Below, one piece after another: positions 1 to 64,000 of a stretch of DNA of 64,000 nt. The stretch is taken from contig CAYTTB010000001.1 in the NCBI GenBank assembly GCA_964440565.1, forward strand, positions 29,361 to 93,360, given 5' to 3'. The number at the start of each line of letters is the position of its first letter. The stretch's first letter is position 1. The position numbers were made by a program, and so were the translations under genes. Under the pieces are notes generated by a model. That model saw nothing but the letters and a program-made list of their open reading frames with translations, made no database searches and had not been told where the DNA came from. The DNA comes from an uncultured Thermoanaerobaculia bacterium. Its GTDB lineage: Bacteria > Acidobacteriota > Thermoanaerobaculia > Thermoanaerobaculales > Sulfomarinibacteraceae.

Positions 1-1388
1 GCACCGGCTCGGTGGTGGGCAACCTGTACAAGGGGAGGGTGGTGCGGGTCCTGCCCGGGATGCAGGCGGCGTTCGTGGACATCGGCCTGCCGCGGGACGG
101 GTTCCTCTACGTGCGGGAGGCGGGGGGGATCCTGGAGGACTTCACCGACCTGCTCCCCGAGCACGAGGGCGAACCGCTGGAGCTTCCCCCCGACGCCGCC
201 ATCGACGACCTCCTGCGCGAGGGCCAGGAGGTGCTGGTGCAGGTGGTGAAGGACGGGATCGGCAGCAAGGGCGCCCGCCTCACCACCTACGTGACGCTCC
301 CGGGCCGCTTCCTGGTCTACCTGCCCACGGTCCCCCAGCACGGTGTCTCGCGGCGGATCACCGACCCGGAGGAGCGCGCCCGCCTCAAGGCCATCGTGTC
401 GGCGTTCGCCGACCCCGGCGGGTGGATCGTGCGCACCGCCGGCGAGGGGCTCGACGCCGCCGCCCTCGACGCCGACCGGCGGCAGCTCCTCGCGCAGTGG
501 GCGCAGATCCAGGTCGCGGCGGAGCGGGCCCGGGCTCCGGCGCTGGTCCACCGGGAGCTCAGCCCGGTGCTGCGCACCGTCCGCGATCTGTTCACCGACG
601 AGGTCGCGGAGTGCTGGGTGGACGACGTGGACAGCTACCGCGAGGTGGTGGAGTTCCTGGAGTCCGCGGACCCGGCCCTGGTGCCGCGGGTGAAGCTCTA
701 CCGCCGGCAGGGCGACCTCATGACCGCCTTCGGGATCGAGGAGGAGCTGGAGAAGGCGCTCCGGCCCAGGGTCTGGCTCAAGTCCGGCGGGTACCTGGTG
801 GTCAACCAGACCGAGGCGCTGGTGGCCATCGACGTCAACACCGGCAAGTACCTGGGCTCCACGTCGCTCGAGGACACCGCGCTGAAGATCAACCTGGAGG
901 CGGTGCGGGAGATCGTGCGCCAGCTCAGGCTGCGCGACCTCGGCGGGATCGTGGTGATCGACTTCATCGACATGGAGGACCCCGCCAACCGCCGGCGCGT
1001 GTACGAGGCGCTCCGGGAGGAGCTCCGGAGCGACCCTGCCCGTTCCCAGCTGCTGCCCATGAGCGACATCGGCCTGGTGCAGCTGACGCGCAAGCGGACC
1101 CGGGCGAGCCTCGAGCGGACCCTGTCGCGCGAGTGCCCCTACTGCCACGGCCGCGGCCGGATCAAGTCGCTGGCCACCATCTGCCTCGAGATCCGGCGCG
1201 CGGTGCTCGGGCTCGCCGAGCAGGAGCGGCCGGGCTCGGTCTCGCTCACCGTGCACCCCCAGGTGTCGCACTACCTGCAGGGGCCGATGCGCGAGGTGCT
1301 GCGCGAGCTGGAGGAGGAGCACGGCGTCCAGGTGGTCCTGCGCGAGAACCCCTTGCTGCACCAGGAGGAGTACGAACTGCTGCCGTGA
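1..1388 (+). CDS. rng: Ribonuclease G/E family endoribonuclease, 5' end cut by window edge
   Basis: ORF 12..1388. It has the S1-domain motif VGNLYKGRVVRVLPGMQAAFVDIG and core motifs ALVAIDVNTGK and GGIVVIDFIDM. In E. coli RNase G the first motif lies about 35 aa from the N-terminus, so the true start is probably upstream of the window. Confidence 0.85.
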   Translation, partial: TGSVVGNLYKGRVVRVLPGMQAAFVDIGLPRDGFLYVREAGGILEDFTDLLPEHEGEPLELPPDAAIDDLLREGQEVLVQVVKDGIGSKGARLTTYVTLPGRFLVYLPTVPQHGVSRRITDPEERARLKAIVSAFADPGGWIVRTAGEGLDAAALDADRRQLLAQWAQIQVAAERARAPALVHRELSPVLRTVRDLFTDEVAECWVDDVDSYREVVEFLESADPALVPRVKLYRRQGDLMTAFGIEEELEKALRPRVWLKSGGYLVVNQTEALVAIDVNTGKYLGSTSLEDTALKINLEAVREIVRQLRLRDLGGIVVIDFIDMEDPANRRRVYEALREELRSDPARSQLLPMSDIGLVQLTRKRTRASLERTLSRECPYCHGRGRIKSLATICLEIRRAVLGLAEQERPGSVSLTVHPQVSHYLQGPMREVLRELEEEHGVQVVLRENPLLHQEEYELLP

Positions 1389-1395
1389 ACCGGCC

Positions 1396-2376
1396 TCACA
1401 GGTACGCCACCGCGAACCCCACCTGCGCGGTCATCATCATCAGGTACATGTGGGTCCAGGAGGGATGGTTCTCCACCCGGGCCAGCGCCCCCGGATCCCG
1501 CAGCATGAGGCGGACGGTGTGGGCCCCCCAGGCGGCCAGCAGGAGCCCCAGCGCCACCAGGATCGGCGCGTGGCCCGTGAGGACCGGGTGGGTCGGGTTC
1601 GCCGGGTCGGGCAGCAGCGCTCCGGCCGGCACGAGGAGCCACGGAAGCACGAAGAACGGTGCCATCAGGTGGATCGCGCGGCGCGGCCCGTAGATCAGCG
1701 GCAGCGTCCGGCAGCCCCCGCGGCGGTCGCCGTCCATGTCCGAGAAGTCCTTGGTGGAGGCGGCCCCGAGCAGGAACAGCCCGAAGACGGCCCCGATCCA
1801 CCACGGCTCCGCCGACCACACCGGCGCCACCATGGACCACCCCGCGACCTTGAGCAGGGTGCCGCGGGGGATGGCGATGGTGAGGTTGGCGAGCCACCCG
1901 AGCCGCTTGGTGCGGCCGAAGGTCGGCAGCGAGTACACCAGCGTGAAGGCGAGCCCGGCGAGGTAGATGAAGAAGCAGACGTGCTCGGCCACGGGAGCGG
2001 TGAGCTTGGCCCGGAGCGTGTCGTACGGGTGGGGCACCACGAGCCAGGTGGGCACGAGCGCGAGGGCGTACAGGGCCACCGTCACCCGCCACGCCTGCCG
2101 GAGGCTCACCCGTCCCGAGGGCAGGGGCCGTCCGGGCTTGTTGAGCCGGTCGATCTCGAGGTCCGCGATCTGGTTCAGGATGTTGGAGGCGGCGTTCATC
2201 GCCGAGGCGCAGAGCGACCCCAGCGCCACGGTCCCCACCACCGCCAGCGTCAGCCGCCGCGCGGGGTCGGGGTTGTGCACCGAGCCGAAGGCGCACACCG
2301 CACCCGAGACGATGCCGAGCAGCGGGGGCAGCAACGTGAACGGGCGCGAGAGATCGCGGAGATCCCGCCAGGTCAT
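1396..2376 (-). CDS. UbiA-family polyprenyltransferase (acceptor unknown)
   Basis: Tail of ORF 1396..3600 from the ATG at 2376 (326 aa). It has the Asp-rich motif NQIADLEIDRLNKPGRPLPSG, a second motif KDFSDMDGD, and multiple hydrophobic helices. Its ATG overlaps the upstream stop (ATGA). Confidence 0.8.
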   Translation of the reverse strand: MTWRDLRDLSRPFTLLPPLLGIVSGAVCAFGSVHNPDPARRLTLAVVGTVALGSLCASAMNAASNILNQIADLEIDRLNKPGRPLPSGRVSLRQAWRVTVALYALALVPTWLVVPHPYDTLRAKLTAPVAEHVCFFIYLAGLAFTLVYSLPTFGRTKRLGWLANLTIAIPRGTLLKVAGWSMVAPVWSAEPWWIGAVFGLFLLGAASTKDFSDMDGDRRGGCRTLPLIYGPRRAIHLMAPFFVLPWLLVPAGALLPDPANPTHPVLTGHAPILVALGLLLAAWGAHTVRLMLRDPGALARVENHPSWTHMYLMMMTAQVGFAVAYL

Positions 2377-3653
2377 GGCGGGATGATACCCAGGAGGCGG
2401 GCCAGCGCCAGGGCGAGGAGGCCCCCGACGGCGGTGTCGGCGAGGTTGGTCCCGTGCTTGCTGGCCGGCCCGAGGCGGGGAAGCACCCCCTCGACCAGCA
2501 TCGCCGCGAACCCCGCCGCGGCCACCGCGGCCCCCCCCGCGGGCGGGAGCGCCCCCGTCGCCGCCGCCGCCCCGCCCACCACCGCCGCGCCCACGAGCGC
2601 CGCCACGGTCCCGGGTCCCGACACCGCACCCGGGGTCCCCGGGGGAACCGGATCGAGCCGCGGCAGCGTGTACGCCCGCCGCCCGAGGACCTTCCCCACC
2701 TCCGAGCCCAGCGTGTCGGCGAGGGCGGCGGCGAGGCTCCCGGCCACGAGGAGCGCGCCCACCGCCGAGCCCGGGTAGAGCCCGGCGAGCGCCGCCCCCA
2801 CCCCGGCGAGCGTGCCGTTGGCGGCCACGTGCGCGGCGCCGCGCCGGCACTCGTCCTCGAGCCCCCGCCGCCGCTTCTCGCCCCGGCGGAGCCGGGTGGC
2901 CGCCGTGCCGGTGGCCAGGAACAGCCACAGCAGCAGGTACGCCCGCCAGCCGCCGAGCCCCAGCGTCGCGGTGCCCAGCGCCCAGGCCGCCGCCACCCCG
3001 GCGGGCTCGAGCAGGCGGACCGCGAGCGCCGCGGCCGCGACGGCGGCGTTGATCGCGGCCGCGACACCCACCGCCGCGGCCGTGACGGCGGGAGGGCCGC
3101 CGGCGGCGAGCGCGGGCAGCAGGACCGCCGCACCGACGAGCGGCGGCAGGACGTTGTCGTCCAGCCCGTGCGGGACGGACTCCACCACCGCCGCCACCGC
3201 CACCGCGAGGACCAGCGCCGGCAGCGGCCGCCACCCGGAGACCGTACCGGGCCCGGCCACCCAGGCGAGCAGCGCGATCCCCAGCGCGCCCCCGCCCAGC
3301 GCGTAGCCGGCGAGGCCCTCCCACGTCTTGTCGGGGTTCCAGGGCAGCGGCCGGCGGCCGAGCGACATCCCCGCGATCCCGGCGAGCGCATCGCCCCCGG
3401 CGAGCAGTCCCCACCCGAACGCGGCCACGCCGAGGCCGCCCGCCGCCGGCGGGAGGTGGAACAGGAGCACGAGGGCCAGCACGACCAGCGGGTAGACGAG
3501 CACGCCCCGGTCGCTCGCCCCCTCCCGCGCGCTCGCCAGCCGGTGGCCCACGAGGCGGGGCAGCAGGAGGAGGTTGAAGGCGAAGGCGGCGAGGGCGCAC
3601 GCCGCTGCCTGCGGCCAGGTGAGCCAGCGCAGGAGCAGCGCGAAGGCGGCCAT
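2373..3653 (-). CDS. Polytopic membrane protein: CTP-dependent polyprenol kinase-like domain fused to a DUF92/TMEM19 (VTE6-like) domain
   Basis: Tail of ORF 2373..4577 from the ATG at 3653 (426 aa). The N-terminal ~190 aa carry GGDALAGIAGMSLGRRPLPWNPDKTWEG, a signature of the dolichol kinase / phytol kinase / CdsA superfamily. The C-terminal ~230 aa carry DUF92-like motifs RRGAAHVAANG, ALADTLGSEVG and PGTPGAVSGPGT. Confidence 0.65.
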   Translation of the reverse strand: MAAFALLLRWLTWPQAAACALAAFAFNLLLLPRLVGHRLASAREGASDRGVLVYPLVVLALVLLFHLPPAAGGLGVAAFGWGLLAGGDALAGIAGMSLGRRPLPWNPDKTWEGLAGYALGGGALGIALLAWVAGPGTVSGWRPLPALVLAVAVAAVVESVPHGLDDNVLPPLVGAAVLLPALAAGGPPAVTAAAVGVAAAINAAVAAAALAVRLLEPAGVAAAWALGTATLGLGGWRAYLLLWLFLATGTAATRLRRGEKRRRGLEDECRRGAAHVAANGTLAGVGAALAGLYPGSAVGALLVAGSLAAALADTLGSEVGKVLGRRAYTLPRLDPVPPGTPGAVSGPGTVAALVGAAVVGGAAAATGALPPAGGAAVAAAGFAAMLVEGVLPRLGPASKHGTNLADTAVGGLLALALARLLGIIPP

Positions 3654-3700
3654 CCCCGCGTGGACCGCCTTGCGCGCCCCCTCGCCCGGTGGCAGCGGCC

Positions 3701-4663
3701 TCACGCCCCCCCTCCGGCGACCCGTTCCCGCCACCAGTCGAGGAGGTCGGCGAGCGTGCGTTCGAGCGGGATCCGCGCCGTCCAGCCGGTGGCCTCCCGG
3801 AACCGGGAGGGGTCGCCGTACAGCGCCGGGATGTCGGTGGGACGGAGCCGATCCGCAGCCACCCGCACCTCGAGGCGCACCCGTGCGAGGGCGAGCAGGA
3901 TCTCGAGCACCTCCCGTACCGCGACCGGCCGCCCCGAGCAGACGTTGTACGGCCCGGGGGGGAGGCCGGGATCGAGCGCCGCCAGGTAGGCGTCGGCCAC
4001 GTCGCGCACGTCGGTGAAGTCGCGGACCACGTCGAGCGCGCCCACCTCCACCACCGGCTCCCGGACCCCCGCCTCGGCCCGGGCCACCTGCCGGGCCAGC
4101 GAGGAGGTCACGAACCGGGGGGGGCGTCCCGGCCCGGTGTGGTTGAACGGCCGCATTCGCACCGCGGCGAGCCCGTGGGCGCGCGCGTACTGGGCCGCCA
4201 GCAGGTCCTGCGCCGCCTTGGACACCCCGTACGGCGACACCGGACGGAACGGCGTCGCCTCGGTGGCGGGGAGATCCCCCTCGGGCACCGCACCGTACGC
4301 CTCCCCCGAGCACGCCACCACGAGCCGGGGGGTCAGCCCCTCCGCCCGCAGCGCCTCGAGGAGGTGCACCTGGCCCACCACGTTCACCTCCAGGACCTCC
4401 GCGGGGGCCGTGTAGGAGCCCGCCACGGTCGAGGCGGCGGCCAGGTGGATCACCGCGTCCGGCCGTGCGGCGCGCACCGCCGCCGCCACCGAGGGGCCGT
4501 CGCGGAGGTCCCCCACCACCGTCCGGAGCCGCGGATGGAGCCCCTCGGTGTCGGCGTCCCACCGCACGAGCCCCCACACCTCGGCGTCGGGCCGGCGGGC
4601 GAGGAGGCGTGGGACCAGGTGGCGGGCCACGAACCCCGTCGCGCCGGTGACCAGCACCCTCAC
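3701..4663 (-). CDS. NAD-dependent epimerase/dehydratase (extended SDR)
   Basis: Tail of ORF 3701..6529. The GTG at 4663 gives (M)RVLVTGATGFVARHL, and the YGVSK (YxxxK) motif is present. This GTG overlaps the stop of the rmlD-like gene (GTGA). An alternative ATG lies at 4702. Confidence 0.8.
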   Translation of the reverse strand: MRVLVTGATGFVARHLVPRLLARRPDAEVWGLVRWDADTEGLHPRLRTVVGDLRDGPSVAAAVRAARPDAVIHLAAASTVAGSYTAPAEVLEVNVVGQVHLLEALRAEGLTPRLVVACSGEAYGAVPEGDLPATEATPFRPVSPYGVSKAAQDLLAAQYARAHGLAAVRMRPFNHTGPGRPPRFVTSSLARQVARAEAGVREPVVEVGALDVVRDFTDVRDVADAYLAALDPGLPPGPYNVCSGRPVAVREVLEILLALARVRLEVRVAADRLRPTDIPALYGDPSRFREATGWTARIPLERTLADLLDWWRERVAGGGA

Positions 4664-5505
4664 CGCGCGGCCTCCAGGTAGCGGCGCAGCGCGTCCCGCC
4701 ATGGCGGCATCCGGCGGCCCAGGATCGCCGCGAGGCGCGAGGTGTCCAGCGCGGAGCTCGCCGGGCGTGGCGCCGGCCGGTGGAGCTGGGCGGTGGTGAT
4801 GGGCCGCACCGGGACCCCCGCGCCCAGCTCCTCGACGATGGCCTCCGCGAACCCGTGCCAGGTGGTGAAACCCTCGTTCACCGCGTGCACCACCCCCCGC
4901 GCTCCGGCGGCGACCAGGTCCAGGATCGCCTCGGCGAGGTCGGCGGCGTAGGTGGGGCTGCCCCGCTGGTCCGCCACCACCCGGAGCTCCCCGACGCCCC
5001 GCGCGATCTGGCGGCGGATCGCCTCCACGAAGTTGCGCCCCCCGACGCCGTACAGCCACGCGGTGCGTACCACGAGGTGGTCGGGGCAGGCGGCGGCGCG
5101 CCGCTCCCCCTCGAGCTTGCTGCGCCCGTACGCTCCCAGCGGCGCCGGGGGATCCTCCTCGCGGTACGGGCGGGAGAGCTCCCCGGAGAACACGTAGTCG
5201 GTGGAGAGCTGCACCAGCAGCGCGCCGGCCTCGGTGCAGGCCGCCGCCAGATGCCCCACCGCGATGCCGTTGACCTCGAGCGCCCGTCCGGGCTCGGCCT
5301 CGGCGCCGTCCACGTCGGTGTAGGCGGCGCAGTTGATCACCGCCTCCGGCCGGACCGTCCGGACCGCCGCGTGCACCGCCGCCGGGTCCGTGATGTCGAG
5401 CTCCGGCAGGTCCGGCGCCGTCACCGGGATCCCGCGCGAGGCGGCGGCGACCTGGAGCGCACGCCCCAGCTGCCCGCGGCCACCGGTCACCAGGAGCCCC
5501 GGCAT
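4660..5505 (-). CDS. rmlD: dTDP-4-dehydrorhamnose reductase family protein (RmlD-like)
   Basis: ORF 4660..5505, 281 aa. It has the Rossmann motif LLVTGGRGQLG plus STDYVFSG and YGRSKLEGE. No rmlA/B/C genes are nearby. Confidence 0.8.
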   Translation of the reverse strand: MPGLLVTGGRGQLGRALQVAAASRGIPVTAPDLPELDITDPAAVHAAVRTVRPEAVINCAAYTDVDGAEAEPGRALEVNGIAVGHLAAACTEAGALLVQLSTDYVFSGELSRPYREEDPPAPLGAYGRSKLEGERRAAACPDHLVVRTAWLYGVGGRNFVEAIRRQIARGVGELRVVADQRGSPTYAADLAEAILDLVAAGARGVVHAVNEGFTTWHGFAEAIVEELGAGVPVRPITTAQLHRPAPRPASSALDTSRLAAILGRRMPPWRDALRRYLEAAR

Positions 5506-5514
5506 GGGCGCATG

Positions 5515-6291
5515 CTAGCAGACGGAGCGCCGGGCGCGGGCGAGGGCGTGAGGGTAGGGCGTCCACCGCACGTCCCGGGGCTCCCATCCGCCCTCGGCCA
5601 GCTCCGCTCGGACCTCCTCCTCGGTGAAGGTGTGGATGTAGTGGGGCAGGAGGAGGTCGCCCACCTCGACGGGTGGACGGCCCAGGAGCGGCCGGAGCGG
5701 GCCGCTCACTCCCCTGGCGACGGCCCAGAACCAGCGGGGGGCGGCCCGTCCCACGAAGGACAGCAGCAGCGGGGCGGCGGGAGGGACGGCCTCGCGCAGG
5801 CGGCGGAGGAGCCGGACCCGCGTGGCCCGTCCCCGCACCAGGCTGTACATCCCCCACCCCAGGATCACCCCCCCGGGCCGGCCGGGGAACGCGGGGCAGC
5901 TGTCCGGCTCCATGGGCAGGAGGCGGAGCCCGGGGTCGGCCTCCCGGAGGATCTCGCGCCCCCGCGCGCGAAGGGCGGGGTTGCACTCGAACCCGGTGAC
6001 CCGGTACCCCATGGCGTGGAGGCCGAGGAGCTCCCGGCCGGCGCCGGCTCCCAGGACCGCGATCTCGCAGCCCGGTGGAAAGAGCTCCTCCACCGCGGCG
6101 CGCTCCCAGGGGTAGAGGCCGGACCGGTTGTATCCGGGGTCCGTGTAGGTGCGGGACCGAGCGTGGTGGGAGCTGTCGAGCGTGCGAAGGCTGGCGGGCG
6201 ACAGTCCCCCCAGGAACAGGCCGGTGTGGACGGCGCGCAGCAACCAGTCGAGGCGCTCGATCCACCTCCACGACAGACGGCAGAGAACCAC
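5515..6291 (-). CDS. Class I SAM-dependent methyltransferase
   Basis: Tail of ORF 5515..6480 with SAM motif I IAVLGAGAGRE. There is no nearby in-frame ATG, so the GTG at 6291 was chosen. The start is uncertain. Confidence 0.55.
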   Translation of the reverse strand: MVLCRLSWRWIERLDWLLRAVHTGLFLGGLSPASLRTLDSSHHARSRTYTDPGYNRSGLYPWERAAVEELFPPGCEIAVLGAGAGRELLGLHAMGYRVTGFECNPALRARGREILREADPGLRLLPMEPDSCPAFPGRPGGVILGWGMYSLVRGRATRVRLLRRLREAVPPAAPLLLSFVGRAAPRWFWAVARGVSGPLRPLLGRPPVEVGDLLLPHYIHTFTEEEVRAELAEGGWEPRDVRWTPYPHALARARRSVC

Positions 6292-6578
6292 GCCCGGCGT
6301 GACGCGCTCCGGATCCGCAGTGGCATCGCGCGCCCCGCGTCCCGCGTGCCTGTCGGTTCTCACCTCCGGGCCTGCCAACGGTACCCCGGGCCCAGGATAG
6401 GGATCCCGGCCGGGCCGCACAACGGCGCGGCGTGCGGGCGTTCCCGATACCTCCGCGCGGCGGTCCCGGCGGCCCGGCACCCGCGGCCCCGGGCCGGCGC
6501 AACCCCGGGGCGCGGGGTGCGTAGCTCACGCAGGGACGGGCGGGGGGTCGTCACCCGCAGGAGCGGAGGATCCGAGCG

Positions 6579-6923
6579 ATGGAGCGTGAACTGGGGATCG
6601 CCTACCTCGCCGTCGCCGTGCTGATCGTCGTGGCGGCGGTACCGCTGCTGCTCGGGTGGGTCCGCAGGAACTCCTGGTACGGGATCCGCATCCCCGCGGC
6701 GTTCGAGTCCGAGGCGAGCTGGCTGCGGGTGAACCGGTACGGGGCGAGATGCCTCCTGGCGTGGGCGGCCGCGCTGGCCCTGCTGGGAGCGGTGTGCCTC
6801 CTGCTGCCCACGCGGCTCGAGGGCCTGGCCCTCCTGGGCGTGGTGCTCGCCCCCCTGGCGACGCTGTTCCCGGTGATCGTCGCCATTCTCCGCTACGGCG
6901 ACCGGACCGCCTCGCGCCCGTGA
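6579..6923 (+). CDS. SdpI/YhfL-family small membrane protein
   Basis: ORF 6579..6923, 114 aa with about four hydrophobic helices. RRNSWYGIRIPAAFESEASW resembles the SdpI-family signature. GGAGCGGAGG lies upstream. Confidence 0.6.
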   Translation: MERELGIAYLAVAVLIVVAAVPLLLGWVRRNSWYGIRIPAAFESEASWLRVNRYGARCLLAWAAALALLGAVCLLLPTRLEGLALLGVVLAPLATLFPVIVAILRYGDRTASRP

Positions 6924-6990
6924 CCGGTCCGGCCCGCCGGGTGGAATGTCCCGCCGCCCGGGCGTATTCTTCTGGCCGCGGAGGTGCGCG

Positions 6991-7644
6991 ATGCGACCGG
7001 TGGAGCCAGCGGAGCGGGGCGGGGGCGAGGGGATCGAGAGCCGCAACGGGAACCTGGTGGCGCGCGAGGACGAGGCCCGCATCGTGGCCCGCATCGCGGG
7101 GCACATGGCGGCGATCATGCGGGAGCTCAACCTCGATCTCGACGACCCCAACTTCCGGGGCACGCCGGAGCGGGTGGCCAGGATGTACGTGGAGCTCTTC
7201 CACGGGATCTTCGAGGGCGCCGAGCCCGAGGTGACGGTGTTCCCCAACGAGGAGGGGTACCATCACATGGTCATCGAGCGGGAGATCCCGTTCTACTCCA
7301 TGTGCGCGCACCACTTCGTCCCGTTCTACGGGCACGCCCACATCGCCTACATCCCCTCGGCCCGGATCGTGGGGCTGTCCAAGCTCGCCCGGATCCTGGA
7401 GTTCTATGCGCGCCGGCCGCAGCTGCAGGAGCGGCTCACGGAGCAGGTGGCCGAGTTCCTCTGGCGACGGCTCGAGCCGCTGGGAGTGATGGTGGTGATC
7501 GAGGCCCGCCACCTGTGCGTGGAGATGCGCGGGGTCAAGAAGCCGGGCGCGCTCACCACCACATCGGCGCTCCGTGGCTGCTTCTCGGACCGCAAGGTGC
7601 GCGAGGAGTTCCTCGCCCTGGTGGGCCGTCAGGTCGCCTGGTGA
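6991..7644 (+). CDS. folE: GTP cyclohydrolase I
   Basis: The in-frame ATG at 6991 has GGAGGT 5 nt upstream (the ORF track starts at 6946). Motifs FYSMCAHHFVPFYG, RPQLQERLT and EARHLCVEMRGV are present. Confidence 0.9.
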   Translation: MRPVEPAERGGGEGIESRNGNLVAREDEARIVARIAGHMAAIMRELNLDLDDPNFRGTPERVARMYVELFHGIFEGAEPEVTVFPNEEGYHHMVIEREIPFYSMCAHHFVPFYGHAHIAYIPSARIVGLSKLARILEFYARRPQLQERLTEQVAEFLWRRLEPLGVMVVIEARHLCVEMRGVKKPGALTTTSALRGCFSDRKVREEFLALVGRQVAW

Positions 7645-7656
7645 GGCCGCCGCGTT

Positions 7657-8094
7657 CTACCTCGGCGTGACCTCGCAGAAGAGGTACAGCTTCCGGAGCG
7701 ACCGGAGGGCGTCCGCGGGCAGCCTGTAGGTGTCGTGGAACACCTTCCGCCGTCCGGAGCCGAGCCGCATCGGCTTCACCTCGAGGCGGTGGAGGGTGGT
7801 GCCGGCGGCGTCCTCCAGCAGCAGCACCACGTCGATGCGCACGGTCCGGTCCGAGCGGTTCTCGAAGCCGAACTCGAGCGTGCACTTCACCCGGGAGCCC
7901 GGCCGCAGCTCCCCCCGCGGGACCACCTTCAGCGCACCCCAGCGGACCCCCTCGATCACCACCCCGGGGTCCACTGCCTTCCCGAGCTCGTAGGTCACCT
8001 CGGCCTGGTACGGGTTCTCCACCGGCCGCCCCTCCTGGGCCGCCACGAGACCCGCCAGCGCCGCGACCGTCAGCAGCGCGGCCACCCTCTGCAT
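7657..8094 (-). CDS. Secreted hypothetical protein
   Basis: ORF 7657..8094, 145 aa, with signal peptide MQRVAALLTVAALAGLVAAQE and no recognised domain. It is co-oriented with, and 98 nt downstream of, the CsgG-like gene. Confidence 0.6.
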   Translation of the reverse strand: MQRVAALLTVAALAGLVAAQEGRPVENPYQAEVTYELGKAVDPGVVIEGVRWGALKVVPRGELRPGSRVKCTLEFGFENRSDRTVRIDVVLLLEDAAGTTLHRLEVKPMRLGSGRRKVFHDTYRLPADALRSLRKLYLFCEVTPR

Positions 8095-8192
8095 CGCCTC
8101 CTCCTCGTAGCCCGGTGGTGGGCCTCGGATCGATTATAGACCGGAGGCCGGCGTCCGCGCCGGCCTCCGCAGCCACGCGCGGCCGTCCGCGC

Positions 8193-9116
8193 TCACGGCA
8201 GGTGGACCGCCATCCCCTTGCGAACCCGCGAGGCGTCGCCGCGGACCACCGAGCAGATGGACAGCTTCTCCTTGACGCGGTCCACGCGCACCCGGGCAAC
8301 CTCGTTGACCTCCTCGTCCAGCACCTCGCCGGTGTCCGGGTCGCGGATCACCTCGCGCGTGCCCACCACGAACTCCATTCCGGGCTGGACGCCCTCGCGC
8401 GCGCCGCGGTTGACGTACACCTTGCCGTTACGCACCAGCGCCACGGTTCCGGTCCACGGGATGCTGGGGAGCTGCTGGATGATGAAGTCCACGGCCTTGG
8501 CGCACGCCTCCTGCACGGCGAGGCCGAGGTTGTCGTTCTTGTGCCCGCCGAACGCGGCGCCCCATCCCGAGGTGTCGTAGCCGAGGCGCAGGCCGCGCTT
8601 CTTGGCGGTGCCCACCACGTTGGTGGAGGCGAGCACCTGGCCGGTGGTGGAGTCGATGACGTAGATGGTGGCGTTCACCTCCGCCTTCTTGCCGCCGCCC
8701 CCGATGCGGAACCCCTTGATCCGGATCCCGCCCGAGCCGCCGCCGGTGTCGGCCTGGACGTGGGTGATGGCCCCCTTGACGAGCAGCTGCGCCGGCGTCA
8801 TCTGGCCGGTCACCGGCGCCTTGGCGCCGCCCGCCGTCCGCCCGGAGGCGGCGAAGTCCTGCTCGGCCATCGCCTCCGCGCGCATGTCCTTCTCGCCCAG
8901 CACGATGAACCTGCCCGACTGGTTCAGCATGTCGGTGAGGACCGTGCTCCACGCGTCGCCGATGTCCCAGTAGCCGGCCCAGTTCGCCCGGTTCTCGAAC
9001 TTGGTGACCATGATGGAGTAGCGCAGCCCTCCCGCCGCCTCCTGGGTCGCCTGCTGCGCGAGAGCGGGCGCGGCGGCGAGGGCCGCCGCCACCGCGAGGA
9101 TCGCCACACGTCGCAT
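8193..9116 (-). CDS. CsgG-family outer-membrane channel-like protein (no lipobox)
   Basis: Tail of ORF 8193..9629 from the ATG at 9116 (307 aa), preceded by AAGGGAGGA. The signal peptide ends ALAQQ and has no Cys. The core resembles the CsgG family (YSIMVTKFENRANWAGYWDIGDAW...LNQSGRFIVLGEKDM). Confidence 0.75.
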   Translation of the reverse strand: MRRVAILAVAAALAAAPALAQQATQEAAGGLRYSIMVTKFENRANWAGYWDIGDAWSTVLTDMLNQSGRFIVLGEKDMRAEAMAEQDFAASGRTAGGAKAPVTGQMTPAQLLVKGAITHVQADTGGGSGGIRIKGFRIGGGGKKAEVNATIYVIDSTTGQVLASTNVVGTAKKRGLRLGYDTSGWGAAFGGHKNDNLGLAVQEACAKAVDFIIQQLPSIPWTGTVALVRNGKVYVNRGAREGVQPGMEFVVGTREVIRDPDTGEVLDEEVNEVARVRVDRVKEKLSICSVVRGDASRVRKGMAVHLP

Positions 9117-9139
9117 GTTCCGTCCTCCCTTCGTTGCGC

Positions 9140-9583
9140 TCATCCGGGATACTTCCCCGTGATGTAGTTGACGAGGTCCTGGATGTGGAACCGCTGGTGC
9201 CGTGTCACCCACCGGGTGAGGTCGCCGATGGAGACCAGGCCCACCAGCCGCTCGCCCTCCATCACCGGCAGGTGCCGGCACCGCTTCTCGGTGATCACCG
9301 CCATCGCCTCCTGGACCGTGATCTCGGGCGAGACGCAGACGACATCGCGGGTCATCACCTCGGCCACCGGGGTGGTCGCGGGATCGCGACCCGCGTCCAC
9401 CACCCGGCGGAGCACGTCGCGCTCGGTGAAGATCCCCACCGGCCGGTCGCCGTCCGTCACCAGCACCGCCCCCACCCGGTGGCGGTTCATCGCCCGCACC
9501 GCGTCGAGCACGGTGGTCTCCGGCGGTACCCGGTACACCTCGGAACCCTTCTCCGCGAGCACCTGACGGAGGTGGTTCAGCAT
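9140..9583 (-). CDS. CBS-pair domain protein
   Basis: Tail of ORF 9140..9685 from the ATG at 9583 (147 aa), preceded by GGAGGGAGG. Two CBS repeats are visible (VLDAVRAMNRHRVGAVLV and VQEAMAVITEKRCRHLPV). Confidence 0.8.
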   Translation of the reverse strand: MLNHLRQVLAEKGSEVYRVPPETTVLDAVRAMNRHRVGAVLVTDGDRPVGIFTERDVLRRVVDAGRDPATTPVAEVMTRDVVCVSPEITVQEAMAVITEKRCRHLPVMEGERLVGLVSIGDLTRWVTRHQRFHIQDLVNYITGKYPG

Positions 9584-9701
9584 CGTGCCTCCCTCCACGG
9601 CCGCTTCCCTGTGCGGAACGCCCCTCCATTGTAACCGCAACCCGACGACGCGAGCGGCGGCCCGGGGGCCGCCGCCGCTCGTCACGCCGCGCCGGGCGCC
9701 G

Positions 9702-11969
<2,268 letters not shown>

Positions 11970-12063
11970 CGTCCCCTCCTGCCGGACGTTCCGGCCCCGG
12001 CCGGGGAGAGCTCCCGCCGGGGCCGTGTCGTCATCCTCTCACAGATCGCGAAACGTCTCCGCT

Positions 12064-12079
12064 TGAGAAACGTTTCACA
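12064..12079 (-). promoter_or_regulatory. CRP-family-like palindrome TGTGAAACGTTTCTCA upstream of maeB
   Basis: The minus strand reads TGTGA-N6-TCTCA against the CRP consensus TGTGA-N6-TCACA. It sits in an AT-richer 118-bp gap between ddl and maeB, centred about 102 nt before the maeB ATG. A further GAAACGT copy lies 17 bp away. Confidence 0.3.
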
Positions 12080-12087
12080 AGCGCACT

Positions 12088-13149
12088 CTACTCCCCGGGC
12101 TCGGGGCCGTCAAGGCGGCCGCGCGCGTGGCGCTCGAGCGCCAGGCCGAGCAGCCGGTCCACGAGCTCCGGGTAGGCCAGCCCCTCGAGCTCCCACAGGC
12201 GCGGGAACATCGAGATCGGGGTGAACCCGGGAATGGTGTTGACCTCGTTGACCAGGAAGGCACCGGTGCCGCGCTCCAGGAACAGGTCCACCCGCGCCAT
12301 CCCCTCGCAGCCCAGCACCCGGTACGCCGCCAGCGCCAGCTCCCGCGCCCGCTCCGCCTGGGCGGGCTCCAGCGGCGCCGGCGCCAGCAGCTGGCAGGCG
12401 TCGTCGAGGTACTTGTCGGCGTAGTCGTAGAACTCGTGCCCCGGCACCACCTCGCCCGGAACCGCCGCCGCGGGCTCCTCGTTGCCCAGCACCGCCACCT
12501 CGATCTCGCGCGCGTCCACCCCGCGCTCCACCACCGCCAGCCGGCCGTGAGCGAGCGCGGCCTCGATGGCCGCCGGGAGCTCCTCGGGCGCGTGCACCTT
12601 GGAGATCCCCACCGACGACCCGAGGCGGGCCGGCTTGACGAACAGGGGCAGCGGCAGCTGCTGGCAGGCGGCGAGCGCCGCGTCCGGGTCCTCCTCCCAC
12701 CGCCACGCCGGGACCTCCACCCACTCGGTCACGGGCAGCCCCGCCTGCTCGAGCAGCCGCTTGGCGAGCGCCTTGTCCATGCACACCGCCGAGGCCGCCA
12801 CGCCGCACCCCACGTAGGGCAGGTCCAGCACCTCGAACAGGCCCTGGACCGTGCCGTCCTCGCCGAAGGGGCCGTGGAGGACCGGGAACGCCACCTCCAG
12901 CGAGCCGTCCAGCAGCCGCGGCGCCAGCGCGGCCTCTCCCCGGAACGCCACCACCCGGTCCGGCCTGTCGCCGGAGCGCTCCAGCACCTCGCGCGACGTC
13001 GCCGCATCGGCCCACAGGCCCCGCCGGTCGATGGCCAGGGGCACCACCTCGTGCCCGCGTTCGGCCAGCGCCGCCGCGACGGCGCGGGCCGAGACCACGC
13101 TCACCTCGTGCTCGCCGGAGCGGCCACCGAAGACGAGCCCGACCCGCAT
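12088..13149 (-). CDS. ddl: D-alanine--D-alanine ligase
   Basis: ORF 12088..13149, 353 aa. The N-terminus is MRVGLVFGGRSGEHEVSVVSA, and ATP-grasp motifs LFVKPARLGSSVGISKV and EVNTIPGFT are present. Confidence 0.92.
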   Translation of the reverse strand: MRVGLVFGGRSGEHEVSVVSARAVAAALAERGHEVVPLAIDRRGLWADAATSREVLERSGDRPDRVVAFRGEAALAPRLLDGSLEVAFPVLHGPFGEDGTVQGLFEVLDLPYVGCGVAASAVCMDKALAKRLLEQAGLPVTEWVEVPAWRWEEDPDAALAACQQLPLPLFVKPARLGSSVGISKVHAPEELPAAIEAALAHGRLAVVERGVDAREIEVAVLGNEEPAAAVPGEVVPGHEFYDYADKYLDDACQLLAPAPLEPAQAERARELALAAYRVLGCEGMARVDLFLERGTGAFLVNEVNTIPGFTPISMFPRLWELEGLAYPELVDRLLGLALERHARGRLDGPEPGE

Positions 13150-13150
13150 C

Positions 13151-13474
13151 TCAGTCGGTGGTGGGCCCGCCGAACAGCGCCCCCACCAGGCGCCTGAGGG
13201 TCCCCGGCTCGGACCCGGCGATCACCTTCTCCACCTCGCCCCTGTCGAAGAACATCCCGCCGCAGGCGAAGCAGGCGTCCACCATCACCCCCCGGTACTC
13301 CACCTCCTCGAGCTCCAGCCCGCACTTGGGACACCGCATCCAGTGGAGCTCCCGGAGCCGCTGCCGCTCGGCCTCCGCCATCTTTCGGGCGTGTTCCTCG
13401 CGCATCCGGCGCAGGCGCTCCAGCTCCTGGCGCTTGAAGAACTCCTCCTCCTTCTCGCTCGGTTTCTGGATCAT
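13151..13474 (-). CDS. Zinc-ribbon protein with coiled-coil N-terminus (zf-TFIIB-like)
   Basis: ORF 13151..13474, 107 aa. A charged coiled-coil half is followed by CPKC...CFAC and FFDRGE. GGGAGG lies upstream. The stop is 1 nt from the ddl start. Confidence 0.7.
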   Translation of the reverse strand: MIQKPSEKEEEFFKRQELERLRRMREEHARKMAEAERQRLRELHWMRCPKCGLELEEVEYRGVMVDACFACGGMFFDRGEVEKVIAGSEPGTLRRLVGALFGGPTTD

Positions 13475-13512
13475 CGGCTGCCTCCCGCGGTGATTCTACC
13501 GGAGGGTGGCGG

Positions 13513-14709
13513 GTGGGATACGATCTCCCCGTGACGCGGGTGCGCACCGGCCTCGACCGCCTGGTGGCCGATCCGGTCCTCCTGGCCGGGCGGCGGTGGG
13601 CGCTGCTCGCCAACCAGGCCGCGGTGACCGCGGGGCTCGAGCCCGCCCGGGCCGCGCTCGCCGCCGTGGCGGGCCCTCCCGAGGTCCTCTTCGCCCCCGA
13701 GCACGGCCTCGACGGGGTGGCGCAGGACATGGAGGCGGTCGCCGACGAGGCCGACCCCCTCACCGGGGTGCCGGTGCGCTCGCTGTACGGGAGCGACGCG
13801 GGGAGCCTCGCCCCCGAACCCGGCGAGCTCGAGGGGCTCGACGTCCTGGTGGTGGACCTGCCCGACATCGGGAGCCGGTACTACACCTTCGCCGCCACGA
13901 TGGACCTGGCCATGGGCGCGGCGTCCGCGGCCGGGGTGGAGGTGCTGGTGCTCGACCGGCCGAACCCGATCACCGGGCGCCACCGCGAGGGCGGGCTGGT
14001 GCGGGAGGGGTTCGCCTCGTTCGTGGGGCGGGTCCCGGTCCCGGCGCGGCACGGCCTCACCCTGGGCGAGATCGCCCTCCTCCTGCACCGCGAGCGCCAC
14101 TCCGGCCTCGACCTCACCGTCCTCGCCTGCGAGGGGTGGCGGCGGGGGATGTGGTGGGAGGCGACGGGGCTGCCCTGGGTGCCGCCGAGCCCCAACATGC
14201 CGACGCCCGAGACCGCGCTGCTGTACCCGGGGCTGTGCCTGGTGGAGGGGACCGAGCTCTCCGAGGGGCGCGGCACCACCCGGCCGTTCCACCTGGTGGG
14301 GGCGCCGGGGATCGACCCGTTCCGCCTCGTGGAGGCGCTGCGGGACCTCGGTCTGCCCGGTGCCGGGTTCCGGCCCGCGCGGTTCCGGCCGATGTTCGGC
14401 AAGCACGCGGGGCGGGTGTGCGGCGGGGTCGAGCTCTTCGTGCTCCACCGCGAGGCGATCCGGCCGGTGGAGCTGGGCCTGCGGCTGCTGGCCACGATCC
14501 ACGACCTGTTCCCCGAGGCGTTTCGCTGGCGGGAGCGGCCGTACGAGTTCGTCGCCGACGTCCCCGCCATCGACCTCCTCACCGGCTCGGACGAGGCGCG
14601 CCGCCGCATCGACGCGGGCGAGCCGCTGGAGCCGCTGCTCGCGGCCTGGCGCGAGGAGGTCGCCGCCTTCGAGTCCCGCCTCGAGGGGGTGCTGCTCTAC
14701 CGGAAGTGA
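13513..14709 (+). CDS. DUF1343 family protein (exo-beta-N-acetylmuramidase NamZ family)
   Basis: ORF 13513..14709 with a GTG start after GGAGGGTGG. Motifs LFAPEHG, LVVDLPDIGSRYYTF and LDRPNPITG are present. Confidence 0.8.
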   Translation: MGYDLPVTRVRTGLDRLVADPVLLAGRRWALLANQAAVTAGLEPARAALAAVAGPPEVLFAPEHGLDGVAQDMEAVADEADPLTGVPVRSLYGSDAGSLAPEPGELEGLDVLVVDLPDIGSRYYTFAATMDLAMGAASAAGVEVLVLDRPNPITGRHREGGLVREGFASFVGRVPVPARHGLTLGEIALLLHRERHSGLDLTVLACEGWRRGMWWEATGLPWVPPSPNMPTPETALLYPGLCLVEGTELSEGRGTTRPFHLVGAPGIDPFRLVEALRDLGLPGAGFRPARFRPMFGKHAGRVCGGVELFVLHREAIRPVELGLRLLATIHDLFPEAFRWRERPYEFVADVPAIDLLTGSDEARRRIDAGEPLEPLLAAWREEVAAFESRLEGVLLYRK

Positions 14710-14717
14710 GGGCGGGG

Positions 14718-14813
14718 CTCACCGCAACCGGCGCAGCCGCCGGACCTCCTCCACGATGCGGGCGGCCGCCCGGTCCACCTCGGCCCCGGTGGTGAACCGG
14801 CCGACGGCGAGGC
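14718..14813 (-). pseudogene. Orphan 3' fragment (last ~31 codons plus stop) of a cysteine desulfurase gene
   Basis: By hand alignment, 90/96 nt are identical to 15952..16047. It would encode ...LAVGRFTTGAEVDRAAARIVEEVRRLRRLR*, against ...LAVGRFTTEAEVDRAAARIVEEVRRLRRLG* in the intact gene. It lies 9 nt from the DUF1343 stop. Confidence 0.7.
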
Positions 14814-14996
14814 CCGGAGCCCGGCGCACGGGCGATCCGCCGCCGACACGGTGGGGGGACGACGCGGGCCGGGCCCCGCTCCGTGGCAGGTGCAGGGGCC
14901 CTCACGGCGAGACCTCTTCGCGTCCGGGCATGAGCGGCGCGGGTCGAGCGAGGTCGGCGTCGCATCCGCCGGGCCGTCGCCGCCCCCGGAGCGCGC

Positions 14997-15035
14997 GGGG
15001 GTTGACACCGGGTGGGGGGGGTTGACCTGCGGTGG
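14997..15035 (+). repeat. Tandem 20-bp direct repeat containing TTGAC (possible operator or promoter element)
   Basis: GGGGGTTGACACCGGGTGG (14997-15015) is followed by GGGGGTTGACCTGCGGTGG (15017-15035). The pair ends 27 nt upstream of the ATG at 15062. Confidence 0.6.
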
Positions 15036-15061
15036 TGAACACGGCCGGAAGGAGGTCTACC

Positions 15062-15427
15062 ATGAGGCGAGGGATCGGGGTGATGGTCGTCGCCGCGCTG
15101 GCGTTGGCGATGACGCGTGCGGGAGCCTCAAGGGCTCAGGAGCTTCCGCACCTGCGGAACCTTGCGGTCGGGGTCTGGCAGCTGGGTGACGGAGGCGGAT
15201 ACGTGGTCGTCGGCGTCGAGGGCCACCGCTGGCTCCTCGAGCACCTTCGCCTCGAGCGGAGCAGGGCAGCGGCCGCGTGCGAGGACGGAGCGCGTGCGTC
15301 CTGCGCGGGCCAGGTCGCATCGTCCGAGCGCGGACGCGGCCGCGCCGGTCACCGGCTCCGCGGACTGCCGGTAGGCGTCCCCGGTGCGGACCGCGCACCC
15401 GGGGGCGAGGCAAGGAGGCGGCCATGA
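15062..15427 (+). CDS. Hypothetical secreted protein
   Basis: The in-frame ATG at 15062 is preceded by GGAAGGAGG. The signal peptide is MRRGIGVMVVAALALAMTRAGASRAQE. The C-terminal half is Arg/Gly-rich and of low complexity. The stop overlaps the next ATG (ATGA). Confidence 0.4.
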   Translation: MRRGIGVMVVAALALAMTRAGASRAQELPHLRNLAVGVWQLGDGGGYVVVGVEGHRWLLEHLRLERSRAAAACEDGARASCAGQVASSERGRGRAGHRLRGLPVGVPGADRAPGGEARRRP

Positions 15428-15822
15428 GACCGGGGGCACGCTGGTGGGTGGTCGGGCTCGCGGTGGTCGGGCCCGCGCTGATGATGGCAGGTTGCAACGA
15501 CTCCGAGCTGCCCACGGAGCCGGAGGCGCCCACCGCCCAGGTCACGGTGGGGGTGGAGGCGACCTGCGCGGGGGTGGTGCCCGGGGTGGACGTGCTGCTC
15601 GACGGGGAGCCCGTGGGTCACGTCCGTGCGGGGGACACCCTCGCCTTCGTGGTCACGGGCGCGGGCGAGCACGAGCTGCTGCTGCGCGCCGCCGACGGGC
15701 GCGAGTGGAGGGTGACCCTCGGCATGATCGCCGCCGGCGGCGGCGGCGGGAGGCGGTCCGGCTTCTGGGTGAGCCTCGCCTGCACCGCCTCCGGCGCACG
15801 GGTCACCGTGAGCGAGGTCTGA
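15424..15822 (+). CDS. Lipoprotein with PEGA-like beta domain
   Basis: The in-frame ATG at 15424 is preceded by AAGGAGG. The lipobox is LMMAGC. VDVLLDGEPVGHVRAGDTLAFVVTGAGEHELLL resembles a PEGA domain. Confidence 0.65.
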   Translation: MRPGARWWVVGLAVVGPALMMAGCNDSELPTEPEAPTAQVTVGVEATCAGVVPGVDVLLDGEPVGHVRAGDTLAFVVTGAGEHELLLRAADGREWRVTLGMIAAGGGGGRRSGFWVSLACTASGARVTVSEV

Positions 15823-15951
15823 CCGGCGCCCGCCGGCGCGGCGTCGGGCGGCTCGCGGGGCGGGAGGGTCGCCGGCGGTCGCGGCGCCCGCGGACCGGCG
15901 AGGGTACCCAGGCGTCACGTGCCCGGCGGGGACCGCCCGCCGCCAGCCGGC

Positions 15952-16047
15952 CTCACCCGAGCCGGCGCAGCCGCCGGACCTCCTCCACGATGCGGGCGGC
16001 CGCCCGGTCCACCTCGGCCTCGGTGGTGAAGCGGCCCACGGCGAGGC
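15952..16047 (-). repeat. Direct-repeat partner of 14718..14813 (functional 3' end of the cysteine desulfurase gene)
   Basis: See 14718..14813. The two copies are 1234 bp apart in the same orientation. Confidence 0.7.
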
Positions 16048-17110
16048 GCAGCGAGGCGCGGGCGAGGTCCGGGGGGAGCCCCATCGCCCGCAGCACCGGT
16101 GACGGCTCGGGGCTTCCCGCCGAGCAGGCGGCGCCGGAGCTCACCGCGAGGTCGGGGAGCGAGGCGAGCAGGGCCTCGCCGTCGACCCCCTCGAAGGCGA
16201 GGTTGGTGACGCCGGGCAGGCGCGCCCCGGGGTCTCCGGAGACGCTGACGCCGTCGAGCTCGCCGAGGATCGCGCCCTCGAGACGGTCGCGCAGCCGCGC
16301 GAGGCGGGCCGCCTCCTCGGCACGCGCCGCCACCGCCAGCTCCACCGCGACCGCGAAGCCCACGATGCCGGGGACGTTGAGCGTCCCCGGGCGCAGCCCC
16401 CCCTCCTGGCCGCCGCCGTCGAGCAGCGGCTCGGGCCGCACCGCGAGACCGCGCCGGATCCAGAGCGCCCCCACCCCCTTCGGCCCGTACAGCTTGTGCG
16501 CCGACAGCGCCACCGTGTCGGCACCGAGGGCGTCCAGCTCGAGCGGGACCTTCCCCGCCGCCTGGGCGGCGTCGCAGTGCAGCAGCGCCCCGTGCCGGTG
16601 GGCGAGCTCCGCCGCCTCCCGCACCGGCTGCAGCGTGCCGGTCTCGTTGTTGGCGGCCATCAGCGCCGCCAGCACGGCGCCGTCGGCGAGCGCCGCCTCG
16701 AGCTCGTCGAGGCGGACCCGGCCGCGCCGGTCCACCCCCACCACGGTGAGCTCGAACCCCTCGCGGGCGAGGCGCCGCAGCGGCTCCAGCACCGAGGCGT
16801 GCTCGGTGGCCTGGGTCACGATGCGGCGCCCCCGCGCGGCGAGGGCGCGGGCGAGCCCCTTGAGGGCGAGGTTGTTGGCCTCGGTGGCCCCGGAGGTGAA
16901 CACGATCTCGCTGGCGGCGCCGGCGCCGAGCGCGCGGGCGATCCGCCGGCGCGCGTCCTCCACCGCCAGCGCCGCGTCGCGGCCGGGGCGGTGGGTGCGG
17001 CTCGAGGGGTTGGCGAACCGCTCGCCGAAGTACGGCAGCATCGCCTCCACCACCCGCGGGTCGCACGGGGTGGTGGCCGCGTGGTCCAGGTAGATCGGCC
17101 CGTTCTCCAC
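15953..17110 (-). CDS. Cysteine desulfurase (NifS/IscS family, class V aminotransferase)
   Basis: Tail of ORF 15953..17356. The GTG at 17110 gives (M)ENGPIYLDHAATTP. The PLP-Lys motif SAHKLYGPKG and the active-site motif SSGAACS are present. Confidence 0.88.
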   Translation of the reverse strand: MENGPIYLDHAATTPCDPRVVEAMLPYFGERFANPSSRTHRPGRDAALAVEDARRRIARALGAGAASEIVFTSGATEANNLALKGLARALAARGRRIVTQATEHASVLEPLRRLAREGFELTVVGVDRRGRVRLDELEAALADGAVLAALMAANNETGTLQPVREAAELAHRHGALLHCDAAQAAGKVPLELDALGADTVALSAHKLYGPKGVGALWIRRGLAVRPEPLLDGGGQEGGLRPGTLNVPGIVGFAVAVELAVAARAEEAARLARLRDRLEGAILGELDGVSVSGDPGARLPGVTNLAFEGVDGEALLASLPDLAVSSGAACSAGSPEPSPVLRAMGLPPDLARASLRLAVGRFTTEAEVDRAAARIVEEVRRLRRLG

Positions 17111-17144
17111 GTCCGCGATTCTACGGCCTTCCCCGGCCCGTGGG

Positions 17145-19179
17145 GTGACCTCCCGCCGTGGTACAACGGTGCCCGTGCACGGGAGTGCGGACGGCGCCGG
17201 GGCCTCGCCGCGCCGGTGGCCGTGGGTGGTGGGCGTCGTGCTGCTCGCCCTCGCCCTGCGGCTGTGCGGTGTGGGGGCGCTGTCGCCGTGGCTCGACGAG
17301 GTGTTCCAGCTCGAGCGCGTCGCGGCGCCCATCGCCGGGCTCTGGCGGGGGAGCACGGCGTTCCCCGATCACCCACCGGGCTCGGCGCTGCTGATGCGGG
17401 CCCTCGCGACGCTGGGCGCCGGCGAGGCCCAGCTGCGCGTCGCCTCGGTGGCGGCCGCCGTGGCGGCGCTTCCCTTGCTCATGATCTGGGTGGAGGCGCG
17501 TTTCGACCGGCGCGTGGCCGCCCTCGTGGGCGTCCTGGGTGCGGTCTCGCCCTACCACCTGCGCTACTCGCAGGAGCTGCGACCGTACCCGTACCTGCTG
17601 CTCGCCGCCGCGGCGACGCTGGTGCTCGCGGACCGCCTGCTTCGGGGGCGGGGCGGCAGATGGACCGTTCCGGGCCTCGCGGCGGCCTTCGCCGGCGGCC
17701 TCTGGACCCACGACACCTTCCCTGTGGTCGTGGTACCCATCGCGGCCGCGGCGTGTGCGCGCCGAGGGGAGCTGGCACCCGGGTGGCCGCGCCGGCTGGC
17801 GGCGAGCGGGGCGCTCGCCCTCGCGCTCTACCTCCCGCTGCTGCCCCGCCTCGTGCGGCAGGCAGCCGCCGCGTCGTCGCCCACGGCCGAGACGTGGGGT
17901 TGGTGGTTTCTCTCCCGACGCTGGGCTTTCCTGACCGTGGCGGGCCGCGAGGGGATCCCGTCCGGCTGGGGTGCCGCCGCCTTCGCGGCAGCGGCGGCGC
18001 TCGGCGCGGGCGTGGCGGCGGCCCGGTGGCGACGGGGGGGGGCTCGAGGTGCTCACAGGCCTCCTCGCCGGGATCGCCGGGGTGGAGAGCGTCTTCCACT
18101 TCGTCTTCCGGCGCTGGACGGCGGGCCGCTACGACATCGTGGGCTGGCCGTTCCTGGTGATCCTCGTGGCGCTCGGCGTGGACGCCCTCTGGCGCCGGGC
18201 GCGCGCCGCGGGGGCGCTGGCCGCGACGGCACTGGTGACCTCGAGCCTCGTGGGCGTCGTCGCCTACTGGAACGAAGGGCGCCCGCGGTGGGACCGGATG
18301 GCGGAGGCAGTGAGGGCGGTCCGGCGCGCGGGCGAGCCGGTGCTCGCGGAGAGCCTGTTCTGCGAGCGACCGCTCTCCCGCCTGCTCGCCGGCGACGGCG
18401 TGGAGGTGATCCGGCTCGACGGCGACCTCGGGCGCCTGTGGCGGGTGTGGCCGCGGGACCGCTCCGCACTCCTGGTGCGGTGTGGGGATCCCCAGTCGGC
18501 GCCCCTGCGCCGCGTCGCGGCCCGGCTGCCGCGGATCGTGGCGCACGCCCCGCATGGGTGGCTGTACCGGCTGCCGCCGCGCTCGTGGGCGCGGCGTCGC
18601 TCGGATGGCTCGATCGGCGTGGCCGGCGCCTCCCCCGCCGGCGCGTGGCCGGAGCCGAGCCTTTCGCTCCTCCCGGTCCGGGTGGCGTGCCCCGAGGCGT
18701 TCTGCCTCGGCCGGTGGCTCGCCCGACCCCGCCCGAGCCCGGTCGAGGTTCCCGCGAGGCTCGAGTTCGACGGTCCCGAGACGCGACGCGCCCTGCTGGG
18801 GGCCTGGGGCGGGGACGAGCGGACGCGCGACGGCACCACCTTCGCCTGGGCGACCTCGCTGGAGGTCGGCGTGGCGTTCCACATCGCCCGGCCGCGTCCG
18901 CTGCACCTCGCCCTCAGACTGTGGCCGTACGCCGGGACGCTCCCCGGCCAGGCGGTGCGGGGCCTGGTGGGCGGCCACGAGCTGGGATGGGTGCGCCTCG
19001 GAGCAGGAGCGCACGAGCTGGGCGCGCCCATCCCGGCGGGCGCGCTGCGGCCGGGCACCAACCTGCTCGTTCTCCAGTTCGCGCGGGCGGTGGCCCCGGC
19101 CGAGGTGCGTCCGGGATCGCGCGACCGCCGGCCGCTCGCCGCCGCCCTCGACTGGATCGAGATCGCCCCCGCGGAGTGA
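17145..19179 (+). pseudogene. GT-C fold membrane glycosyltransferase (family 39 / ArnT-PMT-like) split by a frameshift at a G9 tract
   Basis: The N-terminal polytopic part reads in the frame of ORF 17145 (LDEVFQLE loop motif, many TM helices) up to about 18033. The sensible sequence continues in the frame of ORF 17971 (LEVLTGLLAGIAGVESVFHFVF... to DRRPLAAALDWIEIAPAE*). Each frame becomes Arg/Gly/Pro junk on the other side of the tract. Confidence 0.7.
18034..18042 (+). repeat. G9 homopolymer at the frameshift point
   Basis: The sequence reads gac ggggggggg ctc. An 8-G version would join the two frames into one ORF of about 677 aa. Confidence 0.9.
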
Positions 19180-19188
19180 GCGCCGGCG
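19124..19188 (+). repeat. 65-bp perfect direct repeat, copy 1 (3' end plus stop of the glycosyltransferase gene)
   Basis: Identical to 20571..20635 at an offset of 1447 bp. Identity extends to 19117 with one mismatch. It includes the TGA at 19177-19179 and 9 nt beyond. Confidence 0.9.
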
Positions 19189-19491
19189 GGCGGGCGGACG
19201 GCCCCGTGGGGAGGTGGCGAAGCGTACCACGTCGTGGCTGGTCGGGGCGGGGATCGACACGGACGGAGGGACCCACGGTCGCGTCACACCTCCGCGACCC
19301 ACCTGTACGCCGCCGTCTCCGAGCTGCTTGTGGTCGAGCGGCGGGACATCTCCACCACGGAGACCATCCCCACCCGGTGGATCGAGCCCGTGACGAGGCC
19401 TTCGAGCGGCCCTGGCGGTCCGCCGGCCCCGGGGGCACGGCGGTCCTCCGGGGCCGCGTTCCTGTTCCGGGTCGCGCCACGGATGGTTCGA

Positions 19492-19520
19492 TGGACACGC
19501 GCGGCACGTGGTGATACACT
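19492..19520 (+). promoter_or_regulatory. Putative sigma70-type promoter of the antitoxin/toxin pair
   Basis: TGGACA (19492-19497), a 17-nt spacer, then TACACT (19515-19520) preceded by TG. The region is locally AT-richer. GGAGGT lies 6 nt before the ATG at 19557. Confidence 0.4.
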
Positions 19521-19556
19521 GTACTTACGAGAGACGCCGATGCCGGAGGTGTCGTC

Positions 19557-19784
19557 ATGGTCAAGCGCCTGACGAGGCACGGGAACAGCCTGGCGCTCGT
19601 CATCGACCGGCCGATACTGGAGCTGCTCAAGATCGACGCCGACACGCCGCTCGAGATCTCCACGGACGGGCGGGTCCTGATCGTCTCTCCGGTCCGTGAC
19701 GCCGAGGACCGGAAGAGGCTCGAGAAGGCCCTGGAGAAGGTGAACCGGAGATACGGTCGTGCCCTCGAGCGCCTCGCACAGTGA
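19557..19784 (+). CDS. AbrB/MazE/SpoVT-fold antitoxin
   Basis: ORF 19557..19784, 75 aa. The motif RHGNSLALVIDRPILELLKIDADTPLEISTDGRVLIVSP is a swapped-hairpin barrel signature. The ORF lies immediately upstream of, and overlaps, doc. Confidence 0.8.
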   Translation: MVKRLTRHGNSLALVIDRPILELLKIDADTPLEISTDGRVLIVSPVRDAEDRKRLEKALEKVNRRYGRALERLAQ

Positions 19785-20172
19785 CCGTGTCCCCCGCTTC
19801 CTGAATCTCGGCGAGGTGCTCTTCATCCACCGCGACCAGATCGAGCGCTACGGCGGCGAGCCCGGTATCCGGGACGTCGGTCTGCTGCAGTCGGCGCTCG
19901 CCATGCCGGCGGCGGGGTTCGGGGGCCGGTTCCTGCACGGCGACCTGTTCGAGATGGCCGCGGCCTACCTCTTCCACATCACCAGGAACCACCCCTTCGT
20001 GGACGGGAACAAGCGGACCGGTGCGGCGTGCGCGCTCGTCTTCCTCGAACTCAACGGGATCGAGATCGATGCCAGCGAGGACGAGCTGGTGGGGATGGTC
20101 ACCGCCGTGGCCGAAGGCAGGGCGGAGAAGGGGGCCATCGCCGATTTCTTCCGCAGGCACGCTCACGGGTGA
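19759..20172 (+). CDS. doc: Doc (death-on-curing) Fic-family toxin
   Basis: ORF 19759..20172 with Fic/Doc motif HPFVDGNKRTG and an N-terminal LNLGEVLFIHRDQIERYGG. The GTG start overlaps the antitoxin by 26 nt, and the exact start is uncertain. Confidence 0.85.
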   Translation: MPSSASHSDRVPRFLNLGEVLFIHRDQIERYGGEPGIRDVGLLQSALAMPAAGFGGRFLHGDLFEMAAAYLFHITRNHPFVDGNKRTGAACALVFLELNGIEIDASEDELVGMVTAVAEGRAEKGAIADFFRRHAHG

Positions 20173-20200
20173 CCCCCCTCGCAATCGCCAGGACTGGTGT

Positions 20201-20220
20201 GCGCGTGTCGTCACACGCGT
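20201..20220 (+). terminator. Hairpin downstream of doc
   Basis: CGCGTGT-cgtc-ACACGCG is a 7-bp stem about 30 nt after the doc stop. It has no U-tract. Confidence 0.3.
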
Positions 20221-20570
20221 CGTCCCGAGAGACATTCTCGAAGCCCTGCAACGCTCCCCGTCCGGGCCCCCGGGTTCGACAGTTTCGGAACCGGAGTGGG
20301 CAGGACTCTCGGGGTGCGATGTCGAGCGACCTGAGGTTTCCATGGCTGGATCGCGCGCCGTCGTGACGATCAGGCCTCACGGCGTCGCCTCGCGACGGGG
20401 ACGGTGCGCACGGGTGTCACACCGGTCTCTCCCGAGCAGCGGCGCCTCTTCGAGGCGCTCGCCGCCGACCGACCCACCCGCAAGCGGCAGGAGGCTGCGG
20501 CGTGGGCGGGAGCTCCCGGAAGCCGATCCAGACGTGGGTGCGAGAGTGTCGAACTCGGGTAGTTCGCGCC

Positions 20571-20635
20571 ACCGCCGGCCGCTCGCCGCCGCCCTCGACT
20601 GGATCGAGATCGCCCCCGCGGAGTGAGCGCCGGCG
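20571..20635 (+). repeat. 65-bp perfect direct repeat, copy 2 (orphan glycosyltransferase 3' end)
   Basis: Identical to 19124..19188. It would encode ...RRPLAAALDWIEIAPAE* but has no upstream gene body. Confidence 0.9.
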
Positions 20636-20648
20636 CCGGGTGCGGGGA

Positions 20649-20698
20649 CCACGGCGGGGCTCCCCGCGGGGAGGTGGGATCGCGGGGTCCCGCCGTGG
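20649..20698. terminator. Compound GC-rich hairpin between the orphan repeat and the ftsZ stop
   Basis: The outer stem is CCACGGCGGG/CCCGCCGTGG (10 bp) and the inner stem is CCCCGCG/CGCGGGG (7 bp). It lies 25 nt downstream of the ftsZ stop on the minus strand. Confidence 0.4.
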
Positions 20699-20722
20699 CC
20701 CGGAGGCGGTCCCGGTCGCCGC

Positions 20723-21922
20723 TCAGTCGAGCTGGTTCCTCAGGATCGCCGGGACCTCGTACTCCTCCTTGGGCGCTCCGGTGCCGTGGATCCCGTACCA
20801 CGGGTCGCTGGGCTCCAGGAACGGGCTGCGCGGCCGCGCGCCCTCCTCGGCCGGCCGCTCGGCCTCGGCCTCGGCGGTGCGCCGCTCGGTCGCCTCGCCA
20901 CCGAAGCCGGTGGCGATCACCGTCACCCGGAACTCGCCCTCGAGGTCGGGGTCCACCACCGCGCCGAACAGGACGATGGCGTCGCGGTCGGCGCTCTCGG
21001 TGATGATCTCCGCCGCCTCGTTGACCTCGGTGAGCGTCATGTCGGCGCCGCCGGTGAGGTTGATGAGGATCCCGCGCGCGCCGGCGATGGACGTCTCCTC
21101 CAGCAGCGGCGAGGCGATCGCCTGCTGGGCCGCCTCCACCGCCCGGTGCTCGCCGGAGGCCGCGCCCACCCCCATGATGGCGTGGCCCATGTCCTTCATC
21201 ACCGTGCGCACGTCGGCGAAGTCGCGGTTGATCAGCCCGGGCTTGGTGATGATGTCGGCGATCCCCTGCACCGCCTGACGGAGCACGTCGTCGGCGATGC
21301 GGAGCGCGTCGGTGAACGACGTGGAGCGGTCCACGAACTTGAGCAGCCGCTCGTTGGGGATCGTGATCAGGGTGTCCACGTGCGCCTCGAGCTGGGCGAT
21401 CCCCTCCTCCGCCACCCGGCGGCGGCGCGTCCCCTCGAAGGGGAACGGCTTGGTCACCACCGCCACCGTGAGGGCGTCGGCCTGCGAGGCGATCTGGGCG
21501 ATCACCGGCGCCGCCCCGGTGCCGGTGCCCCCGCCCATGCCGCAGGTGACGAACACCATGTCGGCGCCCGTGACCAGCTCGTGCAGCCGGTCGGTGTCCT
21601 CCACCGCCGCCCGGCGGCCGATGTCGGGGTCGGCGCCGGCGCCGAGGCCTCGCGTCACCTCCGGGCCCAGCTGCACCTTCACCGGCGCCGTGCACTGCTC
21701 GAGCGCCTGGGCGTCGGTGTTGACGGCGATGAACTCCACCCCCGCCACCCCCGCCGCCATCATCCGGTTGATCGAGTTGCAGCCGCCGCCCCCCACGCCG
21801 ATCACCTTGATCACCGCCGGCGAGGACGCCTCCTCCAGCTGGATCCGCGGGCCCTCGCCAGGCGCCGGGGAGCCCCGCTCCCCCCGTGGGTCGTCGTGCC
21901 TCGAGTCGAGCCTGATGTTCAC
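20723..21922 (-). CDS. ftsZ: Cell division protein FtsZ
   Basis: Tail of ORF 20723..23044. The GTG at 21922 follows GGGAGGTGG and overlaps the ftsA stop (GTGA). Motifs [17 protein letters not shown] and [12 protein letters not shown] are present. Length 399 aa. Confidence 0.92.
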
Positions 21923-23145
21923 GGTCCACCTCCCATCTCGAACAGCTCTCCCAGGGCCTGCCGGAGCCATCCCAGCGGCCCGCTCCCCCGTCTCCGGTCT
22001 CCCTGCGACCGCCGCCACGCGGCCTGCAGGCGCACCAGCCCCACGGCCACCGCCCACTCGGGTCCGGCGACCGGCTCCACCTCGCCCTCGATCCCGCGCG
22101 GCGCGCCGAGCCGGGCGCGCGCCCCGAAGATCGCCTCCGCCAGCTCGCCGAGCCCGGGCAGCAGCGCGCCGCCGCCGGTGAGCACCACGCCCGCGCGGGC
22201 GACGCCGTCCAGCTGCTCCTCGGCGAGCTGCCGGTGCACGGCCACGAGCACCTCCTTGGCCCGTGCCGCCAGCGTCTCGGTCACCACCTGGAGCGGCACG
22301 ACCCGCTGCCCCTCGCCGCCCAGCGCCGGCACCTCCACCGCCGTCCCGTCGGCTCCGGCGAGGCCGTGGCGGCGCTTCAGCTCCTCGGCGGCGTGGCTCG
22401 AGGTGCGCAGGATCACCGCGAGGTCGTTGGTGAAGCTGCGCCCCCCCACCGGGAAGCAGCCGGTGGCCACCACCGCCTCCTCGGCGTAGAGCGCCCACTC
22501 GGTGCCGCCGTGGCCGATGTCCACCAGCAGGCAGCCGAGCTCGCGCTCGTCGGGGGTGAGCGCGGCCGCGGCGGCGGCGAGCGGCTCGAAGTAGAGGCGC
22601 TCCGCCACGATCCCGGCCTGGTTCACCGCCTTGAGCACGCTCTCGGCATGGGTGCGGTGGGCGTAGAGCACGTGGGCGTGGGCGTCGAGGCGGGTGGCGG
22701 GCATCCCCACCGGCCGCCTCACCCCGGGCTGGCCGTCGAGCACGAACTCCCTCGGGATCACGTCGAGGACGGTGTAGTCCGAGGGCTGGGCGAACCGGGT
22801 GCACCGCTCCAGGGCCCGGTCGCGGTCGTCGTCGCTGACCAGCCCGCGCGCCCCGGTCACGGGCACCGAGGAGCGGGCGTTGAGGCCGCGCACCGCCGGG
22901 CCGCCGAGCCCCACGACCGCGCGCTCCACCGGGGCCGACGCCATCGCCTCCGCCTCCTCGGCCGCGAGCCGCACGGCCTCCGTCACCGCCTCGAGGTCCG
23001 CCACGATCCCCTTGGGCGCGCCGGCGTGGCGGGCACGGCCGCACCCCAGGACCACCGTCCGGTGATCGTCCGCGGCCTCCGCGACCACCACCGAGACCGA
23101 GGCGGCGCCCACGTCGATCCCCACCAGCGGACCGGGGTCCTTCAT
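21919..23145 (-). CDS. ftsA: Cell division protein FtsA
   Basis: Tail of ORF 21919..23238 from the ATG at 23145. Actin-fold motifs [15 protein letters not shown] and [12 protein letters not shown] are present. The ATG overlaps the ftsQ stop (ATGA). Confidence 0.9.
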
Positions 23146-23846
23146 CCCGTCGCCCCCCGCCGCACCACCACCCGGTCGTCCCGGGTCAGGTCGAGGAACG
23201 CGGCCGCGGCCAGCTCCGGCCGGGCACCGGCGAGCCACCGCTCGGAGGCGGTGGGCTCGGCGGCCAGGCGTACCTCGCGCCCACCGCGGGGCCCGGTGCG
23301 GGCCACCAGGACGTCCGGGAGGGTCCGGCGCAGCGACCGCACGGGGCCGAGGCCCAGCGCCCGGAGCCGCTCCACCGCGGCCAGCGCCGCGCGCAGCGCC
23401 CGGGGCTCGGCCGGGAAGCCCAGGAGCACCGGCGGACGTGGACCCGGAAGCCGCCCGCAGAGCGCGCCGGTGGCGCTCACGCCGTGCCAGCCGCGGCCCA
23501 CGGGAACGGAGGCCACCGCGCGCGCCGTCTCCACCGTCACCTCGAGCCTGCCGTCCAGCTCACGACGCACCGCCGCGCGCGCCACCCCGGGGAGCCGCTC
23601 CAGCCGCTCCCGCACCCCCTCCGGATCGAGCAGCAGCACGGGCTCGCCCGCGAGCGCCTCGAGGCGGGCCCGCGCGCAGGGCGGGAGGGCCTCCCCGCCC
23701 CGGACCGAGACCGTCCCCACGCGCCACGCCGGGGCGGCGGCGAGCGTCGCGGCGGCGGCCAGCGGGAGGAGCAGCCGCCGGACCCGCACGCGCCGCCGGC
23801 GCGGCCGCCTGAGGTGCTCGGGGAACGGGGGGCGGAGCGCGCTCAC
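23142..23846 (-). CDS. ftsQ: Cell division protein FtsQ (TM plus POTRA)
   Basis: Tail of ORF 23142..25223. The GTG at 23846 overlaps the murC stop (GTGA). An Arg-rich N-terminus and a TM helix ([17 protein letters not shown]) precede a POTRA-like region. Position in the cluster supports the call. Confidence 0.75.
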
Positions 23847-25216
23847 GATCCCTCCCCGGCGAGCCACAGCTCGCCCACCCGATCCACGGGGCCGGCCCCG
23901 AGGGTCAGCACCACGTCGCCCGGAGCGACGGTGCCCTCGAGCCTCCGCGCGGCGTCGCGGTAGTCGGACGCCAGCTCCGCCGCGGCGCCGCCGGCGCGGA
24001 GCGGCTCCAGCACCAGCCGGCTGTCCACGCCCGGGCGCGGGGCCTCGCGCGCGGGGTAGACGGGCAGCAGGATCACCCGGTCGGCCGCGGCCAGCGCCCG
24101 CGCGAACCCCGCGGCGAACGCCCGGGTGCGCGAGTAGAGGTGCGGCTCGAACACCGCCACCACCCGCCGGCCGGGCCAGCGCTGACGGGCCGCGGCCAGC
24201 GTGGCGGCGATCTCGGTGGGGTGGTGGGCGTAGTCGTCGGCCACGAGCACACCCCCCCGCTCCCCCCGGACCTCGAGCCGCCGGCCCACGCCCGGGAAGC
24301 GGGCGAGCGCCGCCGCCGCCTCGACGAAGGGGATCTCGAGCTCGAGAGCCACCGCCACGGCGGCGAGCGCGTTCCGCAGGTTGTGCCCGCCCGCGAGGGG
24401 GATCCGGAGGCGGCCCAGCTCCTTCCCGCCCGCCACCACGGTGGCGGCGGTCCCCTCCGGCGCCGCGGCGACCTCCACCGCCCGCAGCCACGCCCCCTCC
24501 CCGAGCCCGTAGCCGAGCGTCCGGCGTCCGCACGCCGCGGCCACGCGCACGGCGCCCGGATCGTCGGCGCAGGCGATCACCGCCCCCCAGAACGGCACCC
24601 GGCCAGCCAGCTCGGCGAACGCCGCCTCCAGCGCCTCGCGGGTGCCGTACACCTCGAGGTGCTCGGGCTCCACGTTGGTCACCACGCACCAGCACGGGTG
24701 GAGGGCGAGGAAGGCGCGCGCGTACTCGTCCGCCTCGCACACCAGGTGCGGGCCGCGGCCGGCGCGGGCGTGGCCGGGCAGGAACGCCGGCCGCCCGCCC
24801 ACCACCGCGGTGGGATCGAGCCCGGCCTCCTGGAGCACCCAGGTGATCATGGAGGCGGTGGTGGTCTTGCCGTGGGTGCCCGCCACCGCGATCCCCAGTC
24901 GGCCGCGCTCCACCTCGGCGAGGAGCTCGGCCCGTCCCACCACGGGCAGCCCGAGGCGGCGCGCGGCCTGGAGCTCCGGAAGGTCCTCGGGGACGGCGGC
25001 GGTGGCCACCACGGCGTCCACGTCCCCGACGTGGGCGGGGTCGTGGCCCAGCAGGATCCCGGCCCCGAGCTCCACCAGCCGCTCCGTCCTCGGGCTCGCC
25101 TCGAGCTCGCACCCGGTCACCTCCAGGCCCGCCTCGAGCGCCAGCTCGGCGAGGGCGCACATCCCGGCCCCGCCGATGCCGAGGAAGTGCAGCCGCCGGA
25201 TGCGCCCGAGCCTCAC
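23843..25216 (-). CDS. murC: UDP-N-acetylmuramate--L-alanine ligase
   Basis: Tail of ORF 23843..26335. The GTG at 25216 follows GGGAGGAGGTGG and overlaps the murG stop. Motifs HFLGIGGAGM and GIAVAGTHGKTTT are present. Confidence 0.9.
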   Translation of the reverse strand: MRLGRIRRLHFLGIGGAGMCALAELALEAGLEVTGCELEASPRTERLVELGAGILLGHDPAHVGDVDAVVATAAVPEDLPELQAARRLGLPVVGRAELLAEVERGRLGIAVAGTHGKTTTASMITWVLQEAGLDPTAVVGGRPAFLPGHARAGRGPHLVCEADEYARAFLALHPCWCVVTNVEPEHLEVYGTREALEAAFAELAGRVPFWGAVIACADDPGAVRVAAACGRRTLGYGLGEGAWLRAVEVAAAPEGTAATVVAGGKELGRLRIPLAGGHNLRNALAAVAVALELEIPFVEAAAALARFPGVGRRLEVRGERGGVLVADDYAHHPTEIAATLAAARQRWPGRRVVAVFEPHLYSRTRAFAAGFARALAAADRVILLPVYPAREAPRPGVDSRLVLEPLRAGGAAAELASDYRDAARRLEGTVAPGDVVLTLGAGPVDRVGELWLAGEGS

Positions 25217-26292
25217 GGCCCACCTCCTCCCACCGCCAGCAGCCGCCGGGCGATGCGCGCCGCCGCCCCGGGCCGGGCGAGGGTGCGCGCGGCGCGGCCC
25301 ATGGCCGCCAGCCGCCCGGGGCTCGCCAGCAGCCCGGCGAGCGTCTCGGCGACGCGGTCGGGGGTGGCCTCGGGCTCGCGCAGCACCACCGCCCCTCCGG
25401 CGCGCTCGAGGGCGCGGGCGTTGTGCTCCTGGTGGCCGCCGGCGGCGGCGGCGAACGGTATCAGCAGCGCGGGCCGCCCGGCGGCGGCGAGCTCGGAGAC
25501 GGTCAGCGCCCCCGCCCGCGCCACCACCAGGTCGGCCCCCGCCAGGGTGCGCCACGGCTCGGTGAGGAAGGCGGCGACGTCCGCCTCGAGCCCCTCGTCG
25601 CGGTACGCGGTGGCCACCACCTCGGCCCAGCGGACCCCCGCCTGGTGAGCGATCCGGGGGCGCAGGCCGCGCGCGGCCAGGTGCGCCAGGGCCCGCGGCA
25701 GCGTCCGGTTCAGGAACAGCGATCCCTGGCTCCCGCCCAGGACGAGGAGCCGCGGCGGGTCGGCGGGCTCGGGCTCCGGGATCTCGAAGAACTCCTCCCG
25801 CACCGGGTTGCCGGTCCACTCGGCGGGCAGCGAGGGGAAGTGGAGGAGCGCCTGCTCGAAGCCGCAGCAGATCAGATCCGCCCACGGCGCCGCCACCCGG
25901 TTGGTCCAGCCGGGAATGGCGTTCTGCTCCTGCAGCGCCCACGGCACGCCCACGAGCCCCGCCGCCAGGACCCCGGCGGCGGAGGCGTACCCGCCCACGC
26001 CCAGCACCGCCACGGGCTCCAGGCGGAGCATCATGCGCACCCCCGCCGCCACCGCGGAGGGAAGCTGGCCCAGGGCGCGCAGCGCGGCCGCGCGCGAGCG
26101 GCCCTGGATCCCCTCGATCTCGACCAGCTCCAGCGGGATGTCGCGCTGGCCCACGATGGACGACTCCATCCCGCGGCGGGCCCCCAGCCAGTGGACCTCG
26201 ATCCCGAGACGGAGCAGCTCCTCGGCCACCGCGAGACCGGGGAAGATGTGACCCCCCGTGCCGCCGCCGGCGATCACCACCCGCCGGGTCAC
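25213..26292 (-). CDS. murG: UDP-GlcNAc:lipid I N-acetylglucosaminyltransferase
   Basis: Tail of ORF 25213..27297. The GTG at 26292 overlaps the ftsW stop. Motifs VVIAGGGTGGHIFPGLAVA and GGHQEHNA are present. Confidence 0.9.
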   Translation of the reverse strand: MTRRVVIAGGGTGGHIFPGLAVAEELLRLGIEVHWLGARRGMESSIVGQRDIPLELVEIEGIQGRSRAAALRALGQLPSAVAAGVRMMLRLEPVAVLGVGGYASAAGVLAAGLVGVPWALQEQNAIPGWTNRVAAPWADLICCGFEQALLHFPSLPAEWTGNPVREEFFEIPEPEPADPPRLLVLGGSQGSLFLNRTLPRALAHLAARGLRPRIAHQAGVRWAEVVATAYRDEGLEADVAAFLTEPWRTLAGADLVVARAGALTVSELAAAGRPALLIPFAAAAGGHQEHNARALERAGGAVVLREPEATPDRVAETLAGLLASPGRLAAMGRAARTLARPGAAARIARRLLAVGGGGP

Positions 26293-27386
26293 GGCCGCAC
26301 CTCCCGGGAGAGGTTGAGCAGCAGCCCCAGCCCACCCAGCGTCACCACGAGGTCGGTCTTGCCGTAGCTGACCAGCGGCAGCGGGACGCCGGTGGTGGGC
26401 GCCAGCCCGAGGCACACCGCGGCGTGCAGCAGCGCCTGGAGCGCGAAGGCGGCGGCGATCCCGGTGGCCAGGAGTGCGCGGCGCGGGTCGGCCTGCCGCG
26501 CGGCCACCCGCAGGCCCCGCCAGACGATGAGCCCGGCGCCCAGGCCCAGCGCGGCCACCCCGGCCAGGCCGAGCTCCTCCCCCGCCGCGGCGAGCACCGA
26601 GTCGGTGTGGGGCTCGGGCAGGAAGAACAGCTTCTGCCGGCCGCGCCCGTAGCCGAGGCCGGTGAGGCCGCCGCTGCCGAGGGCGATGAGCGCCTGCCGG
26701 GTCTGGTACGCGGCCCGCTCGGCCCCGGGCGCGGTGGGATGGAGGAAGGCCCGCGCCCGCTCCAGCCGGTAGGGAGCCGCCGCCACCGCCACCGCCCCCA
26801 GGGCCAGGGCCAGGGCCACCGGGATCGCCAGGAGGCGCAGCGGCGTGCCCGCCGCGAACGCCATCACCCCCACCGTCGCCACGACCAGGACCGCGGAGCC
26901 GAGGTCCGGGGCGACGAAGACGAGCGCCCCGGTGACCGCGGTGGCGCCGGCCACCTCGGTCAGCGAGCGGCCCGTCCACCCCTCGCGGGCCGCCGCGGGC
27001 AGCAGCACCGCGGCGAGCACCACCAGCGCGTACCGCGCCGGCACCGAGGGCTGCAGCGACAGCGGTCCGAGACGCACCCAACGGTGCACGTCCTTGAGCG
27101 CGGGCTCGAGCAGCGCCACGACGAGCAGGCCCCAGCACGCCGCCAGCGCCGCCCACGCCACCCGCCGCTCCAGGAGGAGGTCGAGCCTGAGGTGCATCGC
27201 CGCCACCATCGCGCCCAGCCCGATGGCCGCCGCCACCGCCTGCAGGACCAGGAAGTGGCCGGCCGAGGTGCCGTACTGGACCGAGGCCACGAGCCACGAG
27301 GCGGAGCCGAGCACGGCCAGGCCGAGGCTCAGCTGGAGCACCACGGCGGCGAGCAGGAGGCGGTCGAACCGCTGCCTCAGCGGCAT
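26289..27386 (-). CDS. ftsW: SEDS-family peptidoglycan glycosyltransferase FtsW
   Basis: ORF 26289..27467. The ATG at 27386 follows AAGGAGGGG and overlaps the murD end by 10 nt. The protein is polytopic with SEDS motifs (FFLPEPHTDSV, PLPLVSYG). Confidence 0.88.
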   Translation of the reverse strand: MPLRQRFDRLLLAAVVLQLSLGLAVLGSASWLVASVQYGTSAGHFLVLQAVAAAIGLGAMVAAMHLRLDLLLERRVAWAALAACWGLLVVALLEPALKDVHRWVRLGPLSLQPSVPARYALVVLAAVLLPAAAREGWTGRSLTEVAGATAVTGALVFVAPDLGSAVLVVATVGVMAFAAGTPLRLLAIPVALALALGAVAVAAAPYRLERARAFLHPTAPGAERAAYQTRQALIALGSGGLTGLGYGRGRQKLFFLPEPHTDSVLAAAGEELGLAGVAALGLGAGLIVWRGLRVAARQADPRRALLATGIAAAFALQALLHAAVCLGLAPTTGVPLPLVSYGKTDLVVTLGGLGLLLNLSREVRP

Positions 27387-28720
27387 CGCAGCCCCTCCTT
27401 CCGGACCAGCTCGGCGAAGCGCTCGCCGCGCTCGGCGTAGCCCGAGAACTGGTCGAACGACGCGCACGCCGGGGCGAGCAGCACCGTCTCCCCGGGCCGG
27501 GCGAGCTCGCGGGCGCGCGCCACCGCCCGCTCCAGCGTGCCGCTGGGCTCCAGCGGCGCCGTCCCCTCGAGCTCCGCCGCGATCCGCCCCGCGTCGCGGC
27601 CGATGAGGTACACGCGCACCGCGGCCCGCGCCACCGCCGGACGCAGCGGGGCGAACGACTGCCCCTTGGCGAGCCCCCCCAGGATCAGGTGGACGCTCCG
27701 CTCGGGGTAGCCGGAGAGGGCGGCGAGGGTGGCCCCGACGTTGGTCGCCTTGCTGTCGTCCACCCAGCGCACGCCGGCGGTCTCGGCCACGGTGGCGTGG
27801 CGGTGGGGGAGTCCCTCGAACCGCTCGAGCACCGCCGCGGCGGTCTCGGGAGGCACCCCCAGCTCGCCCGCGGCGAGGGCGGCGGCGAGGGCGTTGGCGA
27901 GGTTGTGGCGGCCGCCGATCCGGAGCCGGGAGGCCTCGAGGAGGGCGGCGCCGCCGATCCGCAGCGTGCCGCCGTCGAGCCAGCCGTCCGCCTCCCGCTC
28001 GAGGGAGAAGCCGAGCCTGCGGGCGGCGGTGGGCGCGGCCGCGACCCGGGGATCGTCGGCGTTGAGCACCGCCGCGTCCTCGCGCGTCTGCCGGGCGAGG
28101 AGGCGGAACTTGGCGGCGGCGTACCGGTCCATGTCGGGGTGGCGCTCCAGGTGGTCCTGGCTCAGGTTGGTGACCACCGCCACCCGGGGGCGCAGCTCCA
28201 CGAGGGCCTCGGCCTGGAACGAGGACACCTCGAGCACCCAGGCCGAGAAGCCGCCCTCGAGCACCAGGCGGCAGGCGGGCGGTCCCAGGTTCCCCCCCTC
28301 ACGGGCCGCGATCCCGGCCGCGCGCAGCATCTCGGCCGCGAGGACCGTGACCGTGCTCTTGCCGTTGGAGCCGGTGACGGCGATCAGCGGGGCCTCGGGG
28401 CGGCACCGCCAGGCGAGCTCGATCTCGGGCCACACGGCGATTCCGCGGTGGCGCGCCGCGGCCAGCAGCGGCAGCTCCGCGGGGACCCCGGGGCTCGTCA
28501 CGACGAGGCCCACCCCCTCGAGCGCCGCCTCGGGGTGGCCGCCCAGGAACGTCCGGACGCCGGCGGGCAGCGCCTCGAGTGCCGCCGCGAGCTCCCCCTC
28601 CGGACGCCGGTCGGTGGCCCACACCTCGGCCCCGAGGCCGGCGGCGAGCTGCGCCGCCGCCACCCCGGACTCGCCGAGGCCCACCACCAGGACGCGGGAG
28701 GGAAGCTCCACCGCCGTCAC
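27377..28720 (-). CDS. murD: UDP-N-acetylmuramoylalanine--D-glutamate ligase
   Basis: Tail of ORF 27377..29767. The GTG at 28720 overlaps the mraY stop. Motifs VLVVGLGESG and AVTGSNGKSTV are present. Confidence 0.9.
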   Translation of the reverse strand: MTAVELPSRVLVVGLGESGVAAAQLAAGLGAEVWATDRRPEGELAAALEALPAGVRTFLGGHPEAALEGVGLVVTSPGVPAELPLLAAARHRGIAVWPEIELAWRCRPEAPLIAVTGSNGKSTVTVLAAEMLRAAGIAAREGGNLGPPACRLVLEGGFSAWVLEVSSFQAEALVELRPRVAVVTNLSQDHLERHPDMDRYAAAKFRLLARQTREDAAVLNADDPRVAAAPTAARRLGFSLEREADGWLDGGTLRIGGAALLEASRLRIGGRHNLANALAAALAAGELGVPPETAAAVLERFEGLPHRHATVAETAGVRWVDDSKATNVGATLAALSGYPERSVHLILGGLAKGQSFAPLRPAVARAAVRVYLIGRDAGRIAAELEGTAPLEPSGTLERAVARARELARPGETVLLAPACASFDQFSGYAERGERFAELVRKEGLRCR

Positions 28721-29802
28721 CTCAGCTTCAGGGTCGCGAGCCCCGCCAGCGCGAACACGATGGCGAGGATCCAGAACCGCACCACCACCTGGGTCTCGCT
28801 CCACCCGCCGAGCTCGAAGTGGTGGTGGAGCGGTGCCATCCGGAACACCCGGCGGCCGCGCAGCTTGAACGAGGCCACCTGGACCATCACGCTCAGCGCC
28901 TCGAGCACGAACAGCCCCCCCACGATCACCAGGAGCAGCTCCTGCTTCGCCACCACCGCCACGATCCCGATCGCCCCGCCGAGCGCCAGCGACCCCACGT
29001 CGCCCATGAACACGGCCGCCGGATGGCAGTTGAACCACAGGAACCCCAGCGCCGCGCCCACCAGCGCCCCGGTGAACACCGTCACCTCGCCCGCCCCCGA
29101 CACCGACACGATGCGGAGGTAGTCGGCGAGCCGCGCGTGGCCCGCGACGTAGACCAGCACCGTGTAGGTGCCGGCCGCCACGCCCACGGCGCCGATGGCG
29201 AGCCCGTCGAGGCCGTCCGTGAGGTTGACGGCGTTGGAGGCGCCGAGCAGCACCAGCATCACGAAGGGGACGTAGAGCGCCCCCAGAGGGATCAGCACGT
29301 CCTTGAAGAACGGCAGCGCCAGCGCCCCGGCGTGGGGTGCGGGTGCGGCGATCCGCTCCACCGCGAGAGCGGCCGCCGCCCCCACCAGGGCCTGGAGGAG
29401 GAGCTTCTGGCGGCCGGTGAGCCCGAGGCTGCGCCGCCGGCGGACCTTGAGGTAGTCGTCGGCGAAGCCGATGGCCGCGAAGGCCGCGGTCACCGCCACC
29501 ACGGTGAGCACGTACCGGTTGGAGACGTCGGCCCAGAGCAGGGTGGCGGCGAGGGCGGAGCCCACGATGAGCAGCCCGCCCATGGTGGGGGTGCCGGCCT
29601 TGGCCCGGTGCCGCTCGGGGCCCTCCTCGCGGATCGCCTGGCGCACCCGCAGCGACGCCAGCCAGCGGATGGTGGCGGGGCCGAGCAGGAGAGAGATGGC
29701 GAGGGCGGTGGCGATGGCGAGCCCGGTCCGGAACGTGATGTACCGGAACACGTTGAACCCGATCCACAGGTCCCGGAGCGGGTAGAGCAGCCAGTACAGC
29801 AT
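28717..29802 (-). CDS. mraY: Phospho-N-acetylmuramoyl-pentapeptide transferase
   Basis: Tail of ORF 28717..30879 from the ATG at 29802 (361 aa). Motifs NAVNLTDGLDGLA and APLHHHFE are present. The ATG shares 1 nt with the murF stop (TGATG). Confidence 0.93.
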   Translation of the reverse strand: MLYWLLYPLRDLWIGFNVFRYITFRTGLAIATALAISLLLGPATIRWLASLRVRQAIREEGPERHRAKAGTPTMGGLLIVGSALAATLLWADVSNRYVLTVVAVTAAFAAIGFADDYLKVRRRRSLGLTGRQKLLLQALVGAAAALAVERIAAPAPHAGALALPFFKDVLIPLGALYVPFVMLVLLGASNAVNLTDGLDGLAIGAVGVAAGTYTVLVYVAGHARLADYLRIVSVSGAGEVTVFTGALVGAALGFLWFNCHPAAVFMGDVGSLALGGAIGIVAVVAKQELLLVIVGGLFVLEALSVMVQVASFKLRGRRVFRMAPLHHHFELGGWSETQVVVRFWILAIVFALAGLATLKLR

Positions 29803-31187
29803 CAGGCCCCTCCCCCGCCGCCGACGAGCGCGTCCACGGTCCGGTCCAGCTCCACCCCGCGGGACCCCTTCACCAGCACCACGTCGCCGGGCTCGAGCAG
29901 CCGCTCGAGGAGGCGCGCCGCCGCCTCCGCGTCCGGGACCAGGTGCACCGCCCCCTCCGGCATCCCCGCCGCGCGCGCGGCCCCCGCCACGGTGCCGGCG
30001 TGCTCGCCGCCCACCGCCACCAGCACGTCCGCGGTGGAGGCGGCGCGGCGGCCGGCCTCGGCATGGGCGGCGGGCGCCGCCGCCCCCAGCTCGTACATCT
30101 CCCCGAGCACCGCCACCCGCCGGCCGGCCGTGGCGGCGAGCAGCTCGAGCGCCGCGGCGACGGCGGCGGGCGAGGCGTTGTACGAGTCGTCCACCACGGT
30201 GACGCCGGAAGCGAGGCGGTGCACCCGGCCGCGGCGCGGGGCGGGCTCGAGGCGGGCGGCGACCGCCGCCATCCCGGCCAGCGGCACGCCCAGCGCCCAT
30301 GCCGCCGCCGCGGCCGCCAGCAGGTTCTCCGCCTGGTGCCGGCCGGGGAGGGGAAGATCCATCGCGACCCGTTCGCCGCCGGCGGCGATCTCGAGGTGCG
30401 ATCCCTCCAGCCCCCGGGCCTCGAGCGTGACCAGGCGGACGTGAGCGTCGCCGCGTCCGTACCGCACCGTGCGCAGATCGGGGCGGCGGTCCGGGAAGCC
30501 GGCCTGCCACGGGTCGTCGGCGTTGATCACCAGGGTACCCCCGCGGCGCACGTGCGCCAGGGCCTCGGCCTTGGCCTCGGCCACGGCCGCGAGGTCGGGG
30601 AAGAACTCCATGTGGACCGGCGCGATCCGGGTGTAGAGCAGGAGATCGGGCGCCACGATGGCGGCGAGACGGTGGAGCTCGCCGGGGTGGTTCATCCCCA
30701 TCTCGGCGACGAGCACCTCCACCTCCGCCGGCTGCGAGAGGATCTCCGCCGGCAGGCCCAGGGTGGAGTTGCGGTTCCCCTCCGAGGCGCCGGTCAAGAA
30801 CCGCGCCGCCAGGAGGCGCGCGAGCATCTCCTTGACCGTGGTCTTGCCCACGGCGCCGGTGAGCGCCGCCACCCGCCACGGCCGCCGCCGCCGCTCGGCC
30901 GCGGCCAGCGCCTCGTACGCGGCCATGGGGTCGGCCACCACCAGGAGCGCCGTGCCGGCCGGCGGCGGGGGCACCTCCACGCCCTCGCGCACCAGGGCGG
31001 CGGCGGCCCGGCCCAGCGCCTCGGCGACGAACTCGTGCCCGTCGCGCCGGCTGCCGGGGAGCGCCACGAACAGGTCCCCCGCCTCCACCCGGCGGCTGTC
31101 CACCTCGGCCCCGGTGAGCAGCGCCCCGCCCTCCCCCACCAGGCGGGCACCGAGGAGACGGGCGGCCTCGGCGGCCGTCATCCGCAT
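29802..31187 (-). CDS. murF: UDP-MurNAc-tripeptide--D-alanyl-D-alanine ligase
   Basis: Tail of ORF 29802..32534 from the ATG at 31187 (461 aa), after GGGAGGGG. The motif ALTGAVGKTTVKE is present. It overlaps the murE end by 10 nt. Confidence 0.9.
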   Translation of the reverse strand: MRMTAAEAARLLGARLVGEGGALLTGAEVDSRRVEAGDLFVALPGSRRDGHEFVAEALGRAAAALVREGVEVPPPPAGTALLVVADPMAAYEALAAAERRRRPWRVAALTGAVGKTTVKEMLARLLAARFLTGASEGNRNSTLGLPAEILSQPAEVEVLVAEMGMNHPGELHRLAAIVAPDLLLYTRIAPVHMEFFPDLAAVAEAKAEALAHVRRGGTLVINADDPWQAGFPDRRPDLRTVRYGRGDAHVRLVTLEARGLEGSHLEIAAGGERVAMDLPLPGRHQAENLLAAAAAAWALGVPLAGMAAVAARLEPAPRRGRVHRLASGVTVVDDSYNASPAAVAAALELLAATAGRRVAVLGEMYELGAAAPAAHAEAGRRAASTADVLVAVGGEHAGTVAGAARAAGMPEGAVHLVPDAEAAARLLERLLEPGDVVLVKGSRGVELDRTVDALVGGGGGA

Positions 31188-32641
31188 CGCACCCCTCCCG
31201 CGAGCTCGCGCACCACCTCGGCGTCGGAGAACGGCACCGTGCGGTGGGCGAGCACCTGCACCCGCTCGTGCCCCTTGCCCGCGATCACCACCACGCTCGA
31301 CGGGTCGGCGAGCTCCAGCGCCAGCGCGATGGCGCGGCGCCGGTCGAGCTCGAGGAGCGGCTCGGCGCCCGCGGCGCGGACACCCTCGGCCACCGCCGCG
31401 GCGATGGCGGCGGGGTCCTCGGACCGGGGGTTGTCGGAGGTGACGACGGCGACGTCGGCCAGCCGCCCCACCGCCTCGCCCATGGGGCGGCGCTTGCCCG
31501 GGTCGCGGTCGCCGCCGGCGCCGAACACCACCACGAGGCGGCGCGCGCCCGCCTCGCGCAGCGCCTCGAGCACCGCCCGGAGCCCGTCCGGCGTGTGGGC
31601 GTAGTCCACGAACACCGGGAACGGGAGCTCCACCTCCACCCGCTCCAGCCGGCCGGGCAGCGGCGCGGCCCCCTCGAGCCCGGCGACGATGGCGTCGTCC
31701 GGTACCCCGAGCGCCAGCGCGGTGGCGGCGGCGGCGAGGGCGTTGCGCAGGTTGTGCCGGCCCGGCAGGGGCAGGAACAGCTCGCGGCGGCGGCCGTCGA
31801 GGACAAGCTCGCAGCGGGTGCCGCGGAGGTCCGCGCGCTCCCGGCCGGCGTGCACCCGCCCCTCCCCGAGGCCGTAGGTGACGTCCCCGGGGCGGGAGCG
31901 CTCGAGGAGACGCCTCCCCCACGGCTCGTCGGCGGGCAGCACCCGCACCCCCTCCGGCGCCAGCAGCTCCTCGAACAGCCGCCGCTTGGCGGCGAAGTAC
32001 GCCTCCATGTCGCCGTGGTAGTCGAGGTGGTCGCGCGACAGGTTGGTGAAGGTGGCGGTGCGGAAGGCGAGACCGGCCACCCGGCCGAGGGCGAGGGCGT
32101 GGGAGGAGACCTCCAGCACCGCCGCCTCGCCGCCGGCCTCCGCCAGGCGCGCCAGCAGCGGTGCGAGGTCGGTGGCCTCGGGGGTGGTGCGCTCCGCGGG
32201 CACCTCGAGCCCGGGGAGCCGGTAGGCGAGGGTCCCGAACACGCCGACCGTGCGGCCCGCCGCCTCGAGGCAGCGGGCGAGGAGGTCGGCCACCGTGCTC
32301 TTGCCGTTGGTGCCGGTGATGCCGGCGAGCACGAGCCGCTCCTGGGGATCGCCGGCCAGGGCCCAGGCGGCGCGGGCGGCCGCCGCCCGGGGGTCGGCGG
32401 CCACGATCCAGGGCAGCGGAGGCGCCCCCGCGGGTCGCCTGTCGGTGAGCACCGCGGCGGCGCCCCTGGCCCGCGCCTCGTCCAGGAACTCCAGCCCGTG
32501 CCGCCGCAGCCCCGGCAGCGCCGCGAACACCCACCCCGGCTCGACGCGGCGCGAGTCGTGGGTGATCCCGGTGACCTCGGTGGTGGGGTCGCCCTCGAGC
32601 CGTGCGGCGGGCAGGCGCGGCAGCAGCGCGTCCAGCCTCAC
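31178..32641 (-). CDS. murE: UDP-MurNAc-L-Ala-D-Glu--2,6-diaminopimelate ligase
   Basis: Tail of ORF 31178..34294. The GTG at 32641 overlaps the ftsI stop. Motifs GITGTNGKST and DNPRSEDP are present. Confidence 0.9.
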   Translation of the reverse strand: MRLDALLPRLPAARLEGDPTTEVTGITHDSRRVEPGWVFAALPGLRRHGLEFLDEARARGAAAVLTDRRPAGAPPLPWIVAADPRAAAARAAWALAGDPQERLVLAGITGTNGKSTVADLLARCLEAAGRTVGVFGTLAYRLPGLEVPAERTTPEATDLAPLLARLAEAGGEAAVLEVSSHALALGRVAGLAFRTATFTNLSRDHLDYHGDMEAYFAAKRRLFEELLAPEGVRVLPADEPWGRRLLERSRPGDVTYGLGEGRVHAGRERADLRGTRCELVLDGRRRELFLPLPGRHNLRNALAAAATALALGVPDDAIVAGLEGAAPLPGRLERVEVELPFPVFVDYAHTPDGLRAVLEALREAGARRLVVVFGAGGDRDPGKRRPMGEAVGRLADVAVVTSDNPRSEDPAAIAAAVAEGVRAAGAEPLLELDRRRAIALALELADPSSVVVIAGKGHERVQVLAHRTVPFSDAEVVRELAGGVRCG

Positions 32642-34287
32642 GCCGTCCTCCCTCCCGCCGACGGCGGGATCCCCAGCTCCTGCATCGCGGCGCGGGCGAG
32701 GCGGGCGAAGGCGGGGGCCGCGGTCTCGCTCGCCCAGCTGCCCGCCGGGGCGTCCACCAGCGCCACCACGATCACCGCCCGCGGCCGCCCGGCCGGCAGG
32801 AACCCGGCGAACCAGGTCACCAGGCGGTCGTCGGAGAGCCGCCCCCCCACGGCCCGCTGCGCCGTGCCCGTCTTGCCCGCGACCCGGTACCCCGGGACCG
32901 CGGCGGCTGCCCCGGTGCCTTCGGCGACCACCCGCTCGAGCATGGCGGTGACCCGCGCCGCCAGCGCCGCGTCCAGCACCCGGGCCCGGGGTGGCGGCAC
33001 CGGGTCGTCGGCGAGCAGCCGGGGGCGGAGGAGCCAGCCGCCGTTGGCCACGGCGGCGTAGGCCAGGGCGAGCTGCAGCGGGGTGACGGTGAGCTCCTCG
33101 CCGAGCGAGAGGCCGGCGGGGCTCAGGCTCGACAGGGCGCGCTCGGAGGGCAGGATGCCGGGCGACTCGCCGGGAGCGCCGAGGCCGGTGCGGCGGCCGA
33201 AGCCGAAGGCGGCGAGCGCGCGGAGCAGGAACCGCGCGTCGAGCCGCTCGGCCACGCGCACCATCCCGGCGTTGGAGGAGTACGCCACCACCTCCTCCAG
33301 CGTGTAGCGGCCGGGTGGCGCGTGGTCGCGGATCCAGTGACCGGCCAGGCGGATCCCGCGGGCGCGGCAGTCGAACCGCTCCCCGGACCGCACCGCGCCG
33401 GCCGCCAGCGCCGCCGCCGCCACCAGCGGCTTGGCGGTGGAGCCGGGCTCCCACGCGGCCTGCACGGGGAGCAGCCGCCACCGCTCGGGTCCGGCGGCCC
33501 CGGGGCGCGCGGGATCGAAGGAGGGCAGCGACACCAGCGCCAGCACGTCGCCGCGGACGGGGTCGAGGACCACCGCCGCGGCGGCGCGTGCGTGCGCGGC
33601 CCGGCGGGCCGCCTCGAGCTCGGCCTCGCACGCCGCCTGGAGCCGTGCCCGGAGCGTGAGGGTGAGGTCGCGCCCGGGCCGGCCGCCGGCGAGACGTCCC
33701 AGCCGCAGGCGGCGGCGCGAGGCGTCGTAGACGGCGACGGCCCGGCCCGGTTCGCCCGCGAGGAGACGGTCGAACCGGTACTCGAGCCCGGAGCGGCCCA
33801 CGATGCGGAGCTCCTCGCGGCCCACGAAGCCGAGCAGGGGAGCGGCCAGGCTGCCGTGGGGGTAGACACGGGCGGCGTCGGGCACCAGGGCCACCGCCTC
33901 GGGCTCGAGCTCGCGCACGGCGCGGGCAGTCCCGGGGGGTACGTGGAGGGCGAGCCACCCCCACCGCCGCTGCAGCCGGCGGGCCACCGTGCCGGGGTCG
34001 AGGCCGAGGCGCCACGCCGCGGCGGAGACGAACAGGTCGCGGTGACGGAGCCGGACCGGGTCCACCTGGAGGGCGTAGCGCCGCTCGGTGGCGGCGAGGA
34101 GGTAGCCGTCGGCGGAGCGGATGGCGCCCCGCCGCACCGGCACCTCGATCTCGCGCTGCTGCTGGCGCATCGCCAGGGCGGTCCAGCGGGCGTGCTCCAG
34201 CACCATCACCTGGGTCGCGCGCGCCGCCAGCACCGCCGCCGCGGCGGCGAGCGCCGCGCCCACGGCGCGCAGCCGCCGGCGGATCAC
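32638..34287 (-). CDS. ftsI: Penicillin-binding protein 3-type transpeptidase
   Basis: ORF 32638..34287, 549 aa. The GTG start follows GGGAGGTG and overlaps the ftsL stop. Motifs STAKP (SxxK), SSN and KTGT are present. Confidence 0.88.
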   Translation of the reverse strand: MIRRRLRAVGAALAAAAAVLAARATQVMVLEHARWTALAMRQQQREIEVPVRRGAIRSADGYLLAATERRYALQVDPVRLRHRDLFVSAAAWRLGLDPGTVARRLQRRWGWLALHVPPGTARAVRELEPEAVALVPDAARVYPHGSLAAPLLGFVGREELRIVGRSGLEYRFDRLLAGEPGRAVAVYDASRRRLRLGRLAGGRPGRDLTLTLRARLQAACEAELEAARRAAHARAAAAVVLDPVRGDVLALVSLPSFDPARPGAAGPERWRLLPVQAAWEPGSTAKPLVAAAALAAGAVRSGERFDCRARGIRLAGHWIRDHAPPGRYTLEEVVAYSSNAGMVRVAERLDARFLLRALAAFGFGRRTGLGAPGESPGILPSERALSSLSPAGLSLGEELTVTPLQLALAYAAVANGGWLLRPRLLADDPVPPPRARVLDAALAARVTAMLERVVAEGTGAAAAVPGYRVAGKTGTAQRAVGGRLSDDRLVTWFAGFLPAGRPRAVIVVALVDAPAGSWASETAAPAFARLARAAMQELGIPPSAGGRTA

Positions 34288-34622
34288 GGGGCACCTCCCG
34301 TCGCGGGTGGCGTCGCCACCGCCGCGGGCGGCTCGAGCCCCAGCCGCCGCGCCCGCTCGGCCAGACGCGCGGGATCGCGCCGCCGCTCGAGCTCGAGCTC
34401 CAGCGCCCGCCGGCGCCGCTCGAGCGCCTCCACCCGCCGCTCGAGCTCGAGCACCCGGTAGCGGGTCTCCAGCGCCTCCAGGCGGGGCCAGCCCACGAGC
34501 AGCAGGACCCCGAGGAGCAGGCCCGCGAGCAGCAGCAGCGCGAGGAGGACGCGGGGCCAGCGGCGGTCCGGGGCCACCACCACGTGGTCGTTGCGCGGCA
34601 GCAGGACGAGCGGGCGGCTCAC
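34284..34622 (-). CDS. ftsL: FtsL-like division protein (TM plus coiled coil)
   Basis: Tail of ORF 34284..35114. The GTG at 34622 overlaps the rsmH stop. The TM helix VLLALLLLAGLLLGVLLLVGW is followed by a heptad-like Leu/Glu/Arg region. The call rests on position and architecture only. Confidence 0.6.
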   Translation of the reverse strand: MSRPLVLLPRNDHVVVAPDRRWPRVLLALLLLAGLLLGVLLLVGWPRLEALETRYRVLELERRVEALERRRRALELELERRRDPARLAERARRLGLEPPAAVATPPATGGAP

Positions 34623-35563
34623 GGCGCCTCCTCCCCGGCGAGGCGCTCCACCGCGCGCAGCCGCGCCGAGCGGGCCCTGGGGTTGGCGGCCACCTCCGCC
34701 TCGGTGGGCCGGACCGGGCGGGTGGTCAGGGGACGCACCAGCCGGCGGGCGCCGCAGCGGCACTCGGGAAGCCCCGGTGGGCAGGTGCAGCGCCCGGCGA
34801 GGGCGGCGAAGGTGCGCTTGACGATACGGTCCTCGAGCGAGTGGAAGGAGATCACCGCCAGGCGACCGCCGGGGCGGAGGACGCGAACCGCGGGCTCCAG
34901 GAACCGCTCCAGCTCCCCCAGCTCGTCGTTCACCGCGATGCGCAGCGCCTGGAAGGTCCGGGTCGCGGGGTGCACCCGTCCGCGGCGGCCGGGACCGAGC
35001 ACCTCCACCACGATCTCGGCCAGCCGGCGGGTGGTGCGGATCGGCTCCCGCCGGCGGGCGGCGACGATGGCCCGGGCGATGGCCCGCGCCCGCCGCTCCT
35101 CCCCGTAGGACCACAGGATCCGCATCAGCTCCTCCTCGGACGCGCCGTTGACCAGGTCCGCGGCGGTGGGCCCGGCCGGCTGCATGCGCATGTCCAGGGG
35201 ACCGTCGTGGCGGAAGCTGAACCCCCGGGCGGGGGAGTCCAGCTGGAGCGAGGAGCAGCCGAGGTCGGCCACCACCGCCGCGGGCGGCTCCTCGCCGAGC
35301 TCGTCGAGGATCTCGGGAAGCTCGGAGAACCGCCGCTCGAGGAGGCGGACGCGGCCACCGAACCGGTAGAGGCGCGCGCGGGCCGCCGCGAGCGCCTCCG
35401 GGTCACGGTCCAGGCCGAGGAGCCGGCGGCGGGGATGGGCCTCGAGGAGCGCCTCCGCGTGGCCACCCAGCCCCACCGTGGCGTCCACCACCAGGCCGTC
35501 CCCCACCGGCTCGAGGAGCGCCGCGACCTCGCCGCGAAGCACGGGCACGTGGCCGGACGACAC
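34619..35563 (-). CDS. rsmH: 16S rRNA (cytosine1402-N4)-methyltransferase
   Basis: ORF 34619..35563, 314 aa, with motifs HVPVL, DATVGLGGHA and SFHSLEDRIVK. Confidence 0.92.
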   Translation of the reverse strand: MSSGHVPVLRGEVAALLEPVGDGLVVDATVGLGGHAEALLEAHPRRRLLGLDRDPEALAAARARLYRFGGRVRLLERRFSELPEILDELGEEPPAAVVADLGCSSLQLDSPARGFSFRHDGPLDMRMQPAGPTAADLVNGASEEELMRILWSYGEERRARAIARAIVAARRREPIRTTRRLAEIVVEVLGPGRRGRVHPATRTFQALRIAVNDELGELERFLEPAVRVLRPGGRLAVISFHSLEDRIVKRTFAALAGRCTCPPGLPECRCGARRLVRPLTTRPVRPTEAEVAANPRARSARLRAVERLAGEEAP

Positions 35564-35576
35564 GGCCCCACCCCAT

Positions 35577-36020
35577 TCACCGCCCCGTCCTGGCGAGCTC
35601 CTCGAGCTCCTCCCGGGAGAGGGTCTGCTGCGCCAGCAGCTCGGTGGCGCGCGCGCGGCTGGTGACCGCGAGGTGGTCGAACCGGCCCGAGACCACCACC
35701 TCGCCCTCCAGCGGGACCGCCTCCCGGAGGAGCTGCGGGACGAGCACCCGCCCCTGGTCGTCCACCTCGACCAGCTGCCCGTAGTTCGCGAGCTCCAGGA
35801 ACTTCATGGCCAGTGGATCGAAGGGGCTGCGCGCGTCGATCTGCGCCTCCCACCGCTCCCAGACCCGGAGCGGGAACAGCCGGAGCTCCCAGGGGAACAG
35901 CGAGCACACGAACAGCTCCTTGCCGTAGGCGGTGTCGAGCTGCTCGCGCAGGCGGGCCGGCAGCTTCAGACGCCCCTTGGCGTCGATGGTTGCCGGGTAC
36001 CCACCACGAAACCGTTCCAT
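35577..36020 (-). CDS. mraZ: Transcriptional regulator MraZ
   Basis: Tail of ORF 35577..36317 from the ATG at 36020 (147 aa), after GAGGGGGA. Motifs DAKGRLKLPARLR and DDQGRVLVPQLLRE are the duplicated MraZ/SpoVT-AbrB halves. Confidence 0.9.
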   Translation of the reverse strand: MERFRGGYPATIDAKGRLKLPARLREQLDTAYGKELFVCSLFPWELRLFPLRVWERWEAQIDARSPFDPLAMKFLELANYGQLVEVDDQGRVLVPQLLREAVPLEGEVVVSGRFDHLAVTSRARATELLAQQTLSREELEELARTGR

Positions 36021-36062
36021 CTGTCCCCCTCGGCCGCCCCGGCGACCCCTTCCTGGCTCGAT

Positions 36063-36100
36063 CGGCCACTGAGGGCCATTTTGGGCCACTTCTGACCACC
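36063..36100 (-). promoter_or_regulatory. Four 10-bp-phased direct repeats (G/A)TGG(C/T)C: candidate MraZ operator
   Basis: The minus strand reads GGTGGTCAGA AGTGGCCCAA AATGGCCCTC AGTGGCCGAT. Plus-strand CCAC/CCAT cores lie at 36066, 36076, 36086 and 36096, between the putative -10 and the mraZ start. Confidence 0.5.
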
Positions 36101-36102
36101 CC

Positions 36103-36131
36103 ATCTTGGCGCCGTCCCCGGCCGCTGTCAA
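36103..36131 (-). promoter_or_regulatory. Putative dcw promoter
   Basis: The minus strand has TTGACA (36131..36126), a 17-nt spacer and CAAGAT (36108..36103). The -10 is weak. Confidence 0.4.
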
Positions 36132-36491
36132 GGGGTTCCGACGTTCCCGGGAGTTTCCCCGATCTCGCGCCGGCGGAGGTACCCCTCCTTCGCGTCCGCG
36201 GCCCCGGGGCCGGGCCCCGGCCCCCACGGTCGAGACGCCCGTGGGGCCCGCCATCCCGCCGCGCCCGGGCGAGCTCGCGGCCCCGGATCCGGCCGCGGGT
36301 GCCCGGCGGGGCGTCACGTGGCTCGAGCCGCCGGCGAGCGAGGCCCCGGCGGGCTCCTCGGGACGCCGGCTGGTGGGAGCGGGGCGCGTCCGTGGCGGGG
36401 ACGCGAGTGCGCCGCGGTGAGCCCGGGGAGAACGGGCCGAGGGGCGTGGGCACGGGCGGGACCCGAGACCGCGTGCCCGCCAGGGGGTCGC

Positions 36492-37250
36492 TCAGGCGAG
36501 GATCGAGTAGCCGCCGTCCACGACCAGCGTCTGGCCGTGGATCATGCTCGCGAACTCGGTGCAGAGGAAGACCACGGCGTTGGCGACGTCCTGCGGCTCC
36601 ACCAGCCGCCCCGCGGGCGTGCGGCGGCGGCTCGCCTCGAGGAGCTCGTCGCGGTTGGGGAAGTGGCGCAGCGCGTCGGTGTCCACCGTGCCCGCGGAGA
36701 CCGCGTTGATCCGCACCCCCTGCGGGGCCAGCTCCGCCGCCAGGTGGCGCACCATGGACTCGAGCGCGGCCTTGGAGGCGCCCACCGCCGTGTAGTTGGG
36801 GATCGCCCGCACGGCGCCCAGCGACGACACCGCCACCACCACCTTCTCGCCCCGGGAGGGGAGGCGAACCAGCTCCTGCACCAGCGGCAGGAGGGCGGCG
36901 GCGTTGATGTCCATGGTCCAGTGGAAGTGGTGGAGCGTGAGCTGGGTGGCCGGCCGCAGGACGCCCGAGGCGGCGTTGGAAACCAGGATGTCGAGGCCGC
37001 CCCATGCCGCCTCGATCTCCCGGAACATCCGCTCGACATGCTCGGGCCGGGCGACGTTGCCCTTGAGCACCAGCGCTCGCGCGCCCCGGGACTCGATCTC
37101 GCGGGCGGTGGCCTCGGCCCGTTCGCGATGGCGCAGGTAGTTGATGGCCACGTCCACCTTGAAGTCCGCCAGCGACAGCGCGATGGCACGGCCGATCCCG
37201 CGGGACGATCCCGTCACGAGAGCCCGCTTGCCGCGCAGCCTGAGATCCAT
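36492..37250 (-). CDS. fabL: Enoyl-[acyl-carrier-protein] reductase FabL (SDR)
   Basis: ORF 36492..37250, 252 aa. It resembles B. subtilis FabL along its whole length (ALVTGSSRGIG, NAASGVLRP, WTMDINA, YTAVGASKAALE, DTDALRHFPNR, TPAGRLVE, GQTLVVDGG). Confidence 0.85.
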   Translation of the reverse strand: MDLRLRGKRALVTGSSRGIGRAIALSLADFKVDVAINYLRHRERAEATAREIESRGARALVLKGNVARPEHVERMFREIEAAWGGLDILVSNAASGVLRPATQLTLHHFHWTMDINAAALLPLVQELVRLPSRGEKVVVAVSSLGAVRAIPNYTAVGASKAALESMVRHLAAELAPQGVRINAVSAGTVDTDALRHFPNRDELLEASRRRTPAGRLVEPQDVANAVVFLCTEFASMIHGQTLVVDGGYSILA

Positions 37251-37275
37251 GATCCCCCCAAAAAGCGCGTGGCCC

Positions 37276-37305
37276 TTGACAATCGCGAAGGGCCACCCGG
37301 ATAAT
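37276..37305 (+). promoter_or_regulatory. Putative promoter of hup
   Basis: TTGACA (37276-37281), an 18-nt spacer and GATAAT (37300-37305). GGAGG lies before the ATG at 37337. Confidence 0.55.
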
Positions 37306-37336
37306 GCCCGGAGAGACTACCACAACGGAGGTTGGG

Positions 37337-37630
37337 ATGAACAAGACCGAGATGGCGATGAAGCTGGCCAAGAAGGCGGGCATCAGCCAGGCCAAGGCCG
37401 GCGAGATCCTGGACATCATCTTCTCGGCGCAGCCGGGCAAGGGCCTCATCGCCACCGCCCTGGACGCTGGCGAGAAGGTGACCATCCCGGGCTTCGGGAC
37501 GTTCTCCACCCGTCAGCGGGGCGAGCGGATGGGCCGCAACCCCGCCACGGGCGAGCAGATCCGCATCCCGAAGAAGCACTACGTCCACTTCAAGCCCGGC
37601 AAGACGCTCCGCGAGCGCGTCGAGAAGTAG
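37337..37630 (+). CDS. hup: DNA-binding protein HU
   Basis: In-frame ATG at 37337 (97 aa). Motifs MNKTEMAMKLAKKAGISQAKA and GFGTFSTRQRGERMGRNPATGEQIRIP are present. Confidence 0.92.
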   Translation: MNKTEMAMKLAKKAGISQAKAGEILDIIFSAQPGKGLIATALDAGEKVTIPGFGTFSTRQRGERMGRNPATGEQIRIPKKHYVHFKPGKTLRERVEK

Positions 37631-37657
37631 AGCCGCTTCCCCGACCGGAGAGGGGCG

Positions 37658-37681
37658 GTCACGGCCCGGAGGGGCCGTGAC
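37658..37681. terminator. Perfect 10-bp-stem hairpin between convergent genes
   Basis: GTCACGGCCC-ggag-GGGCCGTGAC. Confidence 0.55.
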
Positions 37682-37684
37682 GGC

Positions 37685-37711
37685 GGGCTCCGCGCATCCA
37701 GCGCGGAGCCC
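37685..37711. terminator. Perfect 11-bp-stem hairpin between convergent genes
   Basis: GGGCTCCGCGC-atcca-GCGCGGAGCCC. Confidence 0.55.
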
Positions 37712-37725
37712 GAGCCGTTCCGGGG

Positions 37726-39645
37726 TCAGCGCCGGCGCCGGAAGTCGTACGGGATCGCCACCGAGGCGTAGGTGGACACCGGCACGCCGCCCTTCGTGGC
37801 GGGCCGGAACCGGTACTTCCGCACCGCCTCGGACGCCGCCTCCGGGATCCCGTACCCGGTGTGGTCGGCGCGCAGCACTCGCACCGCCGTCACCCGTCCG
37901 CGGTGATCCACCGTGGCCTGCAGCACCACCACCCCCCGCGCGCGCGAGTTGCGCGCCACCCGCGGCCACTCCACGGGCGCCTTGCGGAGAATCACCGGCA
38001 GGGTGTCCACGGCCTCTGGCGGCACGAAGGCGCCCGGGCGCACCGCCTCGGGCGAGGGCGCGGTGGTGGGCGGAGGGGCGGCGGTGGGGGTGGGCGGGAC
38101 CGCGGTGGCGGTGGGCGGCACGGCGGTGGCGGTGGGTTCGGGCGGCGCGGCGGCGGGGGCCGGCGAGGGCCGCCGGGGAGCGGCCGTGGGCGTCTGCGCG
38201 AGCCGCTCCTGGACCGCGCGCTCGGCCTCGGCGCGCGCCTGCTCCTGGAGCCGGGCGCGGGCAGCCTCCTGCTCCTGCTGGGCACGCGCCAGGCGCTCCG
38301 CCAGCTGCTGCCGCTGCCGGCGCTGCGCCTCGGTCATCTGACCCCGCGCGGCCGCACGCTCCATCTGCGCGAGCTGCGCCTTGAGCCGCTCGATCTCCTT
38401 CTGCCGCTCCTCGAGCTGCCGCTGGACGTCGGCCTGGCGCTCGGCCAGCATCCGCTGGAGCTCCTCCTGGACCATGGCCTCGATCCGCTGCTGCTCCGCC
38501 GCCTTCTTGGCTGCCACCTCCTCCGGGGAGGGCGTGGGCGGGATCGCGGGCCGCGAGAGCAGGCGCGGGCCCAGCACGACCACCGCGGCCGCGGCCAGGA
38601 CCAGCGCCGCGGCGACGGCGATCCAGAGTCCGGAGCGCCCCCCTCTCGCGGCCTCGGCCTCCTCCTCCGCCTCCTCGGCGGGGCGCGCGAACGCCGCCGG
38701 GTCGAGCTCGCGCTCCGCGAGCCGTTCCCGCTCCTCGCGCTCGATGTCGGCGCGGAACAGGCGATCCATGAACAGCGCCAGGTTGAAGGTGGTGGGGCTG
38801 TAGTTGCCGCCGTACAGCAGCTTGTCGAGCTCCTTCTTGAAGTCCGCCGCGGAGCTGAACCGCTCCTCCGGTCGTGAGGCGAGGCTGCGCCGGAGCAGCT
38901 CCATGATGTCGTCGGGCACGGGTTCCTCGTCGTAGGCCACCGTCGCCCGGTCCAGGGCCGCCTCCCGCTGCGCGGGGTCTGCGGGAAGGGGGGAGCCGGT
39001 GAGGAGGTGGTAGAGGATGGCGCCGAGCGAGTAGACGTCGGTGCGCCGGTTGGCGGTGCGCGCGGCCAGCGTCTCCGGCGCCAGGTACGGTGCCACCGCC
39101 TCCCGGAAGCCGGGGTCGTCGAGACCGCCGAGCAACGCGTCGCCCAGCCCGAGACCGGCGAGGATCGCCTCGCCCTCGTTGGTGATCACGACCAAGCCCG
39201 GGTGGACGAGGCCGTGGATCAGCGTGCGCCCGTCGTGCTCGAACGCGAGCCCCGCGGTGAGGGCCAGCGCGAGCTTCTCCATGACCAGGAGGGCGTTGTC
39301 CACCGGCACCGGGAACCCCTCGTCGCGCACGCGCCGGAGCACGAGGGCGAGCGGCTGCCCGGGCACGTGGTCCCACGCCAGCGCCGGCACGCCGTCCACC
39401 ACGTGCAGCTCGCAGCCGGTGGCGACGTTGGCCGCCTTCACCTGCCGGCCGATCTCGTTCACGGTGTCGGCCAGCGCCGCCAGGGACTCGGCCGGCACGG
39501 CCGCGCCGTCGAAGATGCGCAGCCACACCGTCCGGCGCCACTCCCCGTCGCCGAGCTCGCCGGCGCGGTGGAGGTGCCCGAGCTCGTCGTGGAGGATCTC
39601 CTTGAACAGGACGAACTGCCCGAAGGTGGCGTAGTCGGCAGCCAT
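37726..39645 (-). CDS. Predicted pseudokinase (Ser/Thr kinase-like fold) - TM - coiled coil - Pro-rich linker - TonB C-terminal domain
   Basis: ORF 37726..39645, 639 aa. The kinase C-lobe motifs YLAPE and DVYSLGAILYHLLTG are retained. HRD is replaced by HGL (LIHGLVHPGLV) and DFG by AGLG. The TM helix is LWIAVAAALVLAAAAVVVLG. A Gln/Arg/Glu coiled coil follows. The C-terminus matches TonB_C (ARGVVVLQATVDHRGRVTAVRVL...AASEAVRKYRFRPA). Confidence 0.75.
   Translation of the reverse strand: MAADYATFGQFVLFKEILHDELGHLHRAGELGDGEWRRTVWLRIFDGAAVPAESLAALADTVNEIGRQVKAANVATGCELHVVDGVPALAWDHVPGQPLALVLRRVRDEGFPVPVDNALLVMEKLALALTAGLAFEHDGRTLIHGLVHPGLVVITNEGEAILAGLGLGDALLGGLDDPGFREAVAPYLAPETLAARTANRRTDVYSLGAILYHLLTGSPLPADPAQREAALDRATVAYDEEPVPDDIMELLRRSLASRPEERFSSAADFKKELDKLLYGGNYSPTTFNLALFMDRLFRADIEREERERLAERELDPAAFARPAEEAEEEAEAARGGRSGLWIAVAAALVLAAAAVVVLGPRLLSRPAIPPTPSPEEVAAKKAAEQQRIEAMVQEELQRMLAERQADVQRQLEERQKEIERLKAQLAQMERAAARGQMTEAQRRQRQQLAERLARAQQEQEAARARLQEQARAEAERAVQERLAQTPTAAPRRPSPAPAAAPPEPTATAVPPTATAVPPTPTAAPPPTTAPSPEAVRPGAFVPPEAVDTLPVILRKAPVEWPRVARNSRARGVVVLQATVDHRGRVTAVRVLRADHTGYGIPEAASEAVRKYRFRPATKGGVPVSTYASVAIPYDFRRRR
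38089..38151 (-). repeat. In-frame 21-bp tandem repeat (about 3 units) encoding PPTATAV-type linker
   Basis: The units are ggtgggcgggaccgcggtggc, ggtgggcggcacggcggtggc and a degenerate third. They lie inside the Pro-rich linker of the TonB-like protein. Confidence 0.7.
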
Positions 39646-39692
39646 GACTGAACCCTCCTCCCGTCAACGCTAGCACCGGCTCCGGGGAACGG

Positions 39693-40679
39693 TCAACGGC
39701 GGGCCCGGCGCAGCCGGGCCACCGCCCGGAGGTGCTCCTTCAGGGTCCGCGAGAACGCGTGCCCGCCCTCCGGCCGGGCCACGAAGTAGAGGTCGTCGGT
39801 CGCGGCCGGCCGGATCGCCGCGCGCAGCGCGAGGCGGCCGGGCGAGTCGATGGGCCCCGGCGGGAGCCCGGGGTAGCGGTAGGTGTTGTACGGGTCGTCG
39901 AGGGCGAGGTCGGCCCTGAGCAGGCGCCCCCGCCAGGCGCCGCGCAGCTTCAGCGCGTACACCACCGTGGGGTCGCACTGCAGGAGCATCCCGCGCCGCA
40001 GCCGGTTCAGGAACACCCCCGCGATCCGCGGCAGCTCCTCGGGGACGGCGCTCTCGGCCTGGACCATGGACGCCAGGGTCACCGCCTGATACGGCGTCCC
40101 CCACGCGGGGCCGCCGCCGGCGGTCTCCTCGGACCACACCTCGAGGAAGCGGCGGACCATGGCGCGGACCGCGGCGCGGGCGGAGGTTGCGGGGTGGAGG
40201 CGGTAGGTGTCGGGGAAGAGGAACCCCTCGAGGGAGCGCGCCTCGGGCGCGAGGGCGCGGACCGGCGAGGGGTCCGCGACGGCGGCCCGCCACCCCTCGG
40301 CGGTGCCGATCCCCGCCGCCACCATCCGCGCCGCGGTCTCCTCCGCGGTGAGGCCCTCGGGCACCGTGACCCGGATCAGTTCCACCCGGCCCGCCAGCAC
40401 CCGCTCGAGCGCGGCCGCCGGGGTCGTCCCGGGCGGGAACCGGTACGTGCCCCACTGCGGCTGGCGGCCCCGCGCCGCCACCGCCAGCCACACGCGCCCC
40501 ACGGCCGCCGACGGCACCAGGCCGGCGTGGGCGAGCCGGCGCACCACCGCGGCGGCGCCCTCGCCCCGCGGCACCGTCACGACCACCGTCCGCGCCGGGC
40601 CGGGCCGCAGGAGGCACCAGGCGACGACGGCCAGGAGAAGGACCGCGGCGAGGACGGCGAGCCGGAGGGCGCGGCTCAT
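39693..40679 (-). CDS. mltG: Endolytic murein transglycosylase MltG (YceG family)
   Basis: ORF 39693..40679, 328 aa, with an N-terminal TM helix. Motifs LEGFLFPDTY, ASMVQAES and DPYNTYRYPGLPPGPI are present. Confidence 0.88.
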   Translation of the reverse strand: MSRALRLAVLAAVLLLAVVAWCLLRPGPARTVVVTVPRGEGAAAVVRRLAHAGLVPSAAVGRVWLAVAARGRQPQWGTYRFPPGTTPAAALERVLAGRVELIRVTVPEGLTAEETAARMVAAGIGTAEGWRAAVADPSPVRALAPEARSLEGFLFPDTYRLHPATSARAAVRAMVRRFLEVWSEETAGGGPAWGTPYQAVTLASMVQAESAVPEELPRIAGVFLNRLRRGMLLQCDPTVVYALKLRGAWRGRLLRADLALDDPYNTYRYPGLPPGPIDSPGRLALRAAIRPAATDDLYFVARPEGGHAFSRTLKEHLRAVARLRRARR

Positions 40680-41074
40680 CCCGTCCCCGTCAGGAACTCT
40701 TCGAGGAGGATCTGGGCGGCGAGGTGATCCACGGCCTCCCCGGGCCCCAGGCCCGCCTCGCGCGCCCGGGCTCTCGCCTCGCGGGTGGTGAGGTGCTCGG
40801 GCTGGAGGTGGACCGGAAGCCCCAGCACCCGTACCGCCTCGGCGAGCGCCTCGCTCCGCCGGCAGGCCGGGGTGCGCGAGCCGTCGGCGGCCGTGGGGAG
40901 CCCGATCACCACGGCTCTCGCGCCGAGGCGGCGTGCCGCCCCGGCGATGGCCGCGGCGGCCGCCTTCACCCCGCGGTACGGGATCACCTCGAGGGGGGAC
41001 GCGACGCCGGTGGCGGCGTCCCCCACCGCGAGCCCGAGGCGCTTCCCGCCGGGATCCACCCCCAGGTACCGCAC
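40676..41074 (-). CDS. ruvX: Holliday junction resolvase-like RNase RuvX (YqgF)
   Basis: Tail of ORF 40676..41449 from the GTG at 41074 (132 aa). Motifs YLGVDPGGKRLGLAV and VVIGLP are present. The stop overlaps the mltG ATG (ATGA). Confidence 0.85.
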   Translation of the reverse strand: MRYLGVDPGGKRLGLAVGDAATGVASPLEVIPYRGVKAAAAAIAGAARRLGARAVVIGLPTAADGSRTPACRRSEALAEAVRVLGLPVHLQPEHLTTREARARAREAGLGPGEAVDHLAAQILLEEFLTGTG

Positions 41075-41079
41075 CGGTT

Positions 41080-41104
41080 CATTGTACGGCGCCGGGGTAC
41101 AATG
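41080..41104. promoter_or_regulatory. Palindrome CATTGTAC-N9-GTACAATG carrying two divergent TACAAT -10 boxes
   Basis: Lies in the 70-bp gap between ruvX (minus) and the thiolase gene (plus). The minus-strand TACAAT ends 6 nt before the ruvX GTG. The plus-strand TACAAT is followed by an 8-bp hairpin (41107-41125) and GGAGG. Confidence 0.35.
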
Positions 41105-41144
41105 CCCGCGCGGCCAAGCCGCGCGCACTCCCTGGAGGTGAAGG

Positions 41145-42326
41145 ATGGACGAGATCGTCATCGTCGGCGCGGCCAGGACCCCCATCGGCTCCTTTCTCGG
41201 ATCCCTGAGCACGGTGCCGGCGCCCCGCCTGGGCGCGGTCGCCATCAGGGGAGCGCTCGAGCGGGCCGGGGTGGCACCGGAGGCGGTGGAGCAGGTGGTG
41301 ATGGGCAACGTGCTGCAGGCCGGGATCGGGCAGGCCCCGGCCCGGCAGGCCGGCATCCACGCCGGGATCCCCGTGAGCGCGGGGGCGGTGACGCTGCACA
41401 AGGTGTGCGGCTCCGGCCTCCGGGCGGTGATGCTGGCCGCCAACGACATCCGCTGCGGCGACTACCGGATCGCGGTGGCCGGCGGGATGGAGTCCATGTC
41501 CATGGCGCCGTACCTGCTGCCCAAGGGGCGGACGGGGTACCGCCTGGGCAACGGCCAGGTGCTCGATCACGTGGTGTTCGACGGCCTGTGGGACCCGTAC
41601 GGCGACAAGCACATGGGCAACTGCGCCGAGACCTGCGCGCGCCACTACGGCTTCTCCCGCGAGGAGCAGGACGAGTTCGCGCGCCGCTCCTACGAGCGCG
41701 CGCGGGCCGCGGTCTCCGACGGCACCTTCGCGGCCGAGATCGTGCCGGTGGAGGTGCCGGGCCGCAAGGGCCAGGTGACGGTGGTGGAGCGCGACGAGGA
41801 GCCGCTGCGGGCGGACCTGGCCAAGATGCCCAGGCTCCGGCCCGCCTTCGAGAAGGACGGCACGGTCACCGCCGCCAACGCCTCCAAGATCAACGACGGG
41901 GCGGCGGCGCTGGTGCTCGCCAGCGCGGCCACCGCCCGCGAGATGGGGCTCAGGCCCCTGGCCCGGATCGTCGCCCAGGCCGGGGTGGCGCAGGAGCCGG
42001 AGTGGTTCACCACCGCGCCGGTGGGGGCGATCCGGAAGGTGTGCGAGCGCGCCGGTGTCCGGGTCGAGGACGTGGAGCTCTACGAGATCAACGAGGCGTT
42101 CGCGGTGGTGGTGATGGCCGCCATGCGCGAGCTCGATCTGCCGCCGGAGAAGGTCAACGTCCACGGCGGTGCGGTGGCGCTGGGGCACCCCATCGGTGCC
42201 TCCGGCGCGCGGATCCTGGTCACGCTTCTCAACGCGCTCGAGCGGCGCGGCGAGCGGCTCGGATGCGCCGCCATCTGCATCGGCGGCGGCGAGGCCGTGG
42301 CGGTGCTGGTGGAGCGCCTCGGTTGA
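41145..42326 (+). CDS. Acetyl-CoA C-acetyltransferase (thiolase II)
   Basis: ORF 41145..42326, 393 aa. Motifs LHKVCGSGLRAV (active Cys), NVHGGAVALGHPIGASG and CIGGGEA are present. Confidence 0.92.
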   Translation: MDEIVIVGAARTPIGSFLGSLSTVPAPRLGAVAIRGALERAGVAPEAVEQVVMGNVLQAGIGQAPARQAGIHAGIPVSAGAVTLHKVCGSGLRAVMLAANDIRCGDYRIAVAGGMESMSMAPYLLPKGRTGYRLGNGQVLDHVVFDGLWDPYGDKHMGNCAETCARHYGFSREEQDEFARRSYERARAAVSDGTFAAEIVPVEVPGRKGQVTVVERDEEPLRADLAKMPRLRPAFEKDGTVTAANASKINDGAAALVLASAATAREMGLRPLARIVAQAGVAQEPEWFTTAPVGAIRKVCERAGVRVEDVELYEINEAFAVVVMAAMRELDLPPEKVNVHGGAVALGHPIGASGARILVTLLNALERRGERLGCAAICIGGGEAVAVLVERLG

Positions 42327-42339
42327 GCGGGCGGGGAGC

Positions 42340-44451
42340 GTGGCCCGGTCTCGCGCCGCGCTGATCCTGCTGCTCGCCGCGGGCCTGGCCTCCCCCGCGG
42401 CCGGCCAGGGACAGGGCGAGCCGGTGCGCCTGCGCGCCGACCGGCAGGAGTGGGTGCGCGAGAGCTACTGGCGCGGGCAGGGCCACGTGGAGCTGCTCTA
42501 CCAGGACATCAAGATCCGCTGCGACGCGCTCGAGGTGGACCTGGAGACCATGGACCTGCACGCCGCCGGGGGCGTGATCCTCGACCAGGGACCGCGGCGG
42601 TTCACCTGCGACGAGGCGTTCTTCAACCTCAGGACCAAGACCGGCCGCCTGCTCCACGCCTCCGGGACGCTGGAGCCCACCTACTCGTTCACCGCGGAGG
42701 AGGTGGAGAAGCTCGACGAGCGCCGGTACCGGCTCACCAGGGCCACCTTCACCTCGTGCGAGCCGGAGCCGGCGCCTCCATGGCGCTTCTCCGTGCGGCG
42801 GGCGCTGCTCGAGGAGCAGGGGTACGGACGGTTCCACGGTGCCGCGCTCGAGGTGAAGAACTTCCCGGTGCTCTACGTGCCGTACCTGCTGTGGCCGCTC
42901 AAGACCGAGCGTGCCGCCGGGCTCCTGCCGCCGTCGCTGGGGTACTCCGAGCACCGGGGCGCCTACCTCGGCAGCGAGCTGTTCCTCCCGCTCGGCCCCT
43001 CGTACGACGTGACCGTGGCGCTGGACCTGTACTCGCGCGGGACGTTCGGGCTCGGCACCCGCTGGCGGTGGGCGCCGGTGCGGGGCGCGAGTGGCGAGAT
43101 CGACCTCACGACGATCCGCGACGACCGCACGGGACGGTGGGAGTGGAAGGTGGACGGCCGCCACCGCCAGGACGACCTCCTCGGGTTCTCCGCCCTGGCC
43201 GAGGTCCACGACCTCTCCGACCTGGACTTCTTCCGCGAGTTCGAGCGCTCCTACGACCGCAACACGCTGCGTTCCCTGTACTCGTACCTCTACCTCACGC
43301 GGCCGCTCGGCCCGGGCGCGCTCAACGTCCGCCTCGACCGGCGGCGGACCTTCCTCTCCAGCGAGAACGTCATCGAGCTCCACCAGCTGCCCGAGGTGGA
43401 GTGGCGGGTGCGCCCCACCCGGATCGGGGCCACCCAGGCGTACTGGTCGCTCATCGGCTCCTTCAACCTGTTCTCGGTGGACCGGGGTCCGGGGCTCGCC
43501 ACGACCTACGCCCGCGCCGACCTGTACCCGCGCCTCAGCTACTCGCTCCCGAGCCCGCCGTGGCTCTCCATCACGCCCCGGGTGGGGGCGCGCGGGACGT
43601 ACTACACCGCGCGGCTTGCCGATGACCGCCGCACCTACGAGGAGCGCGGGACCGACCGCTCCTTCGTCGAGGCCGGGCTCGACCTCGTGGGGCCCACCCT
43701 GAGCCGCGTGTACGGGGGCTTCGGGCCGTTCGAGCGCCTCAAGCACGTGATCGAGCCCCGGATCGAGTACAGCTACACCTCCGACGTGGGCGACACCTCC
43801 CGCATCCCGCGCTTCGACGAGGTGGACTCCACGCTGGTCACCAACCGCGTCAGGGTGAGCCTCGTCAACTCGGTCCTCGCCCGGGTGAAGGGAGCCTCGG
43901 GGGCTCGCGAGGTGGCCTCGCTGGTCCTCTCCGAGGAGCACTCCTTCACGGATCCCCTCACCCGCTCCCTCGACGGCACCCGCACCTGGAAGCGCGGTCC
44001 GCTCGAGGCGGTGCTGCACCTGAGCCCCACCACCGCGTTCTCGCTCGACGCGCGGCTCGCCTACGACACCGTGTTCGGCGGCCTCCGCTCCTCGGCCCTC
44101 TCCGCCTCCTGGTCGCACCGGGGCCAGTACGTCGCCGCGACCTGGTACGAGTCGTACATCGCCGAGACCGGCGATCGCACGAGCTCCCAGGTCCGCCTCA
44201 CCTCGGGCCTCGGGGCCCCGGGGGGGCCGGTCCGGGTGCAGCTCTCCCTCAACTACGACATCGAGCGGAGCCGGTTCGTCCAGCAGCGGGCGGTGGTGCG
44301 CTACACGGCCAGCTGCTGGGCCGTGGCGGTGGAGTACCGCGACTTCCGCTTCGGCACCTTCCCCACCCGCGACTACCGCATCTCGATAGACTTCAAGGGG
44401 ATCGGCCGCTTCCTCGAGATCCAGGGCGGCCTCGGCGCCCCCACCCGCTGA
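42340..44451 (+). CDS. lptD: LPS-assembly outer-membrane protein LptD (OstA family)
   Basis: Tail of ORF 42169..44451 from the GTG at 42340. A signal peptide (ALILLLAAGLASPAAGQ) and an OstA-N-like region (RLRADRQEW...GHVELLYQDIKIRCDALEVDL) precede a long beta-barrel-like C-terminus. The SD is weak. Confidence 0.8.
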   Translation: MARSRAALILLLAAGLASPAAGQGQGEPVRLRADRQEWVRESYWRGQGHVELLYQDIKIRCDALEVDLETMDLHAAGGVILDQGPRRFTCDEAFFNLRTKTGRLLHASGTLEPTYSFTAEEVEKLDERRYRLTRATFTSCEPEPAPPWRFSVRRALLEEQGYGRFHGAALEVKNFPVLYVPYLLWPLKTERAAGLLPPSLGYSEHRGAYLGSELFLPLGPSYDVTVALDLYSRGTFGLGTRWRWAPVRGASGEIDLTTIRDDRTGRWEWKVDGRHRQDDLLGFSALAEVHDLSDLDFFREFERSYDRNTLRSLYSYLYLTRPLGPGALNVRLDRRRTFLSSENVIELHQLPEVEWRVRPTRIGATQAYWSLIGSFNLFSVDRGPGLATTYARADLYPRLSYSLPSPPWLSITPRVGARGTYYTARLADDRRTYEERGTDRSFVEAGLDLVGPTLSRVYGGFGPFERLKHVIEPRIEYSYTSDVGDTSRIPRFDEVDSTLVTNRVRVSLVNSVLARVKGASGAREVASLVLSEEHSFTDPLTRSLDGTRTWKRGPLEAVLHLSPTTAFSLDARLAYDTVFGGLRSSALSASWSHRGQYVAATWYESYIAETGDRTSSQVRLTSGLGAPGGPVRVQLSLNYDIERSRFVQQRAVVRYTASCWAVAVEYRDFRFGTFPTRDYRISIDFKGIGRFLEIQGGLGAPTR

Positions 44452-44458
44452 CCGGCCT

Positions 44459-44546
44459 TGGCGGAGGGAGTGGGATTCGAACCCACGGAGGCGTGAGCCT
44501 CAGCGGTTTTCAAGACCGCCGCCTTCGACCGCTCGGCCATCCCTCC
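44459..44546 (-). tRNA. tRNA-Ser (anticodon UGA), CCA encoded
   Basis: Hand-folded cloverleaf: acceptor GGAGGGA/TCCCTCC, anticodon stem GCGGT/ACCGC, loop CTTGAAA, long variable arm, T-arm GTGGG-TTCGAAT-CCCAC. Confidence 0.93.
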
Positions 44547-44558
44547 GCTGGCGGGTAC

Positions 44559-44587
44559 TTTACAGCTCCGGGGCGCGGCCCTACAAT
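44559..44587 (+). promoter_or_regulatory. Putative promoter of tRNA-Ser(GCU)
   Basis: TTTACA (44559-44564), a 17-nt spacer and TACAAT (44582-44587). The tRNA starts 14 nt later. Confidence 0.55.
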
Positions 44588-44600
44588 ACGGCGTCCGAGC

Positions 44601-44692
<92 letters not shown>

Positions 44693-44705
44693 GAGCGTGA
44701 GCCCT

Positions 44706-44728
44706 GCCGCCGGAAGGCGGCCTTTCTT
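44706..44728 (+). terminator. Hairpin plus T-rich tract between tRNA-Ser(GCU) and gltX
   Basis: GCCGCC-ggaa-GGCGGC is followed by CTTTCTT. It abuts the glt[11 protein letters not shown]. Confidence 0.45.
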
Positions 44729-44739
44729 GGAAGGAGCCC

Positions 44740-46188
44740 ATGGAGCCCGCACGCACCCGCATCGCCCCCTCCCCCACCGGCGACCCCCACGTGGGCACCG
44801 CCTACGTGGCATTGTTCAACTACGCGCTGGCGAGAAAGAGCGGCGGCGCCTTCGTCCTCAGGATCGAGGACACCGACCGCGAGCGCTCGAGCCCGGCCTC
44901 GGAGCGGATGATCTTCTCCTCGCTCCGGTGGCTCGGCCTCGAGTGGGACGAGGGGCCGGACGTGGGCGGCCCGCACGCGCCGTACCGGCAGAGCGAGCGG
45001 ACCGCGATCTACCGCGAGCACGTGGAGCGCCTGGTGGCCTCGGGCGCCGCCTACCCGTGTTTCTGCACCCGGGAGCGCCTGGCCGCGCTCAGGGAGGAGC
45101 AGCGGCGCGCGAGGTCGAGCTTTCTGGGGTACGACGGCCGCTGCCGGGAGCTCCCGCCGGAGGAGGCGGCGCGGCGCCGGGCGGCGGGAGAGCCACACGT
45201 GATCCGCCTCGCGATGCCGCGCGAGGGCGAGACGGTGGTCCGCGACCTGCTGCGCGGCGAGCTCCGGTTCGACAACGCTCAGGTGGACGACCAGGTGCTG
45301 CTCAAGAGCGACGGCTTCCCCACCTACCACCTGGCCAACGTCGTGGACGACCACCTGATGGGGATCACGCACGTGATCCGGGCGGAGGAGTGGCTCTCCT
45401 CGCTTCCCAAGCACGTCGTGCTCTACCGGGCCTTCGGGTGGGAGCCGCCGGTGTTCTGCCACCTGCCGCTGCTGCGCAACCCGGACCGCTCCAAGATCTC
45501 GAAGCGGAAGAACCCGGTGTCGCTCGAGTACTACCGCCGCGCCGGGATCCTCCCCGAGGCGCTGCTCAACTACCTCGCGCTGATGGGGTGGGCGATGCCG
45601 GACGGGCGGGAGGAGTTCGGCCTCGAGGAGTTCGTGGAGGCGTTCGATCCGGCCAGGATCTCGCTCGGCGGGCCGGTGTTCGACCTGGAGAAGCTCACCT
45701 GGCTCAACGGCCGCTACCTCAGGCGGCTCACCCCGCGCGAGTGGCTGGGGCGCCTGAAGGCGGTGCTGCTCGACGACGCCTACCTGGAGCGGGTGATCGG
45801 GCTGGTGAGGGAGCGGATCGACCGGCTGGAGGACCTGTTCGACTACGGGCAGTTCTTCTTCGTGGGCGAGGTGGAGTACCCGGAGGGGGCGCGCCGGAAG
45901 CTGGTGCTCGGCGACCGCACGCCGGCCCAGAGCGCCAAGGTGCTCCGGCTGCTCGTCGAGCGCGCGCTGGATCCGATCCTGGAGTGGGAGGCCGGGCGGC
46001 TGGAGACGGCGGTGCGCGCCTTCGCCGAGGCCGAGGGGCTCGCGGCCAGGGAGCTGTTCATGGCGATCCGGGTGGCGGTGAGCGGGCGGACGGCGACGCC
46101 GCCGCTGTTCGAGACGATGGCGGTGCTGGGCAAGGAGACCTGCCGGCGGCGGCTGCAGGCCGCGATCCGGCTGCTCCGCTCGATGTAG
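44740..46188 (+). CDS. gltX: Glutamate--tRNA ligase
   Basis: ORF 44740..46188, 482 aa. Motifs [15 protein letters not shown] (HIGH-type) and KISKRK (KMSKS-type) are present. Confidence 0.93.
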
Positions 46189-46196
46189 GGGGAGCG

Positions 46197-47894
46197 ATGG
46201 GCGAGGGCAAGGACTTCATCCGGCGGATCGTGGAGGAGGACCTGGCGTCGGGCCGGGTGGCACGGGTGCACACGCGGTTCCCGCCCGAGCCCAACGGGTA
46301 CCTCCACATCGGGCACGCCAAGGCGATCGTGCTCAACTTCGGGCTGGCCGAGGAGTACGGGGGGCTGTGCAACCTCCGCTTCGATGACACCAACCCCACC
46401 CGCGAGAGCCAGGAGTTCGTGGACGCGATCCGCGAGGACATCCGCTGGCTGGGGTACGACTGGGAGGACCGCGAGTACTTCGCGTCGGACTACTTCGAGC
46501 GGCTCTACGAGTGGGCCGAGGCGCTGATCCGCCGCGGCAAGGCGTACGTGTGCGACCTGTCGCCGGAGGAGGTGCGCGCCACCCGCGGCACCCTCACCGA
46601 GCCGGGCACCGAGAGCCCGTACCGCGACCGCACGGTGGAGGAGAACCTGGACCTGTTCCGGCGGATGCGGGCGGGCGAGTTCCCCGACGGCTCGCGCACC
46701 CTCCGCGCCAGGATCGACATGGCGGCGGGCAACCTCAACCTGCGCGACCCGGTGATGTACCGGATCCTCCGCGCCCGCCACCACCGCACCGGCGACCGGT
46801 GGTGCATCTACCCCACCTACGACTGGGCCCACGGCCAGTCCGACGCCATCGAGGGGATCACCCACTCGCTGTGCAGCCTCGAGTTCGAGGACCACCGGCC
46901 GCTGTACGACTGGTTCCTCTCCGAGCTCGAGGCCGCGGGGTGCATCCGTCACCGGCCGCGGCAGATCGAGTTCGCCCGCCTCAACCTCACCTACACGGTG
47001 CTCTCCAAGCGCAAGCTCACCCGCCTGGTGGAGGAGGGGCACGTGGCCGGCTGGGACGACCCCCGCATGCCCACCCTCGCCGGGATGCGCCGGCGCGGTT
47101 ACCCGCCGGAGGCGATCCGCGCGTTCTGCGAGCGGATCGGCCTCGCCAGGCGCGACAGCGTGGTGGACGTGGCGCTGCTGGAGTGGGCGGTACGGGATCA
47201 CCTGAACCGCACGGTGCCGCGGGCGATGGGGGTGCTGCGGCCGCTCAAGCTGGTGATCGAGAACTACCCCGAGGACCGGGTGGAGGAGTTCGAGGCGCCG
47301 CGCTTCCCCGACGACCCGCCGCGGATGGGCACCCGCACGGTCCCCTTCTGCCGCGAGCTGTGGATCGAGCGCACGGACTTCATGGAGGACCCGCCGCGGA
47401 AGTTCTGGCGGCTGGCGCCGGGGCGCGAGGTGCGGCTGCGCTGGGCGTACCTGGTGAGGTGCACGGGAGTGGTGAAGGACGGGCGCGGCGAGGTGGTGGA
47501 GGTGCGCGCCACCTACGACCCCTCGACCCGCGGCGGCGACGCCCCCGACGGGCGCCGCGTCCGCGGCACGATCCACTGGGTCTCGGCCCGCCACGCGGTG
47601 GACGCCGAGGTCCGCCTCTACGACCGGCTGTTCTCGGTCCCCGAGCCCGGGGCCGGGGGCCGCGACTTCCTGGAGGACCTGAACCCCCGCTCGCTGGAGG
47701 TGATCCCCCACGCGAAGCTGGAGCCCTCCCTCGCGGAGCTCGCTCCCGGGGAGCGGATCCAGCTGGAGCGGACCGGCTACTTCTGCGCCGACCCGGACAC
47801 CACGGACGCGGGCCGGCCGGTGCTCAACCGCACGGTGCCGCTCAAGGACACGTGGGCCAAGATCGCGCGGCGGGAGGGCGCGGGCCGGAGCTGA
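46197..47894 (+). CDS. glnS: Glutamine--tRNA ligase
   Basis: In-frame ATG at 46197 within ORF 44697..47894 (565 aa). Motifs [17 protein letters not shown] and VLSKRKL are present. The upstream 500 codons of the long ORF are out-of-frame overlap with gltX. Confidence 0.93.
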
Positions 47895-47920
47895 GCGGCG
47901 CCGGCGCCGCGAGAGCCGAA

Positions 47921-47950
47921 AGCGGGCCGCGACTGCGGCCCGCTCGCTTT
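47921..47950 (+). terminator. Hairpin with T-rich tail after glnS
   Basis: AGCGGGCCGC-gact-GCGGCCCGCT is followed by cgCTTTCT. Confidence 0.5.
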
Positions 47951-47956
47951 CTGGGA

Positions 47957-48041
47957 TGGTGCCGAAGGCCGGACTCGAACCGGCACGGGTCGCCCCACAC
48001 GGCCCTCAACCGTGCGCGTCTACCAGTTCCGCCACTTCGGC
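47957..48041 (-). tRNA. tRNA-Leu (anticodon GAG), CCA encoded
   Basis: Acceptor GCCGAAG/CTTCGGC, anticodon stem CACGG/CCGTG, loop TTGAGGG, long variable arm, T-arm GCCGG-TTCGAGT-CCGGC. Confidence 0.93.
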
Positions 48042-48055
48042 ACGCGCACCAGCGT

Positions 48056-48084
48056 AGTGTAGCCCGGGCCGGGGCGGTTGACAA
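48056..48084 (-). promoter_or_regulatory. Putative promoter of tRNA-Leu(GAG)
   Basis: The minus strand has TTGTCA (48084..48079), a 17-nt spacer and TACACT (48061..48056). The -35 lies inside the palindrome GGCGGTTGACAACCGCC, which overlaps the secG stop. Confidence 0.45.
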
Positions 48085-48088
48085 CCGC

Positions 48089-48505
48089 CTACTGGCCCTG
48101 CGGCGCCTGCGGCTGCGCGGGAGCCCGCTCGCCCGCCGCCTCCCCGCCCTGGTTCCCGGCCGGGGCCGGCGTGGCCTCGCCGGGGGCCGCGGGGGCCGGG
48201 GTGGCCTCGGGGGCCGGCGCCGCGGCCGCCGGGGTGGCGGGCTGGGCCTTCACGCCCTCCATCACCGTGCCGCGCCGCTTGCCCTGCATGATGGCGAGCG
48301 TCAGCGACAGCAGCACGAACAGCACGAACGCCCCGGTCGTGAGCTTGTGCAGCAGGGTCGTGGTGCCGCGGGGCCCGAACGCGGTCTGGCTGGACGCGCC
48401 GCCGAACGCCGAGGCGAGATCCGCTCCCTTCCCCTGCTGGAGCAGCACCACCAGGATCAGGAAGATGCAGACGAGGACGTAGAACAGCGTGAGCAGTACG
48501 GTCAC
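48089..48505 (-). CDS. secG: Preprotein translocase subunit SecG with long Pro/Ala-rich C-terminal tail
   Basis: ORF 48089..48505, 138 aa. The SecG core is VLVCIFLILVVLLQQGKGADLASAFGG, followed by about 60 aa of PA-rich extension. Confidence 0.85.
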   Translation of the reverse strand: MTVLLTLFYVLVCIFLILVVLLQQGKGADLASAFGGASSQTAFGPRGTTTLLHKLTTGAFVLFVLLSLTLAIMQGKRRGTVMEGVKAQPATPAAAAPAPEATPAPAAPGEATPAPAGNQGGEAAGERAPAQPQAPQGQ

Positions 48506-49269
48506 GATCGCTCCCCCGCGGCGGAAGCCGCCGCAGCGCGGATGATAGCCGAAAACGAGGCCGCGTCAAGGCTGGCACCGCCCACCAGGCCGCCGTCCAC
48601 CTCCGGCTGGCCGAACAGCTCGGCGGCGTTGGCCGGCTTGACGCTGCCGCCGTAGAGGATCCGCACCGCCGCCGCGGCCTCGCCACCGAGCAGCTCGGCG
48701 AGACGGCCGCGCAGGAACGCGTGCGCCTCCTGCGCCTGGGCGGGCGTCGCGGTGCGGCCGGTACCGATGGCCCACACCGGCTCGTACGCCACGACCAGGC
48801 GGGTGGGATCGAGCCCTCCGAGGACGGCCGACTGCCGCCCCAGCACCTCGAGGGTCCTTCCCGCCTCGCGCTCCTCGAGGGTCTCGCCGAGGCAGAAGAT
48901 GACGGCGAGTCCGTCCTCCTGGGCCCGCCGCGCCCTCCGGGCGGCGCTCTCGTCGGTCTCGCCGAAGAACCTCCGGCGCTCGGAGTGGCCCACGATGACC
49001 CACCCCGCCCCGAGCTCGGCCAGCATGGATGCCGACACCTCGCCGGTGAACGCACCCTCGCGCTCCCAGTGGACGTTCTGCGCGCCCACCCCGATCCCGG
49101 ACTCGGCCAGCAACATCGTGGCGGTGGGGATCGACACGTACGGCGGGAACACCACCACCTCGACGCCCCGTGGGAGATCCTCGGCCAGGATCGCCTCGCA
49201 GAACGCCGCGGTCTCGGCGGGGCCCTTGTGCATCTTCCAGTTGCCGGCGACGATGGGGGTCCTGCTCAT
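48502..49269 (-). CDS. tpiA: Triose-phosphate isomerase
   Basis: Tail of ORF 48502..49428 from the ATG at 49269. Motifs IVAGNWKMH, VGHSERR and AYEPVWAIGTG are present. ATGA overlaps occur at both ends. Confidence 0.92.
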   Translation of the reverse strand: MSRTPIVAGNWKMHKGPAETAAFCEAILAEDLPRGVEVVVFPPYVSIPTATMLLAESGIGVGAQNVHWEREGAFTGEVSASMLAELGAGWVIVGHSERRRFFGETDESAARRARRAQEDGLAVIFCLGETLEEREAGRTLEVLGRQSAVLGGLDPTRLVVAYEPVWAIGTGRTATPAQAQEAHAFLRGRLAELLGGEAAAAVRILYGGSVKPANAAELFGQPEVDGGLVGGASLDAASFSAIIRAAAASAAGERS

Positions 49270-50462
49270 GGCGCCTCCAGGGCCTCGATCGCGGGCAGCG
49301 GCTCGCCCGCGACCAGTGCGAGCGAGGCACCGCCGCCGGTGGAGACGTGGGAGATCCGCGCCGCGACGCCGGCGCGTTCCACCGCCATCACCGACTCGCC
49401 GCCGCCGACCACGGTGAAGCCCCGGCACGCCGCCACCGCCCGGGCCACCGCCTCGGTCCCGGCGGCGAACCGGGCCACCTCGAACACCCCCATGGGGCCG
49501 TTCCAGAACACGGTCCGGGCGGCGGCGATCCTGGCCGCGAACGCCTCCCGCGTCGCGGGACCGATGTCCACCGCGAGAGTGCCTTCCGGGATCTCCCCGG
49601 CCGCCACCACCTCCACCCGCGAGGGGTTCTCGGGATCGTCCGCCACCACCAGATCCCCGGGCAGCACCAGCTCGGCGCCGCGGTCGGCGGCGAGCCGCTC
49701 CACCTCGCGTGCCACCTCCACCATCTCGGCCTCCACCAGCGAGCGGCCCACCGGAAGCCCGCGCGCCAGGAGGAACGTGTTGGCCATCCCCCCGCCCACC
49801 AGGATCGTGTCGGCGCGGGCCACGAGCGAGCGCAGGGGGGCGGTCTTGGTGGAGACCTTGGCGCCGCCCACCACCGCCACGAACGGGCGCTCGGGCCGCT
49901 CCACCACCCGCCCGAGCGCCTCGAGCTCCGCCTCCATCAGGCGGCCCGCGGCGCGGCGCCCGCGCGGGTACCGGCGGGCCACCGCGTGGACCGAGGCGTG
50001 GGCGCGGTGGGCGGTACCGAAGGCATCGTTGACGTAGTGGGGAAACGGCGCCGAGAGGCGGGCGGCGAACCCGGGGTCGTCGGCCTTCTCGCCGGGATGA
50101 AAGCGCAGGTTCTCGAGCAGGAGCACCTCGCCCGGCCCCGCTCGACGGAGCGCCTCCTCCACCGCCGGACCCACGCAGTCGGGGACCCAGCGCACCGGCC
50201 GCTGGAGCAGCTCGCCGAGCACCCCCGCCACCGGCCGGAGCGAGTAGCGGGGATCGGGAGTCCCGGCGGCCTTGCCGAGGTGGGAGCAGCAGGCCACCAC
50301 CGCGCCGCGCTCCGCGAGCCAGCGGAGGGTGGGCAGGGCCGCCCGGACGCGGGCGTCGTCCGCGACCCGGCCGTCCTCGATGGGGACGTTGAGGTCGAGG
50401 CGGGTGAGCACCGGCGCGCCGGGGCCGAGCCCCTCGAGCTCCTCCAGGCGGGGCAGGCTCAC
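49266..50462 (-). CDS. pgk: Phosphoglycerate kinase
   Basis: Tail of ORF 49266..51224 from the GTG at 50462, which overlaps the gap stop. Motifs RLDLNVP, FVAVVGGAKVSTK and WNGPMGVFE are present. Confidence 0.92.
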   Translation of the reverse strand: MSLPRLEELEGLGPGAPVLTRLDLNVPIEDGRVADDARVRAALPTLRWLAERGAVVACCSHLGKAAGTPDPRYSLRPVAGVLGELLQRPVRWVPDCVGPAVEEALRRAGPGEVLLLENLRFHPGEKADDPGFAARLSAPFPHYVNDAFGTAHRAHASVHAVARRYPRGRRAAGRLMEAELEALGRVVERPERPFVAVVGGAKVSTKTAPLRSLVARADTILVGGGMANTFLLARGLPVGRSLVEAEMVEVAREVERLAADRGAELVLPGDLVVADDPENPSRVEVVAAGEIPEGTLAVDIGPATREAFAARIAAARTVFWNGPMGVFEVARFAAGTEAVARAVAACRGFTVVGGGESVMAVERAGVAARISHVSTGGGASLALVAGEPLPAIEALEAP

Positions 50463-51478
50463 GCGCCCTCCCGCTCCGTCATGTGGGCGAGCAGGTCCAC
50501 GCAGCGGAGCGCGTAGGCGTTCTCGTTGTCGTACCAGCCCACCACCCGGACCAGCGTCGGCGCGACCTGCGCGATCTGGTCGAGGTCCACCACCACCGAG
50601 TGGGTCTCGCCGATGATGTCCGACGACACCAGCGGCTCGTCGGTGGCCCGGAGGATCCCCGCGAGCTCGCCCTCGGCGGCCCGGACGAACGCCTCCCGTA
50701 CCTCCTCGACGGTGACCGGCCGCCGGGGAACGAAGGTGAGGTCCACCACCGAGCCGTCCATCACCGGCACCCGCATGGCGGCCCCGGAGAGCCTGCCGTC
50801 CAGCGCCGGGTAGACCTGCCCGATCGCCCTGGCGGCCCCGGTGGAGGTGGGGATGATGTTCACCGCCGCCGCCCGCGCGCGCCTCGGGTCCGAGGGGTGC
50901 TGGACGTCCAGGATCCGCTGGTCGTTGGTGTAGGCGTGAATGGTGGTCATCCAGCCGTGCTCGATCCCGAACGCCTCGTCCAGCACCTTCACCATCGGCG
51001 CCAGGCAGTTCGTGGTGCAGGAGGCGTTGGAGACCACGTGGTGGGCGCCGGGGTCGTAGGTGTGATGGTTGACGCCCATCACGAAGGTGGCGTCCACGCC
51101 GCCCTTGCCGGGTGCGGTGATGATCACCTTGCGCGCGCCCGCCTCGAGGTGGGCCGCGGCCTTCTCCCGCGAGCGGAACAGCCCGGTGGCCTCGAACACG
51201 TGCGTGACCCCGAGCTCGCCCCACGGCAGCTCCGCCGGGTTCCGCACGGCGAGCACCCGCACGCGGTGCCCGTCGATGACCAGCGCGTCGGCCTCGGCCT
51301 CGACGGATCCCGGCCAGCGGCCGTGAACGGTATCGTGGCGGAACAGGTGCCCGAGCATCTCGGGCGAGGTCAGGTCGTTCACCGCGACCAGCTCGAACGG
51401 CGCGCCGCGTTCGAGCAGGTGGCGCGCCACCAGGCGCCCGATGCGGCCGAACCCGTTGATGGCGACACGAACGCTCAT
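50459..51478 (-). CDS. gap: Glyceraldehyde-3-phosphate dehydrogenase
   Basis: Tail of ORF 50459..51799 from the ATG at 51478 (339 aa), after GAGGAGGGG. Motifs INGFGRIGR, SNASCTTNCLAP and WYDNE are present. Confidence 0.93.
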   Translation of the reverse strand: MSVRVAINGFGRIGRLVARHLLERGAPFELVAVNDLTSPEMLGHLFRHDTVHGRWPGSVEAEADALVIDGHRVRVLAVRNPAELPWGELGVTHVFEATGLFRSREKAAAHLEAGARKVIITAPGKGGVDATFVMGVNHHTYDPGAHHVVSNASCTTNCLAPMVKVLDEAFGIEHGWMTTIHAYTNDQRILDVQHPSDPRRARAAAVNIIPTSTGAARAIGQVYPALDGRLSGAAMRVPVMDGSVVDLTFVPRRPVTVEEVREAFVRAAEGELAGILRATDEPLVSSDIIGETHSVVVDLDQIAQVAPTLVRVVGWYDNENAYALRCVDLLAHMTEREGA

Positions 51479-51822
51479 CGTCCCCTCCTCGTGCTCTCGT
51501 TCGCAGGCGGCCGAAGTATAGCCGACGACGGGAAACCTCGCCCGCTCGGGCTCGCGCCCCGGAGAGCGCGGCCCGGGCGGCACCCCCGCCGGGGAGAGCG
51601 TGGCGGCCGGGACACGGCCGGGGAGGCTTCGCGGAAGCTCCGCTGGCCCGGGTTGCTCGTCACGCTCGTCGGGAGCGGCGGGCGATGGGTGTCGGCCTCG
51701 AGCTCGGGCGGCGAGCGGGAAGCCACGCCGCAGGCCGCGAGGAGCGACGAGCCAGGTCCTGGCGCCGGGATCGCGCCGCGCAGCAGATCGCCGATGCATG
51801 ATCCGGGCTGGGCTCGCGGGTC

Positions 51823-51851
51823 TTGATCCAGGGCGGGAAAGGTGCTATGGT
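51823..51851 (+). promoter_or_regulatory. Putative promoter of tRNA-Lys/tRNA-Leu (and possibly tig)
   Basis: TTGATC (51823-51828), a 17-nt spacer and TATGGT (51846-51851). The tRNA starts 15 nt later. Confidence 0.5.
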
Positions 51852-51865
51852 GCGCGGGTGCGGGT

Positions 51866-51941
51866 GGGCCGTTAGCTCAACTGGCAGAGCAAGGGACTCT
51901 TAATCCCTAGGTTGGAGGTTCGATTCCTCCACGGCTCACCA
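51866..51941 (+). tRNA. tRNA-Lys (anticodon CUU), CCA encoded
   Basis: Acceptor GGGCCGT/ACGGCTC (one G-U pair), anticodon stem AGGGA/TCCCT, loop CTCTTAA, T-arm GGAGG-TTCGATT-CCTCC. Confidence 0.93.
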
Positions 51942-51955
51942 GACCCCCATTCGCT

Positions 51956-52043
<88 letters not shown>

Positions 52044-52053
52044 GGAGACACCG

Positions 52054-53337
52054 ATGCCGTACGAGCTCGAGAGCAAGCCCAACCACACCGTGGCCGTATC
52101 CGCGTACCTCGACGCCGAGGCGGTCGAGGAGGAGCGCACCCGCCTGCTGAAGCGCCTGGCGCGTCGGGTGCGGATCCCCGGGTTCCGTCCCGGCAGGGCT
52201 CCGCTCAAGGTGGTTCGCGCCCGCCTCGGCCGCGAGATCGAGGAGGACCTCGAGGAGAGCCTCGCCCGGAGGGCGTGGGCGGAGGTGCTGGAGGGCGAGA
52301 AGGACCTGGAGCCGATCTCGGACTTCCGGATCCGCCGCGCCGAGGTGGACGAGGACGGCACCTTCCGCCTCGAGGGCGAGGTGGACGTGCGGCCGCGCTG
52401 GGAGCTGCCGGACCCGGAGGGTCTCGAGCTGCCGGAGTTCTCCATCGAGGTGACGGACGCGGAGGTGGAGGAGCGTCTGGAGCGGATGGCGGAGCGCCAC
52501 GCCCAGTGGGAGCCGGTGGAGGACGCCGTGGCCGAGGACGGGATGGCGGCCGAGGTGCGGGTCGCGGTGGAGTTCCCCGAGGGCGACGGCGAGCCGTTCG
52601 AGCTCGGCGATGCGGTGCTGCCGCTGGGCGAGGCGCGCCTCGGCCAGGCGGTGGACGAGGCGCTCCAGGGCGCCCGGCCGGGCGACACCCGCGAGGCCGA
52701 GGCGGAGATTCCCGAGGACCACCCCGACGAGCGCCTCGCCGGCAGGAGGGTCCGCTACCTGCTGGAGCTCCGCGCGCTGCGGCGCAAGGTGGTGCCGGAG
52801 GTGGACGAGGGGTTCGCCAGGACGATGGGCGTCGGGAGCCTGGAGGAGCTGCGCGCGAGGGTGCGGGAGGCGATCGAGCGCGAGAAGCGCGCCGAGCGTC
52901 GGCGGACCTGGCGGCGCGCCCTGCTCGACCAGCTGGAGCGCGACATCGAGCCCGAGAGCGTCCCGCCCTCGGTGGTGGACACCGCGCTCCGGGCGCGGCT
53001 GGACTCGCTCGCGTTCGAGCTCGCGATGCGCGGGGTCGACCCCGGCTCGGGGGCGGTGGACTGGAACCAGGTGGCTGCGGAGGTGGAGCCCGACGCCCGC
53101 AGGGCGGCGCTCGACCGGCTGGTGCTGGAGCAGCTCGCCGACCGGTGGGGGATCGAGGTGCCCGAGGATGACGTGGAGGCCATCGTGCGCGAGGAGGCGC
53201 GCCGGGCCGGTGTGCCCGTGGGCGAGCACCGGGCCAGGATGGAGGCGGAGGGCCGGCTCGCCGAGCTGCGCGAGGGCGCCCGGCTCGCCCGCGTCGTGGA
53301 CGAGCTGATCCGCCGGGCCGGCGGGGAGGTGGAGTGA
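52054..53337 (+). CDS. tig: Trigger factor
   Basis: ORF 52054..53337, 427 aa. The ribosome-binding signature GFRPGRAP is present, with a PPIase-like middle and an acidic C-terminal arm. It starts 13 nt after tRNA-Leu. Confidence 0.92.
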
Positions 53338-53930
53338 TGCTGGTGCCCATCGTGGTGGAGCAGACCAGCCGCGGGGAGCGGGCGTACGACATCTACTCGC
53401 GCCTGCTCAAGGACAACGTCATCTTCCTGGGGAGCAGCATCGACGACCAGGTGGCGTCGCTGGTCATCGCCCAGATGCTCTTCCTGGAGGCGGAGAACCC
53501 CGAGAAGGACATCTTCCTCTACATCAACTCGCCGGGCGGGTCCATCACCGCGGGCCTCGCGATCTACGACACGATGCAGTACGTGAAGCCCGACGTGTGC
53601 ACCATCTGCCTGGGCCAGGCGGCGTCCATGGCGGCGGTGCTCCTCGCCGGCGGGGCCAGGGGGAAGCGCCTGGCGCTGCCCCACGCCCGGGTGCTGCTGC
53701 ACCAGCCGCTGATGTACGGGCTCCAGGGGCAGGCGACGGACATCGACATCCACGCCAAGGATCTGATGCGGCTGCGCCAGCGGCTCAACGAGATCCTGGC
53801 CGCGCACACCGGTCAGCCGGTGGACAGGATCCACCAGGACACGGAGCGCGACTTCATCCTCGAGGCGTCCGACGCCCTCGAGTACGGGATCATCGACCGG
53901 GTGATCGAGAGGCGGGAATCCTCCGAATGA
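53337..53930 (+). CDS. clpP: ATP-dependent Clp protease proteolytic subunit
   Basis: ATG at 53337, one codon inside the track start at 53334. Motifs [20 protein letters not shown] (catalytic Ser) and LLHQP are present. Confidence 0.93.
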
Positions 53931-53978
53931 CGCGACGGTTAGAGGCTCCGTACTGTAGAATGGAGTGAGGAGGGCCCG

Positions 53979-55214
<1,236 letters not shown>

Positions 55215-55242
55215 TCGAGACGACTGGGAAGTCGAGCCACAC

Positions 55243-57639
55243 ATGACCGAACGGACCGAGAACCACGTGCTGCCCGTGGTCCCCCTGCGGGACCTGGTGG
55301 TGTTCCCGCACATGATGGCCCCCTTCGTGGTGGGCCGGCGGGGCTCCGTGCTGGCGCTGGAGCGCTCGCTGGAGCGCCTCGACAAGCGGATCTTCCTGGT
55401 CACCCAGCGCGATCCCAAGGTGAACCGGCCGGGGCCGGAGGACCTGTACACGGTGGGCGTGATCGCCCGCGTGGTGCAGCACATCCAGCTCGCGTCGGGG
55501 AACATCAAGGTGATGGTGGAGGGGCAGGTGCGGGCGCGGGTGGAGGCGTTCCGCCCCGAGGGCGAGGCGCTCGTCGCCGAGGTCACGGCGGTACGCGGGC
55601 GCGCCACCTCCGACCCGCCGGTGCCGGAGTACATGGAGCGGCTGCGCGAGCAGTTCAAGGAGTACGCCAAGCTCAGCCACCACCTGTCGGTGGAGGGCGT
55701 GCTGGCCTCGCTCGAGACCTCCGACCCCGACCAGTTCGCGGACATCCTGGCGGCGCACCTGATGGTGGCCACGCCGGAGAAGCAGCGGCTGCTGGAGATC
55801 GTGCAGCCGCTGGAGCGGCTGCAGGCGCTGCAGGACGTCCTCGACGTGGAGATCGAGAAGCTCAAGATCGACCGGAGGATCAACTCCCGCGTCAAGAAGC
55901 AGATGGAGAAGGCGCAGCGGGAGTACTACCTGTCCGAGAAGATCAAGGCGATCAACGAGGAGCTGGGGCGCGGGGATGCCCAGGAGGAGATCGAGGAACT
56001 CCGCAAGCGGATCGAGGAGTCCGGCATGACGGAGGAGGCGAAGGAGAAGGCGCTGGGCGAGCTCCGGCGCCTCGAGGGGATGCCTCCCATGTCGGCCGAG
56101 GCGACGGTGGCGCGCTCCTACATCGAGTGGCTGCTGGCGGTCCCGTGGAAGAAGGCGTCGCGGGAGATCCGCGACATCGCCAGGGCGGAACGGGTCCTGG
56201 AGGAGGACCACTACGGTCTCGAGAAGGTGAAGGAGCGGATCCTGGAGTTCCTCGCGGTGCGCCAGCTCACGCGCCGGACCGGCGGCACCATCCTCTGCTT
56301 CGTGGGGCCGCCCGGGGTCGGGAAGACCTCCCTCGCGCGCTCCATCGCCCGCGCGACGGGCCGCAGGTTCGTGCGCCTGTCGCTGGGCGGGGTGCGCGAC
56401 GAGGCGGAGATCCGCGGCCACCGCCGCACCTACATCGGCGCCTTCCCCGGCCAGATCATCCAGATGATGCGGCGCGCCGGCACCGTCAACCCGGTGCTGC
56501 TGCTCGACGAGGTGGACAAGATGGCCGCGGACTTCCGCGGCGATCCGGCGGCGGCGCTGCTGGAGGTGCTGGATCCGGAGCAGAACCACACCTTCCATGA
56601 CCACTACCTGGACGTGGAGTACGACCTGTCGCGGGTGCTGTTCATCTGCACCGCCAACGTGACCCACACCATCCCGCCCGCGCTGCTGGACCGGATGGAG
56701 GTGATCCACCTCTCCGGCTACACCCACCAGGAGAAGCGGGAGATCGCGCGCCGGTTCCTCATCCCGCGGCAGCTCAAGCGGCACGGCCTCGGGCGGTACG
56801 CGGTGGAGATCACCGACGAGGCCCTCGCCGAGCTCATCGAGCGGTACACGCGCGAGGCCGGGGTGCGCAACCTGGAGCGCGAGATCGCCTCGATCTGCAG
56901 GAAGCTCGCCCGGCGGGTGCTGAAGGAGGGGCTCGCGCGCGGGGCGAGGCTCACGGTGGACGTGGAGGCGCTGCGCGAGCTCCTGGGGCAGCCGCGGTAC
57001 AGGCCGCAGCGGAGGGAGGAGCGGCCGGAGGTGGGCGTGGCCACCGGCCTCGCCTGGACCCAGGTGGGCGGCGAGCTGCTGGCCACCGAGGTGACGCTGA
57101 TGCGCGGCAAGGGCAAGCTCACCCTCACCGGGCAGCTGGGCGACGTGATGCAGGAGTCGGCTCGGGCAGCGCTGAGCTACGTGCGCTCGCGCGCCGAGCG
57201 CCTCGGCATCGACCCCGAGGTGTTCGAGAAGACCGACGTCCACATCCACGTGCCCGAGGGGGCGATCCCGAAGGACGGCCCGTCCGCGGGCGTCACCATG
57301 GCCACGGCGCTGGTGTCGGCGTTCACGGGCGTCGCGGTGCGGAGCGACGTGGCCATGACCGGAGAGATCACGCTCCGCGGCCGGGTGCTCCCGGTGGGCG
57401 GGATCAAGGACAAGGTGCTGGCGGCGCACCGGGCCGGGATCACCACCGTGGTGCTGCCGGAGGAGAACGAGAAGGACCTCGAGGAGATCCCCGAGGAGGT
57501 GCGCGACGAGGTGACCTTCGTCCTCGTCACCTCCATCGACGAGATCCTCGAGCGGGCGCTGGTGCGGGAGGGCGAGGAGCCGGTGGCGCAGCCCTCGGAG
57601 GAGGGCGCCGCGGCGCGTCCTCCCTCGCTGGCGCACTGA
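55243..57639 (+). CDS. lon: Lon protease
   Basis: ORF 55243..57639, 798 aa. It has a LON N-domain, Walker [10 protein letters not shown] and the protease motif DGPSAGV. Confidence 0.95.
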
Positions 57640-57643
57640 CACC

Positions 57644-58246
57644 GTGGAGATCGAGCGGGTCGAGTTCCGAGGCTCGGCGCTCCGGCCCGAGGACAGGCCC
57701 CAGGAGTGGTTCCCCCACATCGCGGTGGCGGGCCGCTCAAACGTGGGCAAGTCCAGCCTCTTGAACTGGTTGTGGCGCCGGCGGCTGGCCCGGGTGGCCA
57801 AGTCGCCGGGGAAGACGAGAACGTTGAACTTCTACCTCGTGAACGGGAGCGTGTACCTGGTGGACCTTCCCGGCTACGGCTACGCGGCGGTGGACCGGTC
57901 GCTCAAGCGGCAGTGGGACGCGGAGCTCGGCCGCTACCTGGCCGAGGAGCCCCGCCTGGCCGGGGTGGTGTCGCTCCTCGACATCCGCCACGGACCGACG
58001 CCGCTGGACCTCGAGCTCCACCGCCTGCTCGCCGGGGCGGGCCGCGAGGTGCTGGTGGTGCTCACCAAGGCCGACAAGCTGGGGCGGGGGCGGCGGGAGC
58101 GGCAGCGGTTCGCGGTGCAGCGGCAGCTGGGCCTGCCCACGCCGCCGCTGGCGGTGAGCGTCCGCACCGGGGAGGGGCGCCGGGAGCTCCTGGCGGGGAT
58201 GGAGCGCATGGTGGAACGCTGGAGAGCGTCGCAACGGGGGGCGTGA
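57644..58246 (+). CDS. engB: Ribosome biogenesis GTPase EngB/YihA
   Basis: ORF 57644..58246, 200 aa. Motifs [20 protein letters not shown] and TKADK are present. Confidence 0.88.
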
Positions 58247-58247
58247 G

Positions 58248-59615
<1,368 letters not shown>

Positions 59616-59618
59616 GCG

Positions 59619-60446
59619 GTGGCGGCGCGCGGGACCTCCGGTGCGGCCGTGGGGCCGCTGGTGGTGGCGGGCGTCGGGTTCCTCAACGCCCGCCCGCTGC
59701 TGGCGGGGCTGGAGGCGGGGATCCCCGCGCCGGTGCCGTACCGCCTGCTCACCGCCGAGCCCGCGCGGTGCGCCGAGATGCTCGCCCGGGGCGACGCCCA
59801 CGCCGGGCTGGTCCCGGTCGCCGCGGCGGCGGAGCTCCCCGGGGTGGCGTGCCTGCCCGGCCTCGGCATCGCCGCCGCCGGTCCCGTGTGGTCGGTGCTG
59901 CTGGTGGCGCGCCGGCCGCTCGAGGCGGTGCGCCGGCTGGCGGTGCACGCCGCCTCCCGCTCGTCGGCGGCGCTCGCCGAGCTCCTGTTCCGGCGGGACG
60001 TGGGGGTGGCGGTGGAGGTGCGGCGGGTGGCCCGGCCGCTCGCCGAGCTCGAGGGGTGGGCGGACGCGGCGGTGGTGATCGGGGATCCGGCGCTGGCCGT
60101 GCGAGGGCGCACCGGCCACCGCGAGGAGGACCTGGCGGCGTGGTGGCACCGCCGCACCGGCCTGCCCTTCGTCTTCGCGCTGTGGGGGCTCGCGCCTCAC
60201 CCGCGCGCGCGCGAGCTCGCGGCCCTGCTCGAGCGCTCGGCGGCGTACGGCAGCGAGCACGTGGACGCGCTCGTGGCCGACCTCGACGGCCGCCGCGAGC
60301 TGGCGCGCGAGTACCTCACCCGCCGCCTCCGGTACCGGCTGGGGGAGGCCGAGCTCGCGGGGCTCGGGCGGTTCCTCGCCGAGGCCGCCGCGGAGGGCCT
60401 CGTGGCGGGCAGCGGCGTGCGGTGGCTCGGGGAGGGGACGCGATGA
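59619..60446 (+). CDS. mqnA: Chorismate dehydratase MqnA (futalosine pathway)
   Basis: ORF 59619..60446 with motifs GFLNARPL and GLPFVFALW, in the periplasmic-binding-protein-like MqnA family. The start could instead be the GTG at 59649. Confidence 0.8.
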
Positions 60447-61510
60447 GCGTGGACGCGATTCTCGAGCGGGCGGTGGCGGGCGACCGGCTCGGCCGCGGCG
60501 AGCTGCTCGAGCTGTTCGAGCGGGCGCCGCTGCTGGACCTCGGCTGGGCCGCCTCCCGCGTGCGGGAGCGGCTGGTGCCGGGCGCCGCCGCCACGTACAT
60601 CATCGACCGCAACATCAACTACACCAACGTCTGCGTCTACCGGTGCCGGTTCTGCGCCTTCTACCGGCGTGAGAACGATCCCGAGGCGTACGTCCTGTCC
60701 TTCGACGAGATCGCGGAGAAGATCGGCGAGACGGTGGCCGCGGGCGGGACGGGGATCCTGCTCCAGGGCGGGGTCCACCCGCGGCTGCGCCTCGCCTGGT
60801 ACGAGGAGCTGCTCGCGCGGCTGAAGAGCACCTTCCCCCAGATCCACCTCCATGTCTTCTCCGCACCGGAGATCTGGTGGCTGGCGAAGCTCGAGCGGTT
60901 GCCGCTTCCCGAGGTGATCCGCCGCCTCCGGGCGGCCGGGCTCGACTCGATCCCCGGCGGCGGGGCCGAGATCCTGGAGGACGCGACGCGGCGCCGGATC
61001 GGCTCGCGCTCCAAGGTCACCACCGGGCAGTGGCTCGAGGTCCACCGGGAGGCGCACCGCCAGGGGCTCCGCACCACCGCCACCATGATGTTCGGGGTGG
61101 GAGAGCCGTTCGCCGCGCGGGTGGACCACCTGCTCGCCGTGCGCCGCCTCCAGGACGAGACCGGCGGGTTCACCGCCTTCATCCCGTGGACGTTCCAGGA
61201 GGAGAACACCGAGCTGGAGCGCGAGGTGGAGACCTCGGGCGGGGTGGACTACCTGCGCACCCTGGCGATCTCGCGCCTGGCGCTCGACAACGTGCCCCAC
61301 GTCCAGGGCTCGTGGGTCACCCAGGGCCCGCGGATGGGGCAGGTGTCGCTCTTCTTCGGCGCCGACGATCTGGGCTCCATCATGCTGGAGGAGAACGTGG
61401 TGGCCGCCGCGGGAGCGCATCACCGCATGACCCAGGCCGACATGGAGCGCATCGTCCGCGACGCGGGCCTCGTCCCGCGCCAGCGGCGCACCCTGTACGA
61501 ACCGGTGTGA
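60443..61510 (+). CDS. Radical SAM menaquinone (futalosine pathway) enzyme, MqnE/MqnC family
   Basis: The in-frame ATG at 60443 follows GGAGGGG and overlaps the mqnA stop (ATGA). The radical-SAM motif is CVYRCRFCAF. Family similarity includes NINYTNVC and GGFTAFIPW. Adjacency to mqnA favours MqnE, but that is an inference. Confidence 0.8.
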   Translation: MSVDAILERAVAGDRLGRGELLELFERAPLLDLGWAASRVRERLVPGAAATYIIDRNINYTNVCVYRCRFCAFYRRENDPEAYVLSFDEIAEKIGETVAAGGTGILLQGGVHPRLRLAWYEELLARLKSTFPQIHLHVFSAPEIWWLAKLERLPLPEVIRRLRAAGLDSIPGGGAEILEDATRRRIGSRSKVTTGQWLEVHREAHRQGLRTTATMMFGVGEPFAARVDHLLAVRRLQDETGGFTAFIPWTFQEENTELEREVETSGGVDYLRTLAISRLALDNVPHVQGSWVTQGPRMGQVSLFFGADDLGSIMLEENVVAAAGAHHRMTQADMERIVRDAGLVPRQRRTLYEPV

Positions 61511-61536
61511 CCGCCGCGGCCCGGTAGACTGGGGCG

Positions 61537-63471
61537 GTGGCGCACGGCTCACGCTCCCGGGCCGAGACCGCCGCGACGGCGGCGCTGGTGGCGGTGGCCG
61601 CGGTCCTCCTCCCCGCCTGGCAGCGGGTGGCGCCCGCCGACGTGGCCGCGCGGCTGGCGCTGGGGGTCGCGTGGACCGGGCTGTGGCTCCTCGCCTGCCT
61701 CGGCGCCGGACGGGCCGCGGTGCGGCGGCTGGCGGCCGCCGTCCCCGCCCCGTTGGGGCTGGAGCTGGCCGCGGGGGCGGCGGCGCTCTCCCTCGCGGCG
61801 ACCCTGCTCGCCGCGGCGCACCTGCTGCACCCCGCCGCCCTGTGGGCGGTGGGCGCGACGGCGGCGGCGCTCGGCGTGGGCGCCCTGCGCGAGGGGGTGG
61901 ACGGGCCGTGGGGAGCGAGACCCTCGGCGGGATGGCTCCTCCTCGCGGTGCCGGCGGCGGTGCAGCTTCTCGGGGTCACCGCCCCGCCGGTGTTCTACGA
62001 CGCCCTCAACTACCATCTCGCGTTCCCCGAGCGGTGGCTCGCGGCGGGGGGGTGGGTGGAGTTCCCGCGCCACGCCTACAGCTACTTCGCGGCGGCCTGC
62101 GGCTCCCTCTACCTGTACCCGCTGGCGGCGGTGGGCGGATGGGGGGCGCGCGCGGTCCACCTCGCGCTCGCCTGGACCGCGGCGCTCGCCGCGGGGGAGC
62201 TGGGCCGCCGTCTGGGGGGCGCGCGGGCGGCGTGGTGGGCCGCCGCCCTCTTCGCGCTGACCCCCTCGGCGCTCCGTACCGGCGCCTTCCCCGCCGCCGA
62301 CCTCGGGGTGGCGGCGTGGGCCGGCGCGGCGATCCTGGTGGCCGTGGACGGCGAGCGGTTCCCCCGCGCCGGCATCCGCGGCGCGCTCGCCGGTGCCCTG
62401 GCGGGGACGGCGGTGGCGGCCAAGTACGTCGCCGCGGCCACCGGCGCCGTGCCCGCGCTGCTCGCGCTCGCGCTCGCCGGGCCGCGTCGGCGGTGGCCCG
62501 CTGTGGCGGCGTTCGCCCTCGCCGCGGCCGCCGTCGTGTCCCCCTGGCTCGTCCGCAACGCGCTCTGGACCTCCGACCCGGTGTACCCGTTCCTCGCCCC
62601 CCTGTTCGGCCTTCCCGCGCAGGGGATCTCGGTGGCGGGGATGGTGGCCCAGGACGCGGCGGGCCTGCCCTCCAGCCTCCCGCGCTGGGCGGCGGCGATG
62701 GCGGCCCTGCCGGTCCGGACCCTGCACCCGCTCCAGGTGGGTGGGCTCCTGGGCCCGCAGTGGCTGCTGCTTCTCCTGCCGGCGGCTCTCCTGGTGCGGG
62801 AGGGCGCCGGGCCGCTGTGGGCGGCGGCCGCGGCGGGCCTCCTCGGGTGGGGGGCGACGGTCCAGTTCGGACGGTTCCTGCTGCCGGCGCTGGTGCCCGG
62901 CGCGGCGCTCGCCGGGGCGGCGGCGGCGCGGATCGTGGGGCCGAGGCGCGGTGCGGTGGGGGTGGCGGCGGGCTCGTTGCTCGGCCTCGTCCTGGCGTGG
63001 AACGGCGCCGCGGCGCTCGACCCGCTCGGTGCCGAGCGGGTGGCGGTGGTGGCCGGGGCGGAGCGGGAGGTCGCGTTTCTCGCCCGGTGGGTCTCGTACT
63101 GGCCCGCGGTGGAACCGGTGCGGCGCCTGGTCCCGCCCGGCGGGCGCGTGCTGCTCGTGGGCGAGGCGCGGGCGTGGGGGATCCCGCGCCGGGTCGTGGT
63201 GGAGGACCCGTACCGCACCCCCCTGCTCGTGGAGCTCGCGGCGACGAGCCGCTCCTCCGCGGAGCTCGTGACGCGCCTGCGCCGGCTCGGTGTCACCCAC
63301 CTCCTCCTCAACCGTGCCGAGATGGCGCGCATCGCGCGCATGCGAGGCCTCCCGGGGTACTTCGCGGAGGCCTCCCCGGAGGCGAGGCGGCGGCTCGAGG
63401 CCGCGCTCGCGGCGCTCCCGGTGGTGTGGGCCCGCGGAGGCCTCGAGCTGCGCGCCCTCCCGCGGCGATGA
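61537..63471 (+). CDS. Large polytopic membrane protein, GT-C glycosyltransferase-like (function unproven)
   Basis: ORF 61537..63471, 644 aa. About 12 hydrophobic helices and a loop motif FYDALNYHLAFPE precede a soluble C-terminal ~170 aa. Codon third positions are GC-rich throughout. Confidence 0.65.
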   Translation: MAHGSRSRAETAATAALVAVAAVLLPAWQRVAPADVAARLALGVAWTGLWLLACLGAGRAAVRRLAAAVPAPLGLELAAGAAALSLAATLLAAAHLLHPAALWAVGATAAALGVGALREGVDGPWGARPSAGWLLLAVPAAVQLLGVTAPPVFYDALNYHLAFPERWLAAGGWVEFPRHAYSYFAAACGSLYLYPLAAVGGWGARAVHLALAWTAALAAGELGRRLGGARAAWWAAALFALTPSALRTGAFPAADLGVAAWAGAAILVAVDGERFPRAGIRGALAGALAGTAVAAKYVAAATGAVPALLALALAGPRRRWPAVAAFALAAAAVVSPWLVRNALWTSDPVYPFLAPLFGLPAQGISVAGMVAQDAAGLPSSLPRWAAAMAALPVRTLHPLQVGGLLGPQWLLLLLPAALLVREGAGPLWAAAAAGLLGWGATVQFGRFLLPALVPGAALAGAAAARIVGPRRGAVGVAAGSLLGLVLAWNGAAALDPLGAERVAVVAGAEREVAFLARWVSYWPAVEPVRRLVPPGGRVLLVGEARAWGIPRRVVVEDPYRTPLLVELAATSRSSAELVTRLRRLGVTHLLLNRAEMARIARMRGLPGYFAEASPEARRRLEAALAALPVVWARGGLELRALPRR

Positions 63472-63677
63472 CGGTGGCGGTCGTCCGGGGGCGGGACGGC
63501 CGGGAGGCAGGGGCTCGCGGTGCCGGGGCGTGGAGGGAGCACGGTCTCGAGGAGCGAGCGCTCGCCTCCCCTGTCGGGGCGGTGTCCGGACCGGGCCGGG
63601 AGCCGCCTCGTCCGCCCCGATCCGCGTCTCCATCGTGCAGGGGTTCTCTGGCCTCGCGCGAGCCGGATCCCGGACGC

Positions 63678-63710
63678 CGCGAGATGGGGACGGTCCCCAC
63701 GAGATGGGGA
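63678..63710 (+). repeat. Direct repeat C-N-CGAGATGGGGA x2 (20-bp period) enclosing the palindrome TGGGGAC-G-GTCCCCA
   Basis: GAGATGGGGA occurs at 63681-63690 and 63701-63710, and the palindrome at 63685-63699. It lies within a 370-bp stretch with no convincing ORF. Confidence 0.5.
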
Positions 63711-63799
63711 GAGCGCCCGACCCGGTGCGTGGGATCACGCCCGCTGACGTGGCCGCGGGCCCTGCCCGCTGCTCCCGCCCGCAGGGGGGGCGCCGGGGG

Positions 63800-63828
63800 T
63801 TGCGCGAGGGGCGAACCTGTGCTAGGGT
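63800..63828 (+). promoter_or_regulatory. Putative promoter of tRNA-Glu
   Basis: TTGCGC (63800-63805), a 17-nt spacer and TAGGGT (63823-63828). The tRNA starts 14 nt later. Confidence 0.3.
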
Positions 63829-63841
63829 AAGCGGCCCGTGC

Positions 63842-63917
63842 GGGGCGTTCGTCTAGGGGTCTAGGACGCCGGCCTCTCACGCCGGTAACACGGGTTCAAA
63901 TCCCGTACGCCCTGCCA
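63842..63917 (+). tRNA. tRNA-Glu (anticodon CUC), CCA encoded
   Basis: Acceptor GGGGCGT/ACGCCCT (G1-U72), D-arm GTCT-AGGGGTCT-AGGA, anticodon stem CCGGC/GCCGG, loop CTCTCAC, T-arm ACGGG-TTCAAAT-CCCGT. Confidence 0.9.
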
Positions 63918-64000
63918 CCCATCCGTCTCCTGGCGTCACCTCCTCCCTGTCCGTACCTCCCGCGAGGTCCGCACACCGGCGGCGCCGGAACCACCGCGCC

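Follow-up and report, generated by a model that had tools for sequence, protein, structure and literature searches.

A fused Sec59/VTE5-like and DUF92/VTE6-like candidate kinase encoded next to a UbiA-superfamily prenyltransferase in Acidobacteriota

In a 64,000-nucleotide stretch of DNA from an uncultured Thermoanaerobaculia bacterium (the window), a gene for a membrane protein with two domains, related to the plant kinases VTE5 and VTE6, overlaps a gene for a UbiA-superfamily prenyltransferase. The arrangement raises the question of whether the fused protein phosphorylates a polyprenol twice and so supplies the prenyl donor of its neighbour, or whether the two proteins serve different pathways.

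Gene boundaries and the operon

The features concerned are:

1396..2376, minus strand: UbiA-superfamily intramembrane prenyltransferase, 326 aa (PF01040, motifs and fold)
2373..2376, minus strand: ATGA stop/start overlap of the fusion gene and the UbiA gene, read from the sequence (ccgccATGAcc)
2373..3704, minus strand: fusion gene, Sec59/VTE5-like plus DUF92/VTE6-like, 443 aa, GTG start at 3704, stop TGA at 2373-2375
2376..3071, minus strand: DUF92 domain of the fusion protein (PF01940, COG1836, VTE6 family; 125 bits against a Pfam cut-off of 27.5, E 4e-36)
3090..3704, minus strand: Sec59/VTE5-like N-terminal domain of the fusion protein, approximately residues 1-205 (PF01148, motifs and predicted fold)
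3701..3704, minus strand: GTGA stop/start overlap of the Rmd-like gene and the fusion gene, read from the sequence; the gene calls of locus L011 agree
3701..4663, minus strand: Rmd-like extended short-chain dehydrogenase/reductase (SDR) of the GDP-4-keto-6-deoxy-D-mannose reductase family (PF16363, 220 bits)
4660..5505, minus strand: RmlD, dTDP-4-dehydrorhamnose reductase (TIGR01214, 311.5 bits; cut-off 224)
5515..6291, minus strand: first ORF of the operon, at least 258 aa, weakly methyltransferase-like (weak matches, on the longer reading only)

The preliminary description placed both ORFs correctly on the minus strand, and its reading of the fusion ORF as 426 aa from an ATG at 3653 is revised here to 443 aa. 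The GTG at 3704, 51 nt upstream of that ATG, is the most likely start, because this codon overlaps the stop codon of the upstream gene, because it agrees with 443-aa database gene calls (L011 and P0001, the latter 100% identical to our 443-aa translation), and because it regains 17 residues, among them E8, R11, K12 and H15, all invariant or almost so in an alignment of 20 relatives. All three motifs cited earlier, GGDALAGIAGMSLGRRPLPWNPDKTWEG, RRGAAHVAANG and ALADTLGSEVG, are found in the translation. The ATGA overlap is also as first described, and the same 4-nt overlap occurs in L011, L014 and L018; since the stop codon of the fusion gene overlaps the start codon of the UbiA gene, the two are probably translated together.

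The pair had been called a self-contained module; instead, its two genes are the last of a tightly overlapping operon that also encodes RmlD and the Rmd-type GDP-6-deoxyhexulose reductase, with 4-nt overlaps (GTGA at 4660-4663 between rmlD and the next gene). The Rmd-like SDR matches PDB 2pk3 (Rmd, GDP-6-deoxy-D-lyxo-4-hexulose reductase) over its full length with E 9e-69 and PDB 6x3b with E 3.5e-56, and passes no NCBIfam cut-off. Nine nucleotides upstream of rmlD lies the first ORF, which as read from 5515 to 6291 has no family match in Pfam or NCBIfam; a longer reading (5515-6480) has weak matches to Methyltransf_25 (E 0.046) and a daptide methyltransferase (E 1e-4), and in the closest relatives (L001-L005) an 'Epim2' SDR takes the place of this ORF. 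The cluster contains no prenyl-diphosphate synthase, geranylgeranylglycerol phosphate synthase (GGGPS), glycosyltransferase or obvious acceptor-forming enzyme. No chlorophyll or tocopherol genes are in view, and the host is a non-phototrophic acidobacterium.

The two halves of the fusion protein

The Pfam search that had been suggested for the fusion protein detects both domains, with very different margins. The DUF92 domain is found in all 20 fusion relatives analysed. The NCBIfam model TIGR00297 scores 96 bits, under its cut-off of 205.85, which places the protein in the Pfam family but not among the equivalogs of the stand-alone proteins known from archaea and cyanobacteria. To our knowledge, DUF92 has one characterised member, VTE6. 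Residues D330-T331, E335, G356-T357, E405 and N420 of this half are invariant in the 20-member alignment.

The N-terminal match to PF01148 (CTP_transf_1) is borderline: with the cut-off at 24 bits, the 443-aa protein scores 24.6 (E 2.6e-5) and the 426-aa reading 23.8, and E<=0.01 is reached in only 6 of 20 relatives. PF01148 takes in CdsA as well as the Sec59/VTE5/FOLK family of CTP-dependent polyprenol kinases (COG0170), so that this match alone does not indicate a kinase. A PDB sequence search with the N-terminal domain, profile included, returned no match. The AlphaFold model of the domain (pLDDT 89, pTM 0.86) has seven helices, and its top three Foldseek matches in the PDB are chains of TmCdsA, the best of them (4q2g; probability 0.99, E 0.086, TM 0.43) being weak but specific.

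The domain contains R11-K12-x-x-H15, D105xxAxxxGxxxG-x9-K126TWEG130, E175 and D182-D183-N184. What we take to be the CTP-binding signature of the dolichol-kinase type, D-x2-A-x3-G-x3-G-x8-9-K-(K/T)-x-E-G, is matched by D105-ALA-GIAG-MSLG-RRPLPWNPD-K126-T-W-E-G130; D105, G112, K126 and G130 are invariant across 20 relatives, and the motifs DxxAxxxGxxxG-x9-KTxEG and ExxxxxxDDN are invariant in alignments of 15-20 relatives. The sequence R11-K12-A-V-H15, which the protein has only if translated from the GTG at 3704, matches the pattern of the Arg-Lys-His 'charged clamp' (R29, K30, H33) described for PfPolK, a prenol kinase that has been tested biochemically (PMC10849223); alignment A2 shows R-K-x-x-H without exception, and in alignment A1 its conservation is 90% or more. 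On the strength of these motifs and of the literature on other proteins, we propose that the N-terminal domain is a CTP-dependent polyprenol kinase and not a cytidylyltransferase.

Alignment of the two halves with hhalign sets D330, E405 and N420 opposite D105, E175 and N184 (E 0.0024, probability 12%), which fits the published homology of pfam01940 to pfam01148, found by HHpred, with conservation of metal-binding aspartates (Makarova et al. 2015; PMC5898192). In plants and cyanobacteria, VTE5 and VTE6 are separate enzymes that act in sequence (PMC9782597, PMC10849223), and relative to these the description of the window protein as a fusion of normally separate enzymes is accurate. It has a precedent in archaea, however: a fusion of Sec59-like and DUF92 domains was described in Methanosarcina by Makarova et al. 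(2015), and the two-domain proteins of arCOG02245, such as Mbar_A3310 of Methanosarcina barkeri, were predicted to be kinases of isoprenoid pathways (PMC5898192). By the published description, the archaeal fusions have the same domain architecture and conserved aspartates in both halves; they differ in having uppS as a conserved neighbour, whereas the acidobacterial fusion is bacterial, is the sole form recovered across Acidobacteriota, and is linked to UbiA and to LPS and rhamnose genes.

A sequence search with the fusion protein gave 330 matches at E<=1e-5. Among the best 120 of these, nearly all are 425-490 aa long with coverage of 80-100% (the exceptions in length being P0027, a partial protein of 285 aa, and P0061, of 667 aa), and all named sources are Acidobacteriota lineages. 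A profile of the N-terminal domain found 329 clusters (50% identity) at E<1e-30, and most of the best 150 are 430-480 aa long. Every relative recovered has the two halves fused, as opposed to encoded by separate ORFs; apparently split or triple-fused versions occur only on contigs with obvious frameshift errors. Fusion of VTE5 and VTE6 homologues is classical evidence that both act in the same pathway.

The reading that we favour, with a probability of about one half, is that the fusion is a two-step kinase (polyprenol to polyprenyl phosphate to polyprenyl diphosphate) feeding the UbiA protein for synthesis of an envelope lipid or glycolipid. In this mechanism, of which we infer both kinase activities, the chain length, the donor role, the acceptor and the cellular role, the 443-aa membrane protein would be a tandem of two homologous, CTP-binding, phosphate-transferring domains of the CdsA superfamily: the N-terminal Sec59/VTE5-type domain would phosphorylate a free allylic polyprenol once, giving polyprenyl phosphate; the DUF92/VTE6-type domain at the C-terminus would add the second phosphate; and the UbiA protein, with intact aspartate motifs for binding Mg2+ and diphosphate, would take the polyprenyl diphosphate as donor and transfer the prenyl group to an acceptor. 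The two families and their biochemical order are the same as in the VTE5/VTE6 salvage route, which feeds homogentisate phytyltransferase (HPT) and chlorophyll synthase (ChlG); a UbiA-superfamily enzyme follows in the window too, and it comes from the ChlG/HPT/DGGGPS part of the tree. Unlike that route, the window has both kinase domains in one polypeptide and a non-phototrophic host, its UbiA protein falls under the ChlG and HPT cut-offs, and its genomic partners are rhamnose-nucleotide genes, with LptD in other lineages. The need for a pool of free allylic polyprenol in a non-phototroph counts against the two-step kinase.

The UbiA-superfamily protein and its possible substrates

The assignment of the downstream gene to the UbiA superfamily is borne out by PF01040 (117 bits against a cut-off of 34, E 1e-33). 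N68, D72xxxD76 and K209-D-F-x-D-x-x-G-D217 (D210xxD213xxxD217) are invariant in the UbiA alignment, and the protein retains each of the three catalytic motifs defined for MjDGGGPS. The mean column identity of 72% across two acidobacterial classes implies strong constraint. The best NCBIfam matches (PRK12884, ChlG, BchG and DGGGPS) are all far under their cut-offs. The AlphaFold model (pLDDT 84) is helical and multi-span, and all of its top Foldseek matches have the UbiA fold, the best being the DGGGPS structure 6m31 (E 2.5e-9, 19% identity). The JGI pipeline labels several members of the family geranylgeranylglycerol-phosphate geranylgeranyltransferase and many others '4-hydroxybenzoate polyprenyltransferase'.

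Several family assignments were rejected on NCBIfam scores (bits/cut-off): DGGGP synthase equivalog (NF009521 69/296, NF009522 56/353, NF009512 34/278); chlorophyll or bacteriochlorophyll synthase (NF005742 93/313, TIGR01476 86/212, TIGR02056 50/436); MqnP (27/420-430), ubiA_proteo (26/275), MenA (23.5/277) and ubiA_other (56/181); and decaprenylphosphoryl-5-phosphoribose (DPPR) synthase (18/207), whose representative Rv3806c is also the weakest UbiA-fold match in Foldseek (E 1.4e-4). Heme O synthase was ruled out, the best matches being DGGGPS and ChlG.

The closest PDB sequence matches are MjDGGGPS (PDB 6M31; E 6.7e-15) and chlorophyll synthase (PDB 9SAU; E 2.9e-13), with which the UbiA protein has in common the motifs N-x3-D-x3-D and K-D-F-x-D-M-x-G-D. 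It differs from them in its low identity to MjDGGGPS and its scores under the DGGGPS, ChlG and BchG cut-offs, in the additional invariant blocks TIAIPRGxLLKVAGW and ENHPSWxHMY of its family, and in a PHPYDT...KLTAP insertion in most members. By sequence, the protein belongs to an orphan subfamily nearest DGGGPS and ChlG and under every curated family cut-off, so that the possibility, raised at the outset, of its falling in MenA or another well-understood clade did not materialize.

DGGGP synthase and chlorophyll synthase prenylate on oxygen. As a special case of the two-step kinase in which the acceptor is named, the UbiA protein might be a genuine enzyme of the DGGGPS type, to which the fusion supplies geranylgeranyl diphosphate for ether formation on a prenyl- or alkyl/acyl-glycerol phosphate; the outcome would be an archaeal-type or hybrid ether lipid. 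DGGGPS is indeed both the best sequence match and the best fold match, motifs 1 and 3 nearly coincide with those of MjDGGGPS, the first of the two JGI labels agrees, and bacterial DGGGPS homologues are discussed in two publications (PMC7852524, PMC6431249). We nevertheless regard an ether lipid as improbable: DGGGPS-type NCBIfam models score 56-94 bits against cut-offs of 269-353, the motif-2 region (YS.P...K..GW..N) is nearer to ChlG and HPT than to DGGGPS, the context is one of rhamnose and LptD rather than phospholipid synthesis, and GGGPS, glycerol-1-phosphate (G1P) dehydrogenase and CarS were not seen in the window or the 21 loci.

A role in quinone synthesis, in which the UbiA protein would be the menaquinone prenyltransferase of the lineage's futalosine route and the kinase fusion would be unrelated, is the least probable of the readings that we weighed. 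The host does use the futalosine route (an MqnC above its cut-off, and a VitK2_biosynth protein encoded at 59649-61510), the UbiA protein is conserved like a housekeeping enzyme, and the second JGI label points in this direction; but the mqn genes are 57 kb from the UbiA gene, the conserved partners of UbiA are the kinase fusion and sugar genes, and the MqnP, MenA and UbiA models, ubiA_other included, all score poorly.

Gene neighbourhoods and the role of the pair

The survey of related genomes suggested for the pair indicates that its adjacency recurs: of 18 informative loci, the window among them, 13 encode UbiA directly 3' of the fusion, in at least two acidobacterial classes (the window, L001, L003, L004, L007, L008, L009, L010, L014, L015, L018, L019 and L021), and does not adjoin it in the other five (L002, L006, L016, L017 and L020). 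With the window included, 15 of 19 loci have an SDR or RmlD gene as the immediate upstream neighbour of the fusion, and in eight loci (L007, L008, L009, L010, L014, L017, L018 and L021) LptD is directly upstream of the cluster. The LptD-headed clusters, found in lineages of other classes than that of the window, often include RmlA and RmlB; RmlA, RmlB and RmlD pass NCBIfam equivalog cut-offs. In L018 the order is LptD, fusion, UbiA, and sugar genes are absent. A PMT_2/ArnT-like GT-C gene adjoins the module in L010 and L006.

Dolichol kinase, Sec59, maintains the carrier-lipid pool in eukaryotes. The fusion could likewise serve a polyprenyl-phosphate pool of the undecaprenyl type for LPS, O-antigen or rhamnan synthesis, its DUF92 half working on another chain length or another step of the carrier cycle and UbiA being a neighbour in the envelope operon that does not draw its donor from the fusion; we consider this possible, if unlikely. 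The prevalence of SDR (Rmd-like in the window) and RmlD genes upstream, the equivalog-level RmlA, RmlB and RmlD, the LptD-headed loci and the GT-C genes, whose family uses polyprenyl-phosphate-sugar donors, are all consistent with carrier-lipid maintenance, and in archaea the only conserved context of DUF92 is uppS, the family being discussed under glycosylation and lipid metabolism (PMC5898192). In three of the five loci where UbiA is missing (L002, L016 and L017), the fusion keeps its upstream SDR or RmlD gene, so that the sugar or carrier-lipid side, and not UbiA, may be what the kinase serves. However, carrier recycling leaves no role for a second phosphorylation to the diphosphate, the fusion and UbiA genes overlap from stop to start in several lineages, their adjacency holds without sugar genes in L018, and the order of housekeeping envelope genes can persist without a common pathway.

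The same sugar genes might be connected to UbiA itself, if it were to resemble DPPR synthase and move a sugar or sugar phosphate (from phosphoribosyl pyrophosphate, PRPP, or an NDP-6-deoxyhexose) onto polyprenyl phosphate from the N-terminal kinase, giving a polyprenyl-phospho-sugar donor for a periplasmic GT-C enzyme as in the mycobacterial decaprenyl-phospho-arabinose pathway. UbiA is the only transferase among the NDP-sugar enzymes and polyprenol kinase of the cluster, which has no GT-2 or GT-4 gene; its fold is capable of DPPR chemistry, as Rv3806c shows (PMC10994848); and the mycobacterial route similarly combines a UbiA-fold enzyme, SDR-type sugar enzymes and an envelope context with GT-C arabinosyltransferases, comparable to the GT-C genes near the module in L010 and L006. 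Such chemistry is very improbable here, since Rv3806c, a UbiA-fold phosphoribosyltransferase, is the most distant UbiA-fold match (Foldseek E 1.4e-4 compared with 2.5e-9 for DGGGPS) and is missing from the PDB sequence matches at E<=1, the NCBIfam model of DPPR synthase scores a mere 18 bits, and the DUF92 half would be left without a role. In contrast to the mycobacterial DprE1 and DprE2, moreover, the SDRs of the window type are NDP-6-deoxyhexose enzymes (RmlB, RmlD and Rmd) and not DprE2-like, and no DprE1-like flavoenzyme is present.

Under the two-step kinase reading, the position of the pair at the distal end of an envelope operon makes an isoprenoid-bearing envelope lipid or glycolipid the most likely product, ahead of a quinone or pigment. 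A more specific proposal, which we consider unlikely, is that Acidobacteriota make a new isoprenoid envelope lipid by means of the two-step kinase and an orphan, extremely conserved UbiA enzyme of the DGGGPS/ChlG-like kind. This enzyme would O-prenylate an acceptor derived from a 6-deoxyhexose or related to LPS, or else a glycerol-phosphate lipid, forming a hybrid ether lipid. An outer-membrane destination of such a lipid would explain why the LptD-rml-rmd-kinase-UbiA operon is kept across classes.

If the fusion only recycles carrier lipid, its function would be ordinary envelope housekeeping. As a widespread bacterial protein with both domains, it would be a compact candidate for examining the two-step pathway in a single construct, and possibly a means of channelling prenols into engineered terpenoid or quinone pathways. 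The UbiA subfamily linked to it is a large, very conserved orphan group, and its product, possibly tied to outer-membrane biogenesis, could reveal a new lipid in a dominant soil phylum.

Domain structure of the fused kinase candidate

The preliminary description had joined a dolichol/phytol kinase-like domain and a DUF92 domain in one membrane protein, translationally coupled to a UbiA-superfamily prenyltransferase (here UbiA). This observation is confirmed, since the Pfam domains, the open reading frames (ORFs) and the junction are as it stated and all three peptide signatures that it quoted are found in the translation of the fusion. At the junction (ccgccATGAcc), where the genes overlap as ATGA, the TGA of the fusion and the ATG of UbiA have three bases in common. 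The genes of the operon are:

5515-6291, minus strand: uncharacterised ORF, weakly methyltransferase-like, the operon's first gene
4660-5505, minus strand: RmlD (TIGR01214, 311 bits; cut-off 224)
3701-4663, minus strand: extended short-chain dehydrogenase/reductase (SDR), nearest among solved structures to the Rmd GDP-6-deoxy-D-lyxo-4-hexulose reductases 2pk3 (E 9e-69) and 6x3b
2373-3704, minus strand: fusion ORF, ending at 2373, from translation
1396-2376, minus strand: UbiA ORF, from translation

The start of the fusion, previously placed at the ATG at 3653 (426 aa), is most probably an in-frame GTG at 3704, fifty-one bases further upstream in this window of 72-79% G+C. The GTG overlaps the stop of the preceding extended SDR gene as GTGA, and the public gene call for an identical protein (P0001; locus L011) is 443 aa, matching the GTG start. 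The 17 residues gained include E8, R11, K12 and H15, invariant in an alignment of 15 sequences and at least 90% conserved in one of 20, and the score for CTP_transf_1 (PF01148) moves from 23.8 bits to 24.6 bits (cut-off 24). Pfam clearly detects DUF92 (PF01940; 125 bits, E 4e-36) and, on the downstream protein, UbiA (PF01040; 117 bits); CTP_transf_1 is present, but with a score at the cut-off. Judged by these models, the proteins are members of the DUF92 and UbiA families, with borderline membership of PF01148, and fall in no curated functional subfamily of the three.

In the N-terminal domain (approximately residues 1-205), D105-x2-A-x3-G-x3-G-x9-K126-T-W-E-G130, E175 and D182-D183-N184 are invariant or nearly so in alignments of relatives. 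Sequence and profile searches of PDB sequences with the fusion and with this domain found no match, and its likeness to CdsA is seen only by fold search: a confident AlphaFold model, for which 15 relatives served as input (pLDDT 89, pTM 0.86, seven helices), has as its top three PDB fold matches chains of CdsA, the CDP-diacylglycerol synthase of Thermotoga (probability 0.99, E 0.086). Fold and CTP-type motif thus place the domain in the superfamily of CdsA, dolichol kinase and phytol kinase. Within it, a kinase is favoured over a cytidylyltransferase by the R-K-x-x-H motif and the domain's C-terminal ExxxxxxDDN block, an assignment that is supported but not proven. We take the latter block to be like that of dolichol and phytol kinases, unlike the HGG-x-x-DR-x-D of CdsA. 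The R-K-x-x-H motif is found as in the Arg-Lys-His 'charged clamp' of PfPolK, described for the malaria prenol kinase (PMC10849223).

The C-terminal half is, on its sequence, unambiguously assigned as a DUF92 domain, which scores 96 bits against TIGR00297 (cut-off 206) and so does not reach equivalog level. To our knowledge, VTE6 is the only DUF92 protein to have been characterised. When the two halves are compared profile to profile, a weak match results (E 0.0024) in which D105/D330, E175/E405 and N184/N420 are paired, in agreement with the report of Makarova et al. in 2015 that pfam01940 is homologous to pfam01148 (HHpred 97.6%) with metal-binding aspartates kept (PMC5898192); the fusion thus consists of two related phosphotransfer domains in tandem. 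Makarova et al. also described such a domain fusion, in Methanosarcina (PMC5898192), and the architecture is therefore not new.

The mechanism put forward in the preliminary description is kept as the best-supported reading of what is observed of the module (fusion and UbiA), namely how it is built, which residues are conserved, how its genes are linked and where its UbiA falls among known clades, with its frame widened to a cell-envelope operon, within which all three steps would run: conversion of polyprenol to polyprenyl-P by the N-terminal domain; conversion of polyprenyl-P to polyprenyl-PP by the DUF92 domain; and transfer of the prenyl group by UbiA, the start codon of which overlaps the stop of the fusion. 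Both kinase activities are proposed by analogy with VTE5/FOLK/PfPolK and VTE6, and we infer the donor role, chain length and acceptor. The module would work in the manner of the VTE5-VTE6-prenyltransferase salvage route of plants and cyanobacteria.

Recurrence and gene neighbourhood of the fusion

A search of 5.8 billion proteins returned 330 matches to the fusion at E<=1e-5. Among the best 120, a length of 425-490 aa and a query coverage of 80-100% are the rule, the exceptions being a 285-aa partial protein (P0027) and a 667-aa artefact (P0061), and the source-given names among these 120 are all of Acidobacteriota (Acidobacteria/Acidobacteriota, Thermoanaerobaculia, Thermoanaerobaculaceae); genome loci add Vicinamibacteria and Holophagae as hosts. 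When only the N-terminal domain was used as query, an exhaustive profile search gave 329 clusters (50% identity) at E<1e-30, rising to 1457 at E<1e-10; the majority of the top 150 have the length of the fusion, and neither this search nor look-ups of its clusters yielded names. A word-indexed search with this domain found no stand-alone named relative among 13 matches, mostly partial fusions or short unnamed fragments.

Two SDR-kinase 'triple fusions' (P0061, P0311), seemingly Rosetta-stone evidence of a functional link, were rejected because of garbled out-of-frame stretches and indel-rich contigs, and two 'split' fusions (P0242 at locus L020, P0245 at L021) were taken as frameshift artefacts, their halves being adjacent, ordered, shortened and from the same assembly type. 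Frame errors on several public long-read metagenome contigs (L019, L020, L021; P0061, P0311) create false fusions and splits, and domain-architecture counts from such contigs would mislead.

The operon in the window is compact: its first gene lies 9 nt from RmlD, RmlD and the extended SDR gene overlap as GTGA, and an RNase G gene converges on the operon 7 nt away. A promoter and terminator scan of 1-7200, uninformative at 75% GC, gave no signal within it. No confident family was found for the first gene, whose methyltransferase-like matches are weak; the closest relatives (L001-L005) have a second SDR ('Epim2') in its place.

Of 19 loci, the window counted, 13 have UbiA directly after the fusion and five do not (L002, L006, L016, L017, L020), while one (L005) ends too soon to be scored; in 15 of the 19, the gene directly before the fusion encodes an SDR or RmlD. 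This preceding SDR is not Rmd-like in some relatives (L014 6342-7424; L007 6943-7947); that of L014 is nearest to the HpnA 'hopanoid-associated sugar epimerase' (190 bits, under the cut-off), thioester-reductase and NmrA-type SDRs, so that its substrate might be a lipid and not a sugar nucleotide. LptD directly precedes the cluster in Vicinamibacteria and several Thermoanaerobaculia, with RmlA (TIGR01208, 454 bits; cut-off 320) and RmlB (TIGR01181, 430 bits; cut-off 365) between LptD and the fusion at some loci, and with the order LptD-fusion-UbiA and 4-nt overlaps in L018. The LptD gene of the window (42340-44451, plus strand) lies 40 kb from the module, which here adjoins RNase G, but its upstream neighbours at 37726-42326 (a TonB_C/protein-kinase fusion, YceG, thiolase) are those in L017 and L018; directly after LptD stands the kinase-UbiA module in those two loci, versus GltX in the window genome. 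The module thus seems to have been relocated in this particular lineage. The first of these neighbours (37726-39645, minus strand) encodes a 639-aa protein with a protein-kinase-like domain and a C-terminal TonB_C, an architecture also present in L018.

These neighbours bear on the strongest rival, in which the fusion serves a carrier-lipid pool for rhamnose-containing LPS or polysaccharide. A PMT_2/ArnT-like GT-C gene follows UbiA in L010 (8043-9554) and precedes the fusion in L006 (4042-5532), two loci from different classes. This GT-C family uses polyprenyl-phosphate-sugar donors. In none of the clusters of the surveyed loci was a gene found for a prenyl-diphosphate synthase, for GGGPS, for CarS or for a cytoplasmic glycosyltransferase. 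The sugar genes and LptD accompany the fusion at least as constantly as UbiA does, and in archaea uppS is a neighbour of DUF92 genes (PMC5898192); a carrier-lipid role, however, leaves unexplained both the second phosphorylation and the stop-start overlap of the fusion and UbiA.

The UbiA clade and the remainder of the window

The best curated-model scores of UbiA are for PRK12884 (archaeal-type prenyltransferase; 94 bits), ChlG (93), BchG (86), DGGGPS (69) and HPT (66), all far under the cut-offs; models for MenA, UbiA, MqnP, heme O synthase and DPPR synthase give 18-32 bits. PDB sequences rank MjDGGGPS (6.7e-15) ahead of chlorophyll synthase (2.9e-13), followed by ApUbiA and AfUbiA, and the structural model (pLDDT 84) has MjDGGGPS as its nearest fold (2.5e-9) and the mycobacterial PRTase Rv3806c as its weakest UbiA-fold match (1.4e-4). 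Residues N62, D66xxxD70 and D180/D183/D187 of MjDGGGPS are essential by mutagenesis (review PMC9385802); their counterparts are invariant in the alignment of this family, whose motif-2 region is more ChlG-like. UbiA is 80-86% identical in close relatives whose fusion proteins share only 60-65%, with a mean column identity of 72% across Thermoanaerobaculia and Vicinamibacteria and family-specific invariant blocks that include TIAIPRGxLLKVAGW and ENHPSWxHMY. According to Hemmi et al., as cited in PMC9385802, UbiA enzymes group by acceptor, not donor; this clade lies in no known family, so that its acceptor is probably none of the known ones.

Two further gene groups of the window were recognised:

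20723-35563, minus strand: complete, tightly packed dcw division and cell-wall cluster with many 4-nt overlaps
59649-61510, plus strand: VitK2_biosynth (MqnA/MqnD-type) and MqnC genes, with a 4-nt overlap

The dcw genes by Pfam are FtsZ, FtsA, FtsQ, MurC, MurG, FtsW, MurD, MraY, PBP and RsmH (MraW methylase family), in a scan that left out three ORFs between MraY and RsmH. MqnC (TIGR03699, 479 bits; cut-off 428) and the VitK2_biosynth gene show that menaquinone synthesis in this organism follows the futalosine route; the window has no prenyltransferase of the MqnP type. Apart from these futalosine genes, the scanned ORFs (about a dozen, mostly short, were left out) include no isoprenoid, photosynthesis, tocopherol or GGGPS genes, and the others are envelope or housekeeping genes (the dcw cluster, Ddl, NamZ, glycolysis, ClpXP, Lon, Rho). 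Three other roles for UbiA are possible, but the tests on its scores and neighbourhood speak against each: a menaquinone role, a DGGGPS-type role in ether lipids and a DPPR-synthase-like transfer of a sugar. Elsewhere, a MaeB type malic enzyme is fused to a phosphate acetyltransferase-like domain (9702-11969, minus strand), and a CsgG-family lipoprotein has a FlgT_C-like tail (8193-9107, minus strand). Two plus-strand ORFs of high GC3, 61537-63471 (644 aa) and 17971-19179 (402 aa), have no Pfam match, and the former has no NCBIfam match.

The accessible literature yielded no paper that describes the fusion in bacteria, the near-universal fusion of the two domains in Acidobacteriota, the link to this orphan UbiA clade or the LptD-rml-rmd neighbourhood. 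The module is no surprise in kind, but it offers biochemists a good and inexpensive target in a field whose reviews still speak of a 'missing pathway'.

Follow-up and report, generated by a model that had tools for sequence, protein, structure and literature searches.

How did a 1.1-kb stretch with two small genes come to lie between two copies of the 3' end of a cysteine desulfurase gene, one of which completes the gene while the other stands orphaned on the far side? The stretch, called islet 1 here (Table 1), belongs to an uncultured Thermoanaerobaculia bacterium and was analysed within a window of 64 kb, by which we mean the whole piece of DNA under study. Our analysis favours, at a probability of about 0.55, that islet 1 is what erosion has left of an integrative element that has lost its integrase, the likeliest source being a temperate phage or another integrase-driven element of that sort.

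Table 1. Coordinates of islets 1 and 2, their repeats, arms and genes, and the flanking genes (positions within the window; strand where reported).
Feature	Position	Strand	Description
NamZ (DUF1343)	13513–14709	+	Exo-beta-N-acetylmuramidase; Pfam NamZ_N 1.2e-67, NamZ_C 3.8e-49; left neighbour, convergent with desulfurase
Orphan copy of desulfurase 3' end	14712–14813	-	31 codons and stop at 14719–14813, then at most 7 nt
Identical core of repeat 1	14728–14785		58 nt; partner 15962–16019; candidate crossover or gene-conversion tract
Islet 1	14814–15945		1.1 kb, between orphan and native repeat copies
Left arm of islet 1	14814–15061		Non-coding, 78% GC; two GGGGGTTGAC motifs
ORF1	15062–15427	+	121 aa; signal-peptide-like N-terminus; last ~40 codons doubtful
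ORF2	15424–15822	+	132 aa; lipobox MAGC; predicted small beta-sandwich protein
Right arm of islet 1	15823–15945		Non-coding, 88% GC; between ORF2 stop and native repeat
Native repeat copy	15946–16047	-	Functional last 31 codons and stop of desulfurase at 15953–16047
Cysteine desulfurase	15953–17110	-	NifS/IscS type, 385 aa; target gene; Pfam Aminotran_5 8.8e-82
Islet 2, gene-proximal repeat	19117–19188	+	3' end of PMT_2-like gene: final 20 codons with stop, then 9 nt
Islet 2	19189–20563		5 kb from islet 1, same architecture
Integrase fragment	19209–19472	+	Decayed 3' fragment of phage tyrosine integrase gene and downstream spacer
Islet 2 cargo	19557–20172	+	AbrB/MazE-type antitoxin 19557–19784; Doc/Fic toxin 19759–20172
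Islet 2, orphan repeat	20564–20635	+	88 nt from ftsZ stop (20723)

The desulfurase 3' end is present twice

A repeat search and an ungapped comparison delimit a direct repeat of 102 nt, with 94 positions identical in register and a spacing of 1234 nt. The 96-nt repeat of the original prediction (14718–14813 and 15952–16047) lies within it, and both the 90 identities and the spacing of 1234 nt are exactly as claimed. This similarity is far above chance: when 102-mers of the window were paired at offsets between 150 and 6000 (3.6e8 pairs), the background ended near 60 of 102, and all pairs scoring at least 65 belonged either to repeat 1 or to a second repeat at 19117/20564. The mismatches (14714, 14717, 14724, 14725, 14727, 14786, 14797, 14803) are bunched at both edges around the identical core, and if they were placed at random a mismatch-free stretch of 56 nt or more would have a probability of 0.01–0.03.

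The native copy, with a GC3 of ~1.0, is in frame with the desulfurase gene in the frame plot and completes it, reading LAVGRFTTEAEVDRAAARIVEEVRRLRRLG up to the stop on the minus strand. The frame of the orphan is also intact and ends in a stop, the minus strand reading LAVGRFTTGAEVDRAAARIVEEVRRLRRLR. Their peptides differ at 2 of 31 residues. Four coding changes are synonymous, with the GTC/GTG and CGG/CGC differences already pointed out, and two are non-synonymous, a pattern that does not separate the competing models. The earlier view, that these are two homologous gene ends and not a fresh duplication, is plausible and agrees with the favoured attachment-site model, under which the element brings its own copy of the gene end. 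An E-to-G change in the orphan was considered as a sign of decay and rejected, as the same position is variable in relatives. Both copies carry a short C-terminal tail, RRL[G/R] followed by the stop, which is unusual and absent from relatives, and therefore the two ends come from one narrow lineage. A shared tail of this kind would be expected for an attachment site adapted to this host. The repeat is sharply bounded, running from codon −31 to within 7 nt beyond the stop, which is the geometry of attL/attR at a gene 3' end.

The arrangement is unlikely in the extreme to be an assembly artefact in which two strain variants of the desulfurase end were fused. The data are metagenomic, and the break of a Logan contig (L003) falls exactly on the core of the repeat, where a k=31 graph would be expected to break. 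The same sequence is nevertheless found at 99.99–100% identity in a Logan contig and in two JGI contigs from different samples, one of which spans both repeat copies while the second, from the other sample, takes in the native copy together with the greater part of the islet. In addition, the orphan departs from desulfurase homology 28 nt beyond the shared core, and since no k-mer is shared at that point, a chimeric join is not possible there.

Contents of islet 1

The target gene matches the NCBIfam NifS/IscS models at 1e-122 to 1e-126, under their equivalog cut-offs. Within the islet, the two genes overlap by an ATGA at 15424–15427 and AGGAGG sites are present, as described before. Overall GC resembles that of the flanks, and the GC3 comparison with the flanking genes (0.97–0.98) marks out ORF1 as atypical (0.80) but leaves ORF2 near native (0.94). 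The frame signal of ORF1 is gone after ~15300. ORF1 has no Pfam, PHROG, or NCBIfam match and forms a singleton cluster; among 5.8e9 proteins neither ORF has a homologue, the search with ORF2 returning only ORF2 itself. The label PEGA-like, which ORF2 had been given, has to be dropped, as there is no match to Pfam PEGA (PF08308) at E ≤ 5. The best profile match is BiPBP_C, which stays sub-threshold (26.5 vs. a cut-off of 26.8 bits), and the AF2 model (pLDDT 72, eight strands) is a generic beta-sandwich, for which a fold search returned generic sandwiches only, all at E > 1e-3.

The left arm gave no coding signal in the frame plot, no six-frame Pfam match, and no Rfam family, and no Rfam families were found across 14000–21000. 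The TTGAC repeats noticed upstream of the genes do exist, as the two GGGGGTTGAC motifs at 14997–15006 and 15017–15026, 20 nt apart, but reading them as a promoter is unsupported: neither promoters nor terminators were found in 14600–16100, and no sigma-70-like site. The interval was correctly said to hold no integrase or transposase (Pfam on ORFs and six frames, tblastn). Searches with Pfam on six frames, with PHROGs, and with NCBIfam detected no integrase or phage remnant, tblastn gave no match to the phage integrase of locus L065 (see below), and comparison with 99 phage- or toxin–antitoxin-related loci by tblastn/tblastx likewise gave none. Islet 1 is not of the transposon or IS type, which has a transposase, terminal inverted repeats, and a short target duplication of constant length: it has no transposase domain and no terminal inverted repeats at its ends, and its duplication is 102 nt long.

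The NamZ–desulfurase junction in relatives

NamZ and the desulfurase are convergent in 23 related Thermoanaerobaculia genomes. In eight of these, only 60–70% identical to our bacterium in protein sequence, the gap from stop to stop is merely −4 to 27 nt, which bears out the suggestion that genes converging without the interval would show the native spacing; in the others, unrelated cargo is found there. The orphan stop (14719–14721) and the NamZ stop (14707–14709) are 9 nt apart, as reported originally, and this gap falls within the range of the empty sites. The interval, which would have been carried by all relatives if it were an old fixed arrangement, is present in none of them, and among the 15 relatives with a gap of at least 95 nt none has its desulfurase end duplicated. 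The insert is thus missing from the orthologous site, as for an attL–attR scar, in a comparison with relatives 60–70% identical in protein. The next-best desulfurase in databases is only 68–69% identical, and clusters at 90% contain the same strain only. Because the junction is empty in eight relatives and occupied by unrelated cargo in the others, we read islet 1 as an insertion at a hotspot, the orphan copy marking, by its sequence and place, the original gene end. On this reading, DNA has landed repeatedly in the NamZ–desulfurase gap in different members of the class Thermoanaerobaculia.

These comparisons leave very little room for ORF1 and ORF2 as ancient resident genes, fast-evolving natives beside an unrelated duplication in which the orphan is the trace of a decayed second desulfurase. 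Such an origin would agree with the near-native GC3 of ORF2, and a gapped alignment of the repeat copies can be stretched ~22 nt beyond 14813; this extension adds almost no score, no homology past the repeat edges is significant, and tblastn with the whole desulfurase finds no further desulfurase-derived sequence in the interval outside the repeat. The interval is also missing from the eight relatives, and the orphan is placed exactly at the expected native gene end.

A neighbouring islet retains a phage integrase fragment

The second repeat bounds islet 2, and its copies are identical at 71 of 72 nt. About 20 nt to the inside of the gene-proximal repeat begins a frameshifted C-terminal integrase fragment, in which aa 241–263 and 265–295 of the L065 integrase are matched in two frames (tblastn). 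It is 80% identical to L065 at the nucleotide level, with 2–3 indels, and a 12-nt deletion removes ALGH. The L065-type integrase family adjoins Mu-like portal, large terminase, and primase-like genes and is also found in IMG/VR contigs; its recombinase was considered as a housekeeping Xer in conserved synteny, which these neighbours and the IMG/VR occurrence led us to reject. Because this integrase is of a phage family in which terminase and portal genes occur, islet 2 is read from its sequence as a prophage scar between attL and attR. A remnant of an integrase thus lies beside an att repeat in islet 2, and none in islet 1. The two islets share no sequence and no significant common end motif.

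The cargo of islet 2 consists of a Fic/Doc toxin gene (Pfam Fic 7.7e-19; PHROG Doc-like toxin 6.4e-34) that follows a small antitoxin gene (75 aa; sub-threshold match to the MazE/AbrB fold), the arrangement of a type II toxin–antitoxin system of the Doc family. The cassette is 84–91% identical at the nucleotide level in contigs of 48–69% GC. In L065 the same cassette is a clean insertion without duplication compared with L067, and in an unrelated metagenome contig (L062) it forms a third islet, between repeats of 182–203 nt that derive from the 3'-proximal coding region of the neighbouring gene. A 16-nt motif follows both copies of repeat 2 in islet 2 (15 of 16 identical), with a marginal P of ~0.03.

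Free or complete forms were also searched for. No tyrosine recombinase akin to the L065 integrase is present in intact form in the 64-kb window, and 30-mers of the repeat cores of both islets are absent from IMG/VR viral contigs, as is the exact 40-mer of the repeat-1 core from a metagenome contig collection that evidently lacks even the source samples. Comparison of integrated with free forms in the L065-type phage family revealed no attP, the homology of L092 to its relatives being confined to the integrase gene.

Origin of islet 1

Islet 1 is read as a prophage-type scar because islet 2, adjacent and of the same architecture, retains a fragment of a phage integrase. Islet 1 is most likely the older scar of the two, and the link between them is by analogy only. 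Integrating elements of this type carry a copy of the target-gene end in their attachment site. The element would have inserted into the desulfurase 3' end by site-specific recombination, after which its own copy (15946–16047) would complete the desulfurase, so that the distal part of the native repeat would be element-supplied, and the original gene end (14712–14813), 9 nt from NamZ as before, would have come to lie beyond the element. That one particular copy came from the element is something we infer rather than see directly. Later deletions would have taken the integrase and nearly everything else, leaving between att-type repeats two small secreted-protein genes without homologues, a moron-like cargo. 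The repeat edges may have diverged later, the central 58 nt staying unchanged through a crossover there or gene conversion. This core could still allow RecA-mediated loss of the islet, which would restore the 9-nt gap.

The absence of an integrase from islet 1 also suits a less probable course, displacement of the 3' end with no integrase involved. DNA from a closely related strain, with a desulfurase end and two downstream genes, would have recombined by RecA through the shared gene sequence, either in one Campbell-type crossover with a circular molecule or through homology on one side and an illegitimate join at 14813/14814 on the other (homology-facilitated illegitimate recombination), and the 31 resident codons would have been left behind as the orphan. 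At 58 nt, the identical core offers RecA sufficient length for pairing, and the two ends are close homologues with the same short tail. An explanation along these lines has been put forward for the 3' ends left orphaned in Rhs and T6SS effector arrays (PMC5361080), and the wzy locus of Salmonella, which has repeats of 113 bp and lacks an integrase, is excised and reinserted by a possibly RecA-dependent mechanism (PMC12074656). On the other hand, the cargo must already have stood beside a homologous desulfurase in the donor, so that the first insertion is only moved one step back; no such donor was found, nor any homologue of ORF1 or ORF2 among those 5.8e9 proteins; and the neighbouring islet of the same design does have an integrase fragment. 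Homology-facilitated illegitimate recombination is, moreover, reported to be orders of magnitude rarer than ordinary recombination (PMC5361080). We consider this origin unlikely, though worth keeping in mind.

Still less probable is a long target-site duplication, in which a foreign fragment was caught at a staggered break, or by a template switch resuming ~100 nt upstream, so that 14712–14813 was doubled at insertion and the copies then diverged while gene conversion held the middle identical. We know of no bacterial process that regularly gives target duplications of 70–200 nt, and searches for one brought none to light. A non-specific process would agree with repeat lengths that vary among the islets (72, 102, and 182–203 nt), with repeats that consist of lineage-specific host genes, and with the cargo of islet 2, which begins mid-way in a foreign gene; the 16-nt motif after repeat 2 hints at a longer tract, maybe ending at microhomology with the integrase sequence. 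Against it, the repeats of islets 1 and 2 end at or just beyond the stop of the target gene, the integrase fragment adjoins repeat 2, and the toxin–antitoxin cassette entered L065 cleanly, with no duplication relative to L067.

The wider proposal that an integrase-independent route inserts cassettes of 1–1.5 kb behind genes, duplicating 70–200 nt of the 3' coding end in repeats kept similar by conversion, both here and in at least one unrelated metagenomic genome (L062), is likewise improbable in our view. If true, it would make the islets reversible, like the wzy locus of Salmonella, and would be a general and unrecognised way to add or remove small cassettes without dedicated mobility genes.

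If the reading as an eroded integrative element is right, the locus documents the decay of integrating elements in a poorly known phylum, the Acidobacteriota (class Thermoanaerobaculia), where all that is left of an element is a pair of att repeats enclosing a few cargo genes, with the original end of the target kept as a fossil. The cysteine desulfurase gene would then join the list of protein-gene targets; to our knowledge, its use as an integration target has not been reported. For annotation, orphan gene ends are easily miscalled as spurious short genes, and ORF1 and ORF2, being without homologues, are best treated as element-derived cargo. The attL–attR scar is an already familiar type of feature, and no long-standing question is opened by it.

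Comparison with known systems

CIMEs are integrase-less cis-mobilizable elements derived from integrative elements, for example those found with ICESt1/ICESt3 at the fda 3' end of Streptococcus thermophilus. As in such attL–attR remnants, the repeats of islet 1 include the last codons of the target, the gene is intact, and the orphan end is on the far side; the cargo is small and perhaps foreign, with no recombinase inside, and islet 1 has the att-type sites around an element without recombination or transfer genes by which CIMEs are defined. Islet 1 differs from these in that neither a cognate integrase nor a free element or excision product has been recorded for it, and in its host, an uncultured Thermoanaerobaculia bacterium. 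Most att identity segments are also shorter and less diverged than its repeat (102 nt, 92%).

The wzy locus of Salmonella Typhimurium is a 2.6-kb islet between 113-bp direct repeats named attL/attR with no integrase inside, for which excision, circularisation, and reinsertion were demonstrated experimentally (PMC12074656). It resembles islet 1 in its small size, its direct repeats of ~100 bp, and the absence of an integrase (PMC12074656). The wzy repeats are perfect and intergenic, whereas those of islet 1 are 92% identical and come from a gene 3' end.

In Rhs/T6SS effector–immunity arrays, an incoming segment gives a new 3' end and the old one is shifted downstream as an orphan (PMC5361080); C-terminal displacement in such arrays is also ascribed to Jackson et al. 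(2009), as far as cited in PMC5361080. The supply of a new 3' end and the displaced end kept as an orphan are common to islet 1, but in those arrays the new end encodes another toxin domain, accompanied by an immunity gene of its own (PMC5361080), and here it is the same peptide of a housekeeping enzyme. With ends that differ at 2 of 31 residues and a NifS/IscS-type desulfurase as the gene, islet 1 does not belong to the Rhs/polymorphic-toxin type of C-terminal displacement.

In Neisseria, minimal mobile elements are transferred through homologous recombination in the genes on either side, with no duplicated gene end left behind. Islet 1 differs from these by its duplicated gene end, but the NamZ–desulfurase site is like them in being a fixed place with conserved flanks and small cargo that differs by lineage.

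A duplicated desulfurase end marks an insertion

The 3′ end of the cysteine desulfurase gene occurs twice in the window, and the two copies (repeat 1), which enclose the segment called islet 1, are identical at 94 of 102 positions without gaps, by direct reading as well as by repeat scan, at a spacing of 1234 nt. The originally predicted identity of 90/96 (14718-14813 vs 15952-16047) was exactly reproduced by ungapped comparison. All 102-mers of the window were compared with each other at offsets of 150-6000 (3.6e8 pairs); the background stopped near 60/102, and scores of at least 65 came only from repeat 1 and a second repeat (repeat 2). Read on the minus strand, the two copies encode LAVGRFTTEAEVDRAAARIVEEVRRLRRLG (native) and LAVGRFTTGAEVDRAAARIVEEVRRLRRLR (orphan), each followed by a stop, and 9 nt separate the orphan stop from that of the NamZ (DUF1343) gene.

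Mismatches (14714, 14717, 14724, 14725, 14727, 14786, 14797 and 14803) cluster at the edges around a perfectly identical 58-nt core (P 0.01-0.03), a pattern compatible with either a crossover inside the core or later gene conversion. The homology ends abruptly: a gapped alignment stretches about 22 nt further with almost no gain in score, and local alignments past either edge were no better than shuffled sequence. Among the six coding differences, two share one Leu codon (TTG/CTC, synonymous), GTC/GTG and CGG/CGC are likewise synonymous, and GGG/GAG (G/E) and CGG/GGG (R/G) are non-synonymous; the E/G site differs among relatives too. This 4:2 ratio is compatible with ends that differed beforehand as well as with decay after a duplication. 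Orphan and native copy alike finish in a short tail, RRL[G/R] and stop, which is absent from every relative, so the element's copy of the desulfurase end would stem from the same narrow lineage. An assembly artefact is excluded by three contigs of 99.99-100% identity: one from JGI spans islet 1 with both repeat copies, another JGI contig, from a different sample, carries the native copy and most of the islet, and a Logan contig reaches from one core to the other.

Relatives were found by a NamZ search, with one genome per species, which placed the window in the class Thermoanaerobaculia of the Acidobacteriota, at a best NamZ identity of 70%. For the desulfurase, the range from 69% to 100% identity was empty of homologues, and hence no close relatives exist. 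The two genes are convergent neighbours in 23 related loci. After each gene had been extended to its stop, the stop-to-stop gap was -4 to 27 nt in L005, L007, L012, L013, L014, L031, L032 and L037, a total of eight species, and 95-1444 nt in the remaining loci, where its contents were unrelated to islet 1 and neither a second desulfurase end nor a flanking repeat was found. Short gaps in eight species and repeat-free, unrelated cargo elsewhere therefore identify the tight convergent pair as ancestral. Islet 1 is an insertion and the orphan repeat marks the former desulfurase end, as the original prediction had held; an empty site, which it named as a check, is seen in these eight species. The gap is a recurrent landing place, or hotspot. 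The low-GC gap DNA of L020 and L021 (345-684 nt) has one conserved stretch in common. In another relative, L004, NamZ converges directly on ftsZ, so the window's desulfurase-to-glycosyltransferase segment is absent there or lies elsewhere.

Contents of islet 1

GC frame plots showed two non-coding stretches and two genes, of which ORF2 is clearly coding (GC3 0.94) and ORF1 has a weaker signal (GC3 0.80) that fades over its last 40 codons. A lipobox-like MAGC stands at the start of ORF2; the earlier label of "PEGA-like" was not supported, with no PEGA match at E<=5, and the sole family match was a sub-threshold BiPBP_C. An AlphaFold single-sequence model predicted an eight-stranded beta-sandwich (pLDDT 72) with only generic sandwiches as PDB matches. 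Among 5.8 billion proteins, neither ORF had homologues except in the same strain, and PHROGs and NCBIfam searches gave no match. The two tandem motifs noticed earlier upstream of ORF1, GGGGGTTGAC, are indeed present, 20 nt apart; no sigma-70-type promoter was called at them, and searches of the islet 1 region for Rfam families, sigma-70-like promoters and terminators came back empty. Islet 1 was also searched for remnants of phage DNA or an integrase, and none was detected, in line with the earlier statement that the interval lacks an integrase.

A reduced prophage beside ftsZ

Repeat 2, the only other strong repeat in a whole-window scan (71/72 identical, spacing 1447 nt), covers the final 20 codons of a plus-strand gene with their stop and 9 further nt; 88 nt separate its orphan copy from the ftsZ stop. 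The segment enclosed by the copies (islet 2) holds genes for a 75-aa AbrB/MazE-type antitoxin and a Doc/Fic toxin. Whereas protein identity to relatives does not exceed 70% for the genome's core genes, the Doc protein has homologues at 84-91%; the cassette travels horizontally, because contigs with GC contents of 48-69% carry it at 84-91% DNA identity. L065, the closest of these contigs, has it just downstream of a gene for a tyrosine recombinase of 312 aa (Pfam Phage_integrase, 5.8e-40). Part of islet 2 shows homology to this gene's 3′ end and the downstream spacer (80% nt identity, 2-3 indels), with residues 241-263 and 265-295 matching in two different frames and a 12-nt deletion removing ALGH. 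The recombinase family (57-91% identity) occurs with conserved gene order in dozens of metagenome loci and in 11 IMG/VR viral contigs; its neighbours in one contig, L067, are a Mu-like portal, a large terminase, a weak small-terminase match, AbiEii and a primase-like gene. Given this phage integrase fragment, whose family adjoins portal and terminase genes and occurs in viral contigs, islet 2 is a drastically reduced prophage. From the first repeat copy, about 20 nt lead to the integrase fragment, which is followed by the toxin-antitoxin moron and, 337 nt further on, by the second copy; the two copies are attL and attR and are made of the target gene's 3′ end.

The up to three indels of the integrase fragment stand in weak tension with the single mismatch of the adjacent 72-nt repeat, a contrast that may reflect repeat-repeat conversion or divergence before integration. 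Window-specific substitutions in the cassette number 15 AT-to-GC against 1 GC-to-AT, which shows drift of its sequence towards the 75% GC of the host or the host's phages.

The target gene of islet 2 encodes a PMT_2-like glycosyltransferase and switches frame at a nine-G run (about 18031-18039): the coding signal follows one frame, stop-free until 19514, up to about 17990 and then another. Either the gene is a pseudogene, or the homopolymer tract is phase-variable. A 311-aa minus-strand gene called over this region is probably spurious. In the phage family of the recombinase, as laid out in L067, the integrase module (84-aa gene, 132-aa SAM-like gene and integrase, on the opposite strand) sits between the small-terminase-like and large terminase genes, an unusual position for a lysogeny module.

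Features of the window and of the compared loci (window positions unless a locus is named)
Feature	Coordinates	Remarks
NamZ/DUF1343 gene	13513-14709	Pfam NamZ_N and NamZ_C
Repeat 1, orphan copy	14712-14813	core 14728-14785
Non-coding stretches of islet 1	14814-15061, 15823-15945	
Tandem motifs	14997-15006, 15017-15026	upstream of ORF1
ORF1	15062-15427	
ORF2	15424-15822	
Repeat 1, native copy	15946-16047	
Cysteine desulfurase gene	15953-17110	minus strand
PMT_2-like gene	17145-19179	target of islet 2
Repeat 2	19117-19188, 20564-20635	
Integrase fragment and spacer	19209-19472	homologous to L065
Cassette segment compared	19557-20172	
Direct NamZ-ftsZ convergence	L004:10001-12502	
L029 gap		489-aa sulfatase-like lipoprotein gene
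L019 gap		sulfatase-like lipoprotein gene copy, split across two reading frames
L010, L011 gaps		~125-aa protein
L006, L016, L020, L021 gaps		low-GC non-coding DNA
L062 islet (also L063, L064)	repeats 768-970, 2482-2681	1.5 kb; Doc cassette 88-90% nt
Cassette insertion	L065:1843-2562 vs L067:9417-9422	720 nt
Integrase module	L067:7501-10217	
Perfect repeats	L060:3289-3432, 5065-5208	144 nt, 1776 nt apart

Origin of islet 1

Both islets share one architecture, in which a gene points into the islet and an orphan duplicate of its end adjoins the former downstream neighbour; no sequence in common was found between them. We consider islet 1 most likely to be the old, integrase-less scar of an integrating element (probability roughly 0.55). 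The element would have integrated by site-specific recombination at the desulfurase 3′ end, bringing its own copy of that end, and its integrase and remainder would later have been lost by deletion. We infer the former integrase and also which repeat copy came from the element, and the repeat 1 core may still support loss of the islet. No attP form of the element was found.

A third case is the L062 contig, in which the Doc cassette lies between direct repeats of 182-203 nt (89-91% identical) made of the 3′-proximal coding part of a 904-aa beta-helix gene, and the orphan copy has an intact frame with many amino-acid changes. That repeat lengths vary between islets, that the repeats are made of host-specific genes and that a 16-nt motif follows both repeat 2 copies (P about 0.03) suggested a long target duplication at the moment of capture. 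The same cassette, however, was cleanly inserted without target duplication in L065 relative to L067, where it replaces 6 nt at a point 60 nt past the phage integrase gene. We regard as improbable a route that inserts cassettes without an integrase and duplicates gene ends in doing so.

Where the cassette sits in L065, L103 has another Doc-type pair (53% identical), and L072-L076 have larger inserts. Elsewhere, perfect direct repeats in L060 flank a DUF4143/AAA_14 ATPase gene in a restriction-modification/defence cluster of a 48% GC genome.

RecA routes, by Campbell-type insertion of a circle or by homology-facilitated illegitimate recombination, would give the same final structure as the scar of an integrating element. 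The latter route has been put forward to explain the orphaned 3′ ends of toxin arrays (PMC5361080), and the Salmonella wzy locus offers an islet with 113-bp repeats that can excise and return, moving without an integrase inside it (PMC12074656).

Follow-up and report, generated by a model that had tools for sequence, protein, structure and literature searches.

Two integrase-free insertions with long target duplications at neighbouring gene 3′ ends of an uncultured Thermoanaerobaculia bacterium

Two small islets within the 64-kb stretch of DNA analysed here (the window) are new examples of a described type of event—insertion with long target duplication (Nobusato et al. 2000, Gene 259:99; Furuta, Abe and Kobayashi 2010, NAR, PMC2853133)—and do not constitute a novel class of mobile element. 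Both show an insertion, a duplication of the end of the adjoining gene, and a lack of mobility genes. We propose, with about an even chance of being right, that they are two independent insertions made by the host's own recombination, without an element-encoded or otherwise dedicated recombinase. The initial annotation had described the architecture as a gene, its in-gene repeat copy, the cargo, and a displaced copy next to the original convergent neighbour, and this is confirmed. It also knew of no named element type of this kind, which does not hold: insertion with long target duplication matches, and a footprint of Rhs/T6SS loci has been described as well (PMC5361080).

The islets, which lie to the left and right of the cysteine desulfurase gene, are defined by two direct repeats, R1 and R2, which were recovered where they had been annotated. 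R1 spans 14712–14813 (copy a) and 15946–16047 (copy b), with 94/102 positions identical over 102 nt and a spacing of 1234. R2 spans 19117–19188 (copy a) and 20564–20635 (copy b), with 71/72 positions identical over 72 nt and a spacing of 1447, and can be extended with gaps to 19217 and 20677—giving copies of 101 and 114 nt, respectively. These are the only long direct repeats of high identity in the window, whose other repeat families are compositionally simple and at most 84% identical. Unrelated loci (1.43 Mb and 0.55 Mb, identical blastn filter) contain about 4 comparable pairs per Mb; hence, about 0.26 pairs are expected per 64 kb, against two observed, both within 6 kb. Each repeat brackets one small insert and duplicates the last 21–32 codons of a gene with the stop codon; the duplicated segment measures ~100 nt in each islet and reaches about 7–51 nt past the stop codon. 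In the gene-joined copy, the frame is complete to the stop codon; next to the former convergent neighbour, the second copy persists as a relic. Orphan and in-gene ends are 92–99% identical, and both repeats stop abruptly at either end. Within the repeats, identity is unevenly distributed. R1 has a perfect 58-nt core with mismatches clustered at both edges (P = 0.007 versus uniform decay), and in R2, a perfect core of 65 nt gives way to a diverged stretch with gaps, with one difference in the 72-nt part and several indels in the adjoining ~45 nt. The differences in R1 are G/C, G/C, G/C, C/G, A/G, C/T, C/G, and G/C.

Islet 1 sits at the 3′ end of a gene for a cysteine desulfurase, a class-V aminotransferase of 385 aa (15953–17110, minus strand; Pfam Aminotran_5 E 9e-82; gene call in contig L001). 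R1 copy b, on the minus strand, forms the in-gene 3′ end with the stop codon at 15953–15955. R1 copy a, on the same strand, is the displaced end, whose in-frame translation ends in ...GLAVGRFTTGAEVDRAAARIVEEVRRLRRLR* with its own stop at 14719–14721—separated by 9 nt from the NamZ stop. The NamZ gene (13513–14709, plus strand), which encodes an exo-beta-N-acetylmuramidase (Pfam NamZ_N E 1e-67, NamZ_C E 4e-49), is the original convergent neighbour of the desulfurase. The unique insert between the copies (14814–15945, plus strand; 1132 bp) carries two ORFans on the plus strand, the first of which has an ATGA overlap with the second. The upstream one (121 aa, 15062–15427) has a signal-peptide-like N-terminus and a weaker coding signal (GC3 = 0.80); a search of 1.84 billion representatives matched it to nothing but an incomplete copy of itself at 98% identity. 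The downstream one (132 aa, 15424–15822; GC3 0.94) has a lipobox-like N-terminus (LMMAGC) and a Pfam BiPBP_C match (E 6e-6) slightly under the curated cut-off; the homologue search returned nothing besides itself. The homologues of the cargo proteins are, thus, limited to copies from the same organism, and searches of the insert in Pfam, PHROGs, and a plasmid collection gave no match. GC and codon usage of this cargo are host-like, which would fit a related donor.

Islet 2 sits at the 3′ end of a gene for a PMT_2-type glycosyltransferase (17145–19179, plus strand; Pfam PMT_2). This gene bears a +1 frameshift in a G9 run at 18034–18042, and its two reading frames match contiguous parts of one ORF in L086. 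The annotated view that each islet leaves a housekeeping-type gene intact does not hold for the glycosyltransferase, which is lineage-specific and frameshifted. R2 copy a (19117–19217, plus strand) is the in-gene end and comprises the stop codon at 19177–19179 plus 38 nt downstream; its junction is complex, with several indels followed by a 16-nt patch re-copied from the ftsZ terminator hairpin. R2 copy b (20564–20677, plus strand) is the displaced end with 51 nt downstream and terminates in the loop of that hairpin; its stop codon TGA reads CGA in both JGI contigs (position 20624). The ancestral ftsZ terminator hairpin (20636–20722, minus strand; fold z-score −4.2 on the ftsZ strand) is followed by ftsZ itself (20723–21922, minus strand; Pfam Tubulin, FtsZ_C), the original convergent neighbour of the glycosyltransferase. 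The unique insert runs from 19218, or from 19189, to 20563 (plus strand; 1346–1375 bp), and consists of a 270-bp left flank, a conserved toxin–antitoxin core, and a 388-bp right flank. GC drops to 66–70% in this islet, and its spurious ORFs have no family match.

The toxin–antitoxin core (19488–20175, plus strand) contains a predicted sigma-70-like promoter at 19492–19520 (promoter scan), an antitoxin at 19557–19784, and a Doc toxin at 19759–20172. The toxin matches Pfam Fic (E 8e-19) and TIGR01550 DOC_P1 (71 bits, cut-off 38.65), and its motif HPFVDGNKR fits the HxFx(D/N)(A/G)NKR of the Fic fold; the antitoxin has weak matches to doc_partner and MazE (Pfam MazE_antitoxin). Judged by these matches, the gene pair is a predicted type II toxin–antitoxin system of the Doc (Fic) family. 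The core shares 84–88% nucleotide identity with L096, L097, and L099, whose flanks are unrelated, and the organisms sharing it span 48–69% GC. The core, hence, moves independently of the islet 2 flanks and travels in arbitrary fragments, not as a bounded element.

The locus belongs to a conserved core region adjoining the cell-division (dcw) gene cluster, and the whole window consists of core genes. In four of four relatives (L088, L092, L094, L095), the convergent genes for the desulfurase and NamZ overlap by ~10 nt with no islet 1 between them, ftsZ directly precedes the desulfurase, 157 nt upstream, and the glycosyltransferase is absent at this locus. Synteny is otherwise perfect over the surrounding ~25 kb. 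Hence, islet 1, the glycosyltransferase, and islet 2 would be lineage-specific insertions in syntenic core DNA—with the provision that the empty sites come from distant relatives (68% protein identity) and not from same-species strains. The single site of L095 aligns to both R1 copies and the NamZ end, and R1 copy a is colinear with the NamZ end as in L095. The comparison across relatives that had been suggested thus places the orphan copy of islet 1, by alignment, at the ancestral position. For islet 2, with the glycosyltransferase absent in the relatives, an empty site can be proposed from the ftsZ side only, where 20658–20695 is 90% identical to the ftsZ–desulfurase spacer of L088–L091.

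Neither islet resembles an element that carries its own means of movement. No integrase, transposase, phage gene, or remnant of these was found in the islet ORFs at permissive thresholds (Pfam, PHROGs, NCBIfam), and no recombinase anywhere in the 64-kb window—in agreement with the annotated absence of an integrase, including the decayed remnants that had been proposed as a check. Terminal inverted repeats are lacking at the islets, where scores stay at shuffle level. The islets have no ends in common, and the two repeat cores are unrelated. A discrete class of miniature cassettes, as had been suggested, is therefore not borne out: shared ends and terminal inverted repeats are missing, the toxin–antitoxin core recurs with different flanks, and homologues of the islet 1 cargo come from the same organism only. 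A transposon, IS, or MITE does not fit, given the lack of terminal inverted repeats and duplications of 72–114 nt instead of <15 bp; neither does an integron cassette, as the insert ends show no inverted-repeat structure and no Rfam match and the window contains no integrase. A diversity-generating retroelement was rejected since the R1 differences are not confined to template adenines and no reverse transcriptase was found. C-terminal displacement of a polymorphic toxin was rejected on the identity between the two ends and on the host genes, a desulfurase and a glycosyltransferase. A site-specific element or CIME is judged unlikely, no integrase having been found in the islets or the 64 kb, although one acting in trans might lie elsewhere in the genome.

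Furuta et al. 2010 described insertions with long target duplication as inserts <20 kb between flanking direct repeats >30 bp, with no mobility gene in or beside the insert; the empty site in a related genome has the repeat only once, and the cargo encodes restriction and modification. Both islets agree in size, in repeat length, and in the absence of mobility genes. Their cargo—the Doc/antitoxin pair and the two ORFans—departs from restriction–modification, although the literature on these insertions also admits ‘other DNAs’ (PMC3457768). The precedents likewise lack an integrase or transposase, some of their repeats overlap a gene 3′ end, and their cargo is an addiction-type gene pair. Here, in contrast, the cargo comprises a Doc pair and ORFans for a putative secreted protein and a putative lipoprotein, two events flank one gene, and the empty sites stem from distant relatives. 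Rhs, CDI, and T6SS effector–immunity loci share the order of gene body, incoming 3′ end with cargo, and displaced old 3′ end downstream, again with no recombinase; a homologous anchor plus an illegitimate joint has been proposed for them, and the 3′-end displacement at Rhs/T6SS loci is attributed to homology-facilitated illegitimate recombination (PMC5361080; Jackson et al. 2009 cited there). What arrives there is another toxin domain together with its immunity gene, whereas the two ends of each islet have the same sequence and neither host gene encodes a polymorphic toxin. Integrative elements inserting at gene 3′ ends, and integrase-less CIMEs, also have terminal direct repeats and restore the 3′ end of the target by an element-borne copy; unlike these, the islets have no integrase in cis or in 64 kb, no conserved ends, and only 1.1–1.4 kb.

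Insertion-duplication, that is, Campbell-type integration of non-replicating circles, is used in pneumococcal mutagenesis. The reference for it is Prudhomme et al. 2002 (as cited in PMC2884548). As in the islets, a single crossover in a short homology leaves a direct repeat on either side of the insert; that procedure, however, belongs to the laboratory and uses hundreds of bp of homology, and circles that bear ~100 nt of a gene end have only a hypothetical source in nature.

For the proposed host recombination, incoming DNA from a related lineage would already bring its own version of the gene end, adjoining the cargo, and would recombine with the resident gene inside the 58–65-nt stretch of perfect identity. 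The exchange might be a Campbell-type single crossover of a circle, or might involve a linear fragment with one homologous and one illegitimate joint. The in-gene copy would then derive from the donor, and RecA-type recombination would be involved. Perfect cores with diverged edges, as seen in R1 and R2, are expected if pre-diverged sequences exchange within their longest identical block. Comparable footprints occur in L099, where a 203-nt repeat surrounds the same toxin–antitoxin family, and in L097, where a 144-nt repeat surrounds an ATPase gene. Of the two routes in the initial annotation, the Campbell-type or recombination-driven one is favoured, and site-specific attL/attR integration is less so, given the lack of a recombinase in the 64 kb and the unrelated cores. 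Several points speak against the proposal. The orphan copy in L099 is without the last 14 codons of the gene, which the simple Campbell model does not predict. Gene conversion after an in-situ duplication could also yield a perfect core with diverged edges, and 58–65 nt of homology is close to the shortest length at which RecA-dependent recombination is efficient—about 30 bp in E. coli (as cited in PMC2884548). In addition, template switching in break repair would account equally well for the complex junction of R2 copy a.

The latter reading belongs to an explanation in which both copies derive from resident sequence: a break at the inverted repeat between convergent genes would capture stray DNA, while ~100 nt of the gene-side flank would be re-synthesised by fill-in or template switching. 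Taken literally, the name ‘insertion with long target duplication’ describes this model (PMC2853133). Both outer breakpoints lie in hairpin loops—the R2 end at 20677 in the loop of the long ftsZ terminator and the R1 start at 14712 in that of a small stem formed by two convergent stop codons—and the 16-nt patch in R2 copy a as well as the similar lengths of the duplications (102 and 101–114 nt) point the same way. Neutral decay of an orphan would, however, not cluster the mismatches of R1 at its edges, nor leave one difference in the 72-nt part of R2 against several indels beside it, which makes an in-situ duplication a doubtful, if serious, candidate.

Attachment sites of integrative elements show a perfect core with imperfect flanks at a gene 3′ end, the gene being restored. 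Examples of the tRNA type are known (PMC2853133). The ~60-nt perfect cores, imperfect flanks, and restored gene 3′ ends of the islets have this classic look, and a site-specific tyrosine or serine recombinase acting in trans or since deleted might have left the repeats as attL/attR and the islets as CIME-like island remnants. The non-coding flanks of islet 2 would offer room for such a history, as codon-like periodicity at 19270–19450 could be a gene remnant. We consider it unlikely all the same: on top of the lack of integrase remnants in the islets and of a recombinase in the 64 kb, the unrelated cores would need two enzymes or one with relaxed specificity, other copies of the toxin–antitoxin core come without the islet 2 flanks, and losing an integrase twice while keeping both attachment sites and the cargo is unparsimonious.

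It is very improbable that the repeats arose as chimeric assemblies of strain variants, or from old tandem gene duplications with no relation to the inserts: although the sources are metagenome assemblies and one of them, L002, is interrupted within islet 1, identical junctions are present in two JGI metagenome contigs (L001, L002), a k-mer-based Logan unitig from a separate sequencing run (L005, window 14756–15991) covers islet 1 at both inner junctions, the inserts bear no relation to the genes next to them, and the repeats end sharply on both sides—the structure is no assembly artefact.

Once formed, such structures might behave as mobile cassettes without a recombinase of their own, which we regard as a long shot. 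Host recombination between the ~100-nt repeats would loop out a circle of cargo plus one gene-end copy, and one crossover at the same gene end could carry this circle into any related genome again; a toxin–antitoxin cargo would penalise loss. This penalty could explain why the Doc family is found inside long duplications in two unrelated genomes, that of the window and L099. If true, addiction modules and small secreted-protein genes would have an integrase-free route into core regions.

The two islets lie in a window whose GC content is ~77%. In order, ddl (12088–13149, minus strand), a zinc-ribbon gene (13151–13474, minus), and the gene of NamZ (13513–14709, plus) are followed by islet 1 (14814–15945), a class-V cysteine desulfurase gene (15953–17110, minus), a PMT_2-type glycosyltransferase gene (GT; 17145–19179, plus), islet 2 (19218–20563), and ftsZ (20723–21922, minus), with ftsA, ftsQ, and murC onward behind it. 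For the dcw genes from ftsA to mraY, identification relied on the gene calls of two JGI metagenome contigs of the same organism (L001 and L002). Among the 42 window genes outside ~29.8–36.1 kb that were tested against protein families, 39 encode ordinary core functions (RNase E/G, rml genes, LptD, GltX/GlnS, gap–pgk–tpi–secG, tig–clpP–clpX–lon, rho, and mqn genes), and three have no family match.

Each islet is bracketed by a direct repeat. R1 pairs 14712–14813 with 15946–16047 (102 nt, 94/102 identical, spacing 1234), and R2 pairs 19117–19188 with 20564–20635 (72 nt, 71/72 identical, spacing 1447). Gapped alignment lengthens R2 to 19217 and 20677, and a 16-mer in this extension, CCCCGYGGGGAGGTGG, occurs at only two sites in the window—those in the two R2 copies—versus 0.15 expected. 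A scan of the whole window returned no long, high-identity direct repeat besides these. In ~2 Mb of unrelated loci, the same repeat filter yields ~4 such pairs per Mb; the expectation for 64 kb is thus ~0.26, and two pairs within 6 kb are unusual. R1 copy b corresponds to the desulfurase gene's 31 terminal codons plus stop and is joined to the gene body, while copy a is displaced from it and reads GLAVGRFTTGAEVDRAAARIVEEVRRLRRLR in frame on the minus strand, followed by a stop codon 9 nt from that of NamZ. For R2, copy a forms the 20 terminal codons of GT together with its stop, and copy b is the orphan, adjoining the ftsZ terminator. The GT end is genuine, since it aligns end to end with the C terminus of a 35%-identical homologue. 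For annotation, the lesson is that such orphan gene ends are relics, not genes.

The repeats and inserts described in the initial annotation were confirmed at their coordinates and in independent assemblies, and the islet structure is not an artefact. L001 and L002, which stem from different samples, equal the window across the region except for position 20624, where the window bears a T and both contigs a C; the latter converts the orphan GT stop from TGA to CGA, as expected for a relic. Both inner junctions of islet 1 are spanned by a Logan unitig (L005, window 14756–15991), whose ends lie within R1 copy a and copy b. The remaining Logan unitigs end at precisely those points where a 58-nt exact repeat forces a k = 31 graph to branch; these breaks are hence expected and uninformative on empty-site variants.

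The ancestral state can be read from relatives, which were found by a protein homologue search followed by retrieval of the contigs encoding those proteins. Outside this organism, the closest desulfurase is 68% identical, and a scan of genome contigs with this protein gave homologues of 45–59% identity among the matches listed. In four relatives' assemblies (L088, L092, L094, and L095), the desulfurase and NamZ genes are convergent and overlap by ~10 nt, and three of the four have ftsZ at a distance of 157 nt upstream of the desulfurase gene. The order of the flanks corresponds gene for gene to the window—malic enzyme, CBS, CsgG, GTP cyclohydrolase, and epimerases on one side and the dcw genes on the other—with islet 1, GT, and islet 2 as the sole differences. 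On the DNA level, L095 matches both R1 copies (84% and 87%) and the NamZ end in a colinear fashion, and 20658–20695, just past R2 copy b, shares 90% identity with the ftsZ–desulfurase spacer of L088; this region folds as a long hairpin (z = −4.2). The empty site and the flank alignments hence place the orphan copy of islet 1 at its ancestral position and, judged from the ftsZ side, probably that of islet 2 too, with the in-gene copies on the insert side. The proposed architecture of gene, in-gene repeat, cargo, and displaced copy holds. Exact look-ups of the NamZ, antitoxin, and lipoprotein proteins for a same-species empty site returned the same organism only.

The accompanying interpretation stands only in part. 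GT had been regarded as a housekeeping-type gene that was kept intact, but it is absent from the locus in the relatives, and a +1 frameshift in a nine-G run (18034–18042) splits it into two frames, which match adjoining parts of one ORF in a homologue (L086). The run is identical in both JGI contigs, and the split gene could be a pseudogene or contain a slippage-prone, phase-variable tract. Scanning metagenome contigs with the C-terminal part of GT gave two matches only, at 35%.

The cargo differs between the islets. Islet 1 consists of two overlapping genes, encoding a 121-aa protein with a signal-peptide-like N terminus and a 132-aa protein with a lipobox-like N terminus and a BiPBP_C match below threshold. 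Both are ORFans, whose matches are copies from the same organism only, and the codon usage of the second gene is host-like (GC3 0.94). Islet 2 has a GC content of 66–68%, and its cargo, genes for a MazE/AbrB-type antitoxin and a Doc (Fic) toxin, follows the sole sigma-70-like promoter in 6.5 kb. Doc homologues at 84–91% identity are common in metagenomes, compared with at most 68% for the host desulfurase. The toxin–antitoxin core (~19488–20175) shows 84–88% DNA identity to copies in three contexts with GC contents of 48%, 60%, and 69%, and this homology ends at the promoter on one side and just past the stop codon on the other. The internal flanks of islet 2 (270 bp and 388 bp) are unique, with neither a family nor a plasmid match. 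Within the left flank, 19270–19450 displays a strong, coding-like three-base GC periodicity (0.9/0.62/0.55); its ORFs have no family match on either strand, and it may be a gene remnant from a previous host of the fragment. At 19759–19800, the window is one base short compared with the three other core copies, just after the canonical Doc start (GTG, 19787), so that only 5 codons can be read from there before a stop. An open Doc body is obtained only by starting further upstream, at a GTG within the antitoxin gene (19759) whose preceding bases are GGAGA instead of the GGAAA of the other copies. Judged from these reading frames, the toxin may be inactivated or re-initiated at the new start.

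That no recombinase is encoded was upheld for the islets and the tested window genes: integrases and transposases are lacking among all 42. Six-frame ORFs of all noncoding parts of both islets gave no match to Pfam, PHROGs, or NCBIfam at permissive thresholds, decayed integrase remnants included. Neither terminal inverted repeats nor shared ends or shared sequence between the islets were found, Rfam returned nothing in 13000–22000, the nearest tRNA gene lies at 44.4 kb, and distant blastn of both inserts against PLSDB gave no match. Membership tests also led to the rejection of three further candidates: a diversity-generating retroelement, an integron cassette, and a transposon.

The distribution of differences within the repeats is uneven. 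In R1, the eight differences fall at 14714, 14717, 14724, 14725, 14727, 14786, 14797, and 14803, leaving a perfect core of 58 nt (P = 0.007 under uniform placement); with four synonymous versus two nonsynonymous nucleotides, they are too few to separate a donor allele from neutral decay. In R2, the seventh base differs, followed by 65 perfect nucleotides, a stretch with several indels, and then the shared 16-mer. Outside both repeats, identity falls sharply. Given that the cores are perfect and their edges diverged, and that the cargo of islet 1 is host-like, we favor—at about an even chance—homologous recombination by the host with incoming DNA in which a copy of the gene end was already present. 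The recombination-driven option of the initial annotation holds. Incoming DNA would bring the gene-end copy next to its cargo and recombine with the resident gene end, either by a Campbell-type crossover or by one homologous and one illegitimate joint. The main rival, which we consider less likely, is an in situ duplication that would have arisen while a break at the inter-gene hairpin was being repaired. It fits the patchy R2 copy a junction and the positions of the outer breakpoints: the R2 outer breakpoint is located in the loop of the ftsZ terminator hairpin, and that of R1 in the loop of a small stem (GTGAG...CTCAC) made by the two convergent stop codons. An integrase that acted in trans or was lost is unparsimonious and improbable.

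The islets do not form a new, unnamed class of cassettes, as had been suggested, since a named precedent exists in the "insertion with long target duplication" of Kobayashi's group, first described for restriction–modification systems of H. pylori, subsequently in numerous phyla (PMC2853133), and reported also "for other DNAs" (PMC3457768). Shared with it are the small size of the insert, the lack of mobility genes, the long direct repeats, which for islet 1 are single copy at the empty site of distant relatives, and addiction-type cargo. The two islets add new members to a kind of insertion that is already known but mechanistically unsolved. Their order of gene, incoming end with cargo, and displaced old end also resembles the "displacement" seen in Rhs and T6SS loci, which was attributed to homology-facilitated illegitimate recombination (PMC5361080). 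Many small strain-specific bacterial inserts bear no mobility genes, and their entry route is poorly understood; insertions with long target duplication are mainly cataloged for restriction–modification systems. The footprint is now extended to a toxin–antitoxin pair and to ORFans with secretion-signal-like N termini, with both examples from an uncultured high-GC lineage and within the dcw/ftsZ neighborhood, which is among the most conserved regions of the bacterial chromosome. They provide two concrete clues: repeat cores that are perfect but have diverged edges, and outer breakpoints located in loops of hairpins that lie between convergent genes.

Similar footprints are seen elsewhere. In a different organism with ~69% GC (L099, also L100), a 203-nt segment present twice (768–970 and 2482–2684, 89% identical) brackets the same Doc/antitoxin family, at 88% nucleotide identity to the window core. 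The segment is the 3′ region of an adjacent 904-aa beta-helix gene; the orphan is without the last 14 codons, and tandem paralogues next door complicate the reading. In another context (L097/L098), a 144-nt segment present twice (3289–3432 and 5065–5208; 100% and 98.6% identical) surrounds a 1.6-kb insert with a 68-aa gene and an AAA_14/DUF4143 ATPase gene. The segment comprises the end of an HTH gene (3′) and the start of hsdM (5′). The insert is located between these two genes in a defense-type neighborhood and, being without a mobility gene, looks like another insertion with long target duplication. Flanking repeats occur in two of five contexts of close Doc homologues versus none of 69 viral-contig loci with distant ones; hence, the footprint recurs but is no rule for this toxin family.

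The ~40 nt behind the stops of the two in-gene copies are alike (15910–15955, minus, and 19177–19222, plus), sharing TGAG, GCCGGC, GGCGGGCGG, and CCCCG; the local score of 32 is in the top 0.1% of the window background, but not significant after multiple testing, as random windows reach 33, and the likeness may only be due to GC-rich hairpins that follow genes. The divergent start codons of the desulfurase gene and GT are just 34 nt apart (17111–17144), compared with the 157-nt ftsZ–desulfurase spacer of the relatives, and both promoters must therefore lie within neighboring coding sequence or inserted DNA.

Follow-up and report, generated by a model that had tools for sequence, protein, structure and literature searches.

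Among the features of the 64,000-nucleotide stretch of DNA analysed here (the window) is a predicted antitoxin–doc gene pair at the very end of the dcw cluster, flanked on either side by a copy of the 3' end of a glycosyltransferase (GT) gene. This arrangement raises the question of how so small an islet came to be bounded by so long a duplication, and whether the toxin–antitoxin module inserted alone or arrived as part of something else.

The repeat and its host flanks

The host genes and the two repeat copies are arranged as follows:

17145-19179, plus strand: GT-C type glycosyltransferase gene with a PMT_2 N-terminal domain (Pfam PMT_2, E 9.5e-8, on 17145-18041)
19117-19188, plus strand: direct repeat copy 1, 72 bp, continuous with the body of the GT gene; no difference from copy 2 over 19124-19188
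20564-20635, plus strand: direct repeat copy 2, an orphan GT 3' end; one mismatch to copy 1 (20570); T or C at 20624, depending on the assembly
20636-20722, minus strand: ftsZ terminator hairpin, native host DNA (fold -66.3 kcal/mol, z -3.67)
20723-21922, minus strand: ftsZ, last gene of the dcw cluster (Pfam Tubulin and FtsZ_C; gene order)

The annotated repeat was reproduced: 19124-19188 recurs exactly at 20571-20635 (65/65, offset 1447), identity reaches 71/72 when the copies are extended to 19117 and 20564, and none of 100 dinucleotide-preserving shuffles contained a repeat match at three or fewer mismatches. Copy 1 comprises GT codons from 19123, the stop codon TGA (19177-19179) and 9 nt further. 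Upstream of the distal copy we found no similarity to the GT, in line with the earlier statement that this copy lacks a gene body. The insert between the copies is 1,375 bp long and has a GC content of 0.65-0.75 versus 0.77-0.80 in the flanks. It is compositionally foreign, and the earlier picture of a toxin–antitoxin insert at the end of the dcw cluster, with a duplicated GT 3' end on both sides, is upheld.

Repeats shorter than a sequencing read can in principle be mis-joined during assembly, a concern that the initial annotation had raised itself, and nothing else was found in favour of such an error. The whole locus, including both copies with their distinct flanks, was assembled not only in the window but also in two JGI metagenome contigs from two samples (L001 and L002; 99.97-99.99% identity). 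Two Logan contigs, L009 and L010, reach copy 2 only and end at 20606 and 20594, respectively, in each case exactly 30 nt left of the first base that tells copy 2 from copy 1; the Logan graph is built with k=31, and its contigs break in this way at a true repeat, as predicted for a real repeat of 65 bp. In addition, three assemblies among L001, L002, L009 and L010 read CGA in place of TGA at 20624 of the orphan copy, which is therefore polymorphic, the 65/65 identity being specific to the window and L009. The two copies can also be told apart by a SNP. We conclude that the repeat is not an assembly artefact, an origin that can be regarded as vanishingly improbable.

On the left, the GT frame shifts at a run of nine G residues (18034-18042), with the C-terminal part lying in the frame of 17971-19179, and in a distant homologue (L003) the matches to the N-terminal and to the C-terminal part are separated by about 500 bp; the GT homologues found were 29-37% identical. 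On the right, the hairpin 3' of ftsZ is kept in the nearest available relatives (L011-L016), which confirms that the orphan copy is followed by the native hairpin and ftsZ. Judged by this conservation, what lies right of copy 2 (20636-20722) belongs to the host and is ancestral. The GT itself had been taken for the native neighbour of ftsZ, but this arrangement is not ancestral: in the closest available relatives (FtsZ 71-72% identical) ftsZ is followed directly by a cysteine-desulfurase gene and the GT is absent.

Phage and insertion sequence remnants between the repeats

The following features were assigned to the insert:

19189-19208, no strand assigned: junction stretch of ambiguous origin, either recombinase-derived (two 3-nt gaps) or copied, with divergence, from the left arm of the ftsZ terminator
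19209-19415, plus strand: degraded 3' end of a Xer-like phage tyrosine recombinase gene, residues ~240-312 of 312 (alignment to L017; tblastn; GC3)
19440-19457, plus strand: terminator-like hairpin after the recombinase stub, within 56 nt common to phage contigs without the toxin–antitoxin pair
19473-20190, plus strand: self-contained toxin–antitoxin cassette (moron) with promoter-like site, antitoxin, doc and hairpin; equivalent to L017 1844-2562
19557-19784, plus strand: antitoxin, 75 aa, AbrB/MazE-like 'doc partner' (Pfam MazE_antitoxin, E 0.0024; TIGR02609 doc_partner, E 1.7e-5)
19759-20172, plus strand: Doc (Fic-fold) toxin ORF (Pfam Fic, E 7.7e-19; HPFVDGNKR intact)
20191-20268, plus strand: phage intergenic DNA past the cassette slot, 70-82% identical to L025 11003-11078 and L017 2563-2715
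20269-20559, plus strand: internally deleted IS1634-family insertion sequence (IS), 291 bp, with transposase tail and both inverted repeats
20269-20288: left inverted repeat (IRL), matching the reverse complement of the right inverted repeat (IRR) at 16/20
20350-20502: last 51 transposase codons; stop lost, TGG at 20503
20540-20559: IRR, tip TGTCGAACTCGGG identical to that of L046
20560-20563, no strand assigned: filler TAGT joining the IS right tip to copy 2, in place of the GGGA of copy 1

Judged from its sequence, the islet is the debris of two mobile elements and not a self-inserting toxin–antitoxin unit: the insert pieces together a phage fragment and the remnant of an IS1634-family element, which overturns the idea that the module had moved in by itself. 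The phage part is represented by 19209-20226, which aligns with positions 1566-2598 of contig L017 at 85.7% identity over 1034 bp, and in all phage relatives the match begins at 19209-19212. In L017, a 312-aa tyrosine recombinase is encoded directly 5' of the same antitoxin–doc pair. The islet retains about the last 70 codons of this gene, from which tblastn recovers RHTSATHLYAA...DISTTE, and GC3 periodicity is seen at 19260-19470; the gene is frameshifted, has lost ALGH to a 12-bp deletion and one nucleotide at the catalytic Tyr codon, and its stop codon now reads TGG. A search for a decayed integrase in the stretches flanking the gene pair had been suggested, and this stub is what it yielded; together with the transposase tail described below, it means that the two stretches earlier described as lacking a supportable ORF both hold decayed mobile-element genes. 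In metagenome and IMG/VR viral contigs the recombinase gene lies between terminase/portal/Mu_F and primase/helicase genes, and phage genes stand on both sides of the Xer-like gene in all viral contigs as well as in the chromosomal prophages L042 (Desulfosarcina widdelii) and L043 (on a 9.1-Mb contig), the former of which also carries a large serine recombinase. The 20 nt between copy 1 and the stub are harder to assign: 19189-19208 showed marginal similarity to the recombinase (p 0.07), and when 19209-19217 are included, the 16-mer CCCCGTGGGGAGGTGG matches the ftsZ terminator at 15/16 positions (p 0.0035).

Within the phage DNA the toxin–antitoxin cassette behaves as a 719-bp indel in a spacer, a segment that phage contig L017 has and phage contig L025 lacks, and the same cassette occurs at 84-89% identity in the unrelated contexts L018-L021. 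The antitoxin gene lies directly 5' of doc and is preceded by a promoter-like site (TGGACA-17-TACACT, 19492-19520; one site in a promoter scan against 0.1 expected), a layout shared by four homologous cassettes; the region 3' of doc folded no better than its shuffles. The presence of both genes, as annotated, is thus borne out by the Fic and DOC_P1 profiles and by the homologous cassettes. With respect to the antitoxin, the gene itself stands, since its length and position agree with the four homologous cassettes, whereas the AbrB family label rests on profile matches that both fall under their cut-offs. Doc scores well above threshold (TIGR01550 DOC_P1, 71 bits versus a cut-off of 38.65; PHROG 577, E 6.4e-34), but compared with the four homologues it has suffered two 1-nt deletions and an ATG>GTG change, so that the canonical start is now GTG at 19787 followed by a frameshift. 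The sole open Doc frame runs from GTG 19759, inside the antitoxin gene and preceded by GGAG. Given this damage to the predicted start region, an active toxin cannot be assumed.

Phage homology ends after a 78-nt intergenic piece at 20268, and the left tip of the IS begins at the very next base (20268/20269); the other inner junction of the phage fragment is the end of copy 1 (19188/19189). Searching 1.8 billion proteins with phmmer, we matched the C-terminal ends of P0363 and P0364 (E 1e-4, 55-57% identity), the latter an IS1634 family transposase (NF033559, 190 bits versus a cut-off of 100), and with tblastn the transposase tail gave 27/51 identities to P0364 and 28/49 to P0363, end-to-end with the C-termini. 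The 75-aa transposase fragment alone had no NCBIfam match, and the catalytic DDE region is gone. The inverted repeats bracket this tail: IRL (CCCGGGTTCGACAGTT) agrees at 14/16 positions with that of the annotated IS1634-family copy L046. For the 14-mer of the repeats, the exact site and the only site with two mismatches in the 64 kb are at 20269 and 20559, in inverted orientation, and the pair matches the inverted repeats of annotated IS1634-family copies, the ends of which are confirmed by target duplications of 4-6 bp. Between the stop-equivalent position and the IS end lie 54 nt, compared with 64-80 nt in the reference copies. Around 20269-20559 no 5-6 bp duplication was found (left flank GGGCC, right flank TAGTT); the right tip lies 4 nt from copy 2, and the 72-bp repeat encloses the block 19189-20563, not the IS alone.

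An integron gene cassette was considered and rejected, as the recombinase scored far under the integron-integrase cut-offs (96 bits versus 265 and 56 versus 435); a search for Rfam or other structured elements found none. A second islet, 4 kb away, has the same architecture with a 102-bp repeat and is IS-free.

Origin of the duplication

Long direct repeats of variable length, between 8 and 514 bp, have been documented for IS1634 and IS1549 (PMC2266710), and this record is what leads us to read the 72-bp repeat as such a duplication. We favour, as plausible, the explanation that it is a long IS1634/IS1549-type target duplication made when an IS, possibly dragging a phage fragment, landed in the GT/ftsZ junction. 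The islet resembles those insertions in that an IS of the same family, as judged by transposase C-terminus and inverted repeats, adjoins the repeat, and in that 72 bp (perhaps ~118 bp) falls within the documented range. The missing 5-6 bp duplication indicates that the IS ends abut unrelated DNA, which would be expected were 19189-20559 as a whole enclosed in one duplication. According to this explanation, an IS would have inserted into the convergent GT/ftsZ junction. The duplication, perhaps ~76-118 bp long at first and reaching into the loop of the ftsZ terminator, would have preserved the GT to its left and the terminator to its right. The phage fragment could have come along by two routes. 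The IS may have been a neighbour of the toxin–antitoxin pair while still in a phage; its right end would then have transposed correctly, and an illegitimate far junction would have formed within the recombinase gene, as in one-ended or surrogate-end transposition. Alternatively, a break at the IS left tip may have been repaired with capture of phage DNA. Later decay would have removed the transposase, broken the recombinase stub and damaged the Doc start. The toxin–antitoxin pair would then be passive cargo, to the persistence of which addiction may contribute. As a whole, the islet is an ordinary mobile-DNA scar, and its main interest is the origin of so long a duplication.

Several observations weigh against an IS-made duplication. 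Only one IS tip adjoins a repeat, 1.08 kb of phage DNA separating the left tip from copy 1, and at least one extra event, or a non-canonical one-ended event, is therefore needed. The islet IS is an internally deleted derivative of 291 bp in an Acidobacteriota-like MAG and not in Mycoplasma or Mycobacterium; its closest characterised relatives, L044 and L046, make duplications of 4-6 bp, long ones being documented only in two distant family members. Simple fill-in would not predict the TAGT and the mismatch at +7 that stand between the IS tip and perfect identity, no IS1634 element was found in any related phage locus, and the recombinase stub beside copy 1 would also fit a decayed integrated element. 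Finally, the IS-free islet nearby suggests a more general cause.

A more specific form of the IS explanation, which we hold to be unlikely, is that the locus is a fossil of one-ended or surrogate-end transposition, in which the transposase attached the right tip to the target, and the second junction arose by illegitimate joining of phage DNA, ~1.4 kb distant in the donor, to a target site 72-118 bp downstream. If this were true, one-ended joining would yield both the long duplication and the movement of a phage toxin–antitoxin moron; uncoordinated end joining would model in concrete terms how the long, variable repeats of IS1634/IS1549, hitherto without explanation, come about, and the IS-free islet might have arisen earlier in the same way.

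Site-specific integration offers a different account, in which the repeats are attL and attR of a phage or integrative element with a copy of the GT 3' end in its attP; a later deletion from just past attL into the recombinase gene would have removed nearly the whole prophage, and the IS would then have landed in, or rearranged, the attR arm. The insert is indeed phage-derived, with a tyrosine recombinase stub within 0-20 nt of copy 1, and a duplicated gene 3' end with the gene kept intact is the classic outcome of integrase action, as in the 163-bp pseudo-icd generated by e14 (PMC6379469). Like e14 and phage 21 at the icd 3' end in E. coli, the islet is foreign DNA between two copies of a gene 3' end, with the gene intact, an orphan 3' fragment and recombinase sequence beside one copy. 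The orientation likewise agrees with attL as gene body–core and attR as core–native downstream DNA, the terminator-like 16-mer after copy 1 is what a target-mimicking attP would give, and between the copies of the second islet there are three synonymous and two non-synonymous codon differences, suggestive of import of one copy. Direct repeats that include the target gene 3' end are thus present (71/72), but element DNA does not lie against both cores: copy 2 is adjoined by an IS1634-family tip plus 4 nt, without phage DNA or a 5-6 bp duplication around the IS, a coincidence that integration leaves unexplained. Unlike in e14 and phage 21, moreover, the recombinase is represented by just the broken 3' stub, and the related prophages are not split next to the gene, which is internal in L042, L043 and all viral contigs. 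The GT 3'-end 20-mer is absent from the viral contigs. Taken together, we consider an att origin unlikely; of the earlier description of a duplication-flanked insert, the flanking GT 3'-end duplication holds, and the IS tip at the distal repeat points to an IS-made duplication at least as much as to an integrase att site. CIMEs are att-flanked islands that have lost their integrase and can be mobilised in cis. The islet is similar in being a small island without a working recombinase and with direct repeats of a gene 3' end on both sides; it differs in that one border is an IS tip; repeats acting as att sites and a cognate integrase in the genome would both be hypothetical.

Illegitimate, microhomology-mediated insertion without transposase or integrase chemistry, either by template switching at a stalled fork or by end-joining capture, appears quite improbable. 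Here, replication would have switched from the chromosome to a phage-plus-IS template near the terminator and returned 72-118 bp upstream, so that the interval was duplicated. At the left junction, the terminator loop and the recombinase gene may share 8-9 nt of microhomology, GG(G/C)AGGTGG; this, the arbitrary position of the left breakpoint within a gene, the 4-nt filler at the right junction and the strong hairpin as a plausible fork-stall site would all suit such a process. The right junction, however, lies exactly at the tip of the IS inverted repeat, which a random switch would not pick unless the donor had been cut by transposase, in which case the model merges with an IS-made duplication; in addition, the sequence that follows copy 1 does not duplicate the native one exactly. 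Very improbable is a Campbell-type integration, by single crossover within the 72-bp identity, of a small circle on which the GT 3' end was already combined with phage fragment and IS remnant: the structure is formally the product of such a crossover, and recombination between the repeats would release the same 1,447-bp circle, but the joining of GT end, IS tip and recombinase stub is merely shifted to an unseen donor, 72 bp is short for homologous recombination, and no circle or donor was found.

Relation to other phage-borne toxin–antitoxin pairs

The gene pair resembles Phd–Doc of phage P1 in that a Doc with the Fic fold and the HxFx(D/N)GNKR motif, scoring over the TIGR01550 DOC_P1 cut-off, is encoded after a small antitoxin gene on a phage genome. 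It departs from P1 in that the antitoxin is an AbrB/MazE-like 'doc_partner' and not Phd/YefM, the islet pair is chromosomal and its function is predicted from sequence. The islet can also be compared with 'grounded' or cryptic prophage remnants, such as those carrying relBE in Qin and rnlAB in CP4-57, as it too is a stub cut down to a toxin–antitoxin pair and neighbouring phage gene fragments; it is distinguished from them by the small size of the remnant (only ~1.1 kb), its fusion to an IS remnant and the damaged toxin start. An independent second example of the same phage stub was found in L019.

The direct repeat and its setting beside ftsZ

Recomparison of the sequence reproduced the 65-bp perfect direct repeat of the initial annotation together with its extension to 71/72. 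Positions 19124-19188 and 20571-20635 are identical at 65 of 65 nucleotides with an offset of 1447, identity is 71/72 when the repeat is extended from 19117 and 20564, respectively, and none of 100 shuffles yielded a match. The first copy forms the 3' end of a glycosyltransferase gene of the GT-C type (PMT_2; stop codon 19177-19179) and, as had been described for the distal copy, nothing resembling a glycosyltransferase gene body lies upstream of the second. GC content is 0.65-0.75 between the copies versus 0.77-0.80 outside. The region is arranged as follows.

Order of features across the islet
19117-19188: copy 1, 3' end of the glycosyltransferase gene
next 0-20 nt: ambiguous
19209-19415: stub of a phage recombinase gene
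19473-20190: toxin–antitoxin moron (promoter–antitoxin–doc cassette)
20191-20268: phage spacer, 78 nt
20269-20559: IS1634-family remnant from left tip to right tip, 291 bp
next 4 nt: TAGT
20564-20635: copy 2, orphan
next 87 nt: native terminator, up to the ftsZ stop

An assembly artefact, which had been named as the finding that would overturn the repeat, is excluded. Two JGI contigs from two samples carry the islet structure at 99.97-99.99% identity, and two Logan contigs stop at 20606 and 20594, in each sample exactly 30 nt left of the first base that distinguishes copy 2. We take contig breaks at that spot to be the behaviour of a k=31 graph at a true repeat. The former stop codon of the orphan copy, at 20624, reads CGA instead of TGA in three of the four other assemblies (TGA in the window and SRR9849954; CGA in SRR9849955 and both JGI assemblies), which suggests that the orphan copy is drifting; the T/C polymorphism itself reflects either neutral drift or gene conversion between the repeats.

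The window belongs to an isolated high-GC lineage, in which the next best FtsZ match shares 71-72% identity, and the few lower-ranking matches that are named (~68-70% identical) come from Acidobacteria/Thermoanaerobaculales MAGs. In relatives, ftsZ is followed after 158 nt by a cysteine-desulfurase gene, the 3' end of which overlaps that of namZ. The 87 nt from copy 2 to the ftsZ stop are ancestral, and the terminator hairpin within them, including CCCACCTCCCCGCGGGG, is conserved downstream of ftsZ in relatives and folds strongly on the ftsZ strand (z -3.67). The hairpin and ftsZ beyond the distal copy are thus native DNA, as had been proposed, but the glycosyltransferase is no neighbour of ftsZ there: the nearest available relatives (L011-L016) have no such gene separating ftsZ from the cysteine-desulfurase gene, and the glycosyltransferase is thus lineage-specific at this position. 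Scans of genome and metagenome collections with the glycosyltransferase returned only homologues of 29-37% identity, none of them beside ftsZ. Rfam gave no match at E<=1 on 14000-21500, and no tRNA lies near the islet.

Phage recombinase stub and toxin–antitoxin cassette

The two stretches in which no open reading frame had been supported in fact contain gene remnants, the left one of a recombinase and the right one of an IS1634-family transposase. Pfam and NCBIfam searches on ORF fragments of both gave no match, and it took a DNA-level comparison with the contig of a homologue and an exhaustive phmmer search to reveal the remnants. Window 19209-20226 aligns with positions 1566-2598 of L017, a phage contig carrying a recombinase and an antitoxin–doc pair, at 85.7% over 1034 bp, which identifies 19209-19415 as the last ~70 codons of a 312-aa recombinase gene. 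The decayed integrase that had been suggested as a search target is therefore present, as a stub that has suffered a frameshift and a 12-bp deletion and has lost its catalytic Tyr codon and its stop. The interval is also flagged by GC3 periodicity, and since all relatives start matching at 19209-19212 the truncation is sharp. The recombinase is Xer-like and phage-borne, lying between terminase/portal/Mu_F and primase/helicase genes on metagenome contigs, eleven IMG/VR contigs and two chromosomal prophages. No other copy occurs within the 64-kb window, GenBank phages hold only relatives below 40% identity, and no plasmid matched the islet at DNA level. An apparent tblastx match between the minus strand of 20348-20537 and the recombinase gene was off-frame and failed nucleotide and protein alignment against shuffles.

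The phage family concerned is widespread (phage and prophage loci L022, L025-L029 and L031-L043) and has an internal module in which the 312-aa Xer-like recombinase is accompanied by an 84-aa gene and by a stand-alone gene of 132 aa that resembles an integrase N-terminus. Its recombinases are 97-100% identical in many metagenomes, and homologues of 73-81% identity lie on megabase-scale contigs, in three cases two per contig. Variable cargo follows the module, namely the toxin–antitoxin pair in L017 and, a few kb downstream, AbiE in L022. Integration, dimer resolution and cargo exchange are candidate roles of the recombinase; the prophages are not split beside its gene.

The annotated AbrB-antitoxin/Doc-toxin pair holds for the toxin family: 19759-20172 encodes a Doc toxin (Pfam Fic 7.7e-19, TIGR01550 above cut-off, PHROG 577) with an intact HPFVDGNKR motif. 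Its 75-aa AbrB/MazE-like 'doc partner' (19557-19784) reaches only sub-threshold profile scores. The promoter-like region placed ahead of the antitoxin contains the sole sigma-70-like site of the region (TGGACA-17-TACACT, 19492-19520). Relative to four homologous cassettes, the window lacks two single nucleotides and has GTG in place of ATG at the doc start, so that the canonical start now meets a stop and the only open doc frame begins at GTG 19759, within the antitoxin gene; with its start damaged in this way, activity of the predicted toxin is uncertain.

The closest Doc homologue (91% at the amino acid level) is encoded on L017 directly downstream of the 312-aa tyrosine recombinase, and the spacer that follows the recombinase carries the pair as a 719-bp indel, which L017 has and phage contig L025 lacks. 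The ~0.7-kb cassette is shared at 84-89% DNA identity between contigs of GC 0.48-0.77 with unrelated neighbouring genes, its left boundary being common to the homologues at the -35 region, and it behaves as a discrete, recently spread unit. An integron-cassette reading was tried and rejected, and we found no convincing flanking repeats around the homologous cassettes or stubs in L017-L020.

Positions of the cassette in the window and in homologous contigs
window: 19473-20190
L017: 1844-2562
L018: homologous contig
L019: 5696-6390
L020/L021: 5667-6425

An independent second stub of the same phage region occurs in an unrelated host, at 5666-6611 of L019 (ENA contig JOHN19-1...scaffold_388, 52.8 kb). 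It retains the final 29 nt of the recombinase gene, the cassette and ~225 nt of phage spacer; its neighbours are rpe on one side and a PhdYeFM/PIN pair on the other, and no repeat flanks it. Twice, then, the cassette has persisted as what is left of this phage region, which fits the view that toxin–antitoxin modules outlive the elements that carried them.

IS1634-family remnant and origin of the duplication

Exhaustive phmmer with the weakly periodic frame 20335-20559 matched two proteins at their very C-terminal ends (E 1e-4, 55-57% identity), one of which is an IS1634-family transposase by NCBIfam (190 bits). The tail in the window, 20350-20502, spans 51 codons to the protein's last residue. 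Annotated IS1634-family plasmid copies have inverted repeats (G)CCSRRNTTCGACAG, with ends confirmed by 4-6 bp target duplications. One of these reference copies, ISAzo6 (L044; Aromatoleum aromaticum EbN1 plasmid 2, NC_006824.1 126514-129984), lies between two CDSs both annotated as tyrosine-type recombinase/integrase, and so appears to interrupt such a gene. In the window, the left tip is CCCGGGTTCGACAGTT at 20269 and the right end is the reverse complement of CCCGAGTTCGACAC at 20546-20559; across the 64 kb, the left is the only site with 2 mismatches to the 14-mer and the right the only exact one. The paired inverted repeats match at 16/20 positions and enclose the transposase tail. The left tip begins where phage homology ends, and the right tip lies 4 nt (TAGT) before copy 2. 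Inverted repeats are thus present and the transposase is partly covered, by its C-terminal tail, but the canonical short flanking duplication is absent. Neither the window nor the related phage loci contain another IS1634 copy.

IS1634 and IS1549 are the two insertion sequences reported with long, variable direct repeats of 8-514 bp, for which no mechanism was proposed (PMC2266710). We favour the reading that the 72-bp repeat is a target duplication made by the IS, since an IS1634-family tip against one copy is hard to call coincidence, and give it about an even chance. Phage DNA and IS could have moved together, with a correct right end and an illegitimate far junction within the recombinase gene, or phage DNA could have been picked up where the DNA had broken at the left tip of the IS. 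The 16-mer CCCCGTGGGGAGGTGG, which follows copy 1, agrees with the loop region of the terminator at 15/16 positions and overlaps the first bases of recombinase homology, which suggests that the duplication may originally have extended as far as the hairpin loop (~118 bp) and that microhomology was used at the left junction. Alternatively, these bases are indel-ridden recombinase sequence (p 0.07), and 19189-19217 is accordingly either a diverged terminator arm or such sequence.

That the repeats are att sites, as in the e14/icd pattern (PMC6379469), would account for the stub of the recombinase, for the preservation of the gene end and for the way the copies are oriented. Yet it leaves the IS tip at the repeat border unexplained, related prophages are not split beside the recombinase gene, and a search for an attP-like match gave none, the 20-mer from the glycosyltransferase 3' end being absent from viral contigs. 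An att-flanked prophage also calls for element DNA at both cores, where this reading fails, and we consider it unlikely. Slightly less probable still is pure template switching or end-joining, which does not explain a junction exactly at the IS tip. Campbell-type integration of a pre-formed circle merely shifts the problem to an unseen donor and is very improbable.

How the repeat arose and in what order the events took place are inferred, with IS-made target duplication as the preferred account. A toxin–antitoxin module in a duplication-flanked insert had been proposed: a Doc pair does lie between the copies, but the insert is a decayed mobile-element pile-up. All its components are of known kinds (Doc-family pair, phage moron, grounded phage fragment, IS1634-family remnant), and the long duplication is its only potentially instructive aspect. 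The locus may be a further case, from an uncultured Acidobacteriota-like lineage of high GC, of the long target duplications by IS1634-family elements, of which very few have been reported. An islet may look orderly, with perfect repeats around a toxin–antitoxin pair, and still be such a pile-up; seemingly non-coding DNA next to one should be screened for gene tails and IS tips before any mechanism is put forward.

Further insertions at the end of the dcw cluster

The glycosyltransferase gene (17111-19179; absent in L011-L016) contains a nine-G run at 18034-18042, where the reading frame shifts between the N-terminal PMT_2 portion and the C-terminal portion. The two JGI contigs have the same run, which may mark a pseudogene or a phase-variable gene, or may be a homopolymer error that the assemblies share.

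A second islet of the same architecture lies 4 kb upstream (14814-15945), between repeats at 14712-14813 and 15946-16047 (102 bp, 92% identical) that represent the 3' end of the cysteine-desulfurase (Aminotran_5) gene. In this islet we found no IS or integrase remnant; its 1.1 kb hold two small secreted/lipoprotein-like genes (121 aa; 132 aa, BiPBP_C-like) at a host-like GC of 0.77. The repeat copies differ by 3 synonymous and 2 non-synonymous codons. Since the glycosyltransferase is absent from the nearest relatives, three lineage-specific insertions (glycosyltransferase, toxin–antitoxin islet and two-gene islet) are packed into 6 kb at the end of the dcw cluster, the 3' boundary of which tolerates insertions if a duplication preserves the ftsZ terminator and the end of the neighbouring gene. 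At the second islet the orphan copy occupies the ancestral position beside the namZ stop, where in relatives both gene ends overlap with no insert.
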